Virus record (IMG/VR): IMGVR_UViG_3300043444_000523
Coordinates: 32,001-96,000 of that record
Strand: one strand, 5' to 3'
DNA length: 64,000 nucleotides
Origin: a virus
Shown here: one piece after another, positions 1-64,000 of the stretch
How positions within the stretch are numbered: position 1 is the first letter of the stretch
Layout of the letters: each line of letters starts with the position of its first letter
Made by a program: the position numbers and the translations under genes
The notes under the pieces: model-generated
Seen by the model: the letters and a program-made list of their open reading frames with translations, nothing else
Told to the model about the DNA's origin: nothing
Database searches by the model: none

Positions 1-689
1 GGGACGTGATACCACGTCATCTTGATTGTTTTCTTTTTGAGGAACATCCTCAACTGGCCATTGCCAGCTGACTTACCATGAGGGACCGCACTGGCCGCAA
101 CGTCAAATATGAATCTTCCTGCGTTTGCAGTGACGTACTCTCCAGATGGGATAGTCTCTACGTCAACATATCTGAGCCACTCTTGCGCATACGTTACATC
201 CGATTGAACTGTTCCGTTTTCTCGATAGATGCTAGTAACGCCAGTTGGGATGCTGTCATCTTTAAGAACAGCAAATGGCCTTGGGGTGAATGAACAGCCT
301 CCGAATCTCCATCCAGGATACATGGCAGACTTAGAGATCAGTGATGCCTCAAAAATACCTGGTCCATCTGTCGTAAATTGTGACGGCCTGCCGACCCCTC
401 GAATGTCGCTTATCCCTTCACAGTAACACCACCAGAAAAACGGATCGGCCTTTGGTTGTACTCTTTTTAGCCTGTAGCCGTCATTGTGCGTGTGCGTGCT
501 TCCTGTAAGCTCAATTATTGCGTCTGTAACCTCTATAGGGTCTGTGATAGCCTCATGTCCTGTAGCCGTCTGACCGTCTTGGCCGATGATGTAGTTGCGA
601 ACAGACTTCAACCCACCTCGAACCGACACGCTTGCCGTGCTTGGGCTGACTCCAGCCGTTGTCTCCATGTATAAGCGAAGATCAGCCAT
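1..689 (-). CDS. Putative tail/virion protein, runs off the left edge (MADLRLYMETTAG...)
   Basis: Open frame read by hand from ATG at 689, GAGG RBS upstream, directly after the tape-measure-like gene. Confidence 0.65.
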   Translation of the reverse strand, partial: MADLRLYMETTAGVSPSTASVSVRGGLKSVRNYIIGQDGQTATGHEAITDPIEVTDAIIELTGSTHTHNDGYRLKRVQPKADPFFWWCYCEGISDIRGVGRPSQFTTDGPGIFEASLISKSAMYPGWRFGGCSFTPRPFAVLKDDSIPTGVTSIYRENGTVQSDVTYAQEWLRYVDVETIPSGEYVTANAGRFIFDVAASAVPHGKSAGNGQLRMFLKKKTIKMTWYHV

Positions 690-700
690 TCAAAATCCTC

Positions 701-1891
701 TTATCGACGGAAGTGCATAAGACGGTCAAGTTTGTCGAGCCCCATCTCAAATGATTTCCCAACAGCCTTTGCCTTCGTGTATTCTGTCTCAACGTCACCA
801 GCCAGCCTCCTGGCAGCACTAGCAACATCCTTCACATCATTGAATATGCCAGTGACTTCCTCCTTCTTAGCCTCAAGCCACTTCTGCGCCATCTCGGCAG
901 ACTCTTTGATCTTCTCAACTGTCGGCATCTTTTCTTTAACCAAAGCTACAAGGTCTTTGATCTCGTTGACCGTCTTGTTTGTTCCGTCATCCCCATTGGC
1001 AATCAGCTTCTCAAGTTCACCCTTGATCTGGCCAAGGAACTCAACTGCCTGCTCTGCCGGGTCTTTCTTTTTGTCGTCTCCGTAAGCACTGGCCCGAAAC
1101 GCCTCAAGCTGAACGCTCTTGGCCAAATCCCCGATAGCTTTGAACGCAGGATTCATCAACACCGCTGTTCCGCCAGACTCTTCTTTTTCAGATTTCCCGG
1201 TTTTGCCGAGTCCCTTGATCAGCCCCTCGATCCCTTTGGTCCATCCGAATGACGCCATCAGGCGAGCAGAAAACAGTATCATGTCTTTGATCAGGTTCCT
1301 TACCGTCTCACGAAGTTCCTTCATCACGTCCTTAACCGACTTGCCCTCTCCAATAAGCCCGCTCATCGTCCCTTTGACCATCTCTGCAAGGCCGCGTGAG
1401 AACGCCGTGAAAGAAGACCAAACATCTTTCATGATGTCGATGACGCCAACCATCACATCCTTGATCATTCTCAATGTCGGCATCATGCCATTGATCATGA
1501 TCGACATATCATCGAACGACTGAATCAACACATCGCCAATTGCCTGTGACAGCTCCTGGATCATCGGCTCAAGTTTACGCATGATCGGCAGCAACTTGTC
1601 CGACAAATCCTTTGTGACCTCTCTGGCCACATCGACCATTGGCCGCATTGCAACGCCAATCACGGCGTTCAGGTCTCTGAACTTCCTCCCAAGATCATCG
1701 ACAAGAGCCGGATCGATTGCTTTGACAAAGTGAGATGCAATGTCTGTGAGCTGCTCAAACGGAACAATCATCATCTTCATCTGACCGACGAATGTTCTCG
1801 TCATGTCAACGAACGGCTGTACGATGCTCGACATACCCGGAGTAGCAAACCCCGCAGCCATCGCGCCAGACATCTCTCCAAACGAAGCCAT
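701..1891 (-). CDS. Tape-measure-like helical tail protein (short, 396 aa)
   Basis: Amphipathic helical Met/Ala/Gly-rich composition; position after the tail chaperones. Confidence 0.55.
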   Translation of the reverse strand: MASFGEMSGAMAAGFATPGMSSIVQPFVDMTRTFVGQMKMMIVPFEQLTDIASHFVKAIDPALVDDLGRKFRDLNAVIGVAMRPMVDVAREVTKDLSDKLLPIMRKLEPMIQELSQAIGDVLIQSFDDMSIMINGMMPTLRMIKDVMVGVIDIMKDVWSSFTAFSRGLAEMVKGTMSGLIGEGKSVKDVMKELRETVRNLIKDMILFSARLMASFGWTKGIEGLIKGLGKTGKSEKEESGGTAVLMNPAFKAIGDLAKSVQLEAFRASAYGDDKKKDPAEQAVEFLGQIKGELEKLIANGDDGTNKTVNEIKDLVALVKEKMPTVEKIKESAEMAQKWLEAKKEEVTGIFNDVKDVASAARRLAGDVETEYTKAKAVGKSFEMGLDKLDRLMHFRR

Positions 1892-2184
1892 TAAACACCT
1901 AATTCAAGTCGCTTGAGAACAGCAATCACATAGTCCCGGCTCACTCCCTTGGGGAGCAACACAGACGGCCCCTTCGGCTTGCCGTCTACAACCGGGTGAA
2001 TGATCCTGATCCGCATTTGCAGAAGCCTCCCGATGTTGTCACGGGAGTTATCAGGGACGAACTTCAGTCCCTTCGGGAACTCGATTCGTTCGCCGTCCGT
2101 CATGATCGCAAATGCCGGATCGCCGCTGCTGTCCACTTCGCTCAGGACTGCTTCGGCAACTGCTTGTTCATCTGAGAAAGACAT
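1891..2184 (-). CDS. Hypothetical protein
   Basis: ORF whose stop abuts the start of the next gene. Confidence 0.5.
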   Translation of the reverse strand: MSFSDEQAVAEAVLSEVDSSGDPAFAIMTDGERIEFPKGLKFVPDNSRDNIGRLLQMRIRIIHPVVDGKPKGPSVLLPKGVSRDYVIAVLKRLELGV

Positions 2185-2903
2185 GCTTCTCTCACTTTCT
2201 TCATTTTGAAACACTTCACCAAATGATCGTAAGCATCCGCAAGATTCGGCGTATCATTGCTGACGCCGTAGTTTGCCAACTCTCCAGACTCTGCCATTGC
2301 AGAGAAAGCCGACAATCCATCACGATCCGGCATCTGGAGCACATTGACAAGTTTGTCGTAAATCCGGCAATTCTCTTTCCACGACGTATCGAAGAAGTTC
2401 CTTATGGCCTCTTCATTGGCTTTCTTGTCATTGCTCATGACGCAACCATAATTCTGCAACTGGCCGTGCATGGCCAACGTGGCAATCATGACGTATTGCC
2501 GATCTTTGGTGACATCACGCGGCACACTGAACGGGTCTTTATCGTTCTCGCCGGGATAAACATCAAAGCACTTGTGCTGGTCCAATCCAAGACCGCCGAT
2601 CATCTGAAGACCGCTCTTCGCCATGTCATCCTCTTCTTTCTGTTCTTCGTTCTTCTCGTTTTGCTTGTCTGGTTCCAACGGCGGAATCACCAGAGCACTT
2701 GCCATCTCTTTGTTCTTCTCAAGAACGCCGCTAATCGACTCGCTCATGCTGTTCAGCATCTGCCAAAGCTCAAACGTCCTTCGTGGAGTCTGATTCGCTA
2801 TCTCTTCGTCTGAGCAACTCAGTGGCCACGACTTCAGCTGGCAGAACGCCCTGTTCCAGTCCATCTTGAGGTCTTCCCTGTCCTCAAGTTTTGGGACACT
2901 CAC
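2142..2903 (-). CDS. Tail assembly chaperone C-terminal (GT) extension / hypothetical
   Basis: Lies in the -1 frame of the 2921..3406 gene and is open from the slippery site. Confidence 0.6.
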   Translation of the reverse strand: MSVPKLEDREDLKMDWNRAFCQLKSWPLSCSDEEIANQTPRRTFELWQMLNSMSESISGVLEKNKEMASALVIPPLEPDKQNEKNEEQKEEDDMAKSGLQMIGGLGLDQHKCFDVYPGENDKDPFSVPRDVTKDRQYVMIATLAMHGQLQNYGCVMSNDKKANEEAIRNFFDTSWKENCRIYDKLVNVLQMPDRDGLSAFSAMAESGELANYGVSNDTPNLADAYDHLVKCFKMKKVREACLSQMNKQLPKQS

Positions 2904-2920
2904 TGGCCCTGAATGTCCCC

Positions 2921-3406
2921 CTACTCTTTTGGGGGCGACGGCAATCCATTCTTCATGGTCAAAGAAATCTTGGCCCTCAGTTCCTCCGGCTTAGCCGCCA
3001 TCAACTCAATCGACTCGTCAAACGAAAGGCCAGTGAACAGAGAGACCAGAACAACGCTTCCCTCGAATATCACGCCAGACTCTTTCGGTGCGGCCTCGCC
3101 CCTGTCCGCCATGCCCATGATCTTCATCATGATTGGGCTTCCGAATGAATATGTCCCATTCTCAACACAATCATCGGAGAAAGAATTTTCCAAGGCATCG
3201 ACTTGCTCCTGCGTCATCAGCCCCATTTCTTTTTTCTTCTTCCACAGAACCAGTTTCACACCAAACGCGCGGTCGATCAGATACGACTCAACAGCGGAAA
3301 TGATTGACTTCCACTTCAATGGCATGATCTGGACAGTGCGCCCTTTGAACTCAATCTCCAAAGGCGATGCTTGCCCACCAAGACCGGCTGAAACGCTCGC
3401 AGACAT
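2921..3406 (-). CDS. Tail assembly chaperone (lambda G-like)
   Basis: Between tail tube and tape measure; ends in a slippery site. Confidence 0.7.
   Translation of the reverse strand: MSASVSAGLGGQASPLEIEFKGRTVQIMPLKWKSIISAVESYLIDRAFGVKLVLWKKKKEMGLMTQEQVDALENSFSDDCVENGTYSFGSPIMMKIMGMADRGEAAPKESGVIFEGSVVLVSLFTGLSFDESIELMAAKPEELRAKISLTMKNGLPSPPKE
2927..2933 (-). other. Programmed -1 frameshift slippery site C CCA AAA
   Basis: X XXY YYZ heptamer one codon before the stop of the chaperone gene; the -1 frame runs into ORF 2142..2903. Confidence 0.7.
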
Positions 3407-3414
3407 AAGGCCCC

Positions 3415-3879
3415 TTAGAAGGTAACTGAGAATGATCCGTTGGATTCAATCGACACAGAAGCACGAGCCACGGCATTGCTTGTAGCAGTGCTAAGCCGAA
3501 TATCGGCAACACGGAATGTGATCGTGAAACTTGAACCGCCGCCGCCAAGAGCAAATACCATCGAAATGCTCTGCCCTTGAGTTAATCCAAGAGAACTGTT
3601 GTAAGGCCCTTCGACAGTGCCCTTACACGCGAAAATGCCAGCCTCATTCGACTGATAACCGCTAGATGTAAAATTCGTTGTCGGAATGATTTCTGCTGGG
3701 AATGACAAGTCAACCTTGTCCATCGGCTGAGAAGTTGCGCTCCAAGTCCAGCTACTCGCCTTTCCCGGATAAAAGGTGCCAAGCAGAAGAAGAAACGGCA
3801 GCAGCAAGATTAGATAATCAAGCCACTTATCAGCGTCTTTCAAAAACTGAAATAATTCAAACATTTCTTCTCCTATCAC
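3415..3879 (-). CDS. Major tail (tube) protein; start uncertain
   Basis: Beta-rich Ser/Thr/Gly sequence (FYPGK...TTNFTSSGYQ...SIESNGSF); position upstream of the chaperone. Confidence 0.65.
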   Translation of the reverse strand: MIGEEMFELFQFLKDADKWLDYLILLLPFLLLLGTFYPGKASSWTWSATSQPMDKVDLSFPAEIIPTTNFTSSGYQSNEAGIFACKGTVEGPYNSSLGLTQGQSISMVFALGGGGSSFTITFRVADIRLSTATSNAVARASVSIESNGSFSVTF

Positions 3880-4367
3880 GCAGTCTTGAGAACAACCGCA
3901 AGTGTGTACGTCAATGTCCCAGACCCGGCTGTGTTTGTCAGTCTGATATTTCTTGTAGTGTTGTCAACGGTGGTCGCCGTCGTTGCTCCGAACGCAAACA
4001 AGCCGCCAGAGGCTCCATTGACCTGCGGGCCTGTGCCAGCAAGAAACCAACTCAACGGATTCGCCGCACCAGGGTCATATCTCCATGTCGTGCCAGAGGT
4101 CTTTACAAATATCATGTAAGCGCCGGTTGGCGTCAACGCCGTTCCGAATGCCGTCTCTGTCAGCGACCGAATATCGATTGTCACTGCGGCAGCTGCTGAT
4201 AAAGTCCCCTGAACGAAGTAAACTTCACTGGCATCGCTGGCCCCGATTGTCGGGACTATTTCGCCAACTAAAGCACTTGAATGCGTCGATGAATCAAAGC
4301 CGGTGATGGTATGGAGCTGTGTCCACGCCATACTTACATCAAGCCGCGCTGTGACCAGATTCGCCAC
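3876..4367 (-). CDS. Virion structural protein
   Basis: Thr/Ala/Gly-rich beta-type sequence in the head-tail region. Confidence 0.55.
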   Translation of the reverse strand: MANLVTARLDVSMAWTQLHTITGFDSSTHSSALVGEIVPTIGASDASEVYFVQGTLSAAAAVTIDIRSLTETAFGTALTPTGAYMIFVKTSGTTWRYDPGAANPLSWFLAGTGPQVNGASGGLFAFGATTATTVDNTTRNIRLTNTAGSGTLTYTLAVVLKTA

Positions 4368-4822
4368 TACTTACCGCCTCTCACAGCCGCAAGGATTTTC
4401 TGCTTGTGTGCTTCTTCAGCAGCAATCTCTTTGTTGAATCTCTGTGTGTCCTTGGGGCAATCGACGTAGGACACCTGATCGCCCTCTCCTCTGGCCCGCT
4501 TGATGATCGACTTCACGCATGAAGGAATCGAGTCCAGGAAGGATTTACAAGATGCTTCACGCTCCTTGAGGCTGCTCGACTTCCAGCAGTCTTCGCACAT
4601 CACCGCCTGACTCTTCTCGCCGTCAATCATCAAGACGTTATCAGTCGGCTTTCGATGGATGTTCTCAACAACCAGCTTCCCAACTTCGTAGGAGATGTAA
4701 TGGAACGGCTTCCATATCATGCTGTCCTTGCACTTCGGGCATTCCATCATTCCAAGCGACTTCCCCTTGGCGTTCTCTGCCGCTATCTCTTCAGGGGAAT
4801 ACTCGATTGTCACCTTTGGCAT
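4367..4822 (-). CDS. Hypothetical protein with two CxxC motifs
   Basis: GAGG RBS, CPKC and CEDC. Confidence 0.5.
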   Translation of the reverse strand: MPKVTIEYSPEEIAAENAKGKSLGMMECPKCKDSMIWKPFHYISYEVGKLVVENIHRKPTDNVLMIDGEKSQAVMCEDCWKSSSLKEREASCKSFLDSIPSCVKSIIKRARGEGDQVSYVDCPKDTQRFNKEIAAEEAHKQKILAAVRGGK

Positions 4823-4829
4823 CGCATCC

Positions 4830-5384
4830 TCACGGTCGAGTATCGTCAGCAGACAAATCCCAGTTGAACTCAAGTTCCAATGTCAGCCTGAACGGACGCC
4901 ATGTGCTTGTTCCAGGCCCCGGAGGCTCAAACGAAACCCACAGCATCGGCCTCTTCAGGATCGCATCACCATCGGCATTGAGAAGGTCTTCTTCCCAAAA
5001 CGCCGCAAACAACCGGCCAAGAAGCCTATTCCCCCTCGGTGGAGGAGAAGCGGCCTCATCTACTGCCGCCTCTGCTCTCCAAAACAAATCGAGATCGTTC
5101 CTCATCCACAGCGTAATCCGCACCTGCCCCTGAACAATGAACTCGCTGATGTTCCCGCCGCCTATGAACACATCGCCATGCGCCCAAACAAGACTCGGAT
5201 ACCTGACCGTGATAAACCTGTCCGAGAACGGCATGTTCCCAGGCAACGCCTCATCATCCAAAGTCATGTACACCTGCGATGAATCGACTATGTTCGCATC
5301 AATCACCTTCTGGGCCATCCGCTTATGGACCGTATCAAGCGATGTCCCAGAAAGCCGAGTCACATCCGGGTCGAAGGCCATCAA
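4830..5384 (-). CDS. Putative tail terminator / neck protein
   Basis: Size and synteny after the adaptor. Confidence 0.45.
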   Translation of the reverse strand: MMAFDPDVTRLSGTSLDTVHKRMAQKVIDANIVDSSQVYMTLDDEALPGNMPFSDRFITVRYPSLVWAHGDVFIGGGNISEFIVQGQVRITLWMRNDLDLFWRAEAAVDEAASPPPRGNRLLGRLFAAFWEEDLLNADGDAILKRPMLWVSFEPPGPGTSTWRPFRLTLELEFNWDLSADDTRP

Positions 5385-5920
5385 TTAGTCCCCGTCAACG
5401 GATTGCTCGTCCAGTTATCCGACCGGCTTCCAAAGAACCGGCTGAATACTTCCGTTGGCCGATTGGAAATCCCGTCTGACCGCTTGCTGACATCCACCGT
5501 AGAAATCTGGCCTGCCTCAGCAGCCTCTTGGATGCCAAACACCAACTCGCCCTTGTTCAATGCGTCCAGCATTTCACGGGCCTCTTTGTAGCCGGACACC
5601 TTCTCAGGCTCAGGGATTCTCCTCTTGGCCAAGTGATAGAACGCCAAATCGCACACAAGCCCCTTCAGTGCAGCCTGACTGGCCCCTGTCAATGCGGCCA
5701 AGTCTGTTGGTGTGTACCTTTCGCCGCGATAGCAAGCCATTTCCACTTCGCCAGATGCCCGAAGCAAAGCCTTCGACACGATGTTGTTGGTCGGCAAGTC
5801 TCCAGGCGTCAACGTCACACCAGCATCGCTCGCATAATGGCAAATCTTGTTCACATCATGTGCGTCAACAAGATCGTCAGAGTCGGCGTATGACGTTGCG
5901 CTAGAAACAATCGTGGCCAT
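5381..5920 (-). CDS. Head-tail adaptor (Mu gp36/DUF1320-like)
   Basis: SYA..DL start, AL.RASGEV, Y.P, LVCDLAFYHL..RR, YKEA..ML pattern. Confidence 0.75.
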   Translation of the reverse strand: MATIVSSATSYADSDDLVDAHDVNKICHYASDAGVTLTPGDLPTNNIVSKALLRASGEVEMACYRGERYTPTDLAALTGASQAALKGLVCDLAFYHLAKRRIPEPEKVSGYKEAREMLDALNKGELVFGIQEAAEAGQISTVDVSKRSDGISNRPTEVFSRFFGSRSDNWTSNPLTGTN

Positions 5921-5941
5921 TCATTCACCAGTCCTACAACG

Positions 5942-5979
5942 AAAAAACCCGTCGCCGCCAAGGGCGACGACGGGCGGCG
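5942..5979 (-). terminator. Intrinsic terminator
   Basis: GC hairpin (CCCGTCGTCGC / GCGGCGACGGG) followed by a T run on the minus strand. Confidence 0.65.
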
Positions 5980-5996
5980 TAACGGAGCACAATCAA

Positions 5997-6563
5997 TCAA
6001 ATGACCCGATGCTCTTTCCACACAATCGTCGATGCGTAGAGAGCCACGCTTGCCTTCGTGCAAGCCAAGTAAACCAAAACTCCAGACGGCACAATCAGAG
6101 AACCATTGAACTCGTGAACAGCCGCAGTCGTTGCGTGCGCGGTTCCTGTGTCTGCTTCAAGGTTGATCGTGAACAGCGTTCGCATCCATTCGGTTGCAAC
6201 ACCAGCAGTGACAGTGTTTGTTCCGGTATTCGAGCAATTGATAGACGACGACTTGCCGAAAAACAACCGGCCATTGACAGGCCTGTTTGTTTCATCAAGA
6301 GCCGTCATAAGCTGGCCGGTAGCAATTGCAGTCAGTCCCCTTCGTGCCATCAAACCAATTGCGCCGAAGTCTGCCGTCCCAGAAGTCCTTGCACAACTCA
6401 CAGAAACCAACTCGATGTCAACGCCAGACTGCGGCGGATTCCAGATCGGCAATGCACCGCCGCCAAGGGCCGTCGCTGTATAGATCGGGATCGCAAGCCC
6501 AAGCGGGGTAGTGCTCAGGCTGAACGTGATCCCGTCTTTTGTGTCCTGATACATCGCTGTCAT
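5997..6563 (-). CDS. Virion structural protein
   Basis: GGAG RBS, Thr/Ala/Gly-rich, directly downstream of the capsid gene. Confidence 0.55.
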   Translation of the reverse strand: MTAMYQDTKDGITFSLSTTPLGLAIPIYTATALGGGALPIWNPPQSGVDIELVSVSCARTSGTADFGAIGLMARRGLTAIATGQLMTALDETNRPVNGRLFFGKSSSINCSNTGTNTVTAGVATEWMRTLFTINLEADTGTAHATTAAVHEFNGSLIVPSGVLVYLACTKASVALYASTIVWKEHRVI

Positions 6564-6584
6564 TCTCCCAAGTCATCGATCAGA

Positions 6585-7682
6585 TTAGATCGGGCTCAGA
6601 ATGTTCTGAATCAGCCAGCCAGAGGCTGGGGCAGCAAGCACTTCCTGAATTTCTTCCGTGACGTAGCCGCGTGTCATGCGGTTCTCAGGATCATCGAACG
6701 TCTCAAGTTCGATTTCCTTGCCGTAGTAGTACAATTGCAAGGTCGAGAAGTTGGACGAACTTGCCATTCCGTCCAAGCCTCCGATTCGAGATAGAACAAT
6801 GGCCGAACTGTCATCCTTGATAAACCGGCGTCCAGGGACAGCGCCAGTCACCGAGGCCTCAGAACCGATTGCGGCCGATGCGGAATCACGTTCGGTCACA
6901 ATGCTGGCGTCTTCGACCAGAATGTCCCAGCCATAAAGCTGATCCGGCAGACCCCACTGAGAATTCTGCCCAGGCTCACGACCCTTCACCTGTGCCATCG
7001 CAAATGGCGATTCACGCAAGTAATCATGAATTTCAGGAGACCGGCTGACTCGAAGGGCCGCATTCGGGCTCAACATCAAACGCAACAGACCCTTGTTTCG
7101 GAAGTTCACTGCGCCGTTGGTGTACAAGTTGATCCGAGCGCCAACGGTATCCAGCGTGCTCTTGATCGCAAGGTAGTTGCCGCTGCCAGGATCAGACGAG
7201 GACAAATCCCAGAACCCGCGACCGCCGTTCAAAGAGTTGGCCGTCGCCGTGTTATTGCCCCAGCCGCTTGTCGTCTCAAGCAACGTAATTGCTCGCTGAG
7301 TTCTGGCCGTCATAAGTCGGCTTCGTGCTTGCATGGACTCCACATCGAGAACCTTGATGTCGGCTTGTTCGATGAGCTTCCAGTCAAGGACGAACTTCTC
7401 AAATCGCCGTTCGGTCTGGAACTCAACGGTATCGAACTTCGCACCGTTGAAGTCGCCGATGTCTCGGCGCATTCCGCCTTTCCAGACGTTTTCCTTGTCG
7501 TTCACAGAGCGAACGAACGAATCCACGCCGATCCTGTAATAGAGACCGACCGTTTTCTTGGTCTCAATCAGCTGGGCGTAGTCATTCAACAGGAAGTTCT
7601 TGGGGTCGCGGGCAAACATAATTGCTTGCCCGGTCGCTTCTGGAACAAAGGCGTTGAATTCACCGAAAAAGTTCAAGGCCAC
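6585..7682 (-). CDS. Major capsid protein (HK97 fold)
   Basis: 365 aa, AAGGAG RBS, C-terminal VLAAPASGWLIQNI, follows scaffold and decoration genes. Confidence 0.85.
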   Translation of the reverse strand: MALNFFGEFNAFVPEATGQAIMFARDPKNFLLNDYAQLIETKKTVGLYYRIGVDSFVRSVNDKENVWKGGMRRDIGDFNGAKFDTVEFQTERRFEKFVLDWKLIEQADIKVLDVESMQARSRLMTARTQRAITLLETTSGWGNNTATANSLNGGRGFWDLSSSDPGSGNYLAIKSTLDTVGARINLYTNGAVNFRNKGLLRLMLSPNAALRVSRSPEIHDYLRESPFAMAQVKGREPGQNSQWGLPDQLYGWDILVEDASIVTERDSASAAIGSEASVTGAVPGRRFIKDDSSAIVLSRIGGLDGMASSSNFSTLQLYYYGKEIELETFDDPENRMTRGYVTEEIQEVLAAPASGWLIQNILSPI

Positions 7683-7715
7683 GGCCTTCTCCTTGCAAAA
7701 TTATTGCAATACCAA

Positions 7716-8105
7716 TTAGACAGATCGTTCAAACGTCTTGACCTGTACACGAATCTGCTGGCCAGACGTTCCGCTGACAATGGCGCGAGCGCCAACGTCA
7801 TCAAGGTCTGTGCTTGAAGTCACGCCCTTGCCGTCTGCGTCAGACTTCAGATAGTCGCCAGCAGTGACGGTCCCGCCAAGCTCAAGCAGGCACTCTTCGT
7901 TTTCGAGGTAAACGCCGACAGGCTCGCCAGCGATTGCCGCGCGGCCAAGAGTTTCCACATACGGAGTCCGGCGAGTATCACGCTGGCTAATTCCGTAAAC
8001 CCGGCCGTTAGCGCCAGATTGCGTAACTTGGCCGCTGTCCGTTGTGTCCTTGATGACAAAACGGCACGGATAAATAGCTGCACTTGCAATTGCCGAAGCA
8101 GGCAT
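7716..8105 (-). CDS. Capsid decoration/cement protein (DUF2190-like)
   Basis: AAIYPCRFV...GEPVGV...LGGTVTAGDYLKSDADGKGV pattern. Confidence 0.75.
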   Translation of the reverse strand: MPASAIASAAIYPCRFVIKDTTDSGQVTQSGANGRVYGISQRDTRRTPYVETLGRAAIAGEPVGVYLENEECLLELGGTVTAGDYLKSDADGKGVTSSTDLDDVGARAIVSGTSGQQIRVQVKTFERSV

Positions 8106-8122
8106 GTTTCTCTCCAGTCAGA

Positions 8123-8926
8123 TCAGCTAACTCGAATCATGTCAAACGTCGTGGCCGCAGTCTTGCGAAGCAAGTATGTGCCGCCAGTGGTCGTTACAGC
8201 GCCAGAACCGATCAGCGTCACATCGGTTCCGCCAGAAAGCGTCGATGTATTCGATGCGTGATTCGCGTAATGGAACACAAGCAAAGAATCCCCAGTTCGC
8301 AATTCTGGGAAGTCGCCAGCAGTCTGAGTCCCTGTGCGAGTCGTCATCGTGACGTTTCCGCCAGATGCGTCCTGGAACAAAACCCGACCGCGAAGATTCG
8401 CTGCCGACACAGTACCAGCGTTCGCAACCGTTTCCTTGGACGTGTAGAACGGCAAGCCCTGGGCAAAAACAGTCGCCGCATACCAAAGAGTAGCCGATGT
8501 CGGGATGAACAAAGCCATCGTTCCGGCTTCCATCGTGAAAGCCGCATCTTCGGCCAATGCGTTGATATTGTCGTTGCCGCCGTTCACCGGATATACAAGC
8601 AACTTCGCAGTAGTATCGTTGATGACCCAGTACGGGCCAACCGTTGTCGCAGCCGCAGGCAACGCAACACCCTTCGCGTTGTCAGCACCAGTAACAACCG
8701 TCACTTGATTCACGATCACAGCGGCATCAGTGGCACTTGAGCCAGCTGCCGCCAGTGTTCCACGCGACAGACCCCACATGCTGCTTGCAGGCATCATGTG
8801 ATTGCCAGACGAGTCCAGCACAACCGCTTTGCTGGCAACGCCAGTACCGGCTGTAGCGCCGTCCAAGACCGCTTCTTCAGTGGTCGTCAGCGTACCGGCA
8901 GAATTAACAGGACGGCCATAGCCCAT
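8123..8926 (-). CDS. Virion structural (decoration/fibre) protein
   Basis: GAGGAG RBS, Thr/Ala/Gly-rich. Confidence 0.6.
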   Translation of the reverse strand: MGYGRPVNSAGTLTTTEEAVLDGATAGTGVASKAVVLDSSGNHMMPASSMWGLSRGTLAAAGSSATDAAVIVNQVTVVTGADNAKGVALPAAATTVGPYWVINDTTAKLLVYPVNGGNDNINALAEDAAFTMEAGTMALFIPTSATLWYAATVFAQGLPFYTSKETVANAGTVSAANLRGRVLFQDASGGNVTMTTRTGTQTAGDFPELRTGDSLLVFHYANHASNTSTLSGGTDVTLIGSGAVTTTGGTYLLRKTAATTFDMIRVS

Positions 8927-8962
8927 GATCCAACTCCTCAAAATAGGCGCGAGTCGCGCCTA

Positions 8963-9643
8963 TTAACGACCCGTGTAAATTGCTGAGACCTTTTCAAGAA
9001 CGCCAGCATTCGTGGCATTGCCTGAATGCAAAATCATCGGCTCGTTCATGCCGTCAAGCGGCCATTCAGTGATCGCAAGACCAGGGATGGTCCCAACAAA
9101 ACCAGCAACGCCTTCGCCAGCGTCGGAACCAAGGTAAGTCGTGATGCTCGCAGGGAGCGTGTATTGCGGATGGGCCAAGTTGTCGTTCGGATTCGTGTCC
9201 GTGATGATCCCGAAGAACCAGAACGGAGCACCCTTCAGAACCGTCGAAGTCGGCACGTTCGTCGTCATCGTGATCGCCAGCGTCGATACGCTGGAAACCG
9301 TGTCGAGAACGTAATTGCCATCGGCAGTCTGGTAAACGCAAAAATCGTTTGCCGCAATCGCGTTGTTCGATGTGTTCACAGTGCCAATCGCACTGTAAGC
9401 GCCAGGGTCTCGCTCAATGTTGATAACGGCTTGAGAAGTCGCAGCCGCAGCAGATGCGAACGTCTTTCCTAATGGCCTCATCACTGTAAGAGTGTGAGCT
9501 GTTGCGCCAGCTGTGTACCAAACGCTCGTCAAACGAGTGAAACTCTTTTCACGAGGCGGCACAAGCCGAGTAATCACCGTGCCTGCGGTTTGGGTCAGTT
9601 TCCCATGCCCAAAAACGCCATGTCCTGGAATCGAAATCATCAC
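8963..9643 (-). CDS. Virion structural protein
   Basis: AAGGAG RBS, Thr/Ala-rich. Confidence 0.55.
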   Translation of the reverse strand: MMISIPGHGVFGHGKLTQTAGTVITRLVPPREKSFTRLTSVWYTAGATAHTLTVMRPLGKTFASAAAATSQAVINIERDPGAYSAIGTVNTSNNAIAANDFCVYQTADGNYVLDTVSSVSTLAITMTTNVPTSTVLKGAPFWFFGIITDTNPNDNLAHPQYTLPASITTYLGSDAGEGVAGFVGTIPGLAITEWPLDGMNEPMILHSGNATNAGVLEKVSAIYTGR

Positions 9644-9696
9644 TTCTCCTTAGCTGCGTCTGGTGTCGGACAAGCCGATCATGCCGAGCGCACGGG

Positions 9697-10635
9697 CTAA
9701 TTGTTGACGACCACTTCGCCTGTCATCGCGTATTGCTTGCACTGTTCCCAAGTCGCCTTGGGGTTTTTCTTCATGTAATCGCGGGCTTTGTCCAAAGAGT
9801 CCTTGCCGAATGCTTCGCCCTTGCCGCTGTTGACCTTCTGGTCAGTGATCTGGAGGAAGTCGCCAATCGGCGCGCCCTTGGCCGCGTACTGGACTGCTTC
9901 GTCTTTTTCCCAGTAGGCAAGAATCTGAGCTGCTTCTGCTTTGCGAGAGACCTCGTTCATGCCAAGCAACTTCTTCTTGATTTCGGCTTTCTTCTTTGGA
10001 TCGCCGAGTGCTTTGACACCAGCATATTCAAGCTGGTAGATGAGGTTGTCCGTGTCTTTTTCAGCGGCCTTGAGAGTCAGCTTGGCCAACTCCGCGTCTT
10101 TCTTCGTGCGGTCGCTCTTGAGGCTGGCAATCTCTTGCCGAAGCCCACCAATCGCGTTGGCAACCTGCTCAAAGGCCTCAGCATAAGTGATGACCTGATC
10201 GCTGTTTTGCATCGCAAGAGCCTCTTCGGGTTTCTGTTCACCTTCCGGCAGCGGGACTTCTTCAGCACCGCCGCTCATTGCTTCCTGAGTGGCCGCTTCT
10301 TCAGCCGCCTGTGGATCAACAGGCTGCTCTTCTTGACCGCCTTGGTCAGCCATCATGTGTTCGTAGAGTTGTGCCAGACCGTACAGAGTCGGATTGGTCT
10401 GGAGTGCGTATTCAAAGTTGGCCAGCCATTCCGCATGACCAGGAGGTTCTTGCGGACCTTGCTCAGCACCCATGTCCATCTCGGCATCGGGAGTAGCAGC
10501 CTCGCCGCCGCTCTCTTCCTCGCCTTCGTAGGATTCGGATTCGTGGCCTTCACGCTCTTCGCGGTCTTTTTTCTCTTGCTCTTCGTCTCTCTCGTCAGCC
10601 ATGATGGCCCCTTTGGAGACCTTGTTATCGGCCAA
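9697..10635 (-). CDS. Capsid scaffolding protein
   Basis: Acidic N-terminus, coiled coil, helical C-terminus, between protease and capsid genes. Confidence 0.65.
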   Translation of the reverse strand: MADNKVSKGAIMADERDEEQEKKDREEREGHESESYEGEEESGGEAATPDAEMDMGAEQGPQEPPGHAEWLANFEYALQTNPTLYGLAQLYEHMMADQGGQEEQPVDPQAAEEAATQEAMSGGAEEVPLPEGEQKPEEALAMQNSDQVITYAEAFEQVANAIGGLRQEIASLKSDRTKKDAELAKLTLKAAEKDTDNLIYQLEYAGVKALGDPKKKAEIKKKLLGMNEVSRKAEAAQILAYWEKDEAVQYAAKGAPIGDFLQITDQKVNSGKGEAFGKDSLDKARDYMKKNPKATWEQCKQYAMTGEVVVNN

Positions 10636-10843
10636 ACTTCTTTGCGAATGATTTCGCTTTGGCAGCGATTCGCGCCGTCTGATAACTGATAGGCGCAGAC
10701 TGGCTCATGCCATCAAGACAGGTAGATGGGATCGAGTCAGATTGAAACGCTTGATAATCAGGCGGAACCATCTTTGCCACAGGAAGAGGAGGAGCCATCT
10801 TGGCAACAGGCGGCTTTTCAGCCGGAAGAACATCAAGAACTCG

Positions 10844-13800
10844 CTATTGCCGTTGCGGCTTGAATCCATTAGCCGGACTTGACTGCTTCCCTGATTGAGC
10901 AGCAACATTCGGCTTATCGCCAAGAGAATTCCGAATCGCCTTCCTTGCGCCAGCAGCAACAAGAGCGACCAAAATTGACTTTGTTAGAGCCCTTCTCTGT
11001 GTTCCAGGATCGCCAAGCAACAAGTTTCCGAACTTCTTCAACGGCGAGTCTTTGCCAAAGTTGATTAACTTCTTTTGGTCTGGATGAGCCCGCTGAATAA
11101 ACGAAGGCGGGATGTAATCCCCTTCGCCAAACTTCTGCCCCTCAAGCGTGATGCCGCCCTTCGGAGCACGCGGCCCCTTGGCCATGCTCTTCGGCATGTC
11201 CTGCGGAATCCGCATCAGCAACTTCCGGTTCAACTCGTGCAATTCTTCAGGCGTTGCATTCGAGATGAAGTCGCCGACATGGCCAGAGAGAGTCTCATGC
11301 AAGTGCTGCTGCAACTCTTTCTGAACTTCAGGAGGAGCATCGGCAATGAAGTCACTCACAGTTTGCTTGAGTTCAGGATCGAGTCGCTTTGGGACCGATG
11401 GCGATACTCCAAAAGCCTTACCAAGTCGCTTTTTGACACTCTCAGACATCTTCTGCCTAATTGCGCCGCCCATCGTCTTTGGCTGAGTTGGGATCGGCTT
11501 GCGACCGTCGCCCTCTTGGGCCTTCTTGAGTTTGGCCTTCTCTTCAGGAGTCGCCGACTCCAGAACTTCGGACGGAATGAATTGACCGCCGATGTACTTC
11601 TTGCCTTGAAGAGTCACACCACCAACCGGAGCGCGTTCGGCTGCGTAGGGAACCGGCCGTGTCTTTGATTGATCGGTAACTGCACCAAGTCCTGCACCGC
11701 CAGCAGCACCCATCGTCCCGCCAATGGTAGCACCAGCAAGTGAGCCAACTGGACCAAGGATGCTCCCACCCACAGCGCCAGCAGCAGCACCGCCAGCACC
11801 TCCCATTAACCCACCTTTGGCAAGTCCTTTGAAGAAGTAAGGGACTGGAGACTTCTTCCCCTTGTTCTCAACCGGCGTGTCCTTCACACCAGCCGCCTTC
11901 AGTCCCTTCTCTGCGACCCAACCGACTGGGCCAGCCACTTTGCCGCCCATCTTTGAGCCGAGTTTCTCACCGAGGAATCCGCCTGCAATTCCGCCGACTG
12001 TAGAAGTGATCGGGGCCGCTGGTCCTCCGAGCATACCCAAGGTAGCACCAGCTGCGCCACCGCCGATTGCGCCAACAACTCCGCCAGCGTTGTTGTTCAT
12101 CTTGGGCTTCGGGACTTCGTACCGGACTGGATTCTTCTTCCCGGCAGATACAACCGCGCCTTTCATCTTTGGCATGGATTTCACGTTCCTTAGCCACGGA
12201 GGATCAGCGTTCCCTGAATCACCTTGGGCAACAGCTGCAGCAGCCGGAGTCGCAGCCGGTGCAACATCCTTCGGCTTCCTCACATACTTCCTCTTCGGTT
12301 TCGGACTGTCCTGAACAGCAGTTGCAGCCGGAGCCTGTGCCGGATCGGCAACAACCGCTTTCCCAGGTGTTGCATTGGCGTTGATTGAACCAAGCAAATC
12401 GTCTCCGTCCGTGCCAGCTGCTTTCGGAGGAGGAGCACTTCTTCGTCCAGCGCCTGGGGGCGTTGTCTTTGGAGTCGGCTTATTTGCCGTAGGCGGATTG
12501 CCTTTGCCAGCAACTGGAACATCGCCGTAAAGGCCAGCCAAAATGTCTTTGCCAAGCATCTCTGTCGCAGGTTGTCCAGTATTCCCGCCGTTCATCGGAC
12601 CAGGGAAACCTCCCTGTGTTCCTGTCGGCGGAGTAGAAGGCTGACCGGCCAATCGCGCTGGGAATCCAGGCTGAACTCCTCCAGTGTCAGCTGGCAATGC
12701 TTCCATTCCAAGCCTTGACGGGAACCCTGGCTGTGCGCCATTGCTCGCTGCTGGAGTCGGCTTAACTGCCCCAGGAATTACCTTGTTCCTTTCAATCCTC
12801 TTTGCCCTATCTTGTGCCCGCTGAGCCACAGATTGCCTTGCTTGAGAACCCATACCCAACATTGCGCCGCCGCCAATTCCGGTTACACTACCGGCAATAG
12901 CGCCTTGTTTGATTGCCGTTCCAAGCCTTGATCGATACTCTTCGTCGGTCTCTCCAGGCTGTTGCCCATCAGCCATAATTCCGCTGCTGATACCAGTCAG
13001 CGCAGCACCGCTCAGTCCGCCAAGTGCCGATTGCTTCAGCACTTCGCTGGTTCGTGGGCTTTCACGCCGGAATTTCTGAACTGCACGAGACATCCTCTGG
13101 CCAAGTGATCTGTTGACCGGCGCATACTCTGTCGCCTGATTCTGAGTCGGTCCCATAGCTTTCCCGATCTGGTCTGCGGCCACCATAGAGCCGACTTGAG
13201 CGGCCCCTTGTTGGACAGCCGGATTACGAACTGCCTTGCCAGCACCTTTCGCAATCGCACCGCCTGCCTTGGCCAACGCTGCGCCGAAGCTGTACTGCTC
13301 GGCATCTTTGGTTTTCCCAAGTGCAACGTCGAACTTGCCATACTGCACCGGCTTCGCTTGCCCCATGCACATCGACTTCTGATCCGGCGTCATGGACCGA
13401 GCAAACGACGGCGGGATATGATGGCCAGCCTTAAAGTGATGGCCACCAATCTCGATGCCGCCTTTCGGGGCACGAAGAGAAGAGGCGTCGTATTTACCAA
13501 CGGTCTTTCCTGCACCTGGGAAGAGTTCAGCGTTGACTTTTTTCATAAACTCGGCCCCCTCTTTCCCTGTGACAATTCTCGTTCCAACAGGCTTCGAAGG
13601 GCGAATCATAAACCGTTCTCTTGGGGTCAGACCAGCAGTAGTGCCAATTGCCATCCCCCTACTAATCAAGGCAGGCACTTGCTCTTTGCTGAAATTGAGT
13701 TTCTTGGTCAGACTCTTGATGAGTTCTTGATCGCCCTTCTCTGGGTCGATTTTCGTCAATTGATGCGTGATTCTGTCGGCCCGTTCCTTGTTTTTCGACG

Positions 13801-15265
13801 CCCTATCAAACGCAATCTTGGCCAATGTGATCCTTCGGTCTGCCGCCATCCCCTTCATCACGCCAGCGTATTCCTTCGGCCCTGCCGGACTCACTGGCGC
13901 ACCGAAAGACATGCCAGCGTAATTCGCCGGTTGGCCAGATACTATCGAGTCTGCAATCGCGTCGATGTTATTGCCGCCTGTATACTTCGCTGGCTTGCCT
14001 TTGCACGAACTCGTCAATGGCCGATTCTTGGCCGGATCAAATCCAGACACCTCCTTGGTCATTCGGTCAATCTCTGCCTGACGAGCAGCGTTCTTCTGCT
14101 TTTGCATCGCTGCCGGATCAGCAGTTGGCTTGGCCGCAACAGACGTGCCCTTGGATGATTGCAAATCACGCGGCAACGGCTCTTTGAAACTCAAGAAGCC
14201 GCGCTGCGGAACGCCAACAGTCGCACCGGCGTACTTCGTCGGCTTCGTCTTGCCTGCAAACTGCCTTACTTTGGTTTCTTGGTTGTTCGGCAACATCGCC
14301 CGACGCGCCATGATGGCGTCGTTCTTCTGCTGCTTCATCGCCCCACGAACCGCCGCTGCCGGAACTCCTGCTGCCTGAGCAAGAGTCGTCTTCCCAGCCG
14401 CTTGTGCAACCGCATCTGCCTTGGACGGAATCGCCGAGGCTCTTGTATTGGCCAACTTCTGTGCCGCTTCACCAACCGGAGTCTGCCTGAACTGACCTGC
14501 GGCCTCGTGCGCTGCACCGGCCAAGATGCGAACCGGGTTCTGTTTCAACGCTTGCCCGGTTCGCTTCAGCCGCTCCAGTTTGGCTTGTGCTTTTAGGCCA
14601 GGGGATACGTATTGTTGCGCCTCGTACATCGCCACATAGTTCGGCGGGATCGGCTGGCCGGATTTGAACCTGTATCCGCCGATTTGGATGCCGCCTTGGG
14701 GGGCAACGCATCGTTTGCCGACAGTTTTCTTCTCCATGGCGCGAACGATGCTCGAATACGGCATCGAATTGGCCTGATACGACACGATGCCCATCGGCAG
14801 GAACGGGTCGCGCTTCAAAAGCGCAACGCCAGTGACCTTGTTCGAGTTCGGATAGAAGTCAACACTGCGGAACGGGTATTTTTTCGTGTCTTCCCAGTGT
14901 TCTTTGTCGTAGTACAACGTGGCCAAGACTGCCGGAGTACCCTTTGGCCCGAATGTGCCAACTTTCGCATTGCGAGCAACGCCAACAATGTCAGGCTGGA
15001 GCTTTTCAGGGTACGAAGGGTCGCTTTGTTGCCGATGGCCGATGGTCATGATCGGCGGAACGCCGTATTCGGCCTCTCGCACATTGATCTGGTCCGCAAT
15101 GAGCGGCAAATCCTGCGCAGTGACCACTATGTCAACTTCTTCCCCGTTTGGCCCTCGCGTTTTCCGCGTGTGCGGCACGAAGATCGGCACATTCTCCACT
15201 CGAATGTACCGATTCGGGTCATTGATCTTGGCCAGGAAGTCGAGAGTTGGGTCGTTGGTTGCCAT
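10844..15265 (-). CDS. Prohead protease (N-terminal ~165 aa) fused to a ~1,300-aa modular low-complexity extension
   Basis: PPIMTIGH...VGVARN...YPFRSVDF...VTGVALL resembles Mu gpI-type maturation proteases; extension has glycine zippers and repeats. Confidence 0.7.
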   Translation of the reverse strand: MATNDPTLDFLAKINDPNRYIRVENVPIFVPHTRKTRGPNGEEVDIVVTAQDLPLIADQINVREAEYGVPPIMTIGHRQQSDPSYPEKLQPDIVGVARNAKVGTFGPKGTPAVLATLYYDKEHWEDTKKYPFRSVDFYPNSNKVTGVALLKRDPFLPMGIVSYQANSMPYSSIVRAMEKKTVGKRCVAPQGGIQIGGYRFKSGQPIPPNYVAMYEAQQYVSPGLKAQAKLERLKRTGQALKQNPVRILAGAAHEAAGQFRQTPVGEAAQKLANTRASAIPSKADAVAQAAGKTTLAQAAGVPAAAVRGAMKQQKNDAIMARRAMLPNNQETKVRQFAGKTKPTKYAGATVGVPQRGFLSFKEPLPRDLQSSKGTSVAAKPTADPAAMQKQKNAARQAEIDRMTKEVSGFDPAKNRPLTSSCKGKPAKYTGGNNIDAIADSIVSGQPANYAGMSFGAPVSPAGPKEYAGVMKGMAADRRITLAKIAFDRASKNKERADRITHQLTKIDPEKGDQELIKSLTKKLNFSKEQVPALISRGMAIGTTAGLTPRERFMIRPSKPVGTRIVTGKEGAEFMKKVNAELFPGAGKTVGKYDASSLRAPKGGIEIGGHHFKAGHHIPPSFARSMTPDQKSMCMGQAKPVQYGKFDVALGKTKDAEQYSFGAALAKAGGAIAKGAGKAVRNPAVQQGAAQVGSMVAADQIGKAMGPTQNQATEYAPVNRSLGQRMSRAVQKFRRESPRTSEVLKQSALGGLSGAALTGISSGIMADGQQPGETDEEYRSRLGTAIKQGAIAGSVTGIGGGAMLGMGSQARQSVAQRAQDRAKRIERNKVIPGAVKPTPAASNGAQPGFPSRLGMEALPADTGGVQPGFPARLAGQPSTPPTGTQGGFPGPMNGGNTGQPATEMLGKDILAGLYGDVPVAGKGNPPTANKPTPKTTPPGAGRRSAPPPKAAGTDGDDLLGSINANATPGKAVVADPAQAPAATAVQDSPKPKRKYVRKPKDVAPAATPAAAAVAQGDSGNADPPWLRNVKSMPKMKGAVVSAGKKNPVRYEVPKPKMNNNAGGVVGAIGGGAAGATLGMLGGPAAPITSTVGGIAGGFLGEKLGSKMGGKVAGPVGWVAEKGLKAAGVKDTPVENKGKKSPVPYFFKGLAKGGLMGGAGGAAAGAVGGSILGPVGSLAGATIGGTMGAAGGAGLGAVTDQSKTRPVPYAAERAPVGGVTLQGKKYIGGQFIPSEVLESATPEEKAKLKKAQEGDGRKPIPTQPKTMGGAIRQKMSESVKKRLGKAFGVSPSVPKRLDPELKQTVSDFIADAPPEVQKELQQHLHETLSGHVGDFISNATPEELHELNRKLLMRIPQDMPKSMAKGPRAPKGGITLEGQKFGEGDYIPPSFIQRAHPDQKKLINFGKDSPLKKFGNLLLGDPGTQRRALTKSILVALVAAGARKAIRNSLGDKPNVAAQSGKQSSPANGFKPQRQ

Positions 15266-15313
15266 ATCCTTTATAGGGGGATGCAATATGGCAACCGAAC
15301 GACGGATGATGTG

Positions 15314-16018
15314 CTATTTAAGAGGTTTGGCCCCTTCGATGTCGTCGATATGTCCGCCCGGCAGCTTTTTACCAGCGTATCCAACTGGCTTTGTCTCTTC
15401 TTCGTCAGGCAGCGAATCCATCACATATGCCGGTAGCTCTACAATGTCGTGATTGCGAGCCTTCCTGATCCGATGCCGACCATCAATGATCTTTGTGACG
15501 CCATCCTTGTGCCAAATGAGAAGAGGATGCGACAAATCGCATTCTTCTGCCCTCTCCACAAACGCCGGTGAACGGTCATGTTCGTCCGATTCCGAGTCCT
15601 GCATGAGTTTTGACAACTCATCGACTGGCACAAACATCAACTTGGCCGACTCTTTCGCAAATTCGGCCAATTCGGGGATTCGATACTCCTTGCCACCCTC
15701 TTCTAACGACCACGTTTGGCCCCAGAACGGCTCTTTCTTGCCAACCACCGTGACCGCGTGCTCTTCAGAAGGATCGTCTTCAGTCGGCCTCTTGTGCTCC
15801 TCGACAATCAATGCCCCATCATCGCCGATATAAACGACCGGATTTTCGTCGTCTTGATTTTCTACAGGCGCATCTTCTTGTGTGGACTCATCTTGTGGAC
15901 TAATCGGCGCAATTTGCGCCGATTCTTCTGGGTTGTATTCGTCGTCTTCGATAAGCAAATCCAATACAAATCCATTTGCATGAATGTGCCCTGAGAAAAT
16001 CTCTTCCAGTTCAGGCAT
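15314..16018 (-). CDS. ParB/Srx-like domain protein with acidic N-terminus
   Basis: PLLIW...IIDGRHRIRKA...LPAYV motif. Confidence 0.7.
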   Translation of the reverse strand: MPELEEIFSGHIHANGFVLDLLIEDDEYNPEESAQIAPISPQDESTQEDAPVENQDDENPVVYIGDDGALIVEEHKRPTEDDPSEEHAVTVVGKKEPFWGQTWSLEEGGKEYRIPELAEFAKESAKLMFVPVDELSKLMQDSESDEHDRSPAFVERAEECDLSHPLLIWHKDGVTKIIDGRHRIRKARNHDIVELPAYVMDSLPDEEETKPVGYAGKKLPGGHIDDIEGAKPLK

Positions 16019-16019
16019 G

Positions 16020-19000
16020 TTACACCAGATTGTTCTTTTTCAACACAGCCCAGCACTTCGGGAATTTTGCTTTGGCTACATTTGGCTTGGTTATGGCAAG
16101 ACGAACATACTCTGCCCACCCCTCGTGAGCATTAGACATTGCATATGAACTTAGCGGAGCTTTTTTCTCGTCTTCGTGCAGGATTTCAATAACCCATGCT
16201 TTTTTCCAATCAAAATCACTGCTGTAGGACAAATCGCCCAATTTGCCGTCAATAATATGGCCAATCTCATGGGCATAAACGCTGGACATTCTTGTGTCCG
16301 CAAGTTTCCCTTCGTGTTTTATACTCGGCGCGCCGTCAAGAAACATGCCGCCAGAACCAACCTCGACGGCTCCTCCAACTCTACCGTCATTATCCGTCGC
16401 TGTGGATTTTGATATATCTTCAGAAAGCCTCTTTGATGTTGGATAGAACTTCACATGCCGAAGGTTCTTCAAAAGCGAGCCTTTCATCTTTGGATTCATA
16501 CTGGAAATCGTCTTAACAATTCCAGACTTGAACTCGCTCTTGAGGCCATTCGGAATATCCTTGTCTTTGTCTATTGATGAATGAATCGCTGACACAAGAT
16601 CATTGCTGTTCTTTGGATTGGCGGAAATGATATTCCCTTTTATCCACCTGTTTGGGTTTTCTGAAACAGGAGGGCGTGCAAATGCCGCAATTACACCGCC
16701 TACAGCCGCTGACGCTACCGCAGACTTACCAGCAACAACCAGTGCGTGTTCTACAGAATCGCCTAATGCCATATTGCGTACAAATACAAGAGCCCCAGCA
16801 GTAGCAGCACTTCCAAAAGCGCCTTTCAAAAAGTTCACAGCCCTTGCAGTAACAACGCTGTGCCCGTGAGTCATTCCTGGAACTTTTTCTTTTCTAACAA
16901 CAGACGATCTTTTCCCAGGCGACAATGCCGCCTTTTCGCTCGAACTTGCTCTGGCAATCGCTTCTTTGGGTATAAACTCTCCGCCCTTGAAGTGCTCTCC
17001 GCCAACTTCGATTCCGCCCTTGGGGGCATGGACAGCCTCGTATCCAATTGCCTGATTCATAATCGGTGCAATTTGCGCTGATTTCTGGGAGTACGACTCC
17101 AGCGCCCTTGCAACAGCCGGTGCTAACGCGGACGCCTCTGCATTTGCCAGTTCTTCAAGGGCCACTTCGGACACTTGAATGCCACTACGCCGAATGCGGT
17201 TCTTGATCTTGTCCCGAATCCATAGCGATACAGCGCCTTCGCTGTGGCTGTCCGAAGACGGTTTATTGAGCAAATGAACCAACGCATCTCCAGCCACGTT
17301 CTTGGCGACATTTTTGATGTGTGCCCTCAAGTCTTCAGTCGGCTTGGATTCCGGCATTGGCTTTTCGCCGTCGATGCCAGACATGCTGAGCATCAGCGGC
17401 GCATACCGCTCTGCCGCTTCAGATGCCTCGCTCACCAAGTCTTCCTCAGTGGCCTCGATTCCGGCCTCTTTCATGGCCTCTTGCATCTTGCCCTTGAACA
17501 ACTCGACAAGGTATTCGTGCATCACCGCCGAGGCCGGAACTTCATCCTGATAACCGACCATCCACTCGTCATCCTGGCTCGTTACTAAGCTGCCGCCCTT
17601 CTTTTTCATGAGCACGTCGAATAGCTTCGGGATGAGCATCACGCCCTTCTTGATGCCCAACACAGCCAAGTCCATCGTGGCCTGTGTCGCTGCCCGAAGA
17701 GCGAGTCTCTTCAAAGCATCTTTCTCGTTTGGAACCCTAGAAGACTTACCTGTCACCGGGTCTATCACGAGTTTTGTTTCATTAGGATCGATGCCAAGAG
17801 AGATTGCTGTCTTATCAAACGCTCCCTGTGCCAACGGGCTCTTGGCGATGTCTCGCCTCAGTTTCTTAGGGTCTCTGATCATCCGTTCCGCGATCTTGCC
17901 AGCGTACTTGGCCGTCTCGTGAGCCGCCTTCGGCACGCCTCTGAGGCTCTGCTTCTTGTCAAACGCCTTCGACCGATTGCCGGAATACTGGTCGATGATC
18001 CGAAGCGCCATCGTGGCCACGGTGTCTTCGCCAGTGGCTGTAACTTCGCGCTCACGTTGATAAGCCCGACCACGGGCACGGGCATACTCATGCGGCGTTA
18101 GGCTACCGAATTCCTTGATCTTGTTCATCACATATGGCCGAAGTTTGAAGTCCGTCTTCAGCCAACGCTCGGTCTCTTGGATCAAGTCATACTCGTTGCC
18201 CATCAGGATCGGCTCATCAGGCTTCGGAGCCCGAATCCCAGCCTGTTCCAGCATGTCATCGACAGTGGCCGGTTTGTCTTCTTGTTTTTCAGACCTGTCC
18301 ATGCCGGTTTGCTGCGTCTCAGGCTTCTTGCCATGATCCTGCGGCCTGGAAGCAGGCATCTCCGGCACTTTCTCGCCTGAAATCGCCTTCTGGCCAGCCA
18401 ATGCCGCCTTCTCCTCCGGCGATGCGCGGGCAATCACAGAGCCAGGAATAAACTGGCCACCTTCGTAGTGCTTACCGGAAATGTCAATACCACCCACCGG
18501 CGCACGAGTCGCCTTGTACTCAATCGTGAACTCATCATCAGACACCGCCAAATACTCGATCACAAGGCCATCGTTGGCCATCGACACCTGCCCACCCTCT
18601 TCAGGCGGGGCCGGATCAAGAGGAACACTCGTCCCGTCAGCCAAACGAATGTAATTCCCGTCTTCCGTCTCGTCTGTGTTCTCTTCGCCCATGATTTCTT
18701 CAAGTATCTGATCAACCGTCATATCGCTGGCCTCTTCGGCCACTTGCTCGTCCCGCTGGACCTGTTGCTCTTGCTGCTCTTGGGCCGCTTGCTCCTGGGC
18801 TTGCTGTTCCTGTTGTTCCGCTTGCTGCTGCTCTGCGGCTTGTTCTTGGCCCTGTTGCTGCACTTGGGCCTCTTGATCTTGCGGCATCTCTTGAGGCTGG
18901 CCCTCTGCTGGAACTTGCATCTGTTGTTGCGCAGCTGCTTGCTGTTGCTGGGCCTGCATTTGCTGCTGCATCTGGGCTTGTTGGGCCTCCATCTGAATCT

Positions 19001-20459
19001 GCGTTTGCGCCTTGAGCAACTCAATCTGCGTCTCTGTTTGAACCTTGGACTGAACCTTAAGCAACATCTCCTGGTTAAGAATTTCATCGTCAGGCTCAGG
19101 AGCCTTGAGGCCAGCGTTGGCCAAAAGCTCGTCTTTCCTGACAGAGCCGCCCATCTGAAACACCGCCGAAGCATTCTTCAACTTCGCATCGGCCTTTGGA
19201 TCATCAACATCAAATACAAATCTGACCCTGAAGTTGGCCTTGGGGAAATTCCATCGCTGAATTACAGGGATATAATCTTCAGAAAAAGTGTCGGCCAAAT
19301 TGTTTGCGTCAAACTTCAGGATGCGCCATTTAGTGTTCTCATGGAACTGAGATACTCCGCTGCCAAGTCCCGTTGCCTCTGCATTGGCGCTCAAAGTCTG
19401 GCCGATGATCAATCGCTCGATGTGCTGCTCAAAGTATTCCTTGACGATATTGATCAGGATGTTGATGCCGCCGCCTTCAAACCGAAGCAAATCAACACCG
19501 GCGGTATCCTTGCTCTGCCCACGGGTCTTCGGCATTGCGATGGCGTATCGTTCGCCGACGTTTTGGGCTGCGGCCTCGGCTTCTGCCTTGGAATTTGGAT
19601 TGCCTTCATCATAGTAGAACACCATGATGCCACCGATGCTCATCTTCTTCAGGTGGTTGATCGCCCACCCAAGCATCTCGTCACGAAGCTGGAAATTCCA
19701 GTAAATCTGAGACCGCAAGCCAACGCCATGCACGCCGCCTGACATCTCGCCTTCAAAGAAGTCGGCGTCAACGCACTGGTGTTTGTGGATGATGAACCGC
19801 TGCCGCCACTTCGGGTCTTTCAGCCGAAGCACCATCGACCTTTGATCCGAGAAAAGGTCTTCTTCCTTGACGATGCCGCGTTCTTTCAACGTCCGGCCAA
19901 TAGAGTGATTGACCATCACCCTTGGAACATCGTCATGGCCGTACAGGATTTTGTCGCCATTGACCGGCTTGTGCCCGACGACTCCAAGCCGATTCTGGCC
20001 ATCAATCGGAATCGCGCCCCACTTGACCTGATTCGCGTATCGGCCATACCAGATCGCCCAAGCCAGCTGCCAAACGAACGGCGTCCACCGCGACGTATTG
20101 GCCACGATCTTCGACATATCATCAGTTACGGCCTTTTGAATCTTGCTCTTTTGGTTCTCAGGCTCAAGATGCCAGCCAAGAGCCGAAAGCTGAAGGAATC
20201 TCTCGTTCATGCATCCCAAAACGAACGCATCACGAAGCATCGCCAGCGCGTTTTCGCGGCTGTGCTTCGTGGCCTCGTCATGAGTCCATCGATGAGACCG
20301 AGTTACGGATTGATAAATTGATGAGAATGTTCTGTGCTGCGGCAACAGAAAGCCGCCCTCGTCTTCGATGGGTCGGCCATTGTGATCAAGCAGCCGAAGC
20401 GGTCCACTCCCGTTTCGGCTCATCAGGCCATTAACGTCTGGTTCTGGTAGCAGTGCCAT
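16020..20459 (-). CDS. Portal protein (DUF935-like) with long C-terminal extension ending in a zincin metallopeptidase domain
   Basis: Portal-like core to ~aa 460 (IIGQTLS...GLGSGVSQFHE...DA.NLA.T), Q-rich linker, C-terminal HEIGH...SSYA...HEGWAE. Confidence 0.8.
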   Translation of the reverse strand: MALLPEPDVNGLMSRNGSGPLRLLDHNGRPIEDEGGFLLPQHRTFSSIYQSVTRSHRWTHDEATKHSRENALAMLRDAFVLGCMNERFLQLSALGWHLEPENQKSKIQKAVTDDMSKIVANTSRWTPFVWQLAWAIWYGRYANQVKWGAIPIDGQNRLGVVGHKPVNGDKILYGHDDVPRVMVNHSIGRTLKERGIVKEEDLFSDQRSMVLRLKDPKWRQRFIIHKHQCVDADFFEGEMSGGVHGVGLRSQIYWNFQLRDEMLGWAINHLKKMSIGGIMVFYYDEGNPNSKAEAEAAAQNVGERYAIAMPKTRGQSKDTAGVDLLRFEGGGINILINIVKEYFEQHIERLIIGQTLSANAEATGLGSGVSQFHENTKWRILKFDANNLADTFSEDYIPVIQRWNFPKANFRVRFVFDVDDPKADAKLKNASAVFQMGGSVRKDELLANAGLKAPEPDDEILNQEMLLKVQSKVQTETQIELLKAQTQIQMEAQQAQMQQQMQAQQQQAAAQQQMQVPAEGQPQEMPQDQEAQVQQQGQEQAAEQQQAEQQEQQAQEQAAQEQQEQQVQRDEQVAEEASDMTVDQILEEIMGEENTDETEDGNYIRLADGTSVPLDPAPPEEGGQVSMANDGLVIEYLAVSDDEFTIEYKATRAPVGGIDISGKHYEGGQFIPGSVIARASPEEKAALAGQKAISGEKVPEMPASRPQDHGKKPETQQTGMDRSEKQEDKPATVDDMLEQAGIRAPKPDEPILMGNEYDLIQETERWLKTDFKLRPYVMNKIKEFGSLTPHEYARARGRAYQREREVTATGEDTVATMALRIIDQYSGNRSKAFDKKQSLRGVPKAAHETAKYAGKIAERMIRDPKKLRRDIAKSPLAQGAFDKTAISLGIDPNETKLVIDPVTGKSSRVPNEKDALKRLALRAATQATMDLAVLGIKKGVMLIPKLFDVLMKKKGGSLVTSQDDEWMVGYQDEVPASAVMHEYLVELFKGKMQEAMKEAGIEATEEDLVSEASEAAERYAPLMLSMSGIDGEKPMPESKPTEDLRAHIKNVAKNVAGDALVHLLNKPSSDSHSEGAVSLWIRDKIKNRIRRSGIQVSEVALEELANAEASALAPAVARALESYSQKSAQIAPIMNQAIGYEAVHAPKGGIEVGGEHFKGGEFIPKEAIARASSSEKAALSPGKRSSVVRKEKVPGMTHGHSVVTARAVNFLKGAFGSAATAGALVFVRNMALGDSVEHALVVAGKSAVASAAVGGVIAAFARPPVSENPNRWIKGNIISANPKNSNDLVSAIHSSIDKDKDIPNGLKSEFKSGIVKTISSMNPKMKGSLLKNLRHVKFYPTSKRLSEDISKSTATDNDGRVGGAVEVGSGGMFLDGAPSIKHEGKLADTRMSSVYAHEIGHIIDGKLGDLSYSSDFDWKKAWVIEILHEDEKKAPLSSYAMSNAHEGWAEYVRLAITKPNVAKAKFPKCWAVLKKNNLV

Positions 20460-20489
20460 ACCAATTATAGGGATATGGAGACACTCAAG

Positions 20490-20744
20490 CTAAAGTCTGG
20501 TAGCCGACTGAATTGCCCAGACAATCAAGTTGCCGATGACCGTTCCAACCAAGATCGAAGCGGTCAGAACCAATGACCACTTGAACAAACTCGGCAAAGG
20601 AGGCCGCTTGTCGATGATCTCGATTCCGCCTTTGACCGGCACTACATCAATGTAAGGCGGCTTGATGATGTCTATGTGGACCGGATGGCCATTCTCAGGC
20701 CCATACTCGACATCGTACCCGTCATCGTCCTGTTTGTAGTCCAT
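20490..20744 (-). CDS. Small protein with C-terminal transmembrane helix
   Basis: GGAG RBS, hydrophobic C-terminus. Confidence 0.5.
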   Translation of the reverse strand: MDYKQDDDGYDVEYGPENGHPVHIDIIKPPYIDVVPVKGGIEIIDKRPPLPSLFKWSLVLTASILVGTVIGNLIVWAIQSATRL

Positions 20745-20784
20745 CTTTGGCTCCAGTTTCAGAAATAGGCGCGAGTCGCGCCGA

Positions 20785-21093
20785 TTATTGCATGTCCCGA
20801 AGTTCTTGAGAGGTCTTCCCGCAATCAGGGCATCGGTCAAGTTGAGGGTCGAACTTGTTGTGGAAGCACTTATCCGGCTCTTGGGGCTTCTCCACTGAAT
20901 CAATGCTGCCAAACGACACCTTGCCGGATTCTACCACGGCGTCACTCGGCAAATTCGTCTCTACTTTCGCTGGCACGCCCATCTTGGCCAATAGCCCAGT
21001 ATCACGAAGCACAGTCATCATCTCGTTGACCGAGCAGAAACCAAGCTCATGCCAGCCTTGACCGTCGTGCCATTTATAGTACAGGCCACTCAT
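20785..21093 (-). CDS. Hypothetical protein, C-terminal Zn-ribbon
   Basis: C.H...CPDC; overlaps neighbouring start/stop. Confidence 0.5.
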   Translation of the reverse strand: MSGLYYKWHDGQGWHELGFCSVNEMMTVLRDTGLLAKMGVPAKVETNLPSDAVVESGKVSFGSIDSVEKPQEPDKCFHNKFDPQLDRCPDCGKTSQELRDMQ

Positions 21094-21350
21094 TTCGACT
21101 CACCACCGTCTTGCGGCACTTGCTGCATCAAATGGCCGAGTAATCCCAAACTCGGAATATCCCTGAACGACTTGTAGCCGACCGTGGCACACCAAATCTT
21201 GTACGACAATTCTAGGCAATACGCTTCGGCGCACTTCGCATGAGACTCCGAGCTTTCAAACGACGAACTTTCGCTGATAACGCCTTTGAGTTCACCGGCC
21301 CCTTTTGTGATGTGCTTGATGGCCGCATTGAATTCTGAATAGTCAATCAT
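21090..21350 (-). CDS. Hypothetical protein
   Basis: Coupled start/stop with neighbours. Confidence 0.5.
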   Translation of the reverse strand: MIDYSEFNAAIKHITKGAGELKGVISESSSFESSESHAKCAEAYCLELSYKIWCATVGYKSFRDIPSLGLLGHLMQQVPQDGGESK

Positions 21351-21490
21351 TTGTGCCCCTTGATAAAGGAAAGAACCACGCCCCTGAAATACGAAGACAA
21401 ATCGCGGCCAGCAACCTTACGAGCGGCCTTCATCTCCTCTTGCGTGAGGAGAATCTGAAGCCGCTCGGTACGCTTCATGTTTTTAGGCAT
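21347..21490 (-). CDS. Small ribbon-helix-helix-type DNA-binding protein (47 aa, not in ORF track)
   Basis: MPKNMKRTERLQILLTQEEMKAARKVAGRDLSSYFRGVVL read by hand. Confidence 0.55.
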   Translation of the reverse strand: MPKNMKRTERLQILLTQEEMKAARKVAGRDLSSYFRGVVLSFIKGHK

Positions 21491-21548
21491 TGCCGTTCTG
21501 CCGCGTTTTCGCATACTATATCATTATCATAACTATAGAGGATCGGCA

Positions 21549-22568
21549 ATGGTGAATGTCGGCAAACACGAGTTGCACCACGGCAATTGCCTTGACATTC
21601 TCAAGTCCATGCCGGACAAGAAGGTGTCTCTGACACTCACGAGTCCGCCGTATGAAGACTGCCGAACCTACGGCATTGATTTCTCTGTCAAAGGCCAAGA
21701 CTGGGTTGATTGGTTTATCCCCATAGTCATCGAATGTTGCCGAATCACTGATGGCCTAGTGCTTGTAAACGCAGCCGGGAAAGTCCGTGACTTCAAATAC
21801 TCGCCGGTCATGGAATGGCTTGTGGCCGATCTGACACGCAAACACGGCATCGTATGCGGCCCGTCGCCATACGTCTATTACAGAGTCGGAATCCCAGGCA
21901 GCGGAGGCCATCACTATCACCGCCGAGACTGGGAGCCTGTCTATGCCTTCGCTCTTCCAGACCGACTTCCATTGAACTGGTCGGATAATAAAGCCACTGG
22001 CCACAAACCAAAGTGGGTTCCTGGCGGAGAAATGTCATACCGGCTTGGAGACGGCAAACGTGCTAACCACAAATCTCAAGGACGAGACAAGTGGGGAAAT
22101 GCTGGCGAATCATCCGGCGAAGGAAGAAACGCCGATGGCAGCAGAAAGAAGAGGAAGCGATTCGGTGCCAATCCTGAAGGCGACGTAAAAGTCTCACACG
22201 ACAGAGACATTGTTGATATTGCCAACGCTGGCAATCGAATAAGTGAGATGTACGACGCCGACATGGTTAAAAAGCTGCTCGACGACGGAGACGCGGGCGA
22301 CATCGTTCACTGCAAAGTCGGCGGCGGTCTTATGGGGCATCCTTTGGCGTCACAAAACGAAGCCCCGATGTCTCTCACGCTGGCCTCTTGGTTCGTTCGC
22401 AGCTATGCGCCGCCAGGAAGCTACGTCCTTGATCCGTTCATGGGCAGCGGAACTTCTCTGCACGCCTGCCTCGAAACCGGCCGAATCGGAATCGGCATTG
22501 ACATCAGGGAATCCCAAGTGGAACTGACAAAGAGCCGTCTTGAGTCTGTTACACCGTCTATGTTCTGA
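21549..22568 (+). CDS. DNA methyltransferase, beta class (SPPY, likely N4-cytosine)
   Basis: TSPPY near the N-terminus, VLDPFMGSGT near the C-terminus. Confidence 0.9.
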   Translation: MVNVGKHELHHGNCLDILKSMPDKKVSLTLTSPPYEDCRTYGIDFSVKGQDWVDWFIPIVIECCRITDGLVLVNAAGKVRDFKYSPVMEWLVADLTRKHGIVCGPSPYVYYRVGIPGSGGHHYHRRDWEPVYAFALPDRLPLNWSDNKATGHKPKWVPGGEMSYRLGDGKRANHKSQGRDKWGNAGESSGEGRNADGSRKKRKRFGANPEGDVKVSHDRDIVDIANAGNRISEMYDADMVKKLLDDGDAGDIVHCKVGGGLMGHPLASQNEAPMSLTLASWFVRSYAPPGSYVLDPFMGSGTSLHACLETGRIGIGIDIRESQVELTKSRLESVTPSMF

Positions 22569-22594
22569 GTTCTATTCGCCGAGACGACTGAGGA

Positions 22595-23062
22595 GTGATC
22601 ATGGACTGCCAATGCCAGACCTGCCAGAATGCGTGCAAGTACAAGCCGGGATGGTTCCGCCCAGGAGAAGTCGAGAAAGTCGCCGACTTCCTCCAAATTT
22701 CTCTTAACCGGCTGTTCAAAGAGAAACTGGCCGTAGACTTCCTCTACAGGTCGGACGATGGCAATTCTCCGGTGTTTGTTTTGTCGCCTGCAACGACATC
22801 AGGCGACCCAGGGAAGGAATTCCCTTTCGACCCACGAGGCCAGTGCGTGTTCTACAAGGACGGCAAATGCGAGATTCATCCCGTTAAGCCGCACGACTGC
22901 CGAGCATACGACCACACGCAAACAGGCGATCAGTCATTGCCAACTCACTACGAAACCGGGGATTCTTGGAGCGACCATCAGGATCAGATAAAATCACTGC
23001 TTGGACGCGACCCTGAGTTGCCATCTGTAGGCTTATTTGACTTCTTAAACATCATGACATGA
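22595..23062 (+). CDS. YkgJ-like cysteine cluster protein
   Basis: CQCQTCQNAC...CVFY..GKCEIH..KP.DC. Confidence 0.7.
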   Translation: MIMDCQCQTCQNACKYKPGWFRPGEVEKVADFLQISLNRLFKEKLAVDFLYRSDDGNSPVFVLSPATTSGDPGKEFPFDPRGQCVFYKDGKCEIHPVKPHDCRAYDHTQTGDQSLPTHYETGDSWSDHQDQIKSLLGRDPELPSVGLFDFLNIMT

Positions 23063-23458
23063 GGGGAACATGAAGCCAACTCAGCAGACTACAAAACAGG
23101 TTAATAGACCATCTCGGTCATGCGTTTGTGCCACTTGCACTCTTGACGAGAGGCTCAGAAGCAATGGCTTCAAGATTCTAGCTAGGCCAAGAAATTCTCA
23201 GCCGATCTGGATAAAGGACGGGAAGCAGTTTCTTCAGTCTGACGCCGTTCAGCAGTGCAAACCTTTGCCAGCAAAAAGGTAGTCACGCGATTCCCAACCG
23301 AAAGCGTAAGCCGTCTGAAAAGCCGCCTTCGTATTGGGCAGAGCATGTAAGAATTGTCGAAGAAGAAAACAAAAAGCTGCGAACCATCATAGTTGACATG
23401 ATGCACAAAATGCAGCAAGCAGCTGAAATTGCCTCTCCGTTCTTCAGAAAGAGCAACC

Positions 23459-24049
23459 GTGAAGCTACTCTTGAATAACTGGAGAACGCCAGCAACCGGA
23501 TACAAGCTGAAAACACTCGGCTGCGCGTCCATCGTCGCAACCGAATACCCCAAGGGCGTATATCCGATGCACGGTGAGTCCGGCTTCTCAGACTTCCAGT
23601 GCCTCAGTCCGATCCGAATCACCATGCTGGCCATCAATGAACACGTTTCGATGTGGGACGAGCCTCCTCATTGGTACGGCATCCAGCGATGTGCCAGGGC
23701 CATGCACGGGAAAGTCCTTGTCGCTGGCCTCGGTCTTGGCCTAATCGCCCATGCCCTCAAATGGAACAAGGCTGTCCGCGAAATACTGATCATCGAAAAC
23801 AACCAAGACGTTATCGACCTCATCGGCCCCATGTGCCCACGCTCGGCACAAATCGAACACGCCGACTGGTATCGATGGGAAGGCCGATTCGAGCCAGATA
23901 GCGTACTCATGGACTTGGCAGATGGCGATTACACCAAAGAACGTGTGGCCGACGAAACCGAGAAATGCCGACAAAGGTTCCCATCGGCGACAACGATCTC
24001 CGTCCACGGAAGCGTAGAGTCTAGGCAGAACGAGATGAGTGCTTTCTAA
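23459..24049 (+). CDS. SAM-dependent methyltransferase-fold protein (spermidine synthase-like)
   Basis: KVLVAGLGLG...IIENNQDVIDL. Confidence 0.7.
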   Translation: MKLLLNNWRTPATGYKLKTLGCASIVATEYPKGVYPMHGESGFSDFQCLSPIRITMLAINEHVSMWDEPPHWYGIQRCARAMHGKVLVAGLGLGLIAHALKWNKAVREILIIENNQDVIDLIGPMCPRSAQIEHADWYRWEGRFEPDSVLMDLADGDYTKERVADETEKCRQRFPSATTISVHGSVESRQNEMSAF

Positions 24050-24111
24050 CAACGAAAGGAGATTTCGTAAACAACCCCACGGCTGAAGCCGGGGGGCTTT
24101 GCCGCTGGGTT

Positions 24112-25185
24112 TTAGCCCGCGACTTTTGGGGCCGGTTTACTGACGGCCCAAGCCCTCAAATTGAGGGCAGCGTTTCGGTCGGCATTTGTGGAGTGCCCGC
24201 AATGTTTGCAGACAAACTCAGACTGGCTCTTTCGGTTGGCACGCTCGCAGTGGCCGCAGACATGGCACGTCTGGGAACTGTATCGCGGGTCAACCAAGAC
24301 TACGGACACGCCTGCCCGTCGGGCCTTGTACTCCACAAACTGCCGAAGCTGAAAGAAACTCCAGTTGCCAAGTCGTCGCCGGAAACGCCTAGAAGCCGTT
24401 TGCTCACAACGGTCACGCAAACCGGAGAGGTTCTCCAGAGCGATACCGATGCCGAGTGTCTTGGCTTTGCCGACAAGACTCTTGCTGATGGCGTGGTTTA
24501 CCCATGCTTGATAGCGGGACTGCCGCCCCGCCATCCGCTTCAACCGTCGCTTGGCAGACTTGGTTCCTTTCCGTTGGTACTGCTTACGGGCTGTCATCCG
24601 GCGCTTGCGGTTTCGTTCGACACCCGCACCGGAGAACGATTCCCCGGTGGAGTCGGTAGCAATCTGGACAATGCCAAAGTCACAACCCAAGTATTCGGTA
24701 ACCGGCTGTGGGTCGGAAACGGTCGCCTTGACTTGAACATGCAGAAAGTAACCGCCATCGCGTTTGACAAGTGCAGCGCTGGTCGGAACCTTCCCCGCAA
24801 GCGCGGTTCGCTGAAAGTCGCCAAGTTGGGTCGTCAGTCGATGCCGCCCATGCAACAGGGTCAGGCTGAAAGTCCAGTCGGATTCTCGGAAGGAAAAGAT
24901 TCGAGCATCGTAGTTCACGCTCGTAGGAGCAAATCGGGAGAGGTCTTTTACGGCGGCAACGCGACCGATGGCACGAACGGCCAGATTCGCCGACAGCCCG
25001 AACGCAGTCCGCGTTTCGCGGTAGGCCAATTTGTGCAGAGCGAGATGTCCTTTAGTCTCTGTCTCTGCCGCACGACGAACCAAGTGATTGCACGCCGCAG
25101 CGAAAGCCACAAGTGTAACGTCGATTTCAACCGCCTGTTCAGCGGTCGGAACCAGCTTGCAACAGATGGTACGGATGGCTTCCAT
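24112..25185 (-). CDS. tnpB: RNA-guided endonuclease TnpB
   Basis: RuvC D (LGCDFG), E (IALENL), Zn finger (CHVC...CKHC), D (NADRNAA). Confidence 0.92.
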   Translation of the reverse strand: MEAIRTICCKLVPTAEQAVEIDVTLVAFAAACNHLVRRAAETETKGHLALHKLAYRETRTAFGLSANLAVRAIGRVAAVKDLSRFAPTSVNYDARIFSFRESDWTFSLTLLHGRHRLTTQLGDFQRTALAGKVPTSAALVKRDGGYFLHVQVKATVSDPQPVTEYLGCDFGIVQIATDSTGESFSGAGVERNRKRRMTARKQYQRKGTKSAKRRLKRMAGRQSRYQAWVNHAISKSLVGKAKTLGIGIALENLSGLRDRCEQTASRRFRRRLGNWSFFQLRQFVEYKARRAGVSVVLVDPRYSSQTCHVCGHCERANRKSQSEFVCKHCGHSTNADRNAALNLRAWAVSKPAPKVAG

Positions 25186-25578
25186 TCAGACACCCTTCTG
25201 GTTCTCGATGTACTGCTTGATAACGGCCAGAGGCGCGCCGCCAACAGTCGCGACAAAGTAGGAGTTCGTCCAGAGCGATGGCAACCGGCTACGCAACGCT
25301 GGGTACTCCGTGCGCAGGAACCGGGACGAACGGCCCTTGACCAACTTTATCAGCCGGTGGATTCCGAACTGTGGATCGACTTCAACGAGCAGATGTACGT
25401 GATCGGGCATCACTTCCATCTCGATCAGTTCCGAACGGGTTTCAAGGATCACTTCCCGAATCAGATTCTTGAGCCGTTCATCAACGCCGTCGATCAAGAC
25501 CTTGCGACGATACTTGGGGCAGAAAACAACGTGGTACTTGCAGCAGTAGGACACGTTGTTATTGCTCTTGAGCCTCAT
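25186..25578 (-). CDS. tnpA: IS200-type Y1 HUH transposase TnpA
   Basis: YHVVFCPKYRR, DHVHLL (HUH), LWTNSYF, YIENQ. Confidence 0.95.
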   Translation of the reverse strand: MRLKSNNNVSYCCKYHVVFCPKYRRKVLIDGVDERLKNLIREVILETRSELIEMEVMPDHVHLLVEVDPQFGIHRLIKLVKGRSSRFLRTEYPALRSRLPSLWTNSYFVATVGGAPLAVIKQYIENQKGV

Positions 25579-25684
25579 TCCTGTATTATACACGTCCGAG
25601 ATGTCGAATGCCACCTCAGTAGCGTGGATTCGCCGTCTCCATTCCTCCCCATGCCTGAAGGCAGGGGTTTCTTGGAGACATTTC

Positions 25685-25780
25685 ATGAACAGCAAAGCCA
25701 AATTTTGGTTTGTGTTCGCTATTGTGTCTTCATGCTTTTGTGCGTTCTTATTCTCAATCTACTCATGGAAAGTCTGGTAG
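25685..25780 (+). CDS. Small hydrophobic peptide (31 aa) at the IS insertion site
   Basis: MNSKAKFWFVFAIVSSCFCAFLFSIYSWKVW; GGAG RBS present with and without the IS. Confidence 0.4.
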   Translation: MNSKAKFWFVFAIVSSCFCAFLFSIYSWKVW

Positions 25781-25795
25781 TGGCTCAACATGGTG

Positions 25796-25823
25796 TTGAC
25801 AACCTGGACGACCCTGATAGAGT
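25796..25823 (+). promoter_or_regulatory. Sigma-70-like promoter for the second tnpB (probably leaderless)
   Basis: TTGACA-N16-TAGAGT, GTG 7 nt downstream. Confidence 0.55.
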
Positions 25824-25830
25824 TATCCTT

Positions 25831-27006
25831 GTGCTGAAAACGATTACCTATCGTCTGTACCCGTCGCGGGAGCAGGAATCTTTCCTGTTCTACTTCCTCT
25901 ACATTGGCCGCAAGATTTACAACGACGCACTTGCCGAGCGCGTCCGGTTCTACAAAGACACTGGCAAAAGCCTGACTAAATTCACGCAACAGATGGACCT
26001 GACGATACGCAGGTCAATTAGCCCGGTGCTTGCCTCTGTCCCTGTCTGGATTGAGCGAGACTCCCTGTCTAGGATAGACAAGGCATTCGCCAATTTCTTC
26101 CGCAGAGTAAATGAAGGGAGTGCCAAGCCTGGGTTCCCGCGATTCAAGTCAGCCAATCGCTGGAACAGTTTCTCAATGCCTATCCAAGGCAGTGGCAAGA
26201 AACTGGTGCAAGGAAATAGAATCCGCGTGGCCGGGATTGAAGGAACAATGCCAAGCCGTGGCGGGCAACAAATACTTGGAAAGATCATTGTCCAGAGAAT
26301 TGTTCATCGAGCAGGCAAGTGGTTCTGCAAGTTCGTAGTTGATGACAAACTCGACCCACCGCCTATTCATCCTGTAAAGTCGGCTATCGGCGTCGATGTT
26401 GGTCTGAAATCGTTTGCAACGCTTAGCAACGGTTCAACGATTGAGAATCCACGATTCTATCGGGGACTGGAACTCAAGCGTGCCCATCGCAACGTGTCTC
26501 GTAAAATCAAAGGCAGTCGGAACCGATGGAGAGCCGTTCGTCGTCTTCAATCGGTTTATGAGAAAGTCAGAAACTTACGCCACAATTTTACGCATCACGA
26601 GAGCAAGAGGATTGTCAATGACCACCAACTGATTGTTGTCGAAAAACTGAACATAGCTGGCATGGCCAGAAGCCGATTTGCCAAAAGTATCTTGGACGCT
26701 GCATGGGGTCGGTTCATATTTCAATTGCGTTACAAAGCTGAAAACGCTGGTTGCGCATTCGTTGAAGTTGACCCCCGTGGCACAAGCCAAGATTGCAGCA
26801 AGTGCGGCCAGACCGTGCCAAAGAAGTTGTCGGATCGTGTCCATAAATGCTCTTGCGGTCTCGTGCTAGACCGCGACCATAATGCGGCGTTGAACATCCT
26901 TCAGCGTGCCGTTCGATCAGCACCCGGCCCCGGTAGGTGGATCGGTAAAGCGTGTGGAGAGGCTACGAAGACTCGGCGAAACACGAAGGCTTCAACACCA
27001 TGTTGA
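25831..27006 (+). CDS. tnpB: Orphan TnpB-family RNA-guided nuclease
   Basis: N-terminal YRLYP, PGFPRFKS, RuvC D (IGVDVG), E (VVEKL), Zn finger, D (DRDHNAA); the 937-aa ORF-track call is an artefactual extension. Confidence 0.88.
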   Translation: MLKTITYRLYPSREQESFLFYFLYIGRKIYNDALAERVRFYKDTGKSLTKFTQQMDLTIRRSISPVLASVPVWIERDSLSRIDKAFANFFRRVNEGSAKPGFPRFKSANRWNSFSMPIQGSGKKLVQGNRIRVAGIEGTMPSRGGQQILGKIIVQRIVHRAGKWFCKFVVDDKLDPPPIHPVKSAIGVDVGLKSFATLSNGSTIENPRFYRGLELKRAHRNVSRKIKGSRNRWRAVRRLQSVYEKVRNLRHNFTHHESKRIVNDHQLIVVEKLNIAGMARSRFAKSILDAAWGRFIFQLRYKAENAGCAFVEVDPRGTSQDCSKCGQTVPKKLSDRVHKCSCGLVLDRDHNAALNILQRAVRSAPGPGRWIGKACGEATKTRRNTKASTPC

Positions 27007-27096
27007 GCCACTACCGAAGTGTTCTACAATAGGCGTCATTCGCATGTACGAGCGATAGGCAAGCCGAAATGCTTGAGAAGAAGAAAGGAAACAACA

Positions 27097-27711
27097 ATGG
27101 TTCGTAAAATTGGAAGAATCCAGTTCCCGGTTTTTTCTGGAATCCGCTGTTTGATGCTCCCTTATATTCAAGGAGATTCAAAAAGCGTCCCGCATGAGTA
27201 TGGTCATGGATACGAATCAATACTCGACGACCTTTATGTCAGGAAAGGGGACATCGGGTTTTTGACAATTGACGAATCAATTGCTCATTCTGGATCGCCG
27301 CATCGCGGAGCGAGAGCCAAGCATGGACGGGCATTGCATACAGAGGCAGGTCGTCATCCAGACATGGTGTACGCCTGGGGTGGCGGGAATTGGGGCGGCT
27401 CCAATAGAACAACGCTGAGCAGAGATGTTAAGGTTCTCATTTCAAACAGCATCGACAAGACTTGCGCTGTTTGGGATGCAGAGCATGAAAACACTACCAT
27501 TGACGGGGACATTGGGTATTTGAGTGATCGTTATCCTTACGATTCTGCGATGTTCATGATGGCCGGTGAAGTGTACGAGATCGGAATCCTGACTCCACAC
27601 GAAAGCCTTCCAGTCAACCAAGACACAAGGCGGCAGTTTATTCGCATTGTGTCGTCTGGGGTGAATGGAAGAGAGCCGTATTTTACCAAGAACAGGCTTC
27701 TTGATTACTAG
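27097..27711 (+). CDS. Putative 2OG-Fe(II) oxygenase-fold protein
   Basis: HxE (LHTE) ... distal H (TPHES) ... R (RQFIRI) spacing. Confidence 0.45.
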   Translation: MVRKIGRIQFPVFSGIRCLMLPYIQGDSKSVPHEYGHGYESILDDLYVRKGDIGFLTIDESIAHSGSPHRGARAKHGRALHTEAGRHPDMVYAWGGGNWGGSNRTTLSRDVKVLISNSIDKTCAVWDAEHENTTIDGDIGYLSDRYPYDSAMFMMAGEVYEIGILTPHESLPVNQDTRRQFIRIVSSGVNGREPYFTKNRLLDY

Positions 27712-27718
27712 GTTGCCA

Positions 27719-27958
27719 AAGAAATAGGCGCAACTCGCGCCTATTTCCGCCTCCCCCACAGGCTGACCTTCTTTTCGTCTCTTCGGGGCGGCTCGTCTGG
27801 TATACTTGCAGGCGAGCCCCTCTGTCCCCTGCCTCCGATGCCGATCCGTGCGCCCATCGTCTGGTCTGTTCGTGATGCTCCGGTTTCTATGCCAGCTAGT
27901 GAAGCAACTCCGAAGTCGGCATGGAAGTGGGCCAGATTGAATGCGTCCATGCCGTCTG
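27719..27958 (-). repeat. Inverted, diverged copy of the terL 3' end (pairs with 30939-31178)
   Basis: 240 bp, about 89% identical by hand alignment, reading frame intact. Confidence 0.92.
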
Positions 27959-28027
27959 ACAAGCGAAAGAAACAGCACAAGTTCAAGTGCAGACGATGCC
28001 ACAAAAAGGCGTTCCTAGAAGAGCCAA

Positions 28028-28564
28028 CTACTTCGGCCGAGGCTTACTGGCCGCAATCTCAGCCTTGACATTCTTATGGCGCTCTTCCAAGGCTTTGTGC
28101 TCTGGAGAGTCGTATCGGTGCATCTGCTTCTGCAGCTTCAACCAACGGCACTCTTTGTCAGGGCTTGCAAAATCTGGGAAACTCAAGCCGTCCCACTTTT
28201 CTCCCTGTTCGGCCCTGTTGACAACCTCATCATCCCAAGTCCTGTATTGCGACTTCAGCTTTTCTTTGTCCCTGGCAATCGTTGTTGCCGGATCATGCAG
28301 CGTAGAAACAACGTAGTATGTCACGATCTTCGTGAGGCCGCCTGAACGCTTCTCGGCAACGAACACGCCGCCAGTCGGCTTGTGATACCTGTGCTCGATG
28401 TCGCTTCGGTTGTTCTTCTGAGACGGGACCATGTTCTTGTCAAGTTTTGACGACTCAAGATATGCCGAGATGATTTCTTTGGCGTCTTCGTTTACAAAAG
28501 ACGCGGCCCTCTCGACCCATCGATCATACGCATGGTTGCTTACACTGATTTTTGAACGGTCCAC
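28028..28564 (-). CDS. Hypothetical protein
   Basis: SNHAYDRWVER...IVTYY pattern seen in RelE-like phage proteins; weak. Confidence 0.5.
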   Translation of the reverse strand: MDRSKISVSNHAYDRWVERAASFVNEDAKEIISAYLESSKLDKNMVPSQKNNRSDIEHRYHKPTGGVFVAEKRSGGLTKIVTYYVVSTLHDPATTIARDKEKLKSQYRTWDDEVVNRAEQGEKWDGLSFPDFASPDKECRWLKLQKQMHRYDSPEHKALEERHKNVKAEIAASKPRPK

Positions 28565-28610
28565 AACATCCCCTTAAAAAGAATCGCCCCTGCAAGCAGG
28601 GGCATAAAGG

Positions 28611-28946
28611 TCACACCAGTTCCAGAATCCTTCGCGCCTGTTCACGCCCCATCTCGTTGACCGCACTCTTCATGGCCGCAACGTGACCGGCGTAGTCGAT
28701 TGGCCTCGGCGGATCAATTGGCCCGGTGGTATACGAAGTCACAAGGCGGAACGACTTCTTGGCTCCGTCTTGTTTTGGCTTCCCATTCTTGATGATCGAC
28801 TTGTACGTTGACACCTGAGCCAACGTGGCCTCGACACCGCTCTTGGAGCAGTATTCGACGATCTTCTGATTGTCCGTGATGCCGTCCTTGATCGCTTGCC
28901 GAACCATCCCCATCCGAGACGGCTTCTTCTCTTTTGCCTTTGACAT
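28611..28946 (-). CDS. Hypothetical basic protein, possibly DNA-binding
   Basis: GAGG RBS, Lys-rich. Confidence 0.55.
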   Translation of the reverse strand: MSKAKEKKPSRMGMVRQAIKDGITDNQKIVEYCSKSGVEATLAQVSTYKSIIKNGKPKQDGAKKSFRLVTSYTTGPIDPPRPIDYAGHVAAMKSAVNEMGREQARRILELV

Positions 28947-29021
28947 GCATACCTCTTGTTAGAAACGGGACCAAACACCATTATCATGATACTGGATGTG
29001 ACACGCCGCGTCTATAACTCA

Positions 29022-29312
29022 ACCGGGTAGCCCAACGGAAGAGGCAGCGTCGGCCTATCAGACTATCACAGGAGACTTGTAACGTCGTGCCAAGGTCATG
29101 ATCGTTTGTCGGCCTTAATGCCCTGAGATGCAGGTTCGATTCCAGCTCCCCCAGCTTATCCACAACCCTACTGGGGGATCGTCTAACGGAAAGACATCAG
29201 GCTTAACGATTGAGGGCCACAAGTGGATAAGAGCATGACCAACCTGAAAAGGCGCATCCCATCTTGAGTGATGGACTCGGACCCGGCAGACGGCTACTCT
29301 GTCGGGTCTTTT
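29022..29312 (+). ncRNA. Circularly permuted tRNA-like RNA (3' half 29122-29154 precedes 5' half 29172-29203)
   Basis: Acceptor TGGGGGA/TCCCCCA, D-stem GTCT/AGAC, anticodon stem TCAGG/CCTGA, T-loop TTCGATT; complementary flanks; terminator downstream. Confidence 0.75.
29280..29312 (+). terminator. Intrinsic terminator closing the permuted RNA
   Basis: GACCCGGCAGA-N7-TCTGTCGGGTC-TTTT. Confidence 0.75.
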
Positions 29313-29315
29313 CTA

Positions 29316-29344
29316 TTGACACATCCAGGCGTCATGCGTAGCCT
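29316..29344 (+). promoter_or_regulatory. Sigma-70-like promoter for terL (leaderless)
   Basis: TTGACA-N17-TAGCCT, ATG 6 nt downstream, no RBS. Confidence 0.55.
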
Positions 29345-29350
29345 GCTTGC

Positions 29351-31156
29351 ATGTTAAGTGCCTCCGAACTCGCCGAACTTGAAGCCTATCTCCCGCACGC
29401 CAATGAAGATGAACGTCGGAAGATCAACGAGTATCTAGTCTCCATCCGCAAGGTGGAGAACAACTTCCCTTGGGCCGCATACCGATACGATCCAATCGGC
29501 TATGCGTACAACGTCCTTGGCCTCACGTTCCTTTCCGACGATCAGAAGATTGCACTGCGAGCGGCTGTAACGCCTCCGTACCGAGTGCAAATTGACGCCG
29601 GAAACGCTGTTGGCAAAAGCCTAACCTGCGCCGTCTTGGCCTCATGGTTCTACGACTCATATGACCCAGGCTGCGTTTTCACTACGGCCCCGACGCACGA
29701 TCACGTTGTCCGCGTGCTCTGGGCGCAAATACGCTCGCTTAGGTCCAATGCCAAGATGAAGCTACCGATGGACTTCATCGGGCCAGCTGCACCTGAGATG
29801 CGATCATCGGAATATCACTTTGCAAAAGGCCTGACCGCCTCGAAAGGAGAGGCGCTCAAAGGTTCTCACTTGCAGAATATGTGCTTCATATTCGACGAGT
29901 CTGAAGCATTGCCGGTGATGTACTGGGAATCTGTTCGCACGATGTTTAAGCCGCAGCCGGGTATGCTGTGGCTATCCGTGGGCAACCCGACAACCACCAG
30001 CAGCGCTGCATTCCTTGAGTCCACTCGCACGGATGAGAACAAGAAGCCGTTCTGGCGCAACCTGCGCATGAGTGTGCTCAATCACCCAAACATCATAGCT
30101 GGTCTCCAAGGGCTTCCGCCGCCAATCCCAAACGCCGTCGATGTCGGCATGGTGGATGACTGGGTGCGACGACTATGCACGCCTCTCGATGAAAAAGAAG
30201 AAAAAAAAGCCACTGACTTCCAGTGGCGAGGAAGATGGTATCGGCCAAGCGGTGAAGCCGAGACGGTCATTCTCGGCTGTCGCCCGTCAACAGGAGCATC
30301 CGGCGTTTGGTCAGACTCGCTCTGGGAAGCCTGTTGCCATCTCGATTTGCCGTTCCCAATCGATCAACCACCCGAACTTGGCTGTGACGTGGCCAGAGTC
30401 CTTGGTGGCGATGATTGCGACATTCACGCACAATGGGGCGGCAACTCTCTCGCCCATGACTCTGCCAATGGCCGCTCTATACCAGCTACCATCGCTCGTC
30501 TCAAAGAGATGGCCGAAGAAGTATGCGAGTTTGCCAACGCCAAGAGAAAGGAACTTGTGGCCACTGGCAAATACTCACCCGAAGAACTCTCCAGGGCTCA
30601 AATCCACAAGCCGTGGGTTCCCAAAGAAATACCTGTCAAGATCGACGATTGCGGCATCGGCAACGTCATCACCGACTTTGCAGACGGCTGGAACTTCATC
30701 CCAGTCAACCCAGGCTGGGCTGCAAAGCAAGACCTACGTTATCCCAACGTCCGAAGCGAGCTGTGGTTTGAGACCCAGGAGAAGGCCATACTGTTCGGCC
30801 TCAGCATGAAGCACCTGTCTGAAGATGATCAGCAGATGCTGCGTATCCAATCCTTTGCGCCAAAGTGGGAGTTGGATGCTAGACGCCGACGAGTTGTTGA
30901 GAGCAAAGAGGACACAAAGAAACGACTTGGCCGCTCGCCAGACGGCATGGACGCATTCAATCTTGCCCACTTCCATGCCAACTTTGGCGTGGCCTCATTG
31001 GCAGGCATCGAAACCGGAGTATCACGAACAGACCAGACGATGGGCGCACGAATCGGCATCGGCGGCAGGGGACAGAGGGGCTCGCCTGCGAGTGTTCCAG
31101 ACGAGCCGCCTAGAAGAGACGAGAACAAAGTTACTCTGTGGGGGAGGCGGAAATAG
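29351..31156 (+). CDS. terL: Terminase large subunit
   Basis: Walker A (AGNAVGKS), Walker B (FIFDE), coupling motif VGNP, nuclease LGCDVAR...SPDGMDA. Confidence 0.93.
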   Translation: MLSASELAELEAYLPHANEDERRKINEYLVSIRKVENNFPWAAYRYDPIGYAYNVLGLTFLSDDQKIALRAAVTPPYRVQIDAGNAVGKSLTCAVLASWFYDSYDPGCVFTTAPTHDHVVRVLWAQIRSLRSNAKMKLPMDFIGPAAPEMRSSEYHFAKGLTASKGEALKGSHLQNMCFIFDESEALPVMYWESVRTMFKPQPGMLWLSVGNPTTTSSAAFLESTRTDENKKPFWRNLRMSVLNHPNIIAGLQGLPPPIPNAVDVGMVDDWVRRLCTPLDEKEEKKATDFQWRGRWYRPSGEAETVILGCRPSTGASGVWSDSLWEACCHLDLPFPIDQPPELGCDVARVLGGDDCDIHAQWGGNSLAHDSANGRSIPATIARLKEMAEEVCEFANAKRKELVATGKYSPEELSRAQIHKPWVPKEIPVKIDDCGIGNVITDFADGWNFIPVNPGWAAKQDLRYPNVRSELWFETQEKAILFGLSMKHLSEDDQQMLRIQSFAPKWELDARRRRVVESKEDTKKRLGRSPDGMDAFNLAHFHANFGVASLAGIETGVSRTDQTMGARIGIGGRGQRGSPASVPDEPPRRDENKVTLWGRRK

Positions 31157-31805
31157 GCGCGAGTTGCGCCGATTTCTTCTTATCAAGCATCTCAGTCAAA
31201 TGCTTCCGAATGGCCGAATTTTGGTCATCGCATTGCTTATTGTAATCGAACAAGTCTTCGGGACTGTTGAAGAACATCCTGCCTACCAGTCGTTGGTCTT
31301 CTACGCGGAATCTGTCGTCTTTGTCAATGAAGCAGAACTCTTTCTCTGATGAAGCCACCAGCCTGAACTGGTTCCCATCGCTATCAAACACCGTCATGTT
31401 CACGCCAAACACGCAACCAGGATGCTCAGGGTCAGGAAACTTTTCACGAGCGTCTCGAATGTCTTTTGCCGACAGGCAGACCTCGGTATTGTGATAAACA
31501 AGCACAATCGTCTTCAGTTTGCCCCAGTCCAAGACGGCCTTGTACCGTATCGATTCATAGTCTTCGCCGAAGCCCGTGTACGTAAAGCCATAAGCGGCCC
31601 CGACGCAGTTGTCGTCATAGAAGACAATCTCGCCGGAGAACGGAACCTGATCGCCGTCAAGCGACAGGCCACGCTCCATTTCAATCCAATATGTCTCAAG
31701 ATGGCAACCAAGGCTCTTCGTCTGGTACTGATGGCGCGCATCCTTGATGAAGTTCGCCTTCTTCGGCAGCGGCGCAGTGCAGATGATCGTGTCATACATT
31801 CCCAT
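31131..31805 (-). CDS. Hypothetical phage protein (MGMYD...YQTKSL type)
   Basis: Common phage motif, GGAGG RBS. Confidence 0.6.
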   Translation of the reverse strand: MGMYDTIICTAPLPKKANFIKDARHQYQTKSLGCHLETYWIEMERGLSLDGDQVPFSGEIVFYDDNCVGAAYGFTYTGFGEDYESIRYKAVLDWGKLKTIVLVYHNTEVCLSAKDIRDAREKFPDPEHPGCVFGVNMTVFDSDGNQFRLVASSEKEFCFIDKDDRFRVEDQRLVGRMFFNSPEDLFDYNKQCDDQNSAIRKHLTEMLDKKKSAQLAPISASPTE

Positions 31806-32127
31806 TCTTGGCCTCCTGTTCTTCAATCAAAGCCACAGCTTTCTTCAGGCAGTCAAGGCAAATGTCTGGTATTGTGTTGGTGGGGTCCATTGCTTCGCCA
31901 ATTTCGACTGCGTACAACGGCGTGCATCCGCACTCATCGCATAAAACCTCAGTCCATGCTTTGTTCCCGATAACACAGTCAATCGCATCGGGATCAAGAT
32001 TGTCTCCTACTGGCTTGAGCGATTCCAGTTTTTGCAATTTATCCTGGAAATGCGAGGCTGAGCGGAATTGATTGCGCCATCTTTGGGCAGCAGTGTTTGC
32101 CAGAATTTGCCGCGTAATCAGTCTCAT
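31792..32127 (-). CDS. Hypothetical protein with CxxC pairs
   Basis: CDEC, CLDC; RBS. Confidence 0.55.
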   Translation of the reverse strand: MRLITRQILANTAAQRWRNQFRSASHFQDKLQKLESLKPVGDNLDPDAIDCVIGNKAWTEVLCDECGCTPLYAVEIGEAMDPTNTIPDICLDCLKKAVALIEEQEAKNGNV

Positions 32128-32128
32128 G

Positions 32129-32668
32129 TCATTTCCTCTCGTTTTGCTCTTGAGCGTAGTTGTCGTCCTGGCCCTGTCGTTGTTCCAGTGCCGCCACGCG
32201 GTCCTGAAGCTGCTGGACAAGCATCTTCACTTTACGGATGCTGCCTGGTCCTCCGTCTGAGTATGTGCCTTCGACGGTCAACGGTATTGCAGCAGCAATC
32301 CCATTAACGGAATTAACCGGCATCCAGTTCGCACTGAAGTCTTCAAGCCCCATGAAGCTCAGTTCTCCCGTCCTGTCAATCACATACTCGACTTCTTTGA
32401 AAATCTTTTTGACTGTTGCCAATGTGGCCAAAGGGCCGTACCTGTTGACGTACCGCCCGCCGACGACAACCTCGTCCGGTTCTGGCGGCGCGTCGGACTT
32501 GAGGGTCATCTCTTTGATTGTTTTTACGCTGAATGGCACTAGGCTTCCGCCGTGTCCAATTGTTTTCATCACCGCAACCGGCGTGCCATCTTCATAGCTA
32601 TCGAGATGGACGACAAGCCGATCAACTCGGCTATCCGACCACACTTGCCCTACTTTCACTTCGGTCAT
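32129..32668 (-). CDS. Hypothetical protein
   Basis: AAGGAG RBS. Confidence 0.55.
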   Translation of the reverse strand: MTEVKVGQVWSDSRVDRLVVHLDSYEDGTPVAVMKTIGHGGSLVPFSVKTIKEMTLKSDAPPEPDEVVVGGRYVNRYGPLATLATVKKIFKEVEYVIDRTGELSFMGLEDFSANWMPVNSVNGIAAAIPLTVEGTYSDGGPGSIRKVKMLVQQLQDRVAALEQRQGQDDNYAQEQNERK

Positions 32669-32910
32669 GGCTCGCTCCTTTTTTCGTCTGCGCAAATTGA
32701 AACCGCCATTACAGCCGACCCAAACAAAATCGCAAAAAGCAGTATCCCAGCTACAATGCCCATTATCGACCAGGGATTCCCTGTTGTGTTTCCGCCTCCA
32801 ATTCTAACCCACTCTGGCCCGTTTATATGCACATACTGGCACACCAGAACAACAGACACAGACGCCAAAGCCCAGGCGATGATGGTGAACACTAAACGAA
32901 GCGTCTTCAT
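32665..32910 (-). CDS. Small two-helix membrane protein
   Basis: Two hydrophobic segments. Confidence 0.5.
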   Translation of the reverse strand: MKTLRLVFTIIAWALASVSVVLVCQYVHINGPEWVRIGGGNTTGNPWSIMGIVAGILLFAILFGSAVMAVSICADEKRSEP

Positions 32911-33210
32911 GACTGCCCGCCTTTCAGTTCTTGGAGGGCCACTTCGAGCCAGATGATCATGATTTTCCGTAGGTCATCCCAGGTAATTGCCGACAAGCGA
33001 TCTCTGTCGATCATTGATCTCTACAGAGTATCGTTATACCTGTCATGCATTTGCTTGAATACTGATCTTGCTTTCAAAAAATCACCTGTCAAAATCATGC
33101 TTGCAAAAATCTGCATGTCCTTGCAGCACTTCATGACATCATCTTGTGAAACTAAATTAGGAACCTCTGGCTTCTTCATGTTGGCCAACGACGGAACAGA
33201 CGCAACCATG

Positions 33211-33594
33211 TTAAATCTCCTGGATGTCAATACCGAACACAGCACGCATCAACTTGTACTTGATCCGGTAAGCACGGTTCTTCCTGGTGATCGCCGACTT
33301 CACATCCTCAACGACTTCACGGCCGTCTACTGTGCGCTTATATCTGAAGTCTGCGATGAAATCGCAGACATGGACGCCGTTGACCTCGATACGGTACTTC
33401 ACCTGCCGATCAAGTTCGTAAATAGCCCCGGCTGCAAGCATATTTTGCAACTGCTGCCAGCGGGCAAATTCCTTCTTGCTGTCGAAGCCGTTGGTTTTCA
33501 CGTTGCCGTACTTCGGCCTCTTCTTTTTGCCGCCGCTTTCGGTCAGTCGGCCTTCACGGCGAGCACGCTCAAGACCTGCACGAAGAGATGCCAC
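33211..33594 (-). CDS. DUF1064-like PD-(D/E)XK endonuclease
   Basis: KYGN...FDSKKE..R...ADFRY...VVEDVKS...YRIKYKL. Confidence 0.85.
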   Translation of the reverse strand: MASLRAGLERARREGRLTESGGKKKRPKYGNVKTNGFDSKKEFARWQQLQNMLAAGAIYELDRQVKYRIEVNGVHVCDFIADFRYKRTVDGREVVEDVKSAITRKNRAYRIKYKLMRAVFGIDIQEI

Positions 33595-33596
33595 GG

Positions 33597-34187
33597 CTAT
33601 TCCTCCAGGGCTTTGTACAGACCAGCGATCCACTTGTTGGCACTGGTAACTGACTCAATGTGCTTGTCCCTTGATTCTTTGGCCGACGCAACATCCTTCT
33701 CAAGTCTCGCTATTTCGGCCTGCTTCCATTCTTCGGCAGGCACAACGCTTGGCACGTCCATCTTGAAACAATAGCAATCGAAATCGATGGACTCCTTTAG
33801 CTGCTTGATCATGAACTCCTTCAGACCCTTGTATTCATCGGGGCAAGGCCACATCATAACCTTCCCAAGCATGGCAGAATACCGACCATACTCAAGACGC
33901 TTCCTTAGTATGTATTCTTGGTTTTTGGCAATGAGCGATGCAATCTCTCTCTGCTGAGCATCGAGGATGTCCTTCTCACTCATAGCCTTGGCCGCTGCAA
34001 GTTCTGACTCGTCTTCTTCCACGATCTTTTGGTAGTAATCGCTCGGTTCTCGCTCCTTCGGCGGCTGGTCAAAAGAGTCGTCCCGCTGATGCATACACGC
34101 GCCCATCCCTCTTGCGCACTGCAACGCAAACTCCCTGAGAGTCGTCACCTTGCCTTCTTGAACCTTGCAAGTGTATCCTGTCGGCAT
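33597..34187 (-). CDS. Hypothetical phage protein (MPTGYT type)
   Basis: AAGGAG RBS, common phage N-terminus. Confidence 0.7.
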   Translation of the reverse strand: MPTGYTCKVQEGKVTTLREFALQCARGMGACMHQRDDSFDQPPKEREPSDYYQKIVEEDESELAAAKAMSEKDILDAQQREIASLIAKNQEYILRKRLEYGRYSAMLGKVMMWPCPDEYKGLKEFMIKQLKESIDFDCYCFKMDVPSVVPAEEWKQAEIARLEKDVASAKESRDKHIESVTSANKWIAGLYKALEE

Positions 34188-34224
34188 AGCAAGTCTCCTT
34201 GGGTGTGATGAATCGTGTTATGCC

Positions 34225-34252
34225 ATTGTACTACATCGCCAGAACTTGGCAA
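34225..34252 (-). promoter_or_regulatory. Sigma-70-like promoter
   Basis: TTGCCA-N16-TACAAT upstream of the 34187 gene; a 23-bp palindrome lies just upstream of the -35. Confidence 0.5.
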
Positions 34253-36172
34253 CAAGATTCCAGAATCCATAATCGGCGCATTTCGCGCCTATTAGTTAGG
34301 AGAGCCTAATGGCCAAAAGCGGTCGTCAGATGATTGGTAGATGGACCGTGTGCTTTATTCCTGCAAGGTAGCCGAAGCACCTTGAGAGAAGCGGTCAACA
34401 GACACTCAGGATTCCACGCAAAGGCCATTCAAAAAACAATCATGGTTTCAGAATTACTGAACTTGCAGTCCCAGGTTGTCAGCATTGGACAGGGCCTGGA
34501 AATTGGTTGATTGGTTTTGAATGTGAACCGCCGACCCCACGGAAGGTCGGGTTCCTGCTGGTGGATACGCACAGCGGCTTGTGAGCCGTTGTGCTGCAAC
34601 CGATTTGCCGCTCGTTTGGTTTGATTGGCTGAATTGGCTGCACACGCCGCCGATATGGGCGGCTCGCTGGGCCGATGGACCCCGGCTTTCGGAGAACCAC
34701 TCCAGACCGCTCCTGGGCTTCAGTCACCCTGGGCAGCGATGGGATTAGATTAAAGTGGCTGCTTTTTTCGGCCCAAGAATCCTTCATGTCGCCTTCTGGC
34801 AAACGAGCTTTTTCCCACTAGACAGAAATGCTGAACGTGCTACACTAACACTGTCAGCTTTGGTAGTGGCCACCGGGTGCTCGTAAAACAACCCGGTGGC
34901 CACGTCTTTTTACCACATCCGCCAAGCATGTCAACGCAAAATCATCTTGGCTTTTTGGATTTGTTCTTCTTGGTTGCCAGCATCAGCGACTTGCGAGCTG
35001 CACGAAATTCCCGTTTGTCTCGGCATTGCTGCTGGTACAGGCCTTCAGGATCGTGGACATGGCAGAACCATTTGCCGTTTCGAACTCGGTCTGCGTGGAT
35101 AGGGCAATCCAGGCCCTTTGTTGTGGTCGCTGAGCATTGCATAATCATCTCCTGTACTTCGCTGCTCGCCGTCTTGATGCTCCTCTGCCGTTTCTTCCAA
35201 GGATGCACTTGTTGAAAGTGCATCTATTCCCGTACCTGTCATCCTTCTTGATCGGCCAGCCTTCCTCAAGGAACCTTGTCAGCACCATAAACTCCCAGCC
35301 GTGTTTAGTTACAATGCTGTAGTTCGGCTTGTGAATCGAAACCTCGCACCGCGAAACCTCAGAGTCCATTGTTGCGCGATGCTCTTTCCACTTCGTTTCG
35401 CCAGCACGGCGAACGAACCCAGGAGTTCCAGCATTGATCTTTAGGCCACGCATATTTTCAGGGTAGTGTATTCTTACACACCATTCAAGACATATCTAAA
35501 GAATATGATAAGCCTACAGGAACGGGAAGCGCGCAAGAACCCCTGGTTATTGGGGGTTCCTGCGCTTTCGCAAGCCGTACAGTATACGGTATAGCGGCGT
35601 AGCACAAGCAACTTCAATCATAGACGAGCTATGACGCCGGACCAATCCGGTTGAGGACGTGCTTGATTAACCTCATCCTCGGAGGTTTAGTGTTTAGCCA
35701 CCTCCCGTTGCCTCTGCGTTGGCCAGAGGGCTTAATTCCCTATCGAGATTCAGGCGGATGCCCGCCAAAGTCGTCGCATACTGGCCTTGTGGCCAAGCCC
35801 TGGGCAAAGACAAACCACCCAGGACGGGCAGATCGGTTCCCACGTTTCCTGTGGGACTGGCTTCGTGAACCAAGGGCGGTATAAGCCCTCACCGTCTGGT
35901 CGCTGCACTTCCTGACTACGGCAGCAAAATCGTATTCCCAATTGTCCCCGCAGGGCGGCTAGGGAGCCGAATTTTCTCATTCAGGGAGTTTTCAATCGTT
36001 TTAGGGGTTGCCACCGAGACGTGCATCTGTTAAGGTGCATTTGTCTCACAGCAGCCGCGTTGCTTGTGAACCAGTGCCCCGGAGTGTTAAGCTCGCGGGG
36101 CACAATTCATTTACACAGCATAACACACTTCCAAGCCATTGCAACACAATTCAACGGAATTCTTCCCCATCG

Positions 36173-36919
36173 TCAACAAACAATCCTGCCAATGTTCCGA
36201 AACAGCCGATCATCGGCCTTGCGTTCGCGCTCTACGACTCTGTACAGGTGATCCACAAGCGGCTTGAACTCACGCATCTTGGCCAATGACTTGGCCTCGA
36301 TCTGCCGGACCCGCTCTTTGCTGATCCCAAGGTCATTGCCGATGTCCTCAAGGGTTTCTCCACCAACGAATCGCCGGACGATGATGCTGTAATACCGCTT
36401 GTCGAGGCAGAACGACATGAGGGCCTTGGTCTCTGGCGCAAGGTCTTCTGGAACTTCCTCATACTCTGGCCGATCAACAAAATCAAGCTGGTTGGCATCC
36501 CTGAACCTGGAGGATGCTTTGATCTGATTTTCGACCACTGACATTGGCAGTACGTGGATTCTCTTGATCCACTCGTGTTCTTTTGTTGCCCCGATTCTGG
36601 TTGTTGCTTTACCAGCGGCCTTATGGATGCAGTTCTTGATCCAGTGGAACGAATATGTTCCCTTTGAGGCTCCGTGAGACGGATCGTACCGGACAAGGGC
36701 CTCGCACATGCCCAAGACACCGGCCTGAATGAAGTCATCGAGCCAGTTGAGGTACAGTTGGCCTTGTTCGTGGATGTTTGTCATTGCGGCCAGGATGTAG
36801 GCGCACCTTCGGGCCTCCTTGTAGACAAGTTGCATGTTGGCCATCACCCATTCCTGATCTTCTTTGTCAAGCCTTGACTTTGGCTCTTTGGATTGGACAA
36901 TTCCTTCTGCCGATAACAT
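36173..36919 (-). CDS. Phage sigma-70-family RNA polymerase sigma factor
   Basis: Region 2 (DFIQAGVLG...YDP....TY..WI) and region 4 (TLEDIG..LGISKERVRQIE). Confidence 0.9.
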   Translation of the reverse strand: MLSAEGIVQSKEPKSRLDKEDQEWVMANMQLVYKEARRCAYILAAMTNIHEQGQLYLNWLDDFIQAGVLGMCEALVRYDPSHGASKGTYSFHWIKNCIHKAAGKATTRIGATKEHEWIKRIHVLPMSVVENQIKASSRFRDANQLDFVDRPEYEEVPEDLAPETKALMSFCLDKRYYSIIVRRFVGGETLEDIGNDLGISKERVRQIEAKSLAKMREFKPLVDHLYRVVERERKADDRLFRNIGRIVC

Positions 36920-37158
36920 GGTGATCTCCTAGTCGTGCTCTGTGAAGTCGGCCAAGGGCGGGCGGATTTGTGACCGCGCCGCCCATTTTCTTTTCCGCCG
37001 CCGAGTCTAACCTTTCTCTTGTGGCATTTCAAGCAATTTCTGATGGCTAATCAGGTCTTTGGTGATCATCAATGCCAACCTGACGATTTTGTTCACTTTG
37101 AACCGCACAACGCCATCGATATTAACTATCAATGGCTGCATCGGGTGTTTTGCTGTGC

Positions 37159-37485
37159 TCATGGCTTCAGGTGCTCCCTTACATCATACGGCAGCGGAAC
37201 GTACTCGACTTTGAGTATCCAAACTTCATACGGCTTGCCAGCAGGTTGCACCGTCCCCGTTGGGCCTTTCTCAAGACTGACGAACTTGGCAAACATCCAC
37301 GGGCAGTCATGATGGGATCGCGGGATTCTCAGTCCGCCGACACCGAAAAACTCAGGCGGGACTGGCGTAGGCGACAAAAACGTGTCGGGCTTCACATCAC
37401 CTAGTATGCTCCGCACATGATTCCACGGCATCACACCGTCGTAAGACAGCATAGATATGCTGTCTTTTAAGACTGACCCTCTCAC
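37159..37485 (-). CDS. Hypothetical protein
   Basis: Coupled to the upstream ORF. Confidence 0.45.
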   Translation of the reverse strand: MRGSVLKDSISMLSYDGVMPWNHVRSILGDVKPDTFLSPTPVPPEFFGVGGLRIPRSHHDCPWMFAKFVSLEKGPTGTVQPAGKPYEVWILKVEYVPLPYDVREHLKP

Positions 37486-37868
37486 GGCTTCGCCTCCATA
37501 GGAAACATTTCATCCAATTCCTTTTGGAACTCCTCATCGGACTGCTCAGGAAACGTCCGATGAGCCGGGTTGAGTATCTGGTTCTCGATTGCCGTCTTCT
37601 CGGCCTCGGTCTTGTTTCCAATGCCAATCAGCATGTCAACCGCGTACATGGCCGAACACGCCATTGAGAGAATGTCACCGAACTGCGGATTCGTCTGATC
37701 GAACTTGGCATGGAAGTCGTCGCCTTCTCGACCGGCGCAGAACTCGACAGACTCAATCGTTTCACGGCTCGCATAGCAGCTGGTCTTTGGCCGCTTCCAA
37801 TTCAGCCTAACCCACAACGACCGGCGGCCGTCAGTGAGGCCAATCTGTGTCCACGAATCGTCAGGCAT
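37482..37868 (-). CDS. Hypothetical protein
   Basis: ORF in operon. Confidence 0.5.
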   Translation of the reverse strand: MPDDSWTQIGLTDGRRSLWVRLNWKRPKTSCYASRETIESVEFCAGREGDDFHAKFDQTNPQFGDILSMACSAMYAVDMLIGIGNKTEAEKTAIENQILNPAHRTFPEQSDEEFQKELDEMFPMEAKP

Positions 37869-37875
37869 GGGCCAC

Positions 37876-38337
37876 CTAGTCGATGAGGAACAGCTTCACG
37901 TTGACCGTGGAGCCAGAGTAGTTGCCTATGGCTATACTATCGACTGCCTCCATCGTTGGTTCACTTCCGCCCGTAATTAGGGTTGTGTTCGCTGCCGGAA
38001 GTATCGAGCCATACCCACAGAGCCAGAATGGGAAGTACGGCCTGATCTTGTGCGTCACGTTCCCGGTCTGCCCGATCAACTGAAGGTAGATGATCTGGTC
38101 GGCCCAGCAGTACAGGTAGTCGAAGTCCACCGGGTAGTTGGAATCCTCGTCCCACAGAGTCCGCACCGTGGCCGTTGGCACTTGGCCAACGAACGGGTAG
38201 ACGAGTCCGGTGACGGTCGGGCTCTCAGAGAACGAGTACAGTTCATCAGGCGAACTGTCGGATTCGCCCTGGTTGGCGGCGAAGGTTGTGCCGTTGATCT
38301 CGATCTCGAATCGAGAGACGATGCCTAAGTTTGCCAT
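37876..38337 (-). CDS. Hypothetical protein with structural-protein-like composition
   Basis: Beta-rich, MAN start. Confidence 0.55.
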   Translation of the reverse strand: MANLGIVSRFEIEINGTTFAANQGESDSSPDELYSFSESPTVTGLVYPFVGQVPTATVRTLWDEDSNYPVDFDYLYCWADQIIYLQLIGQTGNVTHKIRPYFPFWLCGYGSILPAANTTLITGGSEPTMEAVDSIAIGNYSGSTVNVKLFLID

Positions 38338-38519
38338 GAGACTTTGCCTTTCTGATCAAGCCTGTGAAACAATGCAAGACACGCCAACCCGACCACTTCA
38401 GGAGCACCATGCTTCTTGTAGTTGGCCACAGTGTTCCTATGCAGGCCAAGCAATGAAGCTGCCTCACCGTCGCCTATGCCCATCGAGAGCATCCACTTTA
38501 CAAAGTCTTCGGCACTCAT
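38325..38519 (-). CDS. Small HTH DNA-binding protein
   Basis: EAASLLGLHRNTVANYK. Confidence 0.7.
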   Translation of the reverse strand: MSAEDFVKWMLSMGIGDGEAASLLGLHRNTVANYKKHGAPEVVGLACLALFHRLDQKGKVSWQT

Positions 38520-38575
38520 TTGCACAATTTTAGTGCATTTTGCGGCGGTGGACATCACAAATTTTGTGCATTCGG

Positions 38576-38857
38576 CTAGTTGCGGTCGTCATGGTCTGTT
38601 TCGCCTCTGAAGTGCTCTCCAAGTCCGGCAGACGACGCTTGGCCATGAACGGCATGGATTTCCTCGAATTTCTGGTAAAAACTCCCTGGTTGCCCAGGCA
38701 GGTTGCTGCCGGTGCAGGCATAATCGTGGTCGCTCGCATGTGGGCAACGCTTGTTGCCGCACGTCGGACACCTTGGCATTTGCCGCTCAAGCAGGTTCGG
38801 CGTTCTCTCATGAACACACCGGACACACATGCAATCAAGAAGGTCAGACATGGCCAT
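38576..38857 (-). CDS. Small Cys/His-rich phage protein
   Basis: CMCVRC...CPTCGNKRCPHASDH...CTGSN.PGQPGS. Confidence 0.6.
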   Translation of the reverse strand: MAMSDLLDCMCVRCVHERTPNLLERQMPRCPTCGNKRCPHASDHDYACTGSNLPGQPGSFYQKFEEIHAVHGQASSAGLGEHFRGETDHDDRN

Positions 38858-39530
38858 TGCTCCCGTTCGTAGATAGCCCGTGTGCAACACCATTTAGCGT
38901 AGGACGCACGATCTCGGCTTCAGGTAGCGGAATAGCGACTCTGGACTTAATATCGGCCAGTAGGGCCAATAGACCGGCTTTGTGGGTGTCTACTTCGGCG
39001 AGTGACAAGCCGCCAGAGGTCAGGTCGATTTTCTGGGCCGGACGTTGGTTGTCTGGCATGATGGCATACTTGTCCTCGATGGCCGACAGATGGGGGTGCG
39101 GATCACGGAGTTTGTAAGTGACTTCGCCGTCTTTGGTTATGGTGATACCGGCGATCATACGCCGGGCTTCTCGTGGTATCTCGTGTATGGGTTTGGACTT
39201 GCCGTTTTCGTCGAATAGATCGGCTGGGTCTTGGTACGCTATTTGTTGCCGGATTTTCCTTGTGCGCTTGTATTCTATGGCCATTTGGGCGGCTTCGTGG
39301 TCCTTGACGTGCTGCTGGACTTCTTTGAGGTACGCGGCCACATCTGGACGTTTGAGTAGTGAGTAGGCTCGCTGTTGCGCTTGCTTGTCGGTTTGGGCGG
39401 TGAAGCCAGCTTGCTTGTAGGCGCGGGCTCTGTTGCCGGTGGCGATGTAGATGTGGACGAAGTTGGCGTATCGCCCCCTGAGAGTGTTGAACTTCTTGGG
39501 CTTGATCGGGTTTGGTTCTCGTTCAGACAT
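38844..39530 (-). CDS. terS: Terminase small subunit
   Basis: FV..Y...GN...AY..AGF...AY.LL..P.V..YL HTH, IAY.DP.DLFDE.G. Confidence 0.85.
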   Translation of the reverse strand: MSEREPNPIKPKKFNTLRGRYANFVHIYIATGNRARAYKQAGFTAQTDKQAQQRAYSLLKRPDVAAYLKEVQQHVKDHEAAQMAIEYKRTRKIRQQIAYQDPADLFDENGKSKPIHEIPREARRMIAGITITKDGEVTYKLRDPHPHLSAIEDKYAIMPDNQRPAQKIDLTSGGLSLAEVDTHKAGLLALLADIKSRVAIPLPEAEIVRPTLNGVAHGLSTNGSNGHV

Positions 39531-39539
39531 GGTGATGAC

Positions 39540-41045
39540 CTACTGTTTGGCCTCTTGGGTGTTCACTTGAACATGCGGCTTGGCCTGCTCGATGATTTGG
39601 CAGACATCGGCTTCATAGAATTGGGCAGACATCTCGACACTGGCCGTGACAACGCTCGGCTTGGCCATGTCACAGATGATGGAGAGCTTGGTTACGCCTT
39701 TGGGGTTGATGCCGAGTGTTTTACAGAGCATTTGTCCGAATACGGATGATACGTTGAATTTCGCCTTGGGCTCATTTTTTGCTGGAGTCGCAAACGGGTC
39801 TTTGATCATGATAGGACTGCCGCAGCCATCCTCAAAAGAAATAAAAGAGTGCTCGCTTTTTAAAACAACGACTTTCACCCCGTAAACAAAGTCTGTTAGG
39901 CCATACTTGGCGTTTGTACTTTCAAAGAACTTCTCTCCCCAGTAGTTCCTTACATAGTCTCTGATCTCGTGCGTCCTTGACAGATCGAGCGCTGTCATCT
40001 CGCCGCCTATTATCATCAATATGCCTTCACTTGTTGGCCTTCTGAAATGCCTTGCAACATATCCAAGAGAGTTGTTTATTGCCATGAATCCAGGCGATCT
40101 AGGGTCAGCGCTGGCATGTGGCCAACCACTTACCATCCTTAGAAAATCTCCGTGTAAAATTTCAGTTGACTCTTCTTTCTGACTGAGCGAGCGGAATGGG
40201 TCTTTGATTACGGCATTTTTGACATCGCCGTTAGTCATTTTGGCACAAATCAAAATGCCGTCCACCTTCCCTTTATCTTTTTTGATAATTATCTCTAATC
40301 CGTACAAGAAGTGCGGTAGCCCCCATGCGGAGTTTGGCCAGACGTATTTGGCACCGTTGACCCGTGGCTGGTCTCCGACATACGTGGTGCGAATGTGTTC
40401 TCTCACTTCGTCTGTTTTTGAAAGAAGGCCAGCAGTTCTCTGGTCAATCTTCATAGAGACCTGCACAGGCGTCTCGCCGTTTGTAATAGAGGCGATGGCA
40501 ATGTGAAGCGTTCTTTTGATTTCCAAGTAGTGCGGCGAATTAGGATCAGCATTTGCCTGCGTCCAGTCAAATGATAGTTCTGGAGTTTCATCGAATGCTT
40601 TTACTTGTCCAAGCATCCTCAAGATTTCCTTGCGAATAATATCGGCGCTCAGCCCCTCTGCTTGCAGAGCCTCAGAAGCAAGACCTTCTGGCTCACGGAT
40701 AAGGCCAAGCAATAAGTGCTCAGTCCCCACATAGTTGTGATTGAGGCTTCTGGCTTCCTCAATCGAGCATTCGATCACTTTTTTCACAAGAGGAGTATGC
40801 GAAAGTCTCCCCATCATCGCCGTCTCCAACTTTGGGCCGGTTTGGGCAATTGCTTCCACTCTCGTTTCGATCTTTCGGAGATCGATGTCGAGGTTTTTCA
40901 AGACATTGGCAGCTACTCCTGATCCTTCCTTGACCAGCCCCAGCAAAATGTGCTCGGTGCCGATGTACTCGTGGCTTAGACGTTGGGCCTCTTGGTTGGC
41001 CAGCTGCATCACCTTGCGAACCCTGTCGGTAAATCGTTCATACAT
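39540..41045 (-). CDS. ClpC N-terminal (double Clp-N) domain fused to two major-capsid-like repeats
   Basis: MYERFTDR...HEYIGTEHILLGL and HNYVGTEHLLLGL; no AAA module; aa 159-284 and 307-418 align with capsid aa 157-290. Confidence 0.85.
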   Translation of the reverse strand: MYERFTDRVRKVMQLANQEAQRLSHEYIGTEHILLGLVKEGSGVAANVLKNLDIDLRKIETRVEAIAQTGPKLETAMMGRLSHTPLVKKVIECSIEEARSLNHNYVGTEHLLLGLIREPEGLASEALQAEGLSADIIRKEILRMLGQVKAFDETPELSFDWTQANADPNSPHYLEIKRTLHIAIASITNGETPVQVSMKIDQRTAGLLSKTDEVREHIRTTYVGDQPRVNGAKYVWPNSAWGLPHFLYGLEIIIKKDKGKVDGILICAKMTNGDVKNAVIKDPFRSLSQKEESTEILHGDFLRMVSGWPHASADPRSPGFMAINNSLGYVARHFRRPTSEGILMIIGGEMTALDLSRTHEIRDYVRNYWGEKFFESTNAKYGLTDFVYGVKVVVLKSEHSFISFEDGCGSPIMIKDPFATPAKNEPKAKFNVSSVFGQMLCKTLGINPKGVTKLSIICDMAKPSVVTASVEMSAQFYEADVCQIIEQAKPHVQVNTQEAKQ

Positions 41046-41642
41046 GATTTCCTAGTCCTTTCGTTGCAAAGAGGTCTATCTCATGGCTTGTCCGCTTCTT
41101 GCTTGTTGTCATCATTCTTGATGCCAAGCCGACGTTCGGCCCAGCGCAACAATGCGTATACCACGCCTGCCACTGGAACGCCCAGAGACTTTACCACTTC
41201 GTCCTGGTCGATCTTGCTGGCGAGAATCCAGAGCGGCGCAACACATATGACGCCGACAACGCCTATCTGAACCGTGGGCCAGAAGTGTTTATGTTGGTAG
41301 AATTTAATAGTGGCTTACCTCAGTGTTGATAGCCGATGCGTTTCATCGAGCCTGCTTCCGTTTCCAGAAGTCTTACTGGCTCTCCGCGCCCGCGCCTAAA
41401 AGCACGGCCACGAACTATCATAGCCGCAGCAACATCCCGGTTACAGGATAATCCGCACCATTTGCACGAGTTCCGATCACCTAGTTCGGTGTGGCGGTCC
41501 AGATTGCGACTATTCCGCCATGCCAACGCAAGGTAAAGGAGGCGGTCCATGTTGGACCTGAGAAGAGCCGCTTATTGACAACGGCTGTCTCTGTTTTCGC
41601 CCGGCCAGTGTTAGCGCACCGACCGGGCTATTGAAGCGGCAA

Positions 41643-41714
41643 GCCCACGTAGCCTAATGGAAAGGCACCCTGTTCGTACCGGGAGCTATGTGGGTTCAAA
41701 TCCTGCCGTGGGCA
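41643..41714 (+). tRNA. tRNA-Thr(CGT)
   Basis: Cloverleaf: GCCCACG/CGTGGGC, D-stem GCCT/AGGC, loop TT-CGT-AC, T-loop TTCAAAT; CCA not encoded; one anticodon-stem mismatch. Confidence 0.8.
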
Positions 41715-41779
41715 GTTTTCAAACCGTGCGCAGACCGTGCGCGCTTCACTACATAGCATAAGGACGCGAAGCGGTGCAT

Positions 41780-42028
41780 TCAACTCAAAAACGCTACTGT
41801 CTTGCCCCGATCTTCCAATTCTTCCCGCGCGGACCGCCGTAGCCGATCTCGCATCCACTCGGATAGCTTCTTGCCGTCTTGCTCCGCAGCATCGACAAAC
41901 GCCTGTTTTTCGGCGATACCGACGCCGCCGATTGCCCGCAACTTCCGGCACTTGTCGCCAAGACGGCAGATAACTTCAAGATAGGTGAAGTGTCAGCAGA
42001 CAAGGCTTACCTGTCGGTCGAAAAAAGG
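41780..42028. pseudogene. Remnant of a DDE IS element: transposase fragment (+, 41915-42028) abutting an RHH-like fragment (-, 41780-41912)
   Basis: DCPQLPALVAKTADNFKIGEVSADKAYLSVE; EKQAFVDAAEQDGKKLSEWMRDRLRRSAREEL. Confidence 0.6.
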
Positions 42029-42067
42029 CACACGTGGCGATCTCCCACGGTGCAATGAGCGCCTTGG

Positions 42068-42310
42068 CTAGTCTTCGAGGCGTTCAAGCCATCCGGGTCG
42101 GCATATTGCTGTAACGCAAGTACCGGCCCCGGCTTCTTCCCCGTTTCGGTCGAAGATGATTTCGCGGTTCCCAAATGGCAAATCACCGTATACGCGAAAA
42201 CGTAACATCCCGTTCGGGTCAACTTCAAATTGAAAAGCTAAACCTGATGCCTGGTCTTCAACTATCTGTTCTTTGATCGTCCATGATTTGGCGTCGGTTT
42301 TCAACGACAT
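42068..42310 (-). CDS. Hypothetical protein
   Basis: GGAGG RBS. Confidence 0.55.
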   Translation of the reverse strand: MSLKTDAKSWTIKEQIVEDQASGLAFQFEVDPNGMLRFRVYGDLPFGNREIIFDRNGEEAGAGTCVTAICRPGWLERLED

Positions 42311-42488
42311 GATATTCCTCCGATTGCGGCCAATAATCTGAATTCGCAGTTCTTCAGGCTGTCAACGTACAGCATCACGCGGCACATCTGGCGGCGCATG
42401 CTATCCGGCATCGTCGGCATTCCTTTTGCGCACCTGACAATCTCTTCCCACCACAGTTCAAACACGCAATCGCCTGATTTCATTTATT

Positions 42489-42938
42489 TCACCGGAAGAT
42501 GAACACGATGTCTTTCCGCCCGCCCTCGCCCGGCTCGCACTCCGGGAACCGATACACCGGGATCGCCAGCGGCATCTGGCCGCGATAGTACGAACGCGGC
42601 CCCAACGCCCATCGAAACTCGACTAGCTTGCGCTCGAATGCTTCCCATGTCGTTGGCGGCAGCACGTTTGGTTTACCGTGGCTGAGCTTCCAGCGCCATT
42701 CCTGCAACGTCGCCAGTTCGCGCCATAGGTACGCTCGATAGCAAGCATCGCATTCCCACTCGCAGTCATGCCGATGAACCGGATGCTCTTTGAGCCAGCC
42801 TACATGCTGTTCGGCTGCGGTTGCGCATCGTTGGGCATGTCCAAGGTTCGGCAGGAATACAAGATCATCTGGATGGACGGGCAGGCACAGCATTGCCACG
42901 ACTTCCATCATGCCTCGATCCCCATTGCCTTGACGCAT
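42489..42938 (-). CDS. Hypothetical protein
   Basis: ORF in operon; start uncertain. Confidence 0.45.
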   Translation of the reverse strand: MRQGNGDRGMMEVVAMLCLPVHPDDLVFLPNLGHAQRCATAAEQHVGWLKEHPVHRHDCEWECDACYRAYLWRELATLQEWRWKLSHGKPNVLPPTTWEAFERKLVEFRWALGPRSYYRGQMPLAIPVYRFPECEPGEGGRKDIVFIFR

Positions 42939-43324
42939 TCGGCCATTTCGTCGAATGCCTTTGTGCCGATCACTCGCCGCAGGCTTGTGGCCTCTGCCCG
43001 GCCCCTGGTATTAGCATACCGCAAAGCGTCCACGATGTCTTTGCCGATCTTCTCTTCGTCGTCTATGACAGCCGGGCTCAAGTAGTCGCAAAGAATATCG
43101 TACAATAGCCAGCTGATCGATGGAGTTGCATATGGATGATCAGAGAAGCACTGCTTGGTCCAGATTCGGCCACGGCATACAACCCTGGCAATGTGCTTGA
43201 ACTTAAATGAGTTTGCCCATGCCGGAATCTTGTCAAAGTGCTTGGCCTCCCGATAGAGAAGAGAAACCCTGTGCCGCATGGCAATAATGCTCAGATCGGC
43301 AAGGCACAAGTCGAATTCATCCAT
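42908..43324 (-). CDS. Hypothetical protein
   Basis: GGAGG RBS. Confidence 0.5.
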   Translation of the reverse strand: MDEFDLCLADLSIIAMRHRVSLLYREAKHFDKIPAWANSFKFKHIARVVCRGRIWTKQCFSDHPYATPSISWLLYDILCDYLSPAVIDDEEKIGKDIVDALRYANTRGRAEATSLRRVIGTKAFDEMAECVKAMGIEA

Positions 43325-43698
43325 GACAGCCTCCTTGTTATCCGTCTTCTGGAATAGTAACCCCAGCTTCGATGTCCTTGAGTTTGCCGCCTTCTCCAAA
43401 TGTACAAGCCAACTCGACTTCGCAATCGTCACCGTAGGAGTTGGCGACCCACTCCTTGATGATTTTTTCTATATCGGCATTATCTAGTATGATCTTCACT
43501 TTTTCTCCATCAAAACCTGAGTCTCGCACTGTGGGCAAATCACATGAGGGGACGACGATTTCACACCATTAACCACGCCGCCCCAATGCAACTCATTCGG
43601 CTCGCACGCCAACTCAGCCTCGCAGTTCGGGCACTTGCCGACGTATTTGATGCGTTGCTCGATAACCTTCCCAAGTTTCACTTGCATTTTGGCTCCAG

Positions 43699-44442
43699 TT
43701 AGTCAATGAAAATACGGCGTTTCAAAGGCGTCTCAGGAGAAACCGGCTTCGGCCTCTCCTCGTGAATCTTCATGCCTTCGGCCTTGAGGATCGCCTGCAC
43801 AAGAATCCGAAGAACATCGCGCTTCTGCTTGCAAGCGTACAGGTCTTTGTAATTGATGACGGCCACTTTCTGAACGCCGTTCCGCTTCCACTTGATCTTG
43901 ATCTTTTTGTCGGACTCAAGGTTGTGGAAGTCGAAGTCAACGCCCTGGAATTCGCCCGGCAAAACTGAGTAGATCAAATCGGCGTCAACGCCGAAGAATG
44001 ACTTCTTCTTGGACTCTTCGGCAAGACGCGCCGCTTTGGCCTCTTGCTGTTTGATCATCATTTCCCTGATGTACTCAGATTGGTTCCTCCCCAATGTAAA
44101 ACTGCCTATCCATTCTGGCATGGCAACGATTGGCCCATACACGATTGACTTGAAATCGTCTTTGGGAGTGGCTGTAGTCGTTGACCACTGTTTCCCTATC
44201 TCTTCAGATGCCATATCCACGCCCTCCAAAGCGGCCTGCTTCTCCATGAACTCAGCCCGCATCGCCAAAGCCTCTCTGTATGCCCAACTGTATGAGTCAT
44301 CTGCTTTCAAGATCGACGGAGGCACGCCTAGTCCAGAGTCCAATCCGGCCATCGCTTCCTTAAAAGCATCACTGGCGATGCTTGTTGCGTCAATTGGCTC
44401 ATAACCCCATTTCGGATTCTTGATCTCCACATATGCCATCAC
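43699..44442 (-). CDS. Hypothetical protein
   Basis: GGAGG RBS, coupled start. Confidence 0.55.
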   Translation of the reverse strand: MMAYVEIKNPKWGYEPIDATSIASDAFKEAMAGLDSGLGVPPSILKADDSYSWAYREALAMRAEFMEKQAALEGVDMASEEIGKQWSTTTATPKDDFKSIVYGPIVAMPEWIGSFTLGRNQSEYIREMMIKQQEAKAARLAEESKKKSFFGVDADLIYSVLPGEFQGVDFDFHNLESDKKIKIKWKRNGVQKVAVINYKDLYACKQKRDVLRILVQAILKAEGMKIHEERPKPVSPETPLKRRIFID

Positions 44443-44873
44443 TTGACCTCCACAGAGACTCCATACGGCAGAATGAAATACGGACTCGGCGGCGTCTGAA
44501 CCAACTGTTTCTTGATGTCCTTGATGACTTCGTTCAGATCAATGCCGGGCTCTGCCGTGAACTCGAAAATCCTCTTGTCCTGCCCAAGCATGATCGCTTT
44601 TTGCTTGACGAGCGGCTTCGGCTCGTCAAGCTGAATATCGGCGCATTTTGCGACGATTTCGGTAATAGGCGCGACTCGCGCCGATTTATCGCCTGTGTTT
44701 TCCAGTGTTTTCTCGTGGGTGTCTGAAATCGACTTTGGCTCAGACTTCTTTTCCGCGTCTGTCGGATGAGCCTTCTTGGGATCAGGCTTTTCGGAAATAG
44801 GCGCGAGTTGCGCCGATTTCGAGTCCGGCTTTGCCTCTGTCTTAACTGGGGCTTTTTCAACTTCCGTTGCCAC
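44439..44873 (-). CDS. Lys/Glu/Pro-rich hypothetical protein carrying three palindrome copies
   Basis: GGAG RBS before GTG; SAQLAPI and SARVAPI peptides. Confidence 0.55.
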   Translation of the reverse strand: MATEVEKAPVKTEAKPDSKSAQLAPISEKPDPKKAHPTDAEKKSEPKSISDTHEKTLENTGDKSARVAPITEIVAKCADIQLDEPKPLVKQKAIMLGQDKRIFEFTAEPGIDLNEVIKDIKKQLVQTPPSPYFILPYGVSVEVK

Positions 44874-44880
44874 GGTTCTC

Positions 44881-45633
44881 CTATCCGGCCAATGCTTGTT
44901 TGGCCTCTTGGACATACTGCTGGACAAGTTCGACGCTTGCTGAGTTACCGAGAAACTTTTGAATCTCTTCCGGCTTCTTTGCCGACCTTCCATGAAGCCC
45001 TGTCAGCCATTCTATGACAAACCGACCTGGGCCGCGCATAGAGTGAAACTTTTCCGCCATTGTCTTCGGCTCTTCGTCGGGATTAACAGAAGACAACGTG
45101 TTGAGCAAAAAAGAGCTGTAGGCATCATTGACGCAGAAGACTCCGGCCTTCACTAATTCCTTGCGTTTCCTTGCGAAAGACCGGCGAAACGCCAGCTTGA
45201 CTCCGCCGTAAGAGTATGACTTCCACGACAGCTTCTTGCCTATTTTGTTTGGCTTCCAATACCGAGCGGCATTGATTATGGCATCATGGGCTATGGTGAG
45301 AAGGTCTTCTTCGGATAAGATGCCATTGGCAAGTTTCTTGGCGAGCTGTTGGGCCACTGGATATGCTTCGGCCACAAGTTCTGACTGCGACTGCGTTAGC
45401 TTTGGGGCGCTCTTCTTTTTCCTGAACTCGCTTACGGCTATCAAGTGGACGCCGTTCGCACACGGCCTCTCCACCTTGTCCATGATGATGCCGTATTCCT
45501 GGCGAATCTTGCGGACGGTATCCCTTCCTATGCCGAGAAGCCTTCCGGCCCTGGCATGTCCCTTATGCTTCAGATCGTCTGTTCTCAAGGCAGAAGCAAA
45601 CGAATCAGTCTGTTCCCTGGTAAATCCGGCCAC
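44881..45633 (-). CDS. Second sigma-70-like factor with N-terminal HTH
   Basis: EDLL..A..AI..AA..W.P......SY region-2-like; AGRLLGIGRDTVRKIR HTH. Confidence 0.6.
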   Translation of the reverse strand: MAGFTREQTDSFASALRTDDLKHKGHARAGRLLGIGRDTVRKIRQEYGIIMDKVERPCANGVHLIAVSEFRKKKSAPKLTQSQSELVAEAYPVAQQLAKKLANGILSEEDLLTIAHDAIINAARYWKPNKIGKKLSWKSYSYGGVKLAFRRSFARKRKELVKAGVFCVNDAYSSFLLNTLSSVNPDEEPKTMAEKFHSMRGPGRFVIEWLTGLHGRSAKKPEEIQKFLGNSASVELVQQYVQEAKQALAG

Positions 45634-45997
45634 GCAAACTCCATGCGGCTATGGTAAGTTCCTTGGCTTTTTCAAACGCTTTGCTTACATCCTTGGCCCC
45701 GTAATGCCAATGCCGGTATGCTGCGGCCCTCATGAACTCGTCCACTGACAATTCCAAAGCGGCAATGTATTTGTCGTTTTCGGCACGAACTTCGTGCAGC
45801 TTATGCCGCAAGGCCACGCACTCCGCGCATGGTTCACCGGGTCGAATCATAATGCGGAGTCTATCGCACTCTACCCGTCGTGTCCAGAGAATTTTGAAAT
45901 ACACCTAGACGCGGTTCCGAAAAGTGATATGCTATCGAATAACACTAGCCGCGAAGATCGGGCAGTTGATTACGATGATTTAACACAGGAGAGGCAC

Positions 45998-46585
45998 ATG
46001 GAATGCAGCATTTGCAAAGAGCGAGAACTGAAAGCTGCCGATGAAAAGGCATCCGGCGTTTGCGGGTTTTGCTCAAGGGAGCAGAAATTCAAGGAGTTTG
46101 CGTTGTCTTGTGGGCTAACGCGGTTCCCTGATACACGCGGCGAGCGATATGTCTATTACACGAGCGGCAGGATCGCAGGCAAAAAGAGCGAAGAAGTCAG
46201 TTTGATCGATGAACTTTGGAACGCTCTGGTGCGATCAAAGGGTGCTTCTAAGGAATTGATGGTTCCAGTCAAGCGAATGAAGGCGTACTACGTGCGATAT
46301 GGTGAATTCGTGGAGTGCGAGGTTACGTCAATTGCAGCCCCAGGTCGGTGGGGAAGAGGACGAGATTTCTGGGCTGTTGTGAACGGCAATCGAGAAAAGG
46401 TCCATGATTACGATTTGAAAGAATTCACCGACAAGAACACGGAGAAGGCCAACAAAATCAAAGCTCTTGAAAAAGAGTCGGAGAAAATCAGCAATGAAAT
46501 CGACAAACTAAAAGAGGCCATGACCCCATTCGTCATTCCCAAAGATGTGGAGCGACGCCGACATACCTCCAAGAAGCCCGGCTGA
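45998..46585 (+). CDS. Hypothetical protein, first gene of the rightward block
   Basis: GGAG RBS; TAGACG-N16-TATGCT promoter-like sequence near 45906. Confidence 0.6.
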   Translation: MECSICKERELKAADEKASGVCGFCSREQKFKEFALSCGLTRFPDTRGERYVYYTSGRIAGKKSEEVSLIDELWNALVRSKGASKELMVPVKRMKAYYVRYGEFVECEVTSIAAPGRWGRGRDFWAVVNGNREKVHDYDLKEFTDKNTEKANKIKALEKESEKISNEIDKLKEAMTPFVIPKDVERRRHTSKKPG

Positions 46586-46642
46586 CGCTGACCGGGATTA
46601 GAAACCAGCGCACCGCAGCCGCGTGCGGATAGACGCGGCCTT

Positions 46643-46717
46643 GGGATCGGGCGGGCACGGTGACACGCGAAAGCATCTGCAGTGCTTTACAACCCGGTTC
46701 GACTCCGGGCGATCCAT
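46643..46717 (+). tRNA. Degenerate tRNA-like element (Cys- or Ala-like loop)
   Basis: T-arm CCCGG-TTCGACT-CCGGG, acceptor GGATCG/CGATCC, stem AAAGCA/TGCTTT with loop TCTGCAG. Confidence 0.45.
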
Positions 46718-46753
46718 CTTCCGGCTCACTACTGGACTACAGGAGACAACACT

Positions 46754-47161
46754 ATGACGATTTCAAGAGACCAATGGGAATGGTTCGGAGTGAGTGGCCA
46801 CCATATATGCGGACAATGGTGCAGATTTCATCTTTGTACGTTGGTCGTCAAGTATTTGGTTTCTTCTGTTGGCGAATACGTACATCCTCGCCACAGCAAA
46901 GGGAACGAAAGAAAAGAATCTGAATGGTTGAAAGAAAACTGGCCCGGTGAAGATATTGGATGTGACCGAAAATATGAAACGATGGTCTTCATCGCTGGGC
47001 CACGATGCGTCAGTAAAGAATGTATGTGCGGAATGCCTTCACTGGAAAGCCCGGTTATCGAGATTGATTCAGTTGGCTGCAATACGCGCGGCCAAGCATC
47101 TAAAAACCATTTGAGCATGTGCGAAAAATGGTCAAAACAAAACAACGCTCCGACACAATGA
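46754..47161 (+). CDS. Hypothetical phage protein (YETMVF motif)
   Basis: AGGAG RBS. Confidence 0.6.
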   Translation: MTISRDQWEWFGVSGHHICGQWCRFHLCTLVVKYLVSSVGEYVHPRHSKGNERKESEWLKENWPGEDIGCDRKYETMVFIAGPRCVSKECMCGMPSLESPVIEIDSVGCNTRGQASKNHLSMCEKWSKQNNAPTQ

Positions 47162-47406
47162 TCAAACTTGAGAATCGTCTAGCCAGTAGCTTTGCGTGCA
47201 GGAGATAACGCCATGACATTCGATGAGTGGTTTTGGAGAACACCAGCATATACCGCACGTGATTACGAGCCTTGCAAAGCCGCATGGCTCGCATCACGGG
47301 AGCAACTTGTCGGCACTGTGTCGCCGACCGGACTAACGCTTGACGGGCATGAGATTGTGCGGCTAACGCCGGTCCAACCGGACGTGTACCAGATGGAGAA
47401 ACCGAG

Positions 47407-47685
47407 ATGAGTGATGAGTACCGCGTGACAATCTCCACAAAAGACGGCAGCGAGTCAACGACACGAAGCGGCGAGTCTGTCGGAGATGCGTTTGCGAGCG
47501 CTATGATAGACGCTAAAATTTCGCGCGTGTTTTACGAGCTTGCAATGGCAATCAACAGCGTTACACGTTGGACTACTGATTGTGATTACGTCTTCCCGCC
47601 GCATGAAGCAAAACTGGTAGACGCGGCACACAGTTTGATTCACGAATACAACAAACTTGAAACTGGCAAGGGGGAACCGAGATGA
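47407..47685 (+). CDS. Hypothetical protein
   Basis: Coupled ATGA overlaps. Confidence 0.55.
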   Translation: MSDEYRVTISTKDGSESTTRSGESVGDAFASAMIDAKISRVFYELAMAINSVTRWTTDCDYVFPPHEAKLVDAAHSLIHEYNKLETGKGEPR

Positions 47686-48041
47686 ACTTTGGACGATATA
47701 CAGCATCGGCAGTAGACATGCTCGACTTCTTTGAGCGACAGCAAGAGTGGTCCTACGAGACCTTCGGGCCTCCAAGTGTTCGCGGACCCATCGGGCCACT
47801 GAAGCACCTTGAGAAAGAGGCCAGAGAAGCATACACCGAAGAAGACCCAGAGAAACGCAAGGAAGAGATAGCCGACTGTCTCTTCCTTGTCTTCGACGCG
47901 GCCCATCGGGCAGGCATGAGCTACGCCGAGCTCTCCATGGTAGCGATGGCCAAGCTGAAGAAGAACAAGGCCAGGACGTGGCCAGACTGGCGTAACGCTG
48001 ACCCAAACTCGGCAGTAGAACACGAAAGGGGCAAAGAATGA
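47682..48041 (+). CDS. MazG-like dATP/dGTP pyrophosphohydrolase (DUF550-like)
   Basis: WS.ETFG...GPIGPLKHL.KEA.E...EE.AD...L.FDA..RAG...KL..NKAR.WPDW. Confidence 0.85.
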   Translation: MNFGRYTASAVDMLDFFERQQEWSYETFGPPSVRGPIGPLKHLEKEAREAYTEEDPEKRKEEIADCLFLVFDAAHRAGMSYAELSMVAMAKLKKNKARTWPDWRNADPNSAVEHERGKE

Positions 48042-48358
48042 ACACGGCAAAGAAGCCTTGGCCATCGGATGCGGTCATGATCGTGTGTGCCATTCCTGAA
48101 AAGGCAAATAAGGCCGCTATGGATTCGGTAAACCAAGGAACATGCAGAGAATGCCTGTGTGATGTCCTGTACGATGGCTTCTCTTTCGATAGGGCGTCAA
48201 GGATCGCCGACTTGCATAATCGGCCAGTGCGGTTCTTCTGCGAAGAGTGCCACAAGAAATTCGATATCATGCAATGCGACCTTGTGGAAGATCACACTAG
48301 GCACAAAGACGGAATTGTTCTACAGTCAGGAAACTTTGTAAAGGAAGGCAAAGAATGA
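48038..48358 (+). CDS. Hypothetical protein with CxxC pairs
   Basis: Coupled overlaps. Confidence 0.55.
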   Translation: MNTAKKPWPSDAVMIVCAIPEKANKAAMDSVNQGTCRECLCDVLYDGFSFDRASRIADLHNRPVRFFCEECHKKFDIMQCDLVEDHTRHKDGIVLQSGNFVKEGKE

Positions 48359-48951
48359 ACATCAACGAGGCCTATCAGAAAGTCATGGACGCTGTGCTTG
48401 AACTAAAGAACATGGGCGTCGAAGTCGCCATCCGGCCATCGCGGAGCAAAAGCAATGCGTCAGAGAAGTATGTCGGCGAAGAGTTCCTCTCCGTGGACAA
48501 GTGGGTCCATGTCGAGTTCCGGCCAAAGAACCAGACCGAGTACGCCTTCGTGTCGGACTACAAGAAGCATCTCAACTGGGCTGGAATCACGTTCGACTCA
48601 GGCGGCATGGGCAATTGCCGTGACTGGGAAATCGACTGGTCGCTTAGGGCCAATGACGGACCGGACGGAGAGGCGCAAGATCGGCAAGAAGCAGTCGAAG
48701 AGATCATGAGGCAAGCGTCTGCCGTCAGCTGCGAGTCGACCATAGGCGAAGACCCAGGATCAAAAATCATCAGATCGGCTTTTGAGGTTCTCAAGTCGGC
48801 CATGTCTGAATACCCAGACTACGCCAGGGGATGGCACGATAACATCGCCGTCTGCGCACAAGACGCCGGACTCGAATACAATGCCTCTCAGAAAGCAGCG
48901 GCGGCATTTATGAAGCTCTGCTTCGGTGTTGACACGGCCAAGAAGTCCTAG
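48355..48951 (+). CDS. Hypothetical phage protein
   Basis: Coupled overlaps; YARGWHDNIA motif. Confidence 0.6.
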   Translation: MNINEAYQKVMDAVLELKNMGVEVAIRPSRSKSNASEKYVGEEFLSVDKWVHVEFRPKNQTEYAFVSDYKKHLNWAGITFDSGGMGNCRDWEIDWSLRANDGPDGEAQDRQEAVEEIMRQASAVSCESTIGEDPGSKIIRSAFEVLKSAMSEYPDYARGWHDNIAVCAQDAGLEYNASQKAAAAFMKLCFGVDTAKKS

Positions 48952-49171
48952 TCCATACAATGAGGATCATTGTGAAAACCGAAATTCTGATCCAGGAAGA
49001 ACTCACGACACTGCTGGCCAATACACTATACGAAGCACTCGGCCCAACGTGCGAATGCCAGTCTCGAAACGGCCAAACATCGGCCTCATTCGATTGCCTC
49101 AACTACGAACAAAAACAAGCGGCCATCGAATACCTCGGCCGACTCGGCATCACCGCAAAGGAGAAGAAGTA

Positions 49172-49387
49172 GTGCCCAGCAAAGACTCGTTCGCCAAACG
49201 GCTCCGCAAAGCCATCAAACAACGCGGCATCAGCCAACGTAAACTCGCGCGAGACTCCGGCCTCGGCCACGCCGACGTGAACCAGTACGCCCAAGGCAAA
49301 AAACTACCGTCCGTCCCTTCGCTCTTGCGGCTGGCCAAAACCCTAGAACTACTCCCAGGCGATCTTCTGAATGGTCTTGTGGCGTGA
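49172..49387 (+). CDS. XRE/Cro-like HTH regulator
   Basis: FAKRLRKA...GISQRKLA..SGL...V.QY..GK.LPS...L.RLA. Confidence 0.85.
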   Translation: MPSKDSFAKRLRKAIKQRGISQRKLARDSGLGHADVNQYAQGKKLPSVPSLLRLAKTLELLPGDLLNGLVA

Positions 49388-49875
49388 AAATGGCTACCCC
49401 TGGGCTACCCCACCTACTCCCCTGGGCTGAAAACACCCCCGTTTTCGACCCCCTGCCACCCCACCCCATGCACCACCCACCCGGCAAAGTGAACAAATGA
49501 ACACTGTTTGCGGCCCGGATTGTGTACATTAGTCCACTGAAGCGGAATTCCGCGCAAGATCGTACATAGTGTGCAATAACACTACAGTGCATTAAGACAA
49601 TGATCAAATAGACACAGATTAGAGCATATTCCCTAAGTCTTTACTATCATTAGACTTGTGACGATTCTTGCGGCATTCTGCGAGATTATTTAGGCGTTTG
49701 GCATAGTCATTGCTTTAGTTTCTCTTGCCGCGGCGCATCTCGCAAGAGACAAGCGCCGCGGCAGTGCTGCGGGATTCCCGAGCGCTTTCGCGCGCTTGTC
49801 ATTGTTGGCAAGCGCCATACGCTGCGCGGCGCGCAGCAGCGTATGCGTTTTTCTGCGCGCCATGGGAGTTATGTA

Positions 49876-50238
49876 ATGAAACGTACAATTCGACACCGTG
49901 TTACGGGCAAGGCGTACGTCGTTGAAATGCCGCGCGGCTTTGCACGTTCCATGTCGGCTACGCTGGACCACATCGAAAAAACGGAACATGTTCAGTACTC
50001 GCAAGCCGGTTTCAACGTCGAGGGCGTTGACGGTATCATGACGAGCGCAGAAGTGAAAGCAGGCGGATTTACGCCGATTGCCGACGTGCCGGACAAGGAT
50101 ACCATTTCGGGAAAGACGGCCGCCGCCGAATTGCGGCAACTTCTCAACTTGACGGCCGCGCCGACGAAAGCGCCGCGCAAGCATCGCGGCACGCAAGCGC
50201 CGACGGAAACGGCCGCGATCGAAACGGCCGAAGCGTAG
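49876..50238 (+). CDS. Hypothetical early protein
   Basis: GGAG RBS, followed by a terminator. Confidence 0.6.
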   Translation: MKRTIRHRVTGKAYVVEMPRGFARSMSATLDHIEKTEHVQYSQAGFNVEGVDGIMTSAEVKAGGFTPIADVPDKDTISGKTAAAELRQLLNLTAAPTKAPRKHRGTQAPTETAAIETAEA

Positions 50239-50253
50239 TCGATTCTCCAGCAG

Positions 50254-50285
50254 GCCGCGCGGACTGTCCGCGCGGCTTTTCTTTT
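50254..50285 (+). terminator. Intrinsic terminator
   Basis: GCCGCGCGGA/TCCGCGCGGC hairpin then TTTTCTTTT. Confidence 0.7.
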
Positions 50286-50299
50286 CTTCGGAATTCACC

Positions 50300-50737
50300 A
50301 TGAAACGGTACATTCGACCTCAAGGTCGCAAGCGCGTTATCGCCATTGTGGGCAGAATCACGGACCGCGCCGACGGCAAGTTTATCGGTAGTTCACCGAT
50401 AGAAGAGATGCAATCGGCCGTCGCGGGGCAATTCCTAGTTGCCGAACTAGACGGCATGGGCGACACTAAACCGGAAAGACAGCTGCGCAAAATCAACGGC
50501 TTGCGCGTTTACTCGTTCACGCGCTTTGACGGACGTACATACGTTACTGTGCGCGCGGAAACTGAGATCGCGTACCGATCATTGCACGCGCTGACCTATG
50601 TACTCGCATTGCGAGCTGTTCAGCGCGGCAGTATCCCGCGTATGGCAGCTGGCGCTTGCAATGCTGAAAGTGCCGAACGTGCCGCGCGTAGAATCCGCCA
50701 GTATGCGGCCGCGCGGCACGTAAGTAAAAAATTGTAA
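50300..50737 (+). CDS. Hypothetical early protein
   Basis: ORF between two terminators. Confidence 0.5.
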   Translation: MKRYIRPQGRKRVIAIVGRITDRADGKFIGSSPIEEMQSAVAGQFLVAELDGMGDTKPERQLRKINGLRVYSFTRFDGRTYVTVRAETEIAYRSLHALTYVLALRAVQRGSIPRMAAGACNAESAERAARRIRQYAAARHVSKKL

Positions 50738-50751
50738 TCGACCATGATGCC

Positions 50752-50790
50752 AAAACGCACGCTGGAATCAATTCCAGCGTGCGTTTTTTT
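50752..50790 (+). terminator. Intrinsic terminator
   Basis: ACGCACGCTGGAA-TCAA-TTCCAGCGTGCGT then T run. Confidence 0.75.
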
Positions 50791-50819
50791 GTGCGCGTCG
50801 CCTGACAAATCATAGTCTT

Positions 50820-51419
50820 TTGGGAGTAGTTCTTGTGATTATCATGTTCTGGGCTATCTCCAACGGCAAGGGGGAGATCGTCGGCGCTTTCCCGTTCAAA
50901 GGCGGAAAGCGCAAAGCGCATGCATATGCGCGCCAATTGACAAAGGCGGGGAATCCGCATTTCGTGGCACTTGAGAAAAGCCGCGATGGGCTAGTGCCGC
51001 GCCCACCATCACCACTTCCCGAAAGCAAGTGGTTCTGCTCGTCCAAGCGTCAACGCAAGCCTCGTCTCACTATGTCCGACGAGGACACGCTGCGCGCCGT
51101 TGCGACAATGCAGCATGAACACGGGCCGGACTCCCTACCCGTGTCAAAGTTCTACAAAGAGCTTCGGAAGAAGGATGCCGACATTCCTACTTTATATTGT
51201 GGGACAACCGGCGAGCCGCCGCCGATCCGGCCGCGCAATCCCAAGCGCGGCCGCAAGGGCGCGCCTACCGCTCCGTCCGTCAGGCCGGACTGGGCAGCGG
51301 CGAAGCTCGACTTCGGGCCGATAGGCCGAATTGAAGTACGGGAAGTAGTTGTAGGTCATGCTATCGGCATGACCGCCAATGGCGTCGATGTTTGGGACGC
51401 TTCGGGGGATCGGATATGA
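50820..51419 (+). CDS. Hypothetical protein
   Basis: ORF; start uncertain. Confidence 0.45.
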   Translation: MGVVLVIIMFWAISNGKGEIVGAFPFKGGKRKAHAYARQLTKAGNPHFVALEKSRDGLVPRPPSPLPESKWFCSSKRQRKPRLTMSDEDTLRAVATMQHEHGPDSLPVSKFYKELRKKDADIPTLYCGTTGEPPPIRPRNPKRGRKGAPTAPSVRPDWAAAKLDFGPIGRIEVREVVVGHAIGMTANGVDVWDASGDRI

Positions 51420-52393
51420 AACGACTCGAAGCCGAATTCAAACGTCGTATGGGGTGGACCACTTTGCGCGGCCAGACGCGCAAGTTTGTCCTTGAGGATA
51501 TTGAGACTCTTGGCCTTGATGGCGCAGTGCGCTCATGGCGCAACGAGGGGCTCAAGATGCCCTACGGCATCCAGAAGTTGATTGACTCAACGATCCATCT
51601 TACCAGCACTGGGCCGTTGGGTATTCAGGGAGTAGGCTGGTAATTGGCCGATCTTTTCTTAATGGAGTACGTCCATGCGCAAATTCCATGCCGTCATTCG
51701 ACGGCACAAGAAGGGTTTCATGTGGCTGGTTGTATCGTCTTGTGGCCGCTACTTGCGCGGCTACTGCGCCTCTGCTGCCATTGGGCAGCGGCGAGTTGAG
51801 GCGTCTATTGCCTGCTTCAGCGAGTGCCCGTGCTGCGCTAAGTCTTAGCATTTGCGCCACTACTGCGCCGATGTTCGGCCTAGTAGCGGCGCGTTCATTC
51901 CGGGAGTATGATATGTTCGAGTTGCCGCGTGTTGTCCGCTTGCGCCGTGCACAATCTGGAGTACGGGCACGACCTTTGCCGTGCAATCGGCCTCTGTTGA
52001 GGCCGAATCAGAAGCCTAACAAGGTCTTCGTGGCCTTGTTCTCGAAATAGGCGCGAGTTGCGCCTATTATTGCGGTGTACTTGTATATCTCAGGTTTCCT
52101 GCCGACATGGCGGCAGGGAGAAATAGAACCAGGAGATTCGCCAGCCAATTGCGTCCACTGAGAGACGCCCAACCGATATGGCGATTAACCCAAGGGTGCG
52201 TATGAAGAAGTTCTACCTCTTTTCCATTTACTAGACGACGAAGATCGACGACGGTAAGGCCGGGGGTCGAAAGACTCCCGGCACGTTGGGGATACCGCAG
52301 GGCGGGCTTGTGGTTTGCAACCACGATGGCAGGATTCGAGTCCCTGTGTCTCCACTACATCTCTGCCAATCCACTTACCTTCAAGGGGACGTA

Positions 52394-52639
52394 ATGGAAA
52401 CTTTCTTTCGTTTCTACTGGGATCAGTGTACTACCTGGAAGGCGGAAGTAGACCGCCTTGCCGATCAGGTTGTGAACCGCCTTGGACTTGTCGCCAAGGC
52501 GGTTCTGAATACCCAAGACCGACGATCTATTGCGCGCATGATGATGCGATGCGCGTCTGGCCGAGTTGATGGCGTTTTTGGGTCCGTGTCGTGGGAGCAC
52601 GACAAGAAAACTAAAGACCTTGTGTACCGTGTGTCGTAG
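52394..52639 (+). CDS. Hypothetical protein
   Basis: AAGGGG RBS. Confidence 0.5.
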   Translation: METFFRFYWDQCTTWKAEVDRLADQVVNRLGLVAKAVLNTQDRRSIARMMMRCASGRVDGVFGSVSWEHDKKTKDLVYRVS

Positions 52640-53164
52640 GGGGCGTCATGTTAAGTCGCGCAATGGAGACGATCCAGTCGGATGCAATGCGGCTTGTGAA
52701 CATCCGCATTACATCCGCGATTGAGGTCTGTGACTGGGTGGTAGTTCACAGGCTGACAGAGCAATTGCTGGAACTTGCGGTGCGCGGAATGCACCGTAAT
52801 TCCATAGATAACGTCATGCCGTCGCTCAAGACGACGCAGCGTGAATCTGAAAGCCGATAACGTGATTCCCCACGTAGCGGGAGGACGGCTAGGGCCAACA
52901 ATACGTTGGCGCGCTCAACGTCATACCAGTAGTGCGACGGCACTACTAGCGTTCCGGCCCGCATGGTGAGCGGGAGAGGGAGATGGGAAATGAACAACAT
53001 CGCGTCCGTCACCGACCGTGACGGACGTATTAAGGTGGTGCTCCAGGCCGCGCCGCCGGAATTGGTGACGCAGTTCATGGCCGGGGAGATTGTGCCCGGA
53101 CTCGTGGATATGTACGGCGATCCGGCAAGAGGGTTTGCCGGTGGGTACGTGGCGTAGTTCGTTT

Positions 53165-53369
53165 GTGGGTCGCTTGCCCGCTGGGGGTGGGCGAAAGCCT
53201 GCTGGGAGATGACAGACGTGCCAACGTCTTGATACCGGCGATGACTGGAGGATGGTAGCGCAAACGGGGGAGCGTGGCTGCTCCATGTGATGCCTAGCGA
53301 TGGCTAGGCTCGCTGTTCCCGTCCGCAAGAGTACTCCGGTCTGCGAGGTTCGAGTCCTCGGCGACCCAC
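53165..53369 (+). ncRNA. About 205-nt structured RNA with tRNA-like acceptor and T arms
   Basis: GTGGGTCGC/GCGACCCAC closing stem, T-arm CGAGG-TTCGAGT-CCTCG, several nested stems, intergenic. Confidence 0.65.
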
Positions 53370-53456
53370 TTTATTCCAACCAAGCCGCCGTCACCGTGAC
53401 GGCTCTTTTGCTTGGCGGCAACGTGAGGCATTCTTGAGAGGGGAGGCGAAACCGAT

Positions 53457-53864
53457 ATGACTAACATTGTCCCGATCTACTACTACGGCACTTGGTTCAT
53501 TCCAAGCATCTACAACACCCATGATTGGATGGGGTCGTTGTTCATTGAGGATGGGCATTGGGTATTTGAGCACCGAGTCAGACTCTATGCCGACTCAAAA
53601 GCGTTCGGCAGTGAAGACGAAAAGACGTGGTACAAGATGAAGGCAAAGGACGACTCAATTGAAGTCAGAGACCGCCTTCTGGAGAACATGAACAAGAACA
53701 TTCTCCCCAAGCTGGAGAAGGAGTTTGGCTGCAAGCATGATTTCGTTCTTTTCGAATGCAAGAACGACGATCCGAAATTCCTGTTTGAACTCGGATCGAG
53801 ACCGTGGGCGCATATCAAGACACTTTCGCCTGAAGAGGCAAAAGCACAAGGGCTAATCGAATGA
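53457..53864 (+). CDS. Hypothetical protein
   Basis: GGAGG RBS. Confidence 0.6.
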   Translation: MTNIVPIYYYGTWFIPSIYNTHDWMGSLFIEDGHWVFEHRVRLYADSKAFGSEDEKTWYKMKAKDDSIEVRDRLLENMNKNILPKLEKEFGCKHDFVLFECKNDDPKFLFELGSRPWAHIKTLSPEEAKAQGLIE

Positions 53865-54675
53865 CCCAGACCTACGCAGAGATTTGGTCTACCATCAAGA
53901 ACAGCCGATGGGCTTGGCTGTACTCTGGACTTGATGTTCGATCCGACCGTGAAAGCTCCGGCGAGGAGCTGTACAAGTGCCTTTCCAGCCGTGGCCTTGT
54001 GTCCGACTGGCGCGAACTTTCCGAAGTGCCAGTAGGCGGCGAACTGGCCATCGGCATGACAACTTATCGCCGCATTTCTTAGGGACAATCATGAAACGGA
54101 AGTACGGCGTTTGCTGGTGTTGTTCGACACCGGCCAAGGTGAGGCTGCGCAAAATGTGGGTGAGCGGGCTTGTTCGCCAGCTTTGTAAGCTGTGCGCAAT
54201 CGCTTTGCCCAAGGAGAAGTAGTCATGGCAACGGCAAAAGAGATTGCCGCTGTGTACGCAAGGAACAATCCTGAGTCCAGATTCGCTGTGTCCAAGTGCG
54301 GCAGCGCAGTCGGCCTCTGGATTGAGAGTCGTCAAGCTTTCGTCGAGATTGTCGTCAAGACTATCTCGCCCAAGTGCCCTTGGGTAACTTTGTTATCCGA
54401 GGATGGAAGTATGATCCAAACTACGTTGGCCAACGGGAAGCCATTGTATCCACCGGAAGAATGGGAGTCAGTATGACAAAGCCAGTTTATATGTATGCGC
54501 CAGTCCGAATGACGTGTGACTCAGGCAAGGAATGGATCGACTCTGGTGATATGGCAACCAGCCGAGAGAAGGTTGCGGAGAAAATCGCCAAGATTAGCTC
54601 CGCAATCCGTTCGTGGGATGATGCCAACCCTGTTGTTCGGGTCGTTCTTGTCAGAATCGAAGAAGTGGAGGGGAA

Positions 54676-54960
54676 GTGAACAATCCAGTCATTGAACGCT
54701 TGCGAGAGGCCAGGAGAACCCTGGAACTTCGCATCAAACAAAAAGCCGTTGCCGTGTACGCGACGTTCGACCAGAGCGAACGAACCATCATGCGTATCGG
54801 CATGTTCCCCGCGCAGAAGATGCAGCAGGCGCAGCAAGAACTCATTGCCGAACTGACGCTGTGCGACGGAGAGCCGCCAGATTCTTCCGAAGTGTCCCGA
54901 ATGTTGGCAGTCGGCATCATGGATGCCGCCAATGCCGGGGCTGACAAACTCGTTGTGTAG
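54676..54960 (+). CDS. Hypothetical protein
   Basis: GGAGG RBS, coupled. Confidence 0.55.
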   Translation: MNNPVIERLREARRTLELRIKQKAVAVYATFDQSERTIMRIGMFPAQKMQQAQQELIAELTLCDGEPPDSSEVSRMLAVGIMDAANAGADKLVV

Positions 54961-54967
54961 GAGAACC

Positions 54968-55537
54968 ATGAGCACGCTACTTCCGCCGCCTGGATTTATC
55001 GAGGCCCATGTTTGGGAACCAGAGTACAAGGACGGCATTAAGACCGGCTACTCAAAGCTGGTCCGCATGAAGACCTTGAAAGAGGTCTTCAAGGAACTGT
55101 ACGCCGAACTTGATGTTCTGATTTGCGACAAGTGCGGCCATGAGCGTAAACGACGCAAAACCTACGCCAAGCCGGATTACGGCGGCGACAAGTGCAAAGA
55201 GTGCGAAGGGGAATATGAGTCGTTACTTGACGAGTATTTCCACGGGCCGGACTCTGAGTTTGCTACTGTGCCCAAGAACTATCGATGGGTGGCTTGCTAC
55301 GCCGTAACAGGCGGAAATGAGGGCCACTACATCCACGTTGAATATCTGGCCGAGGTCAAGAAGATCAAGATTCCCGACCCGAACGACCAGACCGGATTTG
55401 GGAAGGCCAAAGAAGTCTATCCGTGCAACGGGCAAAGCCTGTTGCATGTTGTTCGTCTTGCGATTGGCAAGACATTCAGAGGCATGGAACACGCGCAAGC
55501 CATTGCCAACCGTTGTGCGCGACTTCTAGGAGCATGA
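54968..55537 (+). CDS. Hypothetical protein with Zn-ribbon insertion
   Basis: AGGAG RBS; CDKC...CKEC. Confidence 0.6.
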   Translation: MSTLLPPPGFIEAHVWEPEYKDGIKTGYSKLVRMKTLKEVFKELYAELDVLICDKCGHERKRRKTYAKPDYGGDKCKECEGEYESLLDEYFHGPDSEFATVPKNYRWVACYAVTGGNEGHYIHVEYLAEVKKIKIPDPNDQTGFGKAKEVYPCNGQSLLHVVRLAIGKTFRGMEHAQAIANRCARLLGA

Positions 55538-55538
55538 C

Positions 55539-56054
55539 ATGAGCCTTGATGTGTCTTTACGTCGAAAACGACCAGACAAAACCGAAGCCGCACAAGCGGC
55601 AAAGGTTCTGAGAGACAACGGCTTTGATTTATTTGCACAAGAAATCGAAGCACGTCACGATACTTCAGAATACGACGGTCTCTACGATTCCAACATCACC
55701 CACAACCTTATGAAGATGGCACGCGAGGCTGGCATTTATCTGGCGTGCTGGAGTCCGGGAGAAATGCTTGCGCCTGACATCGCCAAGAAAATGCAGGAGC
55801 AGGCAGATGTGGGGAATTACCACGGCCCAGGCGGAGAACTTGAGCTTGAGAAAACACTTCCAGTTGCTCATGCTCGTGACCTTATCGGCCCTCTACGCGC
55901 AGGGCTGGAGTTGCTGAGGTCTGATCCTGAGAGATTCAAGAAATTCAACGCGCCAAATGGCTGGGGGCTGTACGAGCACTTCGTCCCTTGGGTTGCTGAG
56001 TATCTCGCAGCGTGTGAAGAAAACCCGGATGCCGAAGTTCACGTGTGTCGATGA
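55539..56054 (+). CDS. Conserved phage hypothetical (MSLDV...NITHNL..MA...NGWG.Y type)
   Basis: Recognisable common phage motif. Confidence 0.7.
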   Translation: MSLDVSLRRKRPDKTEAAQAAKVLRDNGFDLFAQEIEARHDTSEYDGLYDSNITHNLMKMAREAGIYLACWSPGEMLAPDIAKKMQEQADVGNYHGPGGELELEKTLPVAHARDLIGPLRAGLELLRSDPERFKKFNAPNGWGLYEHFVPWVAEYLAACEENPDAEVHVCR

Positions 56055-56629
56055 CAAAGGAGCATGACATGACTCTTTCGGAACTTGCCAACGACCCCAA
56101 GGCCATGTCCGCGTTCATGGGCTGGAATTGGGAAACACAAACAAGGAAGGGCAGGGCGTATTGTGGATACCGAGGCTGGACACGAGACAAAGATGTCGAA
56201 CTGACCGCCGAGGAAGTATTCCAAGAGCGATGGAAGGAATACATCGCCAGCATCAGTCCAAGGGTTCAAGAGCAGACCCATCTCAGGATGGTCCATGAGT
56301 GCCTGCGAGACGGGCTTGGCCTGAAGGGGAAGGCTTCTCGTGACTCAGTGGCCGAGCGCATCAAGATAGCAATCAAACGCTGGCCCGATCTTTACTCACC
56401 ATTCGAGGAAGAGAGCCATGTTGACGAGAACCAACTATGTGCGGTGTCGTGAGTGCGGCTGCGGCCTGACTTGGATCGAGATTGCATATGGGAAGTTGGG
56501 CGACGAAATCTGTGGCCGATGTTTAATCGAGCGTCGGCAACAATCTTGCGATCACAACGAGATGATCAAAAACAACACAACCCATGCTTGGCGCTGTGCC
56601 AGATGTGGGTACGTCTACGGAGAAACGAA

Positions 56630-57259
56630 ATGCGAACAGAAACCATAGTTCGTAACCTGTACAAGTTTGATGAACTTTCGGACAAGGCCAAAGAGAAGGC
56701 CAGAGATCGGTATCGAGAATCCGGGATTCACGACGAATGGTGGGACAGTGTTTACGAAGATGCCGAAGAGATTGCCAAACTGCTTGGCATCGAGATTCGG
56801 CAACTACCAATCAAGACTCTGGGCGGCAAAATCAGATACGAACCGGCGATCTACTTCAGGGGATTCAGTTCGCAAGGCAACGGCGCATGCTTCGAGGGCA
56901 CATACCGATACCGCAAAGGAAGTGTGGCGGCAATTAAGGATTATGCACCCCAAGACGAGACGCTGCATCGCATTGCCAAGACTCTTCAGGAAGAACAGAA
57001 GAAGTCGTGGTACAGGCTCAGTGCGAAGATTACGCATCGCGGCAACTACTGCCATTCGTACAGCATGGACATTGAGGTTGACTCCGATCATCCACGAGAC
57101 TTTGACGCCGAACCAATTCGGAAGTGCATGAGAGACTTCGCCGATTGGATTTATGAGCGTCTTGAAGAAGAGTACGACTACCTGAACTCTGACGAGGCCG
57201 TTGACGAAAGCATCACGGCCAACGATTACGAATTCACCAAGAGTGGAGAGCTAGCATGA
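56630..57259 (+). CDS. Conserved phage hypothetical
   Basis: Y.FDELS..AKE.A...YF.GFSSQG.GACF...ANDYEFT..G. Confidence 0.7.
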   Translation: MRTETIVRNLYKFDELSDKAKEKARDRYRESGIHDEWWDSVYEDAEEIAKLLGIEIRQLPIKTLGGKIRYEPAIYFRGFSSQGNGACFEGTYRYRKGSVAAIKDYAPQDETLHRIAKTLQEEQKKSWYRLSAKITHRGNYCHSYSMDIEVDSDHPRDFDAEPIRKCMRDFADWIYERLEEEYDYLNSDEAVDESITANDYEFTKSGELA

Positions 57260-57615
57260 GATTCCCACGATACGGGGCCGCATTCGAGTACATCTCGTTT
57301 GAAGACCTGCTGAAACTTTGCCGAGAGACGATGGACTTTCACGCCAGAGTTGAGGAGTGCAACGGCGTGTTCGTCGAAGTGGCCCGATGGAAACACTTTG
57401 CCGACGAATACGACGGCAAGCAAGGCGTCTGGATGCGATTCGCCTACTTCCACTGCGAAGGCGGCGAGCATCTTTCGAGAGAGATTCGGGAGTTGTCTAC
57501 TCCCGACATGGTATCGGCGCATGAGACTGCCGAGTACATTGCCGGAATGATCAACGCGGCATCGAAGAGTCGAAGCACGCGGATCATTCACGGGATGCCA
57601 AACTGGAAGGACTGA
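57256..57615 (+). CDS. Hypothetical protein
   Basis: Coupled ATGA overlap. Confidence 0.55.
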   Translation: MRFPRYGAAFEYISFEDLLKLCRETMDFHARVEECNGVFVEVARWKHFADEYDGKQGVWMRFAYFHCEGGEHLSREIRELSTPDMVSAHETAEYIAGMINAASKSRSTRIIHGMPNWKD

Positions 57616-57850
57616 AAATGTTCGTTCTGCTCGAAATGAGCGGCCTCGACATCATTAGCGTCCGCGTGTTCAAACGAGTGTCGGACGCAGTTTCTGTATT
57701 CGAATCGTGCGCCGCCGATAACGGCGTTTACGAAGAACCTATGTCCAGCCACGAAGCACCTGGAACTATCCGTGTTGCTGGCGACGATACTTACTTCGTC
57801 CAATTGATTGAGACCGATGTTATCAACTCCATCAAACCACGGAGGCAGTC

Positions 57851-58342
57851 ATGCTGACCATCAAGTATTACGGCGTGGAAGGCTCTGGCCGCACTGTGAC
57901 CGAGGCCAAGAAGGACGCCGGGCGAAAGATCGAAATCGCCCTTGCTGGCGACTACAACCCGGTTATCATCGTTTGGCGGAAGCACGCCTACCTGATCTAT
58001 CGTGATCCGACTGTTGGCTGGCGTGATCGGCTGATATGCGATGAAGATGGAGTCCGAGACGGGACTGTGTTTGGCAGTTTCGGCGGCGACAGCATGGACA
58101 AGGAGTATGTCATTGCCGAGGCCAAGAAACATTTGGCCAAGCTTGGCTGGGAAGAAGTCGATGGGCAAGAGATTCCTTCGATTCTGCCATTCTGCCATCA
58201 CAGAGGTTGGAGGGACTGGACTGAGTTTCAGCTTCGGTACAGAGAGGCCATACGTCGCGGAATGAACGACAATGACGCACACAGTTACGCCGGGAGAAAC
58301 CCGTCAAGGCCGGAACTGTGGCAAGAGGAGGCAAAAGTATGA
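57851..58342 (+). CDS. Hypothetical protein
   Basis: GGAGG RBS. Confidence 0.6.
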   Translation: MLTIKYYGVEGSGRTVTEAKKDAGRKIEIALAGDYNPVIIVWRKHAYLIYRDPTVGWRDRLICDEDGVRDGTVFGSFGGDSMDKEYVIAEAKKHLAKLGWEEVDGQEIPSILPFCHHRGWRDWTEFQLRYREAIRRGMNDNDAHSYAGRNPSRPELWQEEAKV

Positions 58343-58607
58343 TTAGTGACGTTCTTTCAGATGCGTGCCATCAAATCGGGTCGTATCGTTCGCATGAAGG
58401 CACGCAAGCGTGCTACGTCGATCATGCAAGAGCACTCGATGGCCTCGTGGCCATCATGGACAATGCGAGAAAGTTCCTTGATTCGCCGTATCCATTGGCA
58501 AGAAATCTGCTTTCTGCGGAACTGCTTCGGCAAGTTGCCGACGCACTGGACAACGAAGAACTTCCGATGCCAAAGGCCGATCTATTTTAATAACCAGGAG
58601 AATTGTC

Positions 58608-58850
58608 ATGCGTACCGAAAACGGATGGGTGATTGACGAAAACAACAACCGGGCGTCTCTTGAAAAGTGGGGCAGCGAAGAAGCGGCGGCAAATATACTG
58701 GCCACTTTAACCGGCTGCTCCGGCTGCTCCGACTGCTCTGGCTGCTCTGGCAAAAAGAACGAAAAGTTGGAATCTCCAATTCCGGTCATTGAAGACATTC
58801 ACAAGAAACTTGCTGACGCCATGATTATTTTAACCAAGGAGAACCCATGA
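58608..58850 (+). CDS. Small protein with a CSG/CSD tripeptide repeat
   Basis: AGGAG RBS; 9-nt tandem repeat at about 58711-58750. Confidence 0.55.
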   Translation: MRTENGWVIDENNNRASLEKWGSEEAAANILATLTGCSGCSDCSGCSGKKNEKLESPIPVIEDIHKKLADAMIILTKENP

Positions 58851-59141
58851 TTTCTGACGCTGGCAGTGTTCGGCTATGCACTGATTCGCTCGACATTTTC
58901 TTGCCTAACGGCAAGGGAGACGGGCAGTGCGGAGTCGTGATCGGCGAAGAACCGCCTAATGATTTCCGTGCCTACCTGGGCATGTTCATCATCCGCACAT
59001 CAGGTTTCATCGCGTACTACGATTGTGAACGGAAGCCGATTGACCGAGAGCCACTTGGACCGGGGCGTTACCATGCCTGGAACAACCGGGCCGGTACGGT
59101 GTACATCAAAAAGTCCGACGACAACCTTATGGAGTGAGAAC

Positions 59142-59576
59142 ATGAATAAGGCCGACTTAGCCGCGACTAGGGATTCAGTCGATGAGGCAACACGCGCCGC
59201 AACGAACTTTTCAATCCACGATACGCCTGGAAGCGACATGGCTGGCAGTGGACAGCAAGAGGGCGTGAAGCATACGCCATTGCCGTGGGAAATATCAAAA
59301 CACGGGACGCCAGAATGTCATCCGCAATTCGGGCTCTACGCCGAAGGATGCCACAGAGACCATGTGATTGTGAAAGGCGACAATCCCAAAGAAGACGCCG
59401 AGTTTATCTGCCGCGCCGTCAATTCGTTCAAAAGCCTGTTGGCGGCACTAGAAGAGTGCATAACAGATGAAGGCGCAGTCGCATACAACAGGCCAGACCG
59501 CTACGGGCGAGAACGTCTGGACGCGATAAGTGACCTTGCCCGTGCCGCCATCGCCAAAGCGACAGTTAAACCATGA
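59142..59576 (+). CDS. Hypothetical phage protein (KHTP.PW motif)
   Basis: RBS, common phage motif. Confidence 0.6.
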   Translation: MNKADLAATRDSVDEATRAATNFSIHDTPGSDMAGSGQQEGVKHTPLPWEISKHGTPECHPQFGLYAEGCHRDHVIVKGDNPKEDAEFICRAVNSFKSLLAALEECITDEGAVAYNRPDRYGRERLDAISDLARAAIAKATVKP

Positions 59577-59800
59577 AAGGAGACCCTCATGCAGTTTGAG
59601 CACAAGAAGGGCGATAGGTACATAATCATCGGTTACTACTACAACACCGGCATCAAGTTTCGGCTCGTCCGATTCAATCCATACTCTGCGCTGGCCATCA
59701 ATCTTTGGCGAGGCAAGGTATGGCAGATGAGGGGCAAGAGGCGGACTCTTGTGAAGGAAGTCTGGAACTAATTACCACCTACAAAACGGGAGTACATGAA

Positions 59801-61315
59801 ATGTCGGCACTTATCGATAAATTCAAAGCAGCCAGAAGGGCTTCTGCCCCGTTGATTGCGATCACCACGCCGGACTATCCGGCAACGGAGAGAAACATCT
59901 GCGCATGCATGAACGGAGTCCATAAGATTCGATGGGACATCATTCGAGGATATGGCGCACTCAACGACGAAGGCCGAGAGGCGATGGAGAAAATCGGCCT
60001 TGATTCAGAGAATGTTGTCGCGCGAACCGGGAACCCAGCAGAGGCTTTGTCTCTGGCACTTGAACTCCCTGAAGACTCTGTTCTGTTCTTTCACAATGCA
60101 CAACGGTACTTACAGAATGAGGCCGTGTGTCAGGCGATCTTGAACTTACGAGACCCGTTCAAGAATCCTCGCCGGACTCTGGTAATGCTGGCCGTGGACA
60201 TTTCGCTTCCATCGGAGTTGTCCCAGGACGTTTTGGTTCTTGACGAGCCATTGCCGGATCGTGAGCGGCTGAAGGCAATTGCCTTGGACTGCTACAAGTC
60301 GATCAACACCGAGCTCGACAACAAGAAGATGCCGAAGCTGCCTGATCCAGACAAGGACGCTCTTGAGTTGATTGCAGACTCTCTTGTCGGGCTCTCTGAA
60401 TTCCCATCGGAGCAGATCGTGTCCATGAGCCTGAGCAAGTCTGGCATGGATACGCCGTCTCTGTGGGAGAGGAAGTACAAGACGATTGAGCAGACTCCAG
60501 GCTTGAAGGTTAATCGCAGCAAAGAGACTTTTGAAGACATCAGCGGCATGGACCAGATCAAGAAGCGAATGCAGCGTGTCTTCAAGGGGCTGAAACGATG
60601 GAGATGCATCTTCTGGATGGATGAAGTCGAGAAGATGCTTGCTGGTGCTACTGGGGCGATTGGAGACAGTTCAGGAACAAGCCAGTATGGCCTTGGGAAA
60701 ATCCTGACCGAGATGCAGGAAAACCAGTGGGACGGAATCATTGGCGTTGGCCCAGGTGGAAGCGGCAAGAGCCTGTTGGCCAAAGCCCTTGGCAACACAT
60801 TTGAGATACCGACGTTTATCTTTGATATTGGAGCAACACAAGCATCGCTCGTAGGTCAGAGCCAAGCCAATATCAATGCGGCCATGAAAGTCGCCAAAGC
60901 GATGGCTGGCGACGGTGTGTTTTGGGTTGCCACATGCAACAAGATCGAATCTCTTCCGCCTGAACTGAAGCGTAGATTCTCAAAAGGAATCTATTACTTC
61001 GACATTCCCGACGATGAAGAGAAGTCGCTTCTTTGGAAGATGTACATCAAGAAGTACAACCTGCCGGAGCAGAAGATTCCAAGCGACGAAGGCTGGACTG
61101 CGGCAAACGTGGCTTCGTGCTGCCGAAGCGCGTGGGAAGAACAGTGTTCGCTTTTGGAAGCCGGTGAGTCCATCATTCCGATCACCAAGAGCGACCCGGA
61201 AGGGCTGGCGAAACTGCGAACGATGGCCAATGGGAGGTTCTTGAGTGTCAACCGGCCAGGAGCGTACTCTATGGCCAAGACCGAGAAGAAGTCCAACCGT
61301 AAAATCGAAGTATAA
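59801..61315 (+). CDS. Ycf46-like AAA+ ATPase with rearranged Walker motifs
   Basis: IFWMDEVEK precedes GPGGSGKS; VATCN sensor 1; LPPELKRRF arginine finger. Confidence 0.85.
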   Translation: MSALIDKFKAARRASAPLIAITTPDYPATERNICACMNGVHKIRWDIIRGYGALNDEGREAMEKIGLDSENVVARTGNPAEALSLALELPEDSVLFFHNAQRYLQNEAVCQAILNLRDPFKNPRRTLVMLAVDISLPSELSQDVLVLDEPLPDRERLKAIALDCYKSINTELDNKKMPKLPDPDKDALELIADSLVGLSEFPSEQIVSMSLSKSGMDTPSLWERKYKTIEQTPGLKVNRSKETFEDISGMDQIKKRMQRVFKGLKRWRCIFWMDEVEKMLAGATGAIGDSSGTSQYGLGKILTEMQENQWDGIIGVGPGGSGKSLLAKALGNTFEIPTFIFDIGATQASLVGQSQANINAAMKVAKAMAGDGVFWVATCNKIESLPPELKRRFSKGIYYFDIPDDEEKSLLWKMYIKKYNLPEQKIPSDEGWTAANVASCCRSAWEEQCSLLEAGESIIPITKSDPEGLAKLRTMANGRFLSVNRPGAYSMAKTEKKSNRKIEV

Positions 61316-61324
61316 GGAGAACCC

Positions 61325-61639
61325 ATGCCTTGCTGGACAATTCAGACAAACACGCTTGACCTGAAAGTGGCCAACAAAGGGCTACTTGGGAAAGCACTTG
61401 AATCGCTTGGGTACAAGCCGACAATGCTACAAGACGGCTCTCTCGTGTTCATGCACGAAGGGCGACAGGTCAAGATCATGGACGGGAAGATCGAGGTTCC
61501 TGTTGGCAAAGAGAGCATCGTTGACAAAATCAAAGCAGCCTACTCAACCGAAGTCCTGAAGTACGCCTCGCAGAAATTCGGATGGTCCATGACCAAGGGC
61601 AAGAAAGAGAACACCTACAACATATCCAGGAGGTTCTAA
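61325..61639 (+). CDS. DUF1257/Ycf35-like protein
   Basis: L.KALESLGY...IKAAYS...A.KFGW; synteny with the AAA gene. Confidence 0.6.
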   Translation: MPCWTIQTNTLDLKVANKGLLGKALESLGYKPTMLQDGSLVFMHEGRQVKIMDGKIEVPVGKESIVDKIKAAYSTEVLKYASQKFGWSMTKGKKENTYNISRRF

Positions 61640-61851
61640 TGTTTGGCAAGATTGACGTGATGGAGTGTGAGATTCTCGCGGACGGAACGATCAAGACGGC
61701 AACTGATTCTGTGTCGCCAGCAAACCACAGATCAGCCGATGAGTTCTTGGAAATGATCACCAAGCTGACTGGCGGCGCTGTCGCCAACATTAGGAAGCCA
61801 GGCCACGAAGGCCACTTGCATCAACATGGCGGAGTCTGGCATAAGCATTGA
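61639..61851 (+). CDS. DUF2997-like small protein
   Basis: EILADGTIK motif; synteny. Confidence 0.55.
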   Translation: MFGKIDVMECEILADGTIKTATDSVSPANHRSADEFLEMITKLTGGAVANIRKPGHEGHLHQHGGVWHKH

Positions 61852-61899
61852 ACTAAAGCCGTGTTGGCTTTAGATGTTGTTAGTTGTTTCTAAACGGGA

Positions 61900-62796
61900 G
61901 TGCTGGAAATGACTGGATCAATTGCGGAAAACTCGATTTGTCTGGCACTTGATGTCAAGTGCATAGGCAACAGCCGAAAACTTCGTGACGACCAGATCGA
62001 AGTTGAGGCCGACAAGGAAATGATCAAAGCGGCCAAGAAGCTGCTTGATGCGCCAGAACTTGACGCGATCAAGTCTCTGGATGCCGAGATGCGGAATTGG
62101 CTTGGCAAGCGGGCATTGCCAAGCATGTTCAAGAGCGGCATCTACCTGATCCCAATATCCCTGGTGCAAGACGTTGATGCGAAACTGCAAGAGTACCAGG
62201 AGAATCGATCTGGGAAAGTGCAGTCCTTCGTTTCGTCATACGAGAGGATCAAGGCCGACGCACAGCAGCGTCTCAATGGGGTCTACAATGAAAAGGACTA
62301 CCCAAGCGCCGAGAAGGTCGAACAGCTTTTCAGTGTCAAGTCAAGTTATGTGACGTTCGGCACACCGGCTGCACTTCAGCAAATCTCATCTTCTCTATGG
62401 GAGAGAGAGAAAGAAAAGGCCGAAAAGCAGTGGAAAGAGGCCGGAGAAGAAATCCGCATCGTCCTTCGTGAAAGCATGAAGAAGCTGGTCGATCACATGG
62501 TCGAACGGCTTGCAAGCACGGAAGACGGCAAGCCGAAGATTTTCCGAGACTCTCTGATTGGTAACATGCAAGAGTTCTTAGAACTGTTCAATGCACGGAA
62601 CATCACCGGAGACGCCGAACTTGAGGAATTGGCCAACAAAGCCAAGGCTATCATGAAAGGCGCTGACCCGTCCAAGATTCGCGCCAGCACGGACACGAGA
62701 GAGACCATCAAGAACGCCTTTGAATCTATCAAAGCCAATCTCGACACGATGGTCATTGATCGGCCATCTCGACAAATCAAGATCGATGACGAGTGA
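61900..62796 (+). CDS. DUF3150-like helical protein
   Basis: GIYLIP...YN..DYPS....F...IFRDS pattern. Confidence 0.6.
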   Translation: MLEMTGSIAENSICLALDVKCIGNSRKLRDDQIEVEADKEMIKAAKKLLDAPELDAIKSLDAEMRNWLGKRALPSMFKSGIYLIPISLVQDVDAKLQEYQENRSGKVQSFVSSYERIKADAQQRLNGVYNEKDYPSAEKVEQLFSVKSSYVTFGTPAALQQISSSLWEREKEKAEKQWKEAGEEIRIVLRESMKKLVDHMVERLASTEDGKPKIFRDSLIGNMQEFLELFNARNITGDAELEELANKAKAIMKGADPSKIRASTDTRETIKNAFESIKANLDTMVIDRPSRQIKIDDE

Positions 62797-62879
62797 AAGC
62801 TCCGCCGCGTAGGCGTACTCCCGGCTTGCGCGGTGCTTGTGGCCGCGCAAGTTTTTCTTGTTTACTAACTGGAGAACAA

Positions 62880-63860
62880 ATGATTAAAACTTCAAAATCA
62901 CTGGCAAACAAGTTCAGGTCTACGGCCGAAAGGCTTATCGAAAAGATCGAACACTTACGCCGACCAATGACTCAGAACTCCACGCCAAAGAGACAGAAAG
63001 AGTATTCGAGCAGGATCATCGATGCTGACAACCTTGACCGATGCCGGTTGGCGCTTCTTGCATTGGCCTCTGCATGGGACAAAGGGGAAGTCCCATACGT
63101 CCTTGAAGGCGTGAAGACCAAAAATGAGGTCTTTGGTTTTGTTCGGCATGGGACAGAATCAAGAGGGTATTACAGCATCTACTCGACGCATAAATACGTC
63201 GATCAGACCGAGGCTGGTAAAGCAATACAATCCATGCTTGAGAAGTACATCGGTGAGAATGATGCCGATAGACAAGAAGCAATCAAGAAAGAGCGACAAA
63301 TCAGTCGGCTTATCGACAAGGTTCGATTTGCCGATATTCCTTCGTTCTTCCCAACTCCGCTCAGCGTCATCAATCTGATGCTCAAGGGAGCGGGTATTTC
63401 TCCAGGAATGAAAGTCCTTGAGCCATCGGCAGGCATAGGGAGCATCGTTGACGAAATATCCAAGATCGTCGGGGAAGGAAACATCACAGCAGTTGAGAAG
63501 GTTCAATGCCTTGTGGACGTTCTCAACACGAAGGGGAATTGCAAAGTTGTTTGTGATGACTTCCTTACCGTTGATGGTCTTGGCCTGTTTGACAGGATCG
63601 TCATGAATCCTCCTTTCGAGAACATGCAAGACATAAGCCATGTAATGAGGGCATGGGAGATGCTTTCAAGTGATGGAATTCTTGTCTCAATCATGTCGGC
63701 ATCACCGTTTTTTAGGTCAAACACTGCCGCCGAGACATTCAGGAATTTCCTTGAAGCGAATTACGCTACTGTTGTCGATCTCCCTCAAGATTCATTCAAA
63801 GGTGGAGGCGTATTCAGGACTACTGGCGTTTCTTGCAAGATGATCGTTCTGAGGAAGTAA
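62880..63860 (+). CDS. N6-adenine methyltransferase-like protein
   Basis: FFPTP, VLEPSAGIG, IVMNPPF. Confidence 0.85.
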   Translation: MIKTSKSLANKFRSTAERLIEKIEHLRRPMTQNSTPKRQKEYSSRIIDADNLDRCRLALLALASAWDKGEVPYVLEGVKTKNEVFGFVRHGTESRGYYSIYSTHKYVDQTEAGKAIQSMLEKYIGENDADRQEAIKKERQISRLIDKVRFADIPSFFPTPLSVINLMLKGAGISPGMKVLEPSAGIGSIVDEISKIVGEGNITAVEKVQCLVDVLNTKGNCKVVCDDFLTVDGLGLFDRIVMNPPFENMQDISHVMRAWEMLSSDGILVSIMSASPFFRSNTAAETFRNFLEANYATVVDLPQDSFKGGGVFRTTGVSCKMIVLRK

Positions 63861-63907
63861 ACGCCGAAAGGCACTGCGCCTGACAGGTTTCAGGCAGGAG
63901 AAGCGAA

Positions 63908-64000
63908 ATGAATCTTTTGCCAGTGAATCTTGGGCCACTTGCCGACCTGACATCGGAAGCAGGGAAGTTTGCACTGTCTGGAGTTCGTATCGAATTCAAG
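63908..64000 (+). CDS. Partial ORF, possibly sliding-clamp-like N-terminus
   Basis: AGGAG RBS; KFALSGVRIE. Confidence 0.35.
   Translation, partial: MNLLPVNLGPLADLTSEAGKFALSGVRIEFK

Follow-up and report, generated by a model that had tools for sequence, protein, structure and literature searches.

The 64,000-nt stretch of phage DNA analysed here (the window) contains a tnpB gene enclosed by the arms of a 24-nt inverted repeat. The question raised by this locus is whether the repeat reflects a guide directed against the gene's own promoter, as the original prediction had it, or the two ends of a mobile cassette. The arms are the following:

25776 to 25799, + strand: left arm, interpreted as the element's left end; GGTAGTGGC followed by the hairpin TCAACA (25785-25790)-TGG-TGTTGA (25794-25799)
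26992 to 27015, + strand: right arm, interpreted as the element's right end; the greater part of the terminal hairpin together with the tail

The left arm, GGTAGTGGCTCAACATGGTGTTGA, is matched by its exact reverse complement at 26992-27015 over 24 of 24 nt, in agreement with what had been reported, and the two matches in the window compare with 0.00 expected from 100 shuffles; the repeat is real, non-random, perfect and sharply bounded. No further copy of the arm was detected in the 104.7-kb phage record, no match to it was found in IMG/VR, and the plasmid search returned only chance-level matches (18-21 nt, E about 4). Both arms hold the hairpin TCAACA-NNN-TGTTGA; their loops (TGG and CCA) are complementary, as are their tails, and the left arm repeats the right-end module exactly in inverted orientation, down to the loop and tail. 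The earlier statements that IS605-type end hairpins are absent, and that the right arm follows straight after GGCTTCAAC, were thus incorrect, given that each arm contains a hairpin and that the right arm starts inside GGCTTCAAC, of which TCAAC belongs to the arm. The left flank ends in GGAAAGTCT and the right flank begins with GAAGTGTTC. No target duplication of 3 bp or more was found at the arm flanks, as already noted in the original prediction, and the flanking 8-mers, GAAAGTCT and GAAGTGTT, agree at only four of eight positions; a hidden TA duplication (GG-TA-GTGGC..GCCAC-TA-CC) may be present. The repeat most likely represents the two ends of a cassette rather than a guide against its own promoter.

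The gene and its upstream region comprise the following features:

25685 to 25780, + strand: hydrophobic phage ORF of 31 aa, between the two TnpB elements
25796 to 25823, + strand: promoter-like site, TTGACA (25796-25801), 16 nt, TAGAGT (25818-25823)
25831 to 27006, + strand: tnpB, GTG start at 25831, stop codon at 27004-27006, 391 aa

The TnpB protein contains the HTH_OrfB_IS605, OrfB_IS605 and Cas12f1-like_TNB domains (Pfam), matches the NCBIfam guided_TnpB model at 267 bits and scores higher with IS200_TnpB than with IS607_TnpB. The RuvC residues D189, E271 and D349 occupy invariant columns in an alignment of 22 sequences, which bears out the earlier reading of an intact D/E/D triad, and the zinc-finger cysteines are conserved as well. 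Judging by these residues, TnpB appears to be nuclease-competent and is probably active. The promoter-like site scores 10/12, with a TG preceding the second hexamer; as predicted, the -35 box is overlapped by the left arm, which contributes the first four bases of TTGACA. The -10 hexamer and the GTG start are 7 nt apart, a spacing suggestive of a leaderless tnpB mRNA, and the promoter layout is the same (TTGCAA-17-TATGAT-7-GTG) in the related locus L006. The left arm also provides the upstream 31-aa ORF with its TAG stop (25778-25780); without the cassette, this ORF would stop at a TGA spanning the junction GTCT/GA.

The 3' part of the locus was delineated by comparison with relatives as follows:

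26915 to 27015 (5' edge provisional), + strand: inferred omega-RNA scaffold, overlapping the tnpB 3' end, with motifs common to L006
26988 to 27009, + strand: terminal hairpin of the scaffold, GGC(T)TCAACA-CCA-TGTTGAGCC (RNA fold)
27016 to 27035, + strand: predicted guide, GAAGTGTTCTACAATAGGCG, phage DNA just outside the element, proposed by analogy with L091/L288, L335 and PMC10711439

The homologues P0001-P0030 are 55-66% identical to TnpB; tblastn against plasmids and phages returned nothing above 41% identity, and no close homologue was found in 401 Chloroflexota genomes. The key alignment of the scaffold end consists of two sequences, the cassette and L006, which is the nearest (51% aa identity) and the sole relative above 45% identity that was compared as DNA, and which has no inverted repeat. 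The two share the motifs CCGGTAGG, GTGGAGAG and CTCG(G/T)(C/T)GAA, and the closing stem covaries (CGTGT/ACACG in the cassette, GACG/CGTC in L006). No Rfam family matches the scaffold, and a scan of viral contigs for the scaffold motif produced 95 chance hits, none adjoining a tnpB. The terminal hairpin of the cassette, which contains the tnpB stop codon, has a counterpart of different sequence at the matching position in L006 (GGTTCG-ATCAAAG-CGAACT), followed by a tail identical to the ACTACC (27010-27015) in which the right arm finishes. After this tail, just 3 of 30 bases agree, and in L006 a 9-nt direct repeat begins exactly there; the outer edge of the inverted repeat thus coincides with the edge of the shared tail. 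Similarly, homology between the locus L091 and its genomic copy L288 (82% identical) extends to the end of GAGAAGCC-hairpin-AGCATGTCAC and stops there, and the differences between their hairpins are compensatory changes. Sequence comparison gives a hairpin, a tail of 8-10 nt and then the guide as the apparent general plan of canonical relatives. Given the hairpin and tail shared with L006, the abrupt end of similarity and the like ends of the canonical relatives, the right arm probably forms the final segment of the omega-RNA scaffold and with it the element's right end, in which case the guide would start at 27016.

Under the self-targeting alternative, the scaffold would already end at ..GGCTTCAAC (26996), and a guide ACCATGTTGAGCCACTACC would pair with the left arm across the -35 box, causing either promoter repression or a cut at both ends. 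The position of the arm on the -35 box is compatible with this scheme; in addition, GGCTTCAAC resembles the terminal motifs of canonical relatives (GTCAAC, GTCAC and TGTCAA), such a motif also marks the inner edge of the repeat in the loci L120 (TGTGAC) and L141 (TGTCAA), and the 19 nt of the arm that follow GGCTTCAAC are of typical guide length. However, the hairpin and the ACTACC tail are conserved in L006 beyond GGCTTCAAC, which is unexpected for a guide, and L006 has no complementary upstream site. Given the intact RuvC triad, a TnpB bound at this site would cut the genome of its own phage, and the TAM position at the left site holds TCAAC, the element's own right-end bases, which a normal element must not cut. 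Further evidence comes from a Binatia chromosome in which at least eight tnpB-only copies share a 22-23-nt terminal repeat, with target duplications of 7-8 bp in five of eight; here a one-sided G, often in ATG or TTG, is located just 5' of the target duplication in seven of the eight copies, which suggests that the target starts outside the repeat. Homologues without paired repeats had been named beforehand as evidence against self-targeting, and paired repeats are missing from L006 and from about 190 of roughly 200 homologous loci (about 95%). Self-targeting therefore appears quite improbable, and a domesticated, self-regulating TnpB with the right arm as its guide finds no support, the arm being placed in the scaffold and the triad being intact. 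The variant in which the 24-nt arm is element end and loaded guide at once, the omega-RNA recognising both cassette ends, is prompted by the canonical-looking scaffold tail ..TTCAAC immediately ahead of the arm and is likewise very doubtful. If the arm were a guide, it would imply promoter autoregulation or RNA-guided cutting at both ends with transposase-free excision, and the inverted right-end modules of the cassette and of the loci L335 and L346 would mark an undescribed lifestyle of TnpB elements.

TldRs are reportedly nuclease-dead, TnpB-derived RNA-guided repressors that have lost RuvC residues, and are said to lack flanking element ends and to target host promoters. The idea of a TnpB relative that binds a promoter via its guide is common to these proteins and the self-targeting scheme. 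Unlike in TldRs, the RuvC triad of the cassette is intact, the promoter-matching sequence is most likely scaffold rather than guide, and there is no conserved, co-varying promoter guide, L006 having no upstream complement.

With the repeat read as cassette ends, the origin of the left arm has to be considered. Two other tnpB-only loci, L335 and L346, show the same layout, neither with a target duplication. In L335, the inverted repeat comprises 29 nt, namely a 9-nt tail plus hairpin, and two solitary right-end fragments (62 and 144 nt) in that record terminate at the identical base, which confirms the right boundary; in L346, a 64-nt inverted copy of the right end is found upstream, with 62 of 64 bases matching. 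The L335 record also contains a second tnpB copy (88% identical) without a left arm, and such left arms may accordingly be remnants rather than working ends. The cassette's left arm would then be a dead right-end stub, a leftover of a second, inverted copy or of an aborted transposition or repair event, that happens to adjoin a tnpB element now missing its true left end, and the arm pair would be functionless. The lone stubs with exact right boundaries in the L335 record fit this scenario, as do the stub-free second tnpB copy and the variation among the cassette, L335 and L346 in the length of the inverted stub (24, 29 and 64 nt, respectively) and in its distance to the tnpB start (31, 179 and 495 nt). 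Conversely, the phage record holds no other copy or stub as a source, the arms are identical at 24 of 24 positions, the stub ends exactly at the hairpin foot in two of three cases, the left arm abuts the promoter in the window, and no simple deletion or nested-insertion path reproduces the flanks; nested insertion in particular was discarded, as it would require an inverted copy to run on into the right flank, which it does not. We consider a remnant unlikely.

Another explanation assigns the arms to the phage: they would be the halves of a pre-existing palindrome (for example, a terminator downstream of the small ORF) into whose loop an IS605-type element had inserted beside a TAM. Removal of 25800-26991 indeed leaves a perfect 48-bp palindrome right after a stop codon, terminator-like palindromic repeats are abundant in the phage, and the lack of a target duplication is expected of IS605 insertion. 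Yet the right arm and the L006 right end are homologous, with the same hairpin position and ACTACC tail, and the arm hence belongs to the element, the other palindromes of the phage represent a different sequence family, and the left end of the element would be reduced to 31 nt without a hairpin. A related empty-site phage was not found via either flanking gene, one of which has no relatives, whereas the other is present in six phages without synteny. This explanation is the most improbable of those weighed here.

The cassette was originally described as an orphan TnpB, a misleading label given that a Y1 transposase gene and a second tnpB are located directly upstream, albeit within a separate element:

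24067 to 25684, - strand: separate complete IS200/IS605 element with tnpA and tnpB, boundaries checked by eye
24112 to 25185, - strand: second tnpB, in the neighbouring element
25186 to 25578, - strand: Y1 transposase gene tnpA (PF01797, 3e-42), 250 bp upstream

The end hairpins of the neighbouring element (25648-25668 and 24079-24100) are GC-rich direct repeats with TTCA loops, unlike the TCAACA-NNN-TGTTGA of the cassette arms; its right end finishes in ..TTGTTTAC, and its target motif is TCAT. The Y1 gene is the sole one in the record and is of the IS200 type (144 bits versus 33 bits for the REP model). No Y1 transposase with hairpins matching the cassette ends was found in the phage record, and no DDE partner with matching ends was found for the cassette. 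IS6-type ends were considered and rejected, since neither the phage nor the Binatia genome has an IS6 transposase and the ends of the IS6 copies in the L141 genome are unrelated. No excision or inversion joints appeared in contigs of the source sample, which miss rare forms, or in four 151-nt pieces from a second study. Mobility of the cassette is putative, given that no target duplication, second copy or cognate transposase was found.

All these observations considered, we favour, with moderate confidence, the interpretation of 25776-27015 as a mobile cassette of 1,240 bp from the IS200/IS605 superfamily, which carries nothing but tnpB and its omega-RNA scaffold, has inverted module ends and takes its guide from 27016 onwards. 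Both ends would consist of one 24-nt module, a short hairpin with a 9-nt terminal tail, in exact inverted orientation to each other. On the right, this module would provide the last hairpin and tail of the omega-RNA scaffold and thereby the right end of the element; on the left, its inverted copy would set the outer boundary, supply the stop codon of the upstream phage ORF and give half of the -35 box of a strong promoter for a probably leaderless tnpB transcript. TnpB with the omega-RNA is predicted to cut phage genomes without the cassette at the TAM followed by GAAGTGTTC..., which would help the cassette to be retained and to spread, an effect shown for IS605 TnpBs. To move, the cassette would depend on a transposase provided in trans: ends made of hairpin and tail and the lack of a target duplication fit a single-strand Y1/HUH-type enzyme, whereas symmetric ends that begin with GG fit a DDE enzyme. 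The cassette thus raises the question of which enzyme moves such elements.

Among known systems, the tnpB-only (IS1341-type) IS200/IS605 elements with an omega-RNA (Karvelis 2021, PMC8612924) share with the cassette an IS200/IS605-type TnpB with intact D-E-D triad and zinc finger, a scaffold that overlaps the tnpB 3' end and a right end formed by a subterminal hairpin and short tail (both predicted for the cassette), and the lack of a target duplication and of an internal transposase gene. Unlike these elements, with their asymmetric ends and direct-repeat hairpins, the cassette ends in a perfect 24-nt inverted repeat; the end hairpins of L021, L156 and L123 are also direct repeats, unlike those of the cassette.

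Inverted terminal repeats around TnpBs, whether associated with a DDE transposase or solo and mobilised in trans, have been described (Altae-Tran et al. 2023, PMC10691335), and the inverted-repeat-bounded TnpB cassette that the original prediction offered as an alternative is supported as a description of an already published kind. As in those solo TnpBs, the cassette tnpB lies between symmetric inverted ends, with its 3' end less than 250 bp from the end of the element; unlike the DDE-associated branches, it has no identified DDE partner. We verified solo-tnpB inverted-repeat families in the Binatia family, L007 (18-nt repeat, 9-bp duplication), L306, L314 and L315, and in the Binatia family and L007 the right repeat is also the end of the scaffold region. 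In contrast to the 8-9-bp duplications and AT-rich GGGAATTATATAC-type repeats of the verified families, the cassette has no target duplication, and its arms resemble the IS605 right-end hairpin module. A 6.8-kb interval between two Binatia repeat copies was rejected as an autonomous element, as it consists of a host LRR gene and tnpB fragments.

In Fanzor elements bounded by terminal repeats, the repeat and duplication lie within the guide-RNA scaffold and the guide beyond it (Yoon et al. 2023, PMC10711439), and the cassette's terminal repeat is likewise read as part of the scaffold, with the guide beyond. Unlike the cassette, which is known from sequence alone, Fanzor proteins are eukaryotic or viral, target duplications are made and RNA ends have been measured. 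REP, BIME and REPIN units, on which RAYT Y1 transposases act (PMC3479197; PMC3116915), resemble the cassette in that the outer end on each strand reads G-GTAG-(T)GGC-hairpin, giving two inverse units, and in the CT just 5' of the left unit, a resemblance only. In contrast to REPINs, the module is single-copy, its units are 1.2 kb apart with a gene inside, and no RAYT was found in the phage record; unlike in REPs, the GTAG of the left arm stands 4 nt from the hairpin foot.

If the preferred reading is true, the cassette is another case of a TnpB and guide-RNA module inside a symmetric-ended element, with the end sequence built into the scaffold, and would constitute a compact phage-borne TnpB, probably active, for which the scaffold end and the start of the guide are predicted. 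As far as we could find, a left end that is an inverted copy of an IS605-type right-end module, without a target duplication, is apparently undescribed. For annotation, an inverted repeat that overlaps the tnpB stop codon would then be treated as an element boundary rather than a guide. The right end also contributes to a second promoter-like site:

27003 to 27030, + strand: outward-facing promoter-like site, -35 TTGAGC in the right arm, -10 TACAAT in the flank

This site is located upstream of a phage gene starting at 27097.

The segment 25776-27015 is most likely a tnpB-only element in which both ends are formed by an IS605-type right-end module, one copy inverted relative to the other. As originally predicted, it is bounded by a perfect 24-bp inverted repeat, with GGTAGTGGCTCAACATGGTGTTGA at 25776-25799 and the exact reverse complement at 26992-27015. 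With three mismatches allowed, the arm sequence matched the window twice and was absent from 100 shuffles, and no further copy was found elsewhere in the source IMG/VR virus record (linear, 104.7 kb, about 87% complete), of which the window covers bases 32001-96000. The features in and next to this cassette are as follows.

25831 (GTG) to the stop at 27004-27006, between the arms: tnpB, 391 aa
25796-25823, upstream of tnpB: promoter-like site, TTGACA-16-TAGAGT
24067-25684, minus strand: complete IS200/IS605 element, tnpA and tnpB
25186-25578, minus strand: Y1 transposase gene (tnpA) of the neighbouring element
24112-25185, minus strand: second tnpB, in the neighbouring element

The cassette TnpB contains all three Pfam domains expected and is recognised by the NCBIfam guided_TnpB model; when it is aligned with 21 homologues (51-67% identity), D189, E271 and D349 as well as the zinc-finger cysteines are invariant, in agreement with the predicted integrity of the RuvC site. 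The predicted overlap of the left arm with the putative promoter was also borne out: its inner end falls within the -35 hexamer TTGACA, and the GTG start is located 7 nt past the -10 hexamer. The original claim that IS605-type end hairpins are missing does not hold, given that each arm contains the hairpin TCAACA-NNN-TGTTGA, which in the RNA fold of the right arm extends to GGC(T)TCAACA-CCA-TGTTGAGCC (26988-27009). The right arm additionally carries an outward -35-like hexamer, whose partner TACAAT lies in the flank, before the next phage gene. On both strands, the cassette end reads G-GTAG-(T)GGC-hairpin, which recalls the REP/BIME units of RAYT transposases (PMC3479197), as a resemblance only.

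The cassette is flanked by no target duplication, as had been noted from the start. A 31-aa hydrophobic phage ORF (25685-25780) lies between the two TnpB elements, with its TAG stop inside the left arm; if the cassette were taken out, ..AAAGTCT would be joined to GAAGTG.. and the ORF would end in TGA, so for the phage the insertion came at the cost of a single extra codon. A related phage with the cassette site empty was not found.

This TnpB had been described as an orphan; however, a Y1 transposase gene and a second tnpB are located directly upstream of the cassette, in a textbook IS200/IS605 element. The end hairpins of the latter on the minus strand, CCCCTGCCTTCAGGCATGGGG near 25648-25668 and CCCCCCGGCTTCAGCCGTGGGG at 24079-24100, are direct repeats of each other, the right end at 24067 reads ..TTGTTTAC, and the TCAT target motif is found at 25685-25688. 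No Y1 transposase other than that of this element and no IS6-type DDE transposase was detected in the record, and the hairpins of the element are unrelated to the cassette arms. The neighbouring element splits the ribosome-binding site AAAGGAG (24056-24062) from the ATG (25685) of the 31-aa ORF, and about 24047-24066, in reverse complement, is predicted to be its guide.

In the original prediction, the right arm was a guide by which TnpB would regulate its own promoter, an arrangement that would be striking and for which the deciding issue is the end point of the omega-RNA scaffold. Canonical relatives follow a constant plan: GAGAAGCC, a hairpin and an 8-10-nt tail ending ..GTCAC, after which the flank is unrelated. 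When the tnpB locus L091 is compared with another copy in its genome (82% identical), homology ends exactly after ..GGGGAGCATGTCAC, and the hairpin differences are compensatory. The closest relative with available DNA, L006 (51% amino acid identity to the cassette TnpB), shares with the window CCGGTAGG, GTGGAGAG and CTCG(G/T)(C/T)GAA; the closing stem covaries (CGTGT/ACACG in the window, GACG/CGTC in L006), and a hairpin of different sequence (GGTTCG-ATCAAAG-CGAACT) occupies the same place and is followed by the tail ACTACC, identical to that in the window. Past this tail, only 3 of 30 bases are alike, and in the window the repeat has its outer edge precisely at ACTACC. The simplest reading of this sequence comparison is that the hairpin and ACTACC would form the end of both scaffold and element, with the guide starting at 27016, in agreement with measurements on Fanzor elements bounded by terminal repeats, where the repeat lies within the guide-RNA scaffold and the guide beyond it (PMC10711439). 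With two sequences compared, a rival alignment that places the scaffold end at GGCTTCAAC (26996), a motif resembling the tails of canonical relatives, is less likely but conceivable.

L006 contains no inverted repeat but a 9-nt direct repeat, CTACAAGAT (1383-1391 and 2639-2647), with one copy exactly after ACTACC and the other 6 nt before the -35 box. Direct repeats of 9 bases are common in such windows, and therefore only the position is notable; this repeat may represent a target duplication, or the guide may partly match the upstream region of its own gene.

Paired inverted repeats, with one member upstream and the other at the 3' end, were sought at about 200 tnpB loci of metagenomic, genomic and viral-contig origin; about 95%, including L006, lack such pairs. 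This lack of conserved or co-varying repeats among homologues, the L006 comparison, the intact nuclease site and TAM-position logic all speak against the right arm as a self-regulating guide, which appears quite improbable. In canonical elements, the left and right ends have direct hairpin repeats in common. The surveyed loci that do have paired inverted repeats form two groups, one with terminal repeats and target duplications and the other with a window-like layout. Given that the repeat-bearing TnpBs (33-43% mutual identity) are no closer to each other than to canonical ones, symmetric ends arose repeatedly.

In the first group, a Binatia chromosome (locus L120; also, e.g., L173, L179 and L285) encodes at least eight complete tnpB-only copies of 1.16-1.22 kb with 66-80% mutual identity, all eight bounded by GGGAATTATATACTTTAGTCAC and its inverse as conserved 22-23-nt terminal repeats. 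Target duplications of 7-8 bp flank five of the eight (CGTAATAC, CAACAAAG, AGAAACTT, TGTTTTG and TTTGATT). In the tnpB orientation, 7 of 8 copies have a G directly 5' of the 8-bp target position, frequently as part of ATG or TTG, whereas the mirror position on the opposite side lacks this bias (2 of 5), which suggests a TAM for a guide starting outside the repeat. This genome yielded no autonomous partner sharing those ends. Related repeats bound tnpB in L141 and in the phage loci L306, L314 and L315. Another tnpB-only element (L007:389-1547) has an 18-nt inverted repeat, GGCTTTGCCCAATAATTC (one mismatch), which resembles IS903-type ends, together with a 9-bp target duplication that is perfect, ACTCCAGAA; only about 60 nt separate the RuvC-III motif from the right repeat, leaving little room for a canonical scaffold.

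The second group includes L335, with a 29-nt inverted repeat composed of the canonical 9-nt tail, in reverse complement, and the hairpin; no target duplication accompanies it. Two solo right-end fragments elsewhere in that record stop at the same base, which confirms the right boundary of the element, and a second tnpB copy there (88% identical) lacks the left arm. These solo fragments (10478-10621, 144 nt; 34747-34808, 62 nt) are 5'-truncated omega-RNA ends, with a flank that is itself repeated in the record, and may have arisen through partial homing or repair events. In L346, the omega-RNA 3' end has an inverted copy (64 nt, 62 of 64 bases; 1943-2006 versus 3582-3645) upstream of the tnpB-only gene, from which it is separated by 495 nt that contain no ORF; co-transcription of this copy would give a long duplex with the omega-RNA.

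Judging from IS605 TnpBs, TnpB and its omega-RNA would cut genomes carrying the uninterrupted site, and such cutting might help the cassette to be retained or to home among co-infecting phages. DDE-associated and solo TnpBs with inverted terminal repeats have been published (PMC10691335); the window cassette differs from the known repeat-bounded TnpBs in the lack of a target duplication, in the nature of its arms (a hairpin-plus-tail module of IS605 type), and in its location in a phage beside a second, canonical IS605 element.

The window also contains repeats of other kinds. About 11 palindromic 25-29-nt repeats of the AAATAGGCGCGAGTCGCGCCTATTT type, unrelated to the TnpB arms, lie between genes and are probably bidirectional terminators.

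8938, 15898, 17057, 20760, 27719, 31148, 34268, 44632, 44660, 44792, 52042: AAATAGGCGCGAGTCGCGCCTATTT-type palindromes

A 247-nt inverted repeat (27719-27965 and 30932-31178; 89% complementary in the record) brackets about 3 kb including the terminase large-subunit gene. In the Logan assembly of the source sample, both ends of a 3,434-nt contig (27732-31165) align to 27732-27965 without any difference, and 27756 is the end point of two long contigs; in the reads, the two arms may be the same, or the segment may be present in both orientations.

What the first reader, a model, noticed from the sequence alone, without database searches (positions are those of the whole stretch)
29022..29312. Circularly permuted tRNA-like gene with a long duplex replacing the anticodon loop
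Seen: a tRNA 3' half (CCTGA-GAT-GCAGG-TTCGATT-CCAGC-TCCCCCA-G, 29122-29154) lies upstream of its matching 5' half (TGGGGGA-TC-GTCT-AACGGAA-AGAC-A-TCAGG-CT, 29172-29203), with a 17-nt linker. Leader and trailer pair for roughly 25 more bp beyond the anticodon stem (GGCCTTAAT/ATTGAGGGCC, ATCGTTTGT/ACAAGTGGAT, GGTCATG/CATGACC). There is a TATAAC upstream and a terminator downstream. The body (U1-A72, G73) looks Gln-like, but the possible rejoined loops read TAA, TAT or AAT. Known: permuted tRNA genes are described in algae and archaea; in bacteria permutation is known for tmRNA. Inference: a phage permuted tRNA that is spliced or circularised, or a two-piece tRNA mimic with no anticodon loop that anticodon nucleases could not cut.
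Basis: partly seen in the sequence, partly recalled or inferred. Interest (0 to 1): 0.85.

Follow-up and report, generated by a model that had tools for sequence, protein, structure and literature searches.

The report
Partner-less phage tRNA-mimic RNA
This phage carries a small RNA gene whose core is a tRNA turned inside out (acceptor end sealed by a loop, no anticodon loop). It most resembles the second "head" of an unpublished two-headed RNA that normally sits beside a protein of unknown function (DUF7873), but here the protein gene and most of the first head are missing.

Summary
At 29122-29201 a T arm, a 7-bp acceptor stem closed by an 18-nt loop, and a D arm lie in permuted order. ARAGORN calls a tRNA once the halves are rejoined. 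It is not a permuted tRNA gene awaiting splicing: there is no BHB motif, no ligase, and relatives have no anticodon loop.

It is a YrlA-style closed-acceptor tRNA mimic. A covariance model built from 14 Planctomycetota RNAs downstream of DUF7873 (PF25283) genes, window excluded, hits it at 48 bits (E 2.5e-12). In 83 family members every helix covaries, including the extended stems.

A model built from the window scores DUF7873-linked RNAs of phages at 26-40 bits. It scores Ro60-linked modules at 18 bits or nothing. An orphan acceptor-strand-plus-D-arm piece (29021-29045) lies 84 nt upstream, close to the family's head-to-head spacing.

However, the first head's T arm is absent, the phage record has neither DUF7873 nor Ro60, and flank-only HMMs do not match. 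On energy alone the window's own long stem is not beyond chance.

Best reading: a one-and-a-half-headed, partner-less derivative of the twin RNA. Whether it is functional or a relic is unresolved. Earlier scan notes had already reported the twin-RNA family on other DNA.

The parts
29013..29018 (+). TATAAC, a -10-like box. It would place the start of the transcript near 29023.
   Evidence: Sequence. It partly resembles the phage's CCCTATAA-N5 leaderless-promoter motif, which occurs exactly 4 times in the genome. No good -35 box. Inferred, not shown.
29021..29045 (+). Orphan 5' half of a first tRNA-like head: acceptor 5' strand AACCGGG, then TA, then a D arm (GCC-CAACGGAAGA-GGC). No T arm or acceptor 3' strand lies upstream.
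   Evidence: Aligns to the head-1 acceptor-strand-plus-D-arm of phage DUF7873-linked RNAs L287 and L269. No complementary T arm plus acceptor 3' strand exists anywhere in the phage genome.
29046..29093 (+). Linker between the orphan D arm and the stem of the complete head.
   Evidence: The D-arm-to-T-arm distance is 84 nt, against 85-143 nt (median 96) in 37 phage family members. Linker-only HMMs do not match it.
29094..29100 (+). Outer helix, 5' strand GGTCATG. Pairs with 29234-29240.
   Evidence: 7/7 pairs. The family has a covarying 7-bp outer helix at the analogous place, but model R2 did not extend to it in the window.
29105..29119 (+). 5' strands of the middle helices (TTTGT, GGCC, TTAAT). 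Pair with 29209-29223.
   Evidence: Fold with the core fixed. GGCC/GGCC is aligned to family helix 3 by R2.
29122..29126 (+). 3' strand (CCTGA) of the anticodon-stem-like helix. Pairs with 29197-29201.
   Evidence: 5/5 pairs. The family model prefers a register shifted by one to two nt, giving 3/5.
29130..29146 (+). T arm, GCAGG-TTCGATT-CCAGC, with one A.A mismatch.
   Evidence: The GCAGG...CCTGC T stem recurs in family head 1 and in other Planctomycetota modules.
29147..29178 (+). Acceptor stem (TCCCCCA/TGGGGGA, 7/7) closed by an 18-nt loop (29154-29171).
   Evidence: The acceptor helix is 100% paired in all 83 family members, with compensatory changes at every pair.
29179..29195 (+). U8-C9 and the D arm, GTCT-AACGGAA-AGAC.
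29197..29201 (+). 5' strand (TCAGG) of the anticodon-stem-like helix.
29209..29223 (+). 3' strands of the middle helices.
29223..29231 (+). GTGGATAAG, a perfect 9-nt complement of acceptor-loop bases 29155-29163. A possible tertiary or intermolecular pairing.
   Evidence: About 0.2 such pairs are expected by chance in 300 nt, so it is not significant on its own and was not tested in relatives.
29234..29240 (+). Outer helix, 3' strand CATGACC.
29259..29274 (+). Small hairpin, CCATC-TTGAGT-GATGG.
   Evidence: Some family members have a variable hairpin at this place.
29279..29315 (+). Terminal hairpin (12 bp) followed by a T run: an intrinsic terminator.
   Evidence: It lies between two divergent genes, so it can only end a plus-strand unit that starts in the gap. 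The family HMM aligned it to the family's terminal hairpin, but a tail-only HMM is not significant.

Best explanation
The 404-nt gap between a minus-strand 111-aa gene and terL holds a separate non-coding RNA gene of about 290 nt (about 29023 to 29312).

Its core is a closed-acceptor, anticodon-less tRNA mimic. The T arm, a 7-bp acceptor stem capped by a loop, and the D arm fold into a tRNA-like elbow. The chain enters and leaves through the 'anticodon stem' into an interrupted long stem. This is the architecture of bacterial YrlA Y RNAs.

By sequence and structure its nearest relatives are the second head of the two-headed RNA encoded just downstream of DUF7873 (PF25283) genes in Planctomycetota and many phages. 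The window keeps the 5' strand and D arm of the first head, the whole second head and the terminal hairpin. It lacks the leader, the first T arm and the DUF7873 gene.

Shown: the permuted fold; the match to the family model; covariation in the family; the absence of DUF7873, Ro60 and RNA ligases from the 105-kb record.

Inferred: that it is transcribed from the TATAAC box to the terminator; that it acts as a protein-binding tRNA mimic, perhaps using a host DUF7873-type or other tRNA-binding protein; that RNase P may cut the 7-bp acceptor stem as in M. smegmatis YrlA. It may equally be a recent relic of a deleted DUF7873-RNA cassette.
For: - ARAGORN calls a tRNA on the rejoined halves.
- A strict scan finds the element only here in 586 kb.
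- R1, built from the window, hits RNAs downstream of DUF7873 genes in Planctomycetota. The gene was confirmed as PF25283 at E 1.7e-102.
- RNAalifold on 14 such RNAs, without the window, finds compensatory changes at 33 of 34 pairs.
- R2, built from those 14, hits window 29111-29218 at 48.3 bits, E 2.5e-12. Real tRNAs in the window reach at most 11 bits, and 92 terL-relative loci give no hit.
- In an 83-member alignment, 93.6% of cells are paired against 56.5% when shuffled. The covariation score is 0.89, against 0.22 shuffled and 0.11-0.15 with partners slid.
- The window has 3 core mismatches; the family range is 0-4.
- R1 scores phage DUF7873-linked second heads at 26-40 bits over the full model, but Ro60-adjacent modules at 18 bits or nothing.
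- nhmmer alignments run colinearly from the orphan D arm to the terminal hairpin.
- Head spacing is 84 nt against 85-143 nt in the family.
- A terminator lies between divergent genes.
Against: - HMMs made only from the non-tRNA-like flanks of 37 phage or 14 bacterial members do not hit the window.
- 48 bits is in the range that R2 also gives to Ro60-adjacent single modules and to junctions of tandem tRNAs (up to 54.5 bits). The model score alone therefore does not fix the subfamily.
- Full-length R2 matches (65-168 bits) occur in 9 of 9 DUF7873-positive Planctomycetota genomes and in none of 142 others. The window has no DUF7873, and neighbouring proteins are unrelated to it.
- The first head is incomplete.
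- The window's own extended stem is not beyond chance, and the whole-region fold has z = -0.4.
- No homologue was found in the phage's own lineage. The only close relative, L002, is cut 105 nt upstream of terL.
- There is no expression evidence.
Confidence: 0.6

Rival explanations
1. It is a dead relic. A deletion or rearrangement removed the DUF7873 gene and the first third of the twin RNA (or scrambled a tRNA-Gln array). What remains is not under selection and has no function in this phage.
For: - The first T arm, its acceptor 3' strand and DUF7873 are missing, although gene and full-length RNA co-occur 9/9 versus 0/142 in the bacteria sampled.
- A.A mismatch in the T stem and a 3-nt variable region.
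- The extended stem is not beyond chance.
- Flank-only HMMs are negative.
- The locus lies inside a 3-kb segment bounded by 247-bp inverted repeats, a sign of past rearrangement.
Against: - The acceptor stem (7/7), D stem (4/4), T loop, U8, A14, G18-G19 and an A15-U48 Levitt pair are all intact.
- The mismatch count is within the family range.
- A strong terminator and a -10-like box frame the unit between divergent genes.
- A recent deletion would look the same, so this cannot be settled from one sequence.
Confidence: 0.3
2. It is a Ro60-type Y RNA (YrlA class) that the phage supplies to work with the host's Rsr protein.
For: - The topology is the same as YrlA: T arm, capped acceptor stem, D arm on a stem formed by the RNA's ends (PMC4201824).
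- Mycobacteriophages carry YrlA.
- TROVE genes occur in 9 of 151 Planctomycetota genomes sampled, with single permuted modules about 1 kb downstream on the same strand.
Against: - Rfam YrlA (RF02553) gives no hit at E<=10, although it gives 27-44 bits to the Planctomycetota modules.
- No GNCGAAN0-1G motif in the 5' strand of the stem.
- No TROVE gene in the phage record.
- The window-derived model scores Ro60-adjacent modules at 18 bits or not at all.
Confidence: 0.07
3. It is a true circularly permuted tRNA gene. Its precursor is cut at the leader-trailer junction and ligated or circularised, then opened at the acceptor loop to give a decoding tRNA (anticodon UAA, UAU or AAU).
For: The gene order (3' half, intervening sequence, 5' half) matches algal and archaeal permuted tRNA genes (PMC3978253). 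ARAGORN accepts the rejoined molecule.
Against: - No 3-nt/4-bp/3-nt bulge-helix-bulge motif at the junction.
- Bacteria lack the splicing endonuclease (general knowledge).
- The phage has no RtcB, RNA ligase or CCA enzyme.
- 83 relatives keep covarying helices where an anticodon loop would be.
- The candidate anticodons disagree with the Gln-like acceptor identity.
Confidence: 0.02
4. It is a two-piece (permuted) tmRNA or a fragment of one.
For: Permuted gene order with the acceptor/T-arm piece first, as in alpha-, beta- and cyanobacterial tmRNA genes.
Against: - ARAGORN, which detects permuted tmRNA, finds none.
- No Rfam tmRNA hit at E<=10.
- No G3-U70 pair, no tag reading frame, and a full D arm unlike tmRNA.
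Confidence: 0.01

Closest known systems
YrlA (Y RNA-like A; Rfam RF02553), the tRNA-like Y RNA bound by bacterial and mycobacteriophage Ro60/Rsr (Chen et al. 2014, PMC4201824; Wang et al. 2018, bioRxiv 10.1101/312249)
   Same: - Modular design: a stem formed by the flanks carries a tRNA-like domain in the order T arm, loop-capped acceptor stem, D arm.
- Canonical T loop and D-loop GG, and a covarying 15-48 Levitt pair (A15-U48 here).
- No anticodon loop and no free CCA end.
- Occurs in phages.
- M. smegmatis YrlA, like this RNA, has a 7-bp acceptor stem; it is cut by RNase P and receives CCA.
   Different: - No match to RF02553.
- No GNCGAAN0-1G Ro-binding motif.
- No Ro60/TROVE gene within 4 kb or anywhere in the record.
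- An extra orphan D-arm piece lies upstream.
Twin permuted-tRNA-mimic RNA encoded downstream of DUF7873 (PF25283) genes. I found no paper on it ('DUF7873' gave 0 papers). It is known from earlier notes of this scan and was re-derived here.
   Same: - Match to the model of the second head plus helix 3.
- The window-derived model finds these RNAs in bacteria and phages.
- Colinear order: head-1 D arm, about 90-nt linker, head 2, terminal hairpin.
- 7-bp acceptor stems; the AGA-G motif before the T stem; ATCG after the outer helix.
   Different: - No leader, and no head-1 T arm or acceptor 3' strand.
- No DUF7873 gene in the phage.
- Flank sequences are not significantly similar.
- The score is at the bottom of the family range of 42-178 bits.
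Circularly permuted tRNA genes of Cyanidioschyzon merolae, other algae and Thermofilum pendens (Soma et al.; review PMC3978253)
   Same: 3' half upstream of 5' half, with a short intervening sequence (1-74 bp in known cases, 17-18 here) joining the acceptor strands.
   Different: Those genes have a BHB motif at the junction and yield a circular intermediate and a decoding tRNA. Here there is no BHB, no anticodon loop and no splicing machinery.
Two-piece tmRNA (permuted ssrA of alpha-, beta- and cyanobacteria)
   Same: A bacterial precedent for a permuted tRNA-like domain whose helix extends from the anticodon side.
   Different: tmRNA has G3-U70, a tag reading frame, pseudoknots and a degenerate D loop. 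None of these is present here.

Membership tests
DUF7873-linked twin tRNA-mimic RNA | Second head: permuted T arm, 7-bp capped acceptor stem and D arm on covarying extended helices (model R2) | tested here: met
   R2, built without the window, gives 48.3 bits, E 2.5e-12, model positions 42-158. Acceptor 7/7, D 4/4, T 4/5, helix 3 4/4. Caveat: unrelated single modules reach up to 54.5 bits.
DUF7873-linked twin tRNA-mimic RNA | Two complete permuted heads in one transcript | tested here: not met
   Only the acceptor 5' strand and D arm of head 1 are present (29021-29045). There is no T arm or acceptor 3' strand upstream or elsewhere in the genome.
DUF7873-linked twin tRNA-mimic RNA | Encoded within a few hundred nt downstream of a PF25283 gene on the same strand | tested here: not met
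   No PF25283 match at E<=1 in the 104.7-kb record, which is 87% complete. Neighbouring proteins are unrelated by hhalign. In the family, the RNA follows the gene in nearly all of 80 phage loci, and co-occurrence is 9/9 in the bacteria sampled.
DUF7873-linked twin tRNA-mimic RNA | Sequence similarity of linker, tail and terminal hairpin | tested here: inconclusive
   The whole-RNA HMM hit (E 3e-7) runs from head 2 to the terminal hairpin, and pairwise alignments are colinear. Flank-only HMMs give no hit.
YrlA / bacterial Y RNA | Match to Rfam RF02553 at the gathering score (69 bits) | tested here: not met
   No hit at E<=10.
YrlA / bacterial Y RNA | tRNA-like domain in the order T arm, capped acceptor stem, D arm, on a stem formed by the RNA's ends | tested here: met
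YrlA / bacterial Y RNA | GNCGAAN0-1G Ro-binding motif in the 5' strand of the stem (PMC4201824) | tested here: not met
   Read from the sequence 29023-29121: the motif is not there. The closest stretch is GGTCATGATCG.
YrlA / bacterial Y RNA | Ro60/TROVE gene within about 4 kb on the same strand | tested here: not met
   No PF05731 match in the whole record.
Circularly permuted tRNA gene | 3' half upstream of 5' half, joined by an intervening sequence | tested here: met
Circularly permuted tRNA gene | BHB motif (3-nt bulge, 4-bp helix, 3-nt bulge) formed by leader and trailer at the junction (PMC3978253) | tested here: not met
   The junction has a 2-nt/7-nt internal loop and then helices with single-nt bulges.
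Circularly permuted tRNA gene | Maturation to a decoding, aminoacylated tRNA through a circular intermediate | not testable with these tools
   Needs RT-PCR, Northern blots or an aminoacylation assay. Indirectly unlikely: there is no ligase or endonuclease in the phage, and relatives lack anticodon loops.
Two-piece tmRNA | G3-U70 alanine identity pair, tag reading frame, detection by ARAGORN or Rfam | tested here: not met

The most novel reading that the evidence does not exclude
The phage deliberately keeps only the second head of the twin RNA, under its own promoter and without the protein gene, as a molecular decoy or hijacker. The one-headed mimic would capture the host cell's DUF7873 protein (found in 19 of 301 Planctomycetota genomes sampled) or another tRNA-binding factor, and so disable or redirect the host's DUF7873-RNA particle during infection. 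The 9-nt complementarity between the acceptor loop (29155-63) and the stem's internal loop (29223-31) could lock the fold or link copies together.
Probability: 0.12. Interest if true: 0.8.

Novelty: new variant of a known kind. Interest (0 to 1): 0.55.

Why it matters
Closed-acceptor tRNA mimics were described for Ro60-bound YrlA RNAs. This locus, together with the family re-derived here, shows the same design in phages and Planctomycetota without Ro60, normally beside a protein of unknown function (DUF7873).

This copy lacks the protein gene, which is unusual for the family. It is either a snapshot of how such cassettes decay, or a case of a phage using an RNA alone against or with a host protein. 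Either outcome would help show what the DUF7873-RNA pair does.

It also gives a practical warning. Covariance models of permuted tRNA modules cross-hit junctions of tandem tRNA genes and Ro60-type RNAs, so a model score alone cannot assign the subfamily.

Tried and rejected
- Rfam at gathering and at E<=10: nothing at the locus. YrlA RF02553 on the own genome: nothing.
- blastn against GenBank phages: no match.
- Exact or degenerate DNA patterns in IMG/VR gave no permuted homologue. The acceptor-specific pattern had 0 hits. The T-loop...AACGGAA pattern gave 117 loci, all tandem tRNAs or chance. The D-arm 17-mer gave 5 ordinary tRNAs. The L002 upstream 31-mer matched only L002 itself.
- terL-based search for relatives: 80 viral, 8 metagenome and 4 genome loci, with no element upstream of terL by pattern scan, blastn/nhmmer or R2. 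More distant relatives have a co-directional gene abutting terL instead.
- The upstream 111-aa protein has no relatives in IMG/VR.
- The closest relative, L002 (74% TerL identity), is cut 105 nt before terL, and its record lacks the upstream genes.
- I considered that the short direct repeats 29025-40/29176-91 and 29100-12/29177-89 were degenerate tRNA copies. My estimate is that matches of that quality are expected by chance in 400 nt.
- I considered that the whole RNA is a re-permuted version of the family, with head 1 closed by the 29259-74 hairpin. Rejected: the hairpin loop lacks C56, the pairing is only 5-6 bp, and the family HMM aligns the 3' part colinearly.
- omega-RNA of the nearby TnpB genes: rejected, because the element is 2 kb away from them.
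- DUF7873 has no sequence relative among solved structures. Its fold was not predicted here, because the phage lacks the gene.

Full report
**Context.** The window is part of a 104,736-bp IMG/VR virus record, linear and 87% complete. It carries phage genes: portal and tail-lysin PHROG hits and a large-terminase homologue at 29351-31156. It also has two TnpB genes and four tRNAs, none of them Gln. TerL relatives occur in Planctomycetia, Acidobacteria and Deinococcus assemblies and in Fimbriiglobus. The finding lies in a 404-nt gap between a minus-strand 111-aa gene (28611-28946) and terL.

**Checking the observation.**
- The sequence is as described. A tRNA 3' half (29122-29154) precedes its 5' half (29172-29201). 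The acceptor strands pair 7/7, or 8/8 counting G29154-C29171.
- ARAGORN sees nothing in the native order. It calls a tRNA for every rejoined version.
- A strict scan for T arm / acceptor hairpin / D arm / closing 5-bp stem found only this site in 586 kb of phage DNA, apart from one artefact on a real tRNA.
- Tertiary-pair positions are intact (U8, A14, A15-U48, G18-G19, T54-A58, G53-C61). The T stem has an A.A mismatch and the variable region has 3 nt.
- A 12-bp hairpin with a T run follows at 29279-29309. It lies between divergent genes, so it can only end a plus-strand unit that starts inside the gap.
- terL has its own TTGACA-17-TAGCCT-6-ATG promoter, shared with relative L002.

**The "long duplex".** With the core fixed, leader and trailer form 24 pairs. 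Shuffled or genomic flanks do nearly as well: p is 0.14-0.39 on energy and 0.07-0.14 on pair number. The whole-region fold has z = -0.4. On this sequence alone the extended stem is unproven.

**Known families.**
- Rfam gives nothing.
- The topology is that of YrlA Y RNAs (PMC4201824; bioRxiv 10.1101/312249). However, RF02553 does not match, the Ro-binding motif is absent, and the record has no TROVE gene.
- It is not a permuted tRNA gene in the algal or archaeal sense (PMC3978253). There is no BHB motif, and the record has no RtcB, RNA ligase or CCA enzyme.
- It is not a tmRNA.

**Search for relatives through the phage lineage.** This failed. 92 terL-relative loci lack the element.

**Search by structure.**
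- A covariance model of the window element (R1) hit a Planctomycetia MAG. There, one terminator-ended RNA holds two tandem permuted tRNA-like heads, and ARAGORN finds no tRNA.
- Further hits in the phylum lay just downstream of a 258-aa gene, which Pfam identifies as DUF7873 (PF25283, E 1.7e-102).
- PF25283 occurs in 19 of 301 Planctomycetota genomes sampled and in at least 117 viral contigs.
- Earlier notes of this scan had already linked such twin RNAs to DUF7873. I treated that as a lead and re-derived it.

**Family structure.**
- RNAalifold on 14 bacterial members, window excluded, gives the permuted head, its closing stem and two further helices. 33 of 34 pairs show compensatory changes.
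- Model R2, built from that alignment, finds a match 150-600 nt downstream of the gene in nearly all of 80 phage loci, at 42-108 bits.
- In an 83-sequence, model-fitted alignment, 93.6% of cells pair against 56.5% when shuffled. The covariation score is 0.89, against 0.22 shuffled and 0.11-0.15 for slid partners. The acceptor helix is paired in 100% of sequences.
- Full-length R2 matches occur in 9 of 9 DUF7873-positive genomes of the 151 searched with R2, and in none of the other 142.

**Where the window fits.**
- R2 hits 29111-29218 at 48.3 bits, E 2.5e-12, covering the head and helix 3. The window's real tRNAs reach at most 11 bits. There is only one copy in the phage.
- Its mismatch count (3, or 1 in its own register) is within the family range of 0-4.
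- A whole-RNA family HMM hits 29123-29318 at E 3e-7.
- nhmmer with the window RNA aligns colinearly to phage DUF7873-linked RNAs, from the orphan acceptor-strand-plus-D-arm (29021-29045) to the terminal hairpin.
- That orphan piece sits 84 nt before the T arm, against 85-143 nt in the family.
- R1 scores phage second heads at 26-40 bits over the full model. It scores Ro60-adjacent modules of Planctomycetota at 18 bits or nothing.

**Cautions.**
- R2 also gives 27-55 bits to tandem-tRNA junctions, and to single permuted modules lying about 1 kb downstream of TROVE genes on the same strand.
- HMMs built only from the linker, or from the tail plus terminal hairpin, do not hit the window.
- The leader and the first T arm and acceptor 3' strand are absent, here and elsewhere in the genome.
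- DUF7873 is absent, and the neighbouring proteins are unrelated to it.

**Conclusion.** The element is a real closed-acceptor tRNA mimic of the YrlA architectural class. It is most probably derived from the DUF7873-linked twin RNA, with one and a half heads and no partner gene. It is not a tRNA awaiting splicing. Whether it works alone, perhaps through a host protein, or is a recent relic cannot be decided from one sequence. The locus lies inside a 2,966-bp segment bounded by 247-bp inverted repeats, which is consistent with past rearrangement. I put the identity at about 0.7 and function in this phage at about 0.5.

Noticed in passing
window 27719-27965 and 30932-31178: 247-nt inverted repeats, 89% complementary, bound a 2,966-bp segment that holds the RNA gene, two small genes and most of terL. 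The left arm is an inverted copy of the terL 3' end. The segment may be invertible or may have been inverted.
   Followed up: partly
window 53165-53369 (+): A second tRNA-like RNA of about 205 nt. It has a 9-bp closing stem, a canonical T arm (CGAGG-TTCGAGT-CCTCG), a 6-bp D-like hairpin and a large multi-stem insert. Fold z = -2.6. ARAGORN and Rfam do not call it.
   Followed up: partly
window -9123, -4707, 15278 and 20472 (minus strand; the negative positions lie upstream of the window in the genome): CCCTATAA occurs exactly four times in the genome. In three cases N5 and an ATG follow; in the fourth a tRNA-Met precursor region follows. This looks like a phage-specific promoter for leaderless transcripts.
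   Followed up: partly
window 29316-29353 and L002:70-108: TTGAC(A/C)-17 nt-TAGCCT-6 nt-ATG lies upstream of terL and is conserved between this phage and its 74%-identical relative. terL may be translated from a leaderless mRNA.
   Followed up: no
window 28992-29003 and 29317-29328: A 12-nt inverted repeat (CTGGATGTGACA / TGACACATCCAG, 11/12) brackets the RNA gene and overlaps the terL -35 box. By my estimate about 0.2 such pairs are expected by chance.
   Followed up: no
window 24112-25185 (-) and about 25800-27006 (+): Two TnpB (OrfB_IS605 / Cas12f1-like TNB) genes in a phage genome.
   Followed up: no
L228 (G130:C976) 1084-1780: Four tandem units share a 'handle' (GAGGCTATGAAYGCGCTTCCTTCT ... 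CTAGCGCNNTCNNTCTCCTC). Two of them carry a single permuted tRNA-like module whose T and D arms are close to the window's. They lie between a 347-aa ORF with no Pfam hit and a DTW-domain gene.
   Followed up: partly
G130:C680:2190-6468: A TROVE (Ro60-like) gene, a DUF7873 gene and the twin RNA lie on one strand within about 4 kb in one Planctomycetota genome. This hints that the two systems can be linked.
   Followed up: no
L338 (G006), L342 (G070); also G027, G085, G127: Single permuted tRNA-like modules, with no ARAGORN tRNA where checked (L338, L342), lie about 1 kb downstream of TROVE genes on the same strand in Planctomycetota. They are probably YrlA-type Y RNAs scoring below Rfam's threshold.
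   Followed up: partly
proteins P0002, P0008; L002:106-2694: Several TerL homologues are 900-955 aa long and carry homing-endonuclease domains (PF05204, PF14528), so they probably contain inteins.
   Followed up: no
L210 and L211 (IMG/VR): tRNA-like genes with the same D arm as the window element but a much enlarged anticodon region of 23 nt or more. ARAGORN does not call them.
   Followed up: no

What the first reader, a model, noticed from the sequence alone, without database searches (positions are those of the whole stretch)
39540..41045. ClpC N-domain fused to two tandem copies of a major-capsid domain
Seen: aa 1-146 are a double Clp-N domain with no AAA motor. Two ~110-125-aa repeats follow, both ending IKDPF. 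They align by eye with this phage's capsid aa ~157-290: capsid FWDLSSSDPGSGNYLAIKSTL...VSRSPEIHDYLR...NSQWGLPDQLYGWDILV; repeat 1 FDWTQANADPNSPHYLEIKRTL...LSKTDEVREHIR...NSAWGLPHFLYGLEIII; repeat 2 GWPHASADPRSPGFMAINNSL...LSRTHEIRDYVR...NAKYGLTDFVYGVKVVV. The repeat region looks more AT-rich than its flanks, and the gene sits directly upstream of terS, far from the head genes. Known: Clp-N domains bind adaptors and tagged substrates, and some anti-phage systems sense capsid protein. Inference: a non-assembling capsid mimic joined to a protease-recognition module. It could be a decoy for capsid-sensing defence, a shield against Clp degradation of capsid, or an inhibitor of competing phage assembly. 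I know of no described protein with this architecture.
Basis: partly seen in the sequence, partly recalled or inferred. Interest (0 to 1): 0.88.

Follow-up and report, generated by a model that had tools for sequence, protein, structure and literature searches.

The report
ClpC docking head fused to capsid pieces
A roughly 105-kb phage, probably of planctomycete bacteria, has one intact gene that joins a motor-less copy of the host ClpC protease's docking head to two diverged copies of one domain of the phage's own shell protein. No other protein found has this design, and its function is not known.

Summary
ORF 39540-41045(-) encodes 501 aa.

- **N-terminal domain (aa 1-146):** a complete ClpC-type N-terminal domain (NTD) with no AAA+ motor. 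Pfam Clp_N scores E 7e-32 and solved ClpC/ClpC1 NTDs score E about 1e-40. It is 74-75% identical to planctomycete ClpC.
- **Two tandem repeats (about aa 158-284 and 307-418):** they match each other (E 2e-11) and residues 156-257 of the 365-aa ORF at 6585-7682(-) (BLASTP 4e-9 and 6e-8; hhalign 97%).
- **The 365-aa ORF:** its model folds as an HK97 major capsid protein. The matched part follows the spine helix, where the A-domain lies.
- **Architecture:** a singleton. An exhaustive HMMER search found no other protein with these repeats apart from capsids.
- **Motor-less ClpC NTD proteins are not rare.** One capsid-related phage and 20 other IMG/VR contigs carry them with unrelated tails. Planctomycete chromosomes hold multi-NTD proteins.
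- **Host pathway:** five of five planctomycete genomes tested have a McsB-type arginine kinase and none has MecA.

Best reading (about 0.4): a phage ClpC-NTD decoy acting on the host phospho-arginine/ClpC pathway. The capsid-derived module would target it to capsid protein or multimerise it. The function is inferred and was not tested.

It is a new variant of a known kind, of moderate to high interest. The scan had also noted this stretch in an overlapping window.

The parts
39540..41045 (-). Whole gene, 501 aa (P0002): ClpC NTD, A-domain repeat 1, linker, A-domain repeat 2, C-terminal tail
   Evidence: The ORF is listed and translated. It is a singleton in the protein collections.
40608..41045 (-). 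ClpC-type N-terminal domain, aa 1-146. Two Clp repeats, both GTEH motifs, no AAA+ module follows.
   Evidence: Pfam Clp_N E 7.1e-32; phrog_35667 E 7.5e-39. Solved ClpC1/ClpC NTDs score E 2.5e-40. It is 74% identical to planctomycete ClpC, with aa 1-59 identical at 56 of 59 positions.
40194..40574 (-). Capsid A-domain repeat 1, about aa 158-284, ending in IKDPF
   Evidence: BLASTP to capsid aa 158-257, E 4e-9. hhalign to the capsid-family profile, prob 97.1%, E 5e-11. It keeps 11 of the 17 most conserved capsid columns.
40128..40193 (-). Linker between the repeats, aa 285-306; the most AT-rich piece (about 37% GC)
39792..40127 (-). Capsid A-domain repeat 2, about aa 307-418, ending in IKDPF
   Evidence: BLASTP to the capsid, E 6e-8. 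hhalign prob 96.9%, E 1.7e-10. Against repeat 1, E 2e-11. It keeps 9 of the 17 most conserved capsid columns.
39543..39791 (-). C-terminal tail, aa 419-501, with no detectable relatives
   Evidence: No Pfam or PHROG match. No real hit in the exhaustive search; the two long repetitive proteins that scored are spurious. It is unlike the tails of other viral NTD proteins.
38844..39530 (-). Small terminase subunit gene. It starts 9 bp after the stop of the fusion gene, on the same strand.
   Evidence: phrog_51 E 1.7e-13 plus two further terS PHROGs; junction sequence
6585..7682 (-). Major capsid protein (P0001, 365 aa), the family from which the repeats derive. The matched region is aa 156-257; the likely A-domain is aa 156-298 (window 6789-7217).
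   Evidence: AF2 pLDDT 83.7 with spine helix at 111-136. Foldseek hits to HK97-fold capsids down to E 2e-11. 68 homologues found. Portal and adaptor genes lie nearby.

Best explanation
The gene makes a motor-less mimic of the host ClpC N-terminal domain. It most likely acts, late in infection, on the host phospho-arginine (McsB) / ClpC-ClpP degradation pathway.

The NTD can bind whatever the host ClpC NTD binds, but it cannot unfold or degrade anything. Its likely ligands are phospho-arginine-tagged proteins, McsB-type partners, or ClpC's own M-domain. It would therefore work by competition or sequestration, as mycobacterial ClpC2 does.

The two capsid A-domain copies are the variable tail of this protein class. 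Here they would either hold the decoy on capsid protein or capsomers, shielding newly made shell protein, or multimerise it, since A-domains pack side by side in capsomers.

**Shown:**
- the architecture;
- homology of both modules;
- strong constraint on the NTD;
- recurrence of motor-less NTDs in phages and hosts;
- presence of McsB-type kinases in the host phylum.

**Inferred:**
- ligand binding by the NTD;
- any contact between the repeats and capsid protein;
- timing of expression;
- benefit to the phage.
For: 1. **NTD identity.** The NTD matches true ClpC/ClpC1 NTDs (E about 1e-40) far better than ClpC2 decoys (E about 1e-13 to 1e-15). Its best 80 genome matches are nearly all titled Planctomycetota, at 68-75% identity.
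2. **Purifying selection.** aa 1-59 are identical at 51-56 of 59 positions to ClpC of many planctomycetes. Third codon positions at identical residues agree in only 21-30 of about 50-54 codons. This points to selection on the ClpC surface and argues against a recent transfer.
3. **Binding residues kept.** Both GTEH motifs are kept, holding the Glu equivalent to E32/E106 of the two phospho-arginine pockets. So are T6, R8 and K88, the equivalents of T7, R9 and K85 (residue roles from PMC12583610). The equivalences come from my own alignment with ClpC.
4. **Host pathway.** Five of five planctomycete genomes have a PF00217 arginine-kinase homologue (E about 1e-70). Among 14 control genomes only B. 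subtilis rings. None of the five has MecA.
5. **Recurrence.**
   - A capsid-related phage (G001) has a 199-aa stand-alone NTD protein.
   - 20 of 21 IMG/VR contigs with NTD homologues encode 201-381-aa motor-less forms with unrelated tails. Pfam sees only Clp_N in the ten of these scanned.
   - Mycobacteriophages Myrna and Phabba also carry one.
   - Planctomycete chromosomes carry multi-NTD and NTD-fusion proteins.
6. **Precedents.** ClpC2 is an NTD sponge (PMC10030653). SPO1 Gp53 shows that phages manipulate ClpC through its NTD (PMC6873191).
7. **Repeats under constraint.** The repeats keep 11 and 9 of the 17 most conserved capsid A-domain columns, against about 28% of moderately conserved ones. 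The fold is therefore under constraint.
8. **Likely co-transcription.** The gene sits 9 bp upstream of terS on the same strand.
Against: - No binding was measured or predicted.
- The protein is a singleton with no orthologues, so selection on the repeats cannot be measured and the gene could be young or dispensable.
- The tails of two other viral NTD proteins have no paralogue in their own genomes. Fusion to a structural-protein piece is therefore not a general rule.
- Only 1 of 24 capsid-related viral records has any Clp_N gene.
- Nothing shows that ClpC or McsB attacks phage capsid proteins in any host. The literature search found nothing.
- The host is inferred only from NTD similarity.
- The fold of the repeats rests on sequence profiles; the only model of the whole protein was useless (pLDDT 34).
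Confidence: 0.4

Rival explanations
1. Capsid-assembly interference. The tandem A-domains slot into capsomers of a related, competing phage or of a satellite's helper. Because they lack the P-domain and E-loop, they cap or poison lattice growth. The NTD may hand the trapped subunits to host ClpC. This would be a superinfection-exclusion or competition weapon.
For: Capsid-protein homologues that redirect assembly exist: SaPIbov5 Ccm (PMC8569155, PMC5052747). Both repeats keep the fold-defining residues but have lost P206 and E257, which are 90-97% conserved in real capsids. The repeats are no closer to the phage's own capsid than to other family members, and their best match is P0071 from another contig. 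The low GC suggests an accessory gene.
Against: Ccm is a full-length capsid homologue, whereas this protein has A-domains only. The repeats share the 14-residue W..I loop and DP motif with the subgroup that holds the phage's own capsid, so self-poisoning would be a risk. The NTD has no known way of delivering cargo into ClpC. This reading does not explain why the NTD is so strongly conserved, or why other phages carry the NTD without capsid pieces.
Confidence: 0.15
2. Immune decoy. The A-domain copies mimic the capsid surface that a host capsid-sensing defence recognises, and soak up the sensor without triggering it.
For: Capsid proteins are known triggers of several defence systems (my own knowledge, not tested here). 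The module is a folded, non-assembling copy of an exposed capsid domain. The gene is accessory and specific to this lineage.
Against: No defence-related family matches (PADLOC none). A mimic of a trigger would be expected to activate a sensor, not block it. The reading gives the highly constrained ClpC NTD no role. At about 30% identity to the real capsid, the repeats are poor mimics of a specific epitope. No published capsid decoy was found.
Confidence: 0.12
3. The phage's own morphogenesis or virion protein: a chaperone-like assembly factor, or a minor shell or vertex component, that docks through A-domain-like contacts.
For: The gene lies at the head of the terS transcription unit. It is paralogous to the capsid protein. 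The NTD groove of ClpB/ClpC-type proteins binds unfolded chains (PMC12583610), which could serve capsid-protein folding.
Against: The gene is absent from all relatives with the same capsid family, including G002, which has a homologous terS. An essential assembly role is therefore unlikely. The gene is 32 kb from the head module.
Confidence: 0.1
4. No function: a young chimeric gene made by illegitimate recombination, or an assembly chimera.
For: It is a singleton seen only in one JGI assembly. Its GC is atypical. Read support could not be checked.
Against: A 501-codon frame stays open through four junctions. The two repeats are only 28% identical to each other and about 30% to the capsid, yet they keep the family's invariant residues. 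That implies long evolution under constraint. There is no DNA-level repeat that could mislead an assembler. The NTD is under clear purifying selection.
Confidence: 0.06

Closest known systems
N-terminal domain of ClpC / ClpC1 (B. subtilis, S. aureus, M. tuberculosis; e.g. PDB 3WDD, 6CN8, 5HBN)
   Same: Full double Clp repeat at E about 1e-40, with both GTEH motifs of the phospho-arginine pockets. It is 74-75% identical to planctomycete ClpC.
   Different: There is no AAA+ ring, M-domain or ClpP-binding part, so it cannot unfold or deliver substrates. It is encoded by a phage.
Mycobacterial ClpC2 (motor-less ClpC1-NTD paralogue, molecular sponge; PMC10030653; PDB 8AD9, 9P2P)
   Same: A ClpC NTD without a motor, joined to another domain. 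The proposed action is competition for NTD ligands.
   Different: ClpC2 is cellular. Its extra domain is an N-terminal dimerising, DNA-binding four-helix bundle. Its sequence match is much weaker (E 1e-13 to 1e-15). The phage protein puts the NTD first and carries capsid-derived domains.
Phage and planctomycete motor-less Clp_N proteins (phrog_35667; Myrna gp251; 20 IMG/VR contigs; G001 199-aa protein; chromosomal triple-NTD protein P0084)
   Same: The same NTD module, 39-66% identical in phages and 60-71% in host paralogues, followed by a non-ATPase tail.
   Different: Their tails are short, mutually unrelated and without known domains. Host forms instead carry further NTD copies or UVR, four-helix-bundle, Uma2 or HIT domains. 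None has a capsid-like part.
HK97-fold major capsid proteins, and capsid-protein homologues that redirect assembly (SaPIbov5 Ccm; PMC8569155)
   Same: The repeats are homologous to the A-domain region of an HK97-fold capsid family. Ccm shows that a capsid paralogue can have a role other than building the phage's own shell.
   Different: The repeats hold only about 100-130 residues of the fold, present twice in tandem. They lack the N-arm, E-loop, spine helix and P-domain and are fused to a host-derived domain. Ccm is a complete capsid protein.
SPO1 Gp53 (phage adaptor-like protein that binds the ClpC NTD; PMC6873191)
   Same: A phage factor aimed at the ClpC NTD interface.
   Different: Gp53 binds the NTD, whereas this protein is itself an NTD. 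There is no sequence relation.

Membership tests
Clp_N / ClpC N-terminal domain (PF02861) | Two tandem Clp repeats forming the roughly 145-aa pseudo-dimeric domain | tested here: met
   Pfam E 7.1e-32 with two stretches. Full-length alignment to solved ClpC1 NTD positions 1-143.
Clp_N / ClpC N-terminal domain (PF02861) | Phospho-arginine pocket residues (Glu of each GTEH motif, equivalent to E32/E106; T7) | tested here: met
   By sequence only. GTEH is present at aa 29-32 and 107-110, and T6 is kept. Residue roles are from PMC12583610. Binding itself was not tested.
ClpC / Hsp100 AAA+ unfoldase | AAA+ rings D1 and D2, M-domain, ClpP-docking loop | tested here: not met
   No AAA family in Pfam. 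NCBIfam Clp models match only their N-terminal positions, far below cut-off. In the alignment with 846-aa ClpC the similarity ends at aa 146.
ClpC2-type NTD sponge | Motor-less ClpC NTD that competes for NTD ligands | tested here: inconclusive
   The motor-less NTD is shown. Competition was not testable here.
ClpC2-type NTD sponge | N-terminal four-helix dimerisation/DNA-binding domain ahead of the NTD | tested here: not met
   The NTD starts at residue 1. ClpC2 matches only weakly (E 2.6e-15 to 4.8e-13).
HK97-fold major capsid protein | Complete fold: N-arm, E-loop, spine helix, P-domain and A-domain | tested here: not met
   Homology covers only capsid aa 156-257. In the capsid model the spine helix is at 111-136 and the P-domain strands at 315-359, outside the matched part.
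HK97-fold major capsid protein | A-domain fold in each repeat | tested here: inconclusive
   The sequence-profile match is strong (97%), and 9-11 of 17 conserved columns are kept. No usable 3-D model of the repeats exists. The A-domain label rests on position after the spine helix and on known HK97 topology.
Capsid-homologue assembly redirectors (Ccm type) | Full-length capsid homologue that co-assembles with the capsid protein | tested here: not met
   Only A-domain fragments are present. Co-assembly was not testable.
Known anti-phage defence proteins (PADLOC-DB) | Match to any defence-system model | tested here: not met
   No family at E<=0.01.

The most novel reading that the evidence does not exclude
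The capsid-derived tandem works as a capsomer mimic. One version has it dock on the phage's own or a rival's capsid protein, so that a host-type phospho-arginine reader sits on assembling shells. There it could shield them from the McsB/ClpC-ClpP system or mark rival subunits for it. The other version has it self-assemble into a capsomer-like ring that presents several ClpC NTDs as a high-avidity trap. Either would be the first case of a virus re-using a piece of its own HK97 shell protein as a targeting or scaffolding module for manipulating host proteolysis.
Probability: 0.2. Interest if true: 0.85.

Novelty: new variant of a known kind. Interest (0 to 1): 0.62.

Why it matters
Motor-less ClpC N-domains have one studied precedent: mycobacterial ClpC2, an antibiotic sponge. 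This work shows that they recur in phages that probably infect planctomycetes, and in planctomycete genomes, always with different tails. Their role in infection is unstudied.

This gene is the one case where the tail can be read: it is a duplicated piece of the phage's own capsid protein. That gives a concrete, testable link between capsid assembly and the host phospho-arginine/ClpC degradation pathway.

It is also a rare example of an HK97 A-domain existing outside a complete capsid protein. This bears on whether that domain can fold and act on its own.

Tried and rejected
- **Whole-protein model:** a single-sequence AlphaFold2 model gave pLDDT 34 and was unusable. The ESM Atlas look-alike search gave nothing above chance.
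- **Complex prediction:** capsid protein (alignment A1) with repeat 1 (alignment A4) returned 'no answer', score 0.00. This counts neither for nor against binding.
- **Capsid family profile against PDB sequences:** only chance hits. Capsid against the cultured-phage collection: no match.
- **Searches for the repeat region:**
  - The word-indexed search found only the gene itself.
  - The exhaustive HMMER search found the gene itself, one truncated capsid-family protein (P0071), and two long repetitive proteins whose matches are spurious.
- **Weak second 'capsid-like' hit in G003** (E 0.003): it lies in Arg-rich high-GC frames and was rejected as chance.
- **Tree of A-domains:** R1, R2 and P0071 join as long branches with weak support (70), so no donor lineage can be named.
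- **Is the C-terminal tail (aa 419-501) shared with other viral NTD proteins?** No.
- **Do other viral NTD tails copy a protein of their own genome?** No, in the two tested.
- **Independent support for the assembly:**
  - An exact 43-nt junction pattern found nothing in metagenome contigs, though the window's own record may be hidden.
- **Large terminase:** not found with Terminase_6N/6C. No ClpP is encoded in the phage.
- **Consensus promoter/terminator scan of 38500-42500:** not above the shuffled expectation.
- **The search for related loci:** the full capsid alignment was too divergent to search with, and the single capsid sequence found nothing. A 14-sequence alignment worked.
Full report
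**What is there**

The window is bases 32001-96000 of a 104,736-bp linear IMG/VR virus record rated 87% complete. ORF 39540-41045 on the minus strand encodes 501 aa.

Pfam finds two Clp_N stretches within aa 1-146 (E 7.1e-32) and nothing else. PHROGs gives phrog_35667, of unknown function (E 7.5e-39), over aa 1-146. No AAA+ module is present. In an alignment with 846-aa ClpC proteins the similarity stops at residue 146.

Two tandem repeats follow, at about aa 158-284 and 307-418. They align with each other at 28% identity (E 2e-11), and both end in IKDPF. An 83-aa tail with no relatives closes the protein.

**The capsid link is real**

- Both repeats align with aa 158-257 of the 365-aa ORF at 6585-7682(-), with BLASTP E 4e-9 and 6e-8.
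- A 42-sequence profile of that ORF's family matches repeat 1 (probability 97.1%, E 5e-11) and repeat 2 (96.9%, E 1.7e-10) over profile columns 162-260.
- A six-frame search of the whole record finds only the gene itself and this ORF.

The 365-aa ORF has no Pfam or PHROG match but has 68 homologues. Its AlphaFold2 model, built on the alignment, has pLDDT 83.7 and pTM 0.81. Foldseek returns at least 378 PDB matches at E<=1e-3. All listed ones are HK97-fold shell proteins, including HFTV1, P-SCSP1u, PhiTE, T5 and HK97 itself. The ORF sits between a Mu-type portal (PF06074, E 1.2e-35) and a Mu Gp36-type head-tail adaptor. It is therefore the major capsid protein.

In the model the long spine helix is at 111-136 and the terminal P-domain strands at 315-359. 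The matched stretch lies between them, where HK97 topology puts the A-domain. This domain label is my inference from topology. It is not a residue-by-residue structural alignment.

**State of the repeats**

- Across 110 capsid A-domain regions, 17 columns are at least 80% conserved. Repeat 1 keeps 11 and repeat 2 keeps 9, against 24 of 87 moderately conserved columns.
- Both have lost P206 and E257, which are 90% and 97% conserved in capsids.
- Both share the 14-residue spacing between W158 and I173, and the DP motif, with the subgroup that contains the phage's own capsid. That subgroup is 68 of 113 rows. The other subgroup has a 9-residue spacing.
- A tree places R1, R2 and a truncated capsid-family protein (P0071) together on long branches with weak support. 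They fall outside the well-supported clade of the phage's own capsid.

My reading is one old capture from this capsid subgroup, then tandem duplication and fast divergence with the fold retained. A donor cannot be named.

The gene is 48.3% GC against 52.9% for the genome. That is the lowest 1.2% of 1.5-kb windows.

**The N-terminal domain**

- It matches solved ClpC1/ClpC NTDs at E 2.5e-40 to 1e-38, and ClpC2-type decoys only at 1e-13 to 1e-15.
- It is 74-75% identical to full-length ClpC of Planctomycetes.
- The best 80 hits among 185,579 species genomes are nearly all titled Planctomycetota, at 68-75% identity, with Gemmata first; five carry uncultured Alcaligenaceae or Chitinophaga MAG titles. 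The host is therefore probably a planctomycete. This is an inference.
- Residues 1-59 are identical at 51-56 of 59 positions to ClpC of eleven diverse planctomycetes. Third codon positions at those identical residues agree in only 21-30 of about 50-54 codons. The similarity is therefore held by selection and is not due to recent transfer.
- Both GTEH motifs are kept. Their Glu corresponds to E32/E106, the two phospho-arginine pockets. T6, R8 and K88 are also kept. Residue roles come from PMC12583610, and the equivalences come from my own alignment.
- Five of five planctomycete genomes carry a PF00217 arginine-kinase homologue (E about 1e-70). Only B. subtilis rings among the 14 controls. None of the five has MecA.

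**How common is each part?**

The full architecture is unique.
- The word-indexed search of 5.8 billion clusters found only the protein itself.
- The exhaustive HMMER search of 1.84 billion representatives, run with aa 150-501, found the protein itself, P0071 and two spurious repetitive hits.
- The protein is on record from one JGI source only.

The motor-less NTD is not unique.
- The related 112-kb phage G001 (capsid 47% identical) has a 199-aa stand-alone NTD protein, next to a Dam-like methylase gene and a dCTP-deaminase-like gene. Those two gene labels are read by eye from the translations.
- 20 of 21 IMG/VR contigs with NTD homologues (49-66% identical) encode 201-381-aa forms with mutually unrelated tails. 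Pfam sees only Clp_N in the ten of these scanned.
- Mycobacteriophages Myrna and Phabba have one.
- Planctomycete chromosomes hold triple-NTD proteins such as P0084. They also hold NTDs fused to UVR, four-helix-bundle, Uma2 or HIT domains.

The gene is accessory.
- Only 1 of 24 viral records with the same capsid family has any Clp_N gene.
- G002, which has a homologous terS, has no such gene upstream of it.

**How it most likely works**

The constant, constrained part is a copy of the host ClpC docking head, and it has no motor. It can only bind.

The best-supported mechanism is competition for ClpC-NTD ligands: phospho-arginine-tagged proteins, McsB-type partners, or the ClpC M-domain that the NTD contacts in the resting state (PMC12583610). 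Precedents are the ClpC2 sponge (PMC10030653) and SPO1 Gp53, which shows that phages manipulate ClpC through its NTD (PMC6873191).

The capsid-derived tandem is this protein's version of the variable tail. It could place the decoy on capsid protein or capsomers, or it could multimerise it. Its position 9 bp upstream of terS suggests expression with the packaging genes. All of these steps are inferred. I give this reading 0.4.

The rivals are:
- a poison of rival capsid assembly (0.15);
- a decoy for a capsid-sensing defence (0.12);
- a morphogenesis or virion protein of the phage itself (0.10);
- a non-functional or chimeric gene (0.06).

The last is unlikely because the frame is open for 501 codons, the repeats are old yet keep invariant capsid residues, and the NTD is under selection. 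Read support could not be checked.

**Comparison and verdict**

The protein works like a ClpC2-type NTD decoy but is not a member of that family. It lacks the N-terminal dimerisation domain, and the sequence match is much weaker. It is not a ClpC ATPase, and it is not a capsid protein.

I file it as a new variant of the motor-less ClpC-NTD proteins, distinguished by a duplicated HK97 A-domain module. Notes from this scan on other genomes describe further phage NTD proteins: one stand-alone near a phage clpP, one fused to YodC/DUF2158, and one upstream of terL. They also describe a planctomycete four-NTD protein. I used these as leads only.

Interest is 0.62. The anatomy is solid and unusual, and the Clp link is testable. 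Against that, it is a singleton and its function is unproven.

Noticed in passing
window 24193-27006 (+): A 937-aa ORF whose C-terminal roughly 390 aa is a TnpB/IS605 OrfB-type module (HTH_OrfB_IS605, OrfB_IS605, Cas12f1-like TNB; E 1e-8 to 1e-23). It is preceded by about 540 aa with no Pfam match. It lies in a plus-strand block that separates terS from the portal gene.
   Followed up: no
window 16020-20459 (-) and 10844-15286 (-): Two giant head-module ORFs of 1479 and 1480 aa. The first has a Mu-type portal domain only in aa 73-447, leaving about 1000 further residues unassigned. The second has only a weak match to a tail-associated lysin PHROG.
   Followed up: no
window 36173-36919 (-): A phage-encoded sigma-70-family factor (regions 2 and 4; phrog_351 E 6e-25) lies 2 kb downstream of terS on the same strand.
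   Followed up: no
window 41643-41714, 46643-46718, 52288-52355 (+): Three tRNA genes: Thr-CGT and two Ala-TGC. The Thr gene sits on the opposite strand in the roughly 1-kb gene-poor gap just upstream of the fusion gene.
   Followed up: no
whole record G000: No large terminase was found with Terminase_6N or Terminase_6C. terS is not followed by a terL-sized gene, here or in the relative G002. The 601-aa ORF at 29351-31156(+) matches only phrog_5902, of unknown function.
   Followed up: partly
protein P0071 (Logan contig, 26 kb; no locus fetched): A 242-aa shortened member of the same capsid family. It keeps the A-domain region and a C-terminal strand but has a different, short N-terminus. It is the closest single relative of the repeats (E 8e-15). 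This may be another degenerate or re-used capsid derivative.
   Followed up: partly
proteins P0081-P0150; P0084 on a 6.9-Mb contig: Planctomycete chromosomes encode many motor-less proteins with two to four ClpC NTD modules, or one NTD fused to UVR, four-helix-bundle (PF05635), Uma2 endonuclease or HIT domains. P0084 is three NTDs in a row.
   Followed up: partly
L062:1336-1935 (-) in G001: The related 112-kb phage carries its stand-alone 199-aa NTD protein among nucleotide-metabolism and methylase genes (Dam-like methylase, dCTP-deaminase-like, both labels read by eye from the translations). It is not next to terS.
   Followed up: partly
window 15100-15900: This is the other lowest-GC stretch of the record (about 47.5%). 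It covers the ParB-like gene 15314-16018 between the two giant ORFs.
   Followed up: no
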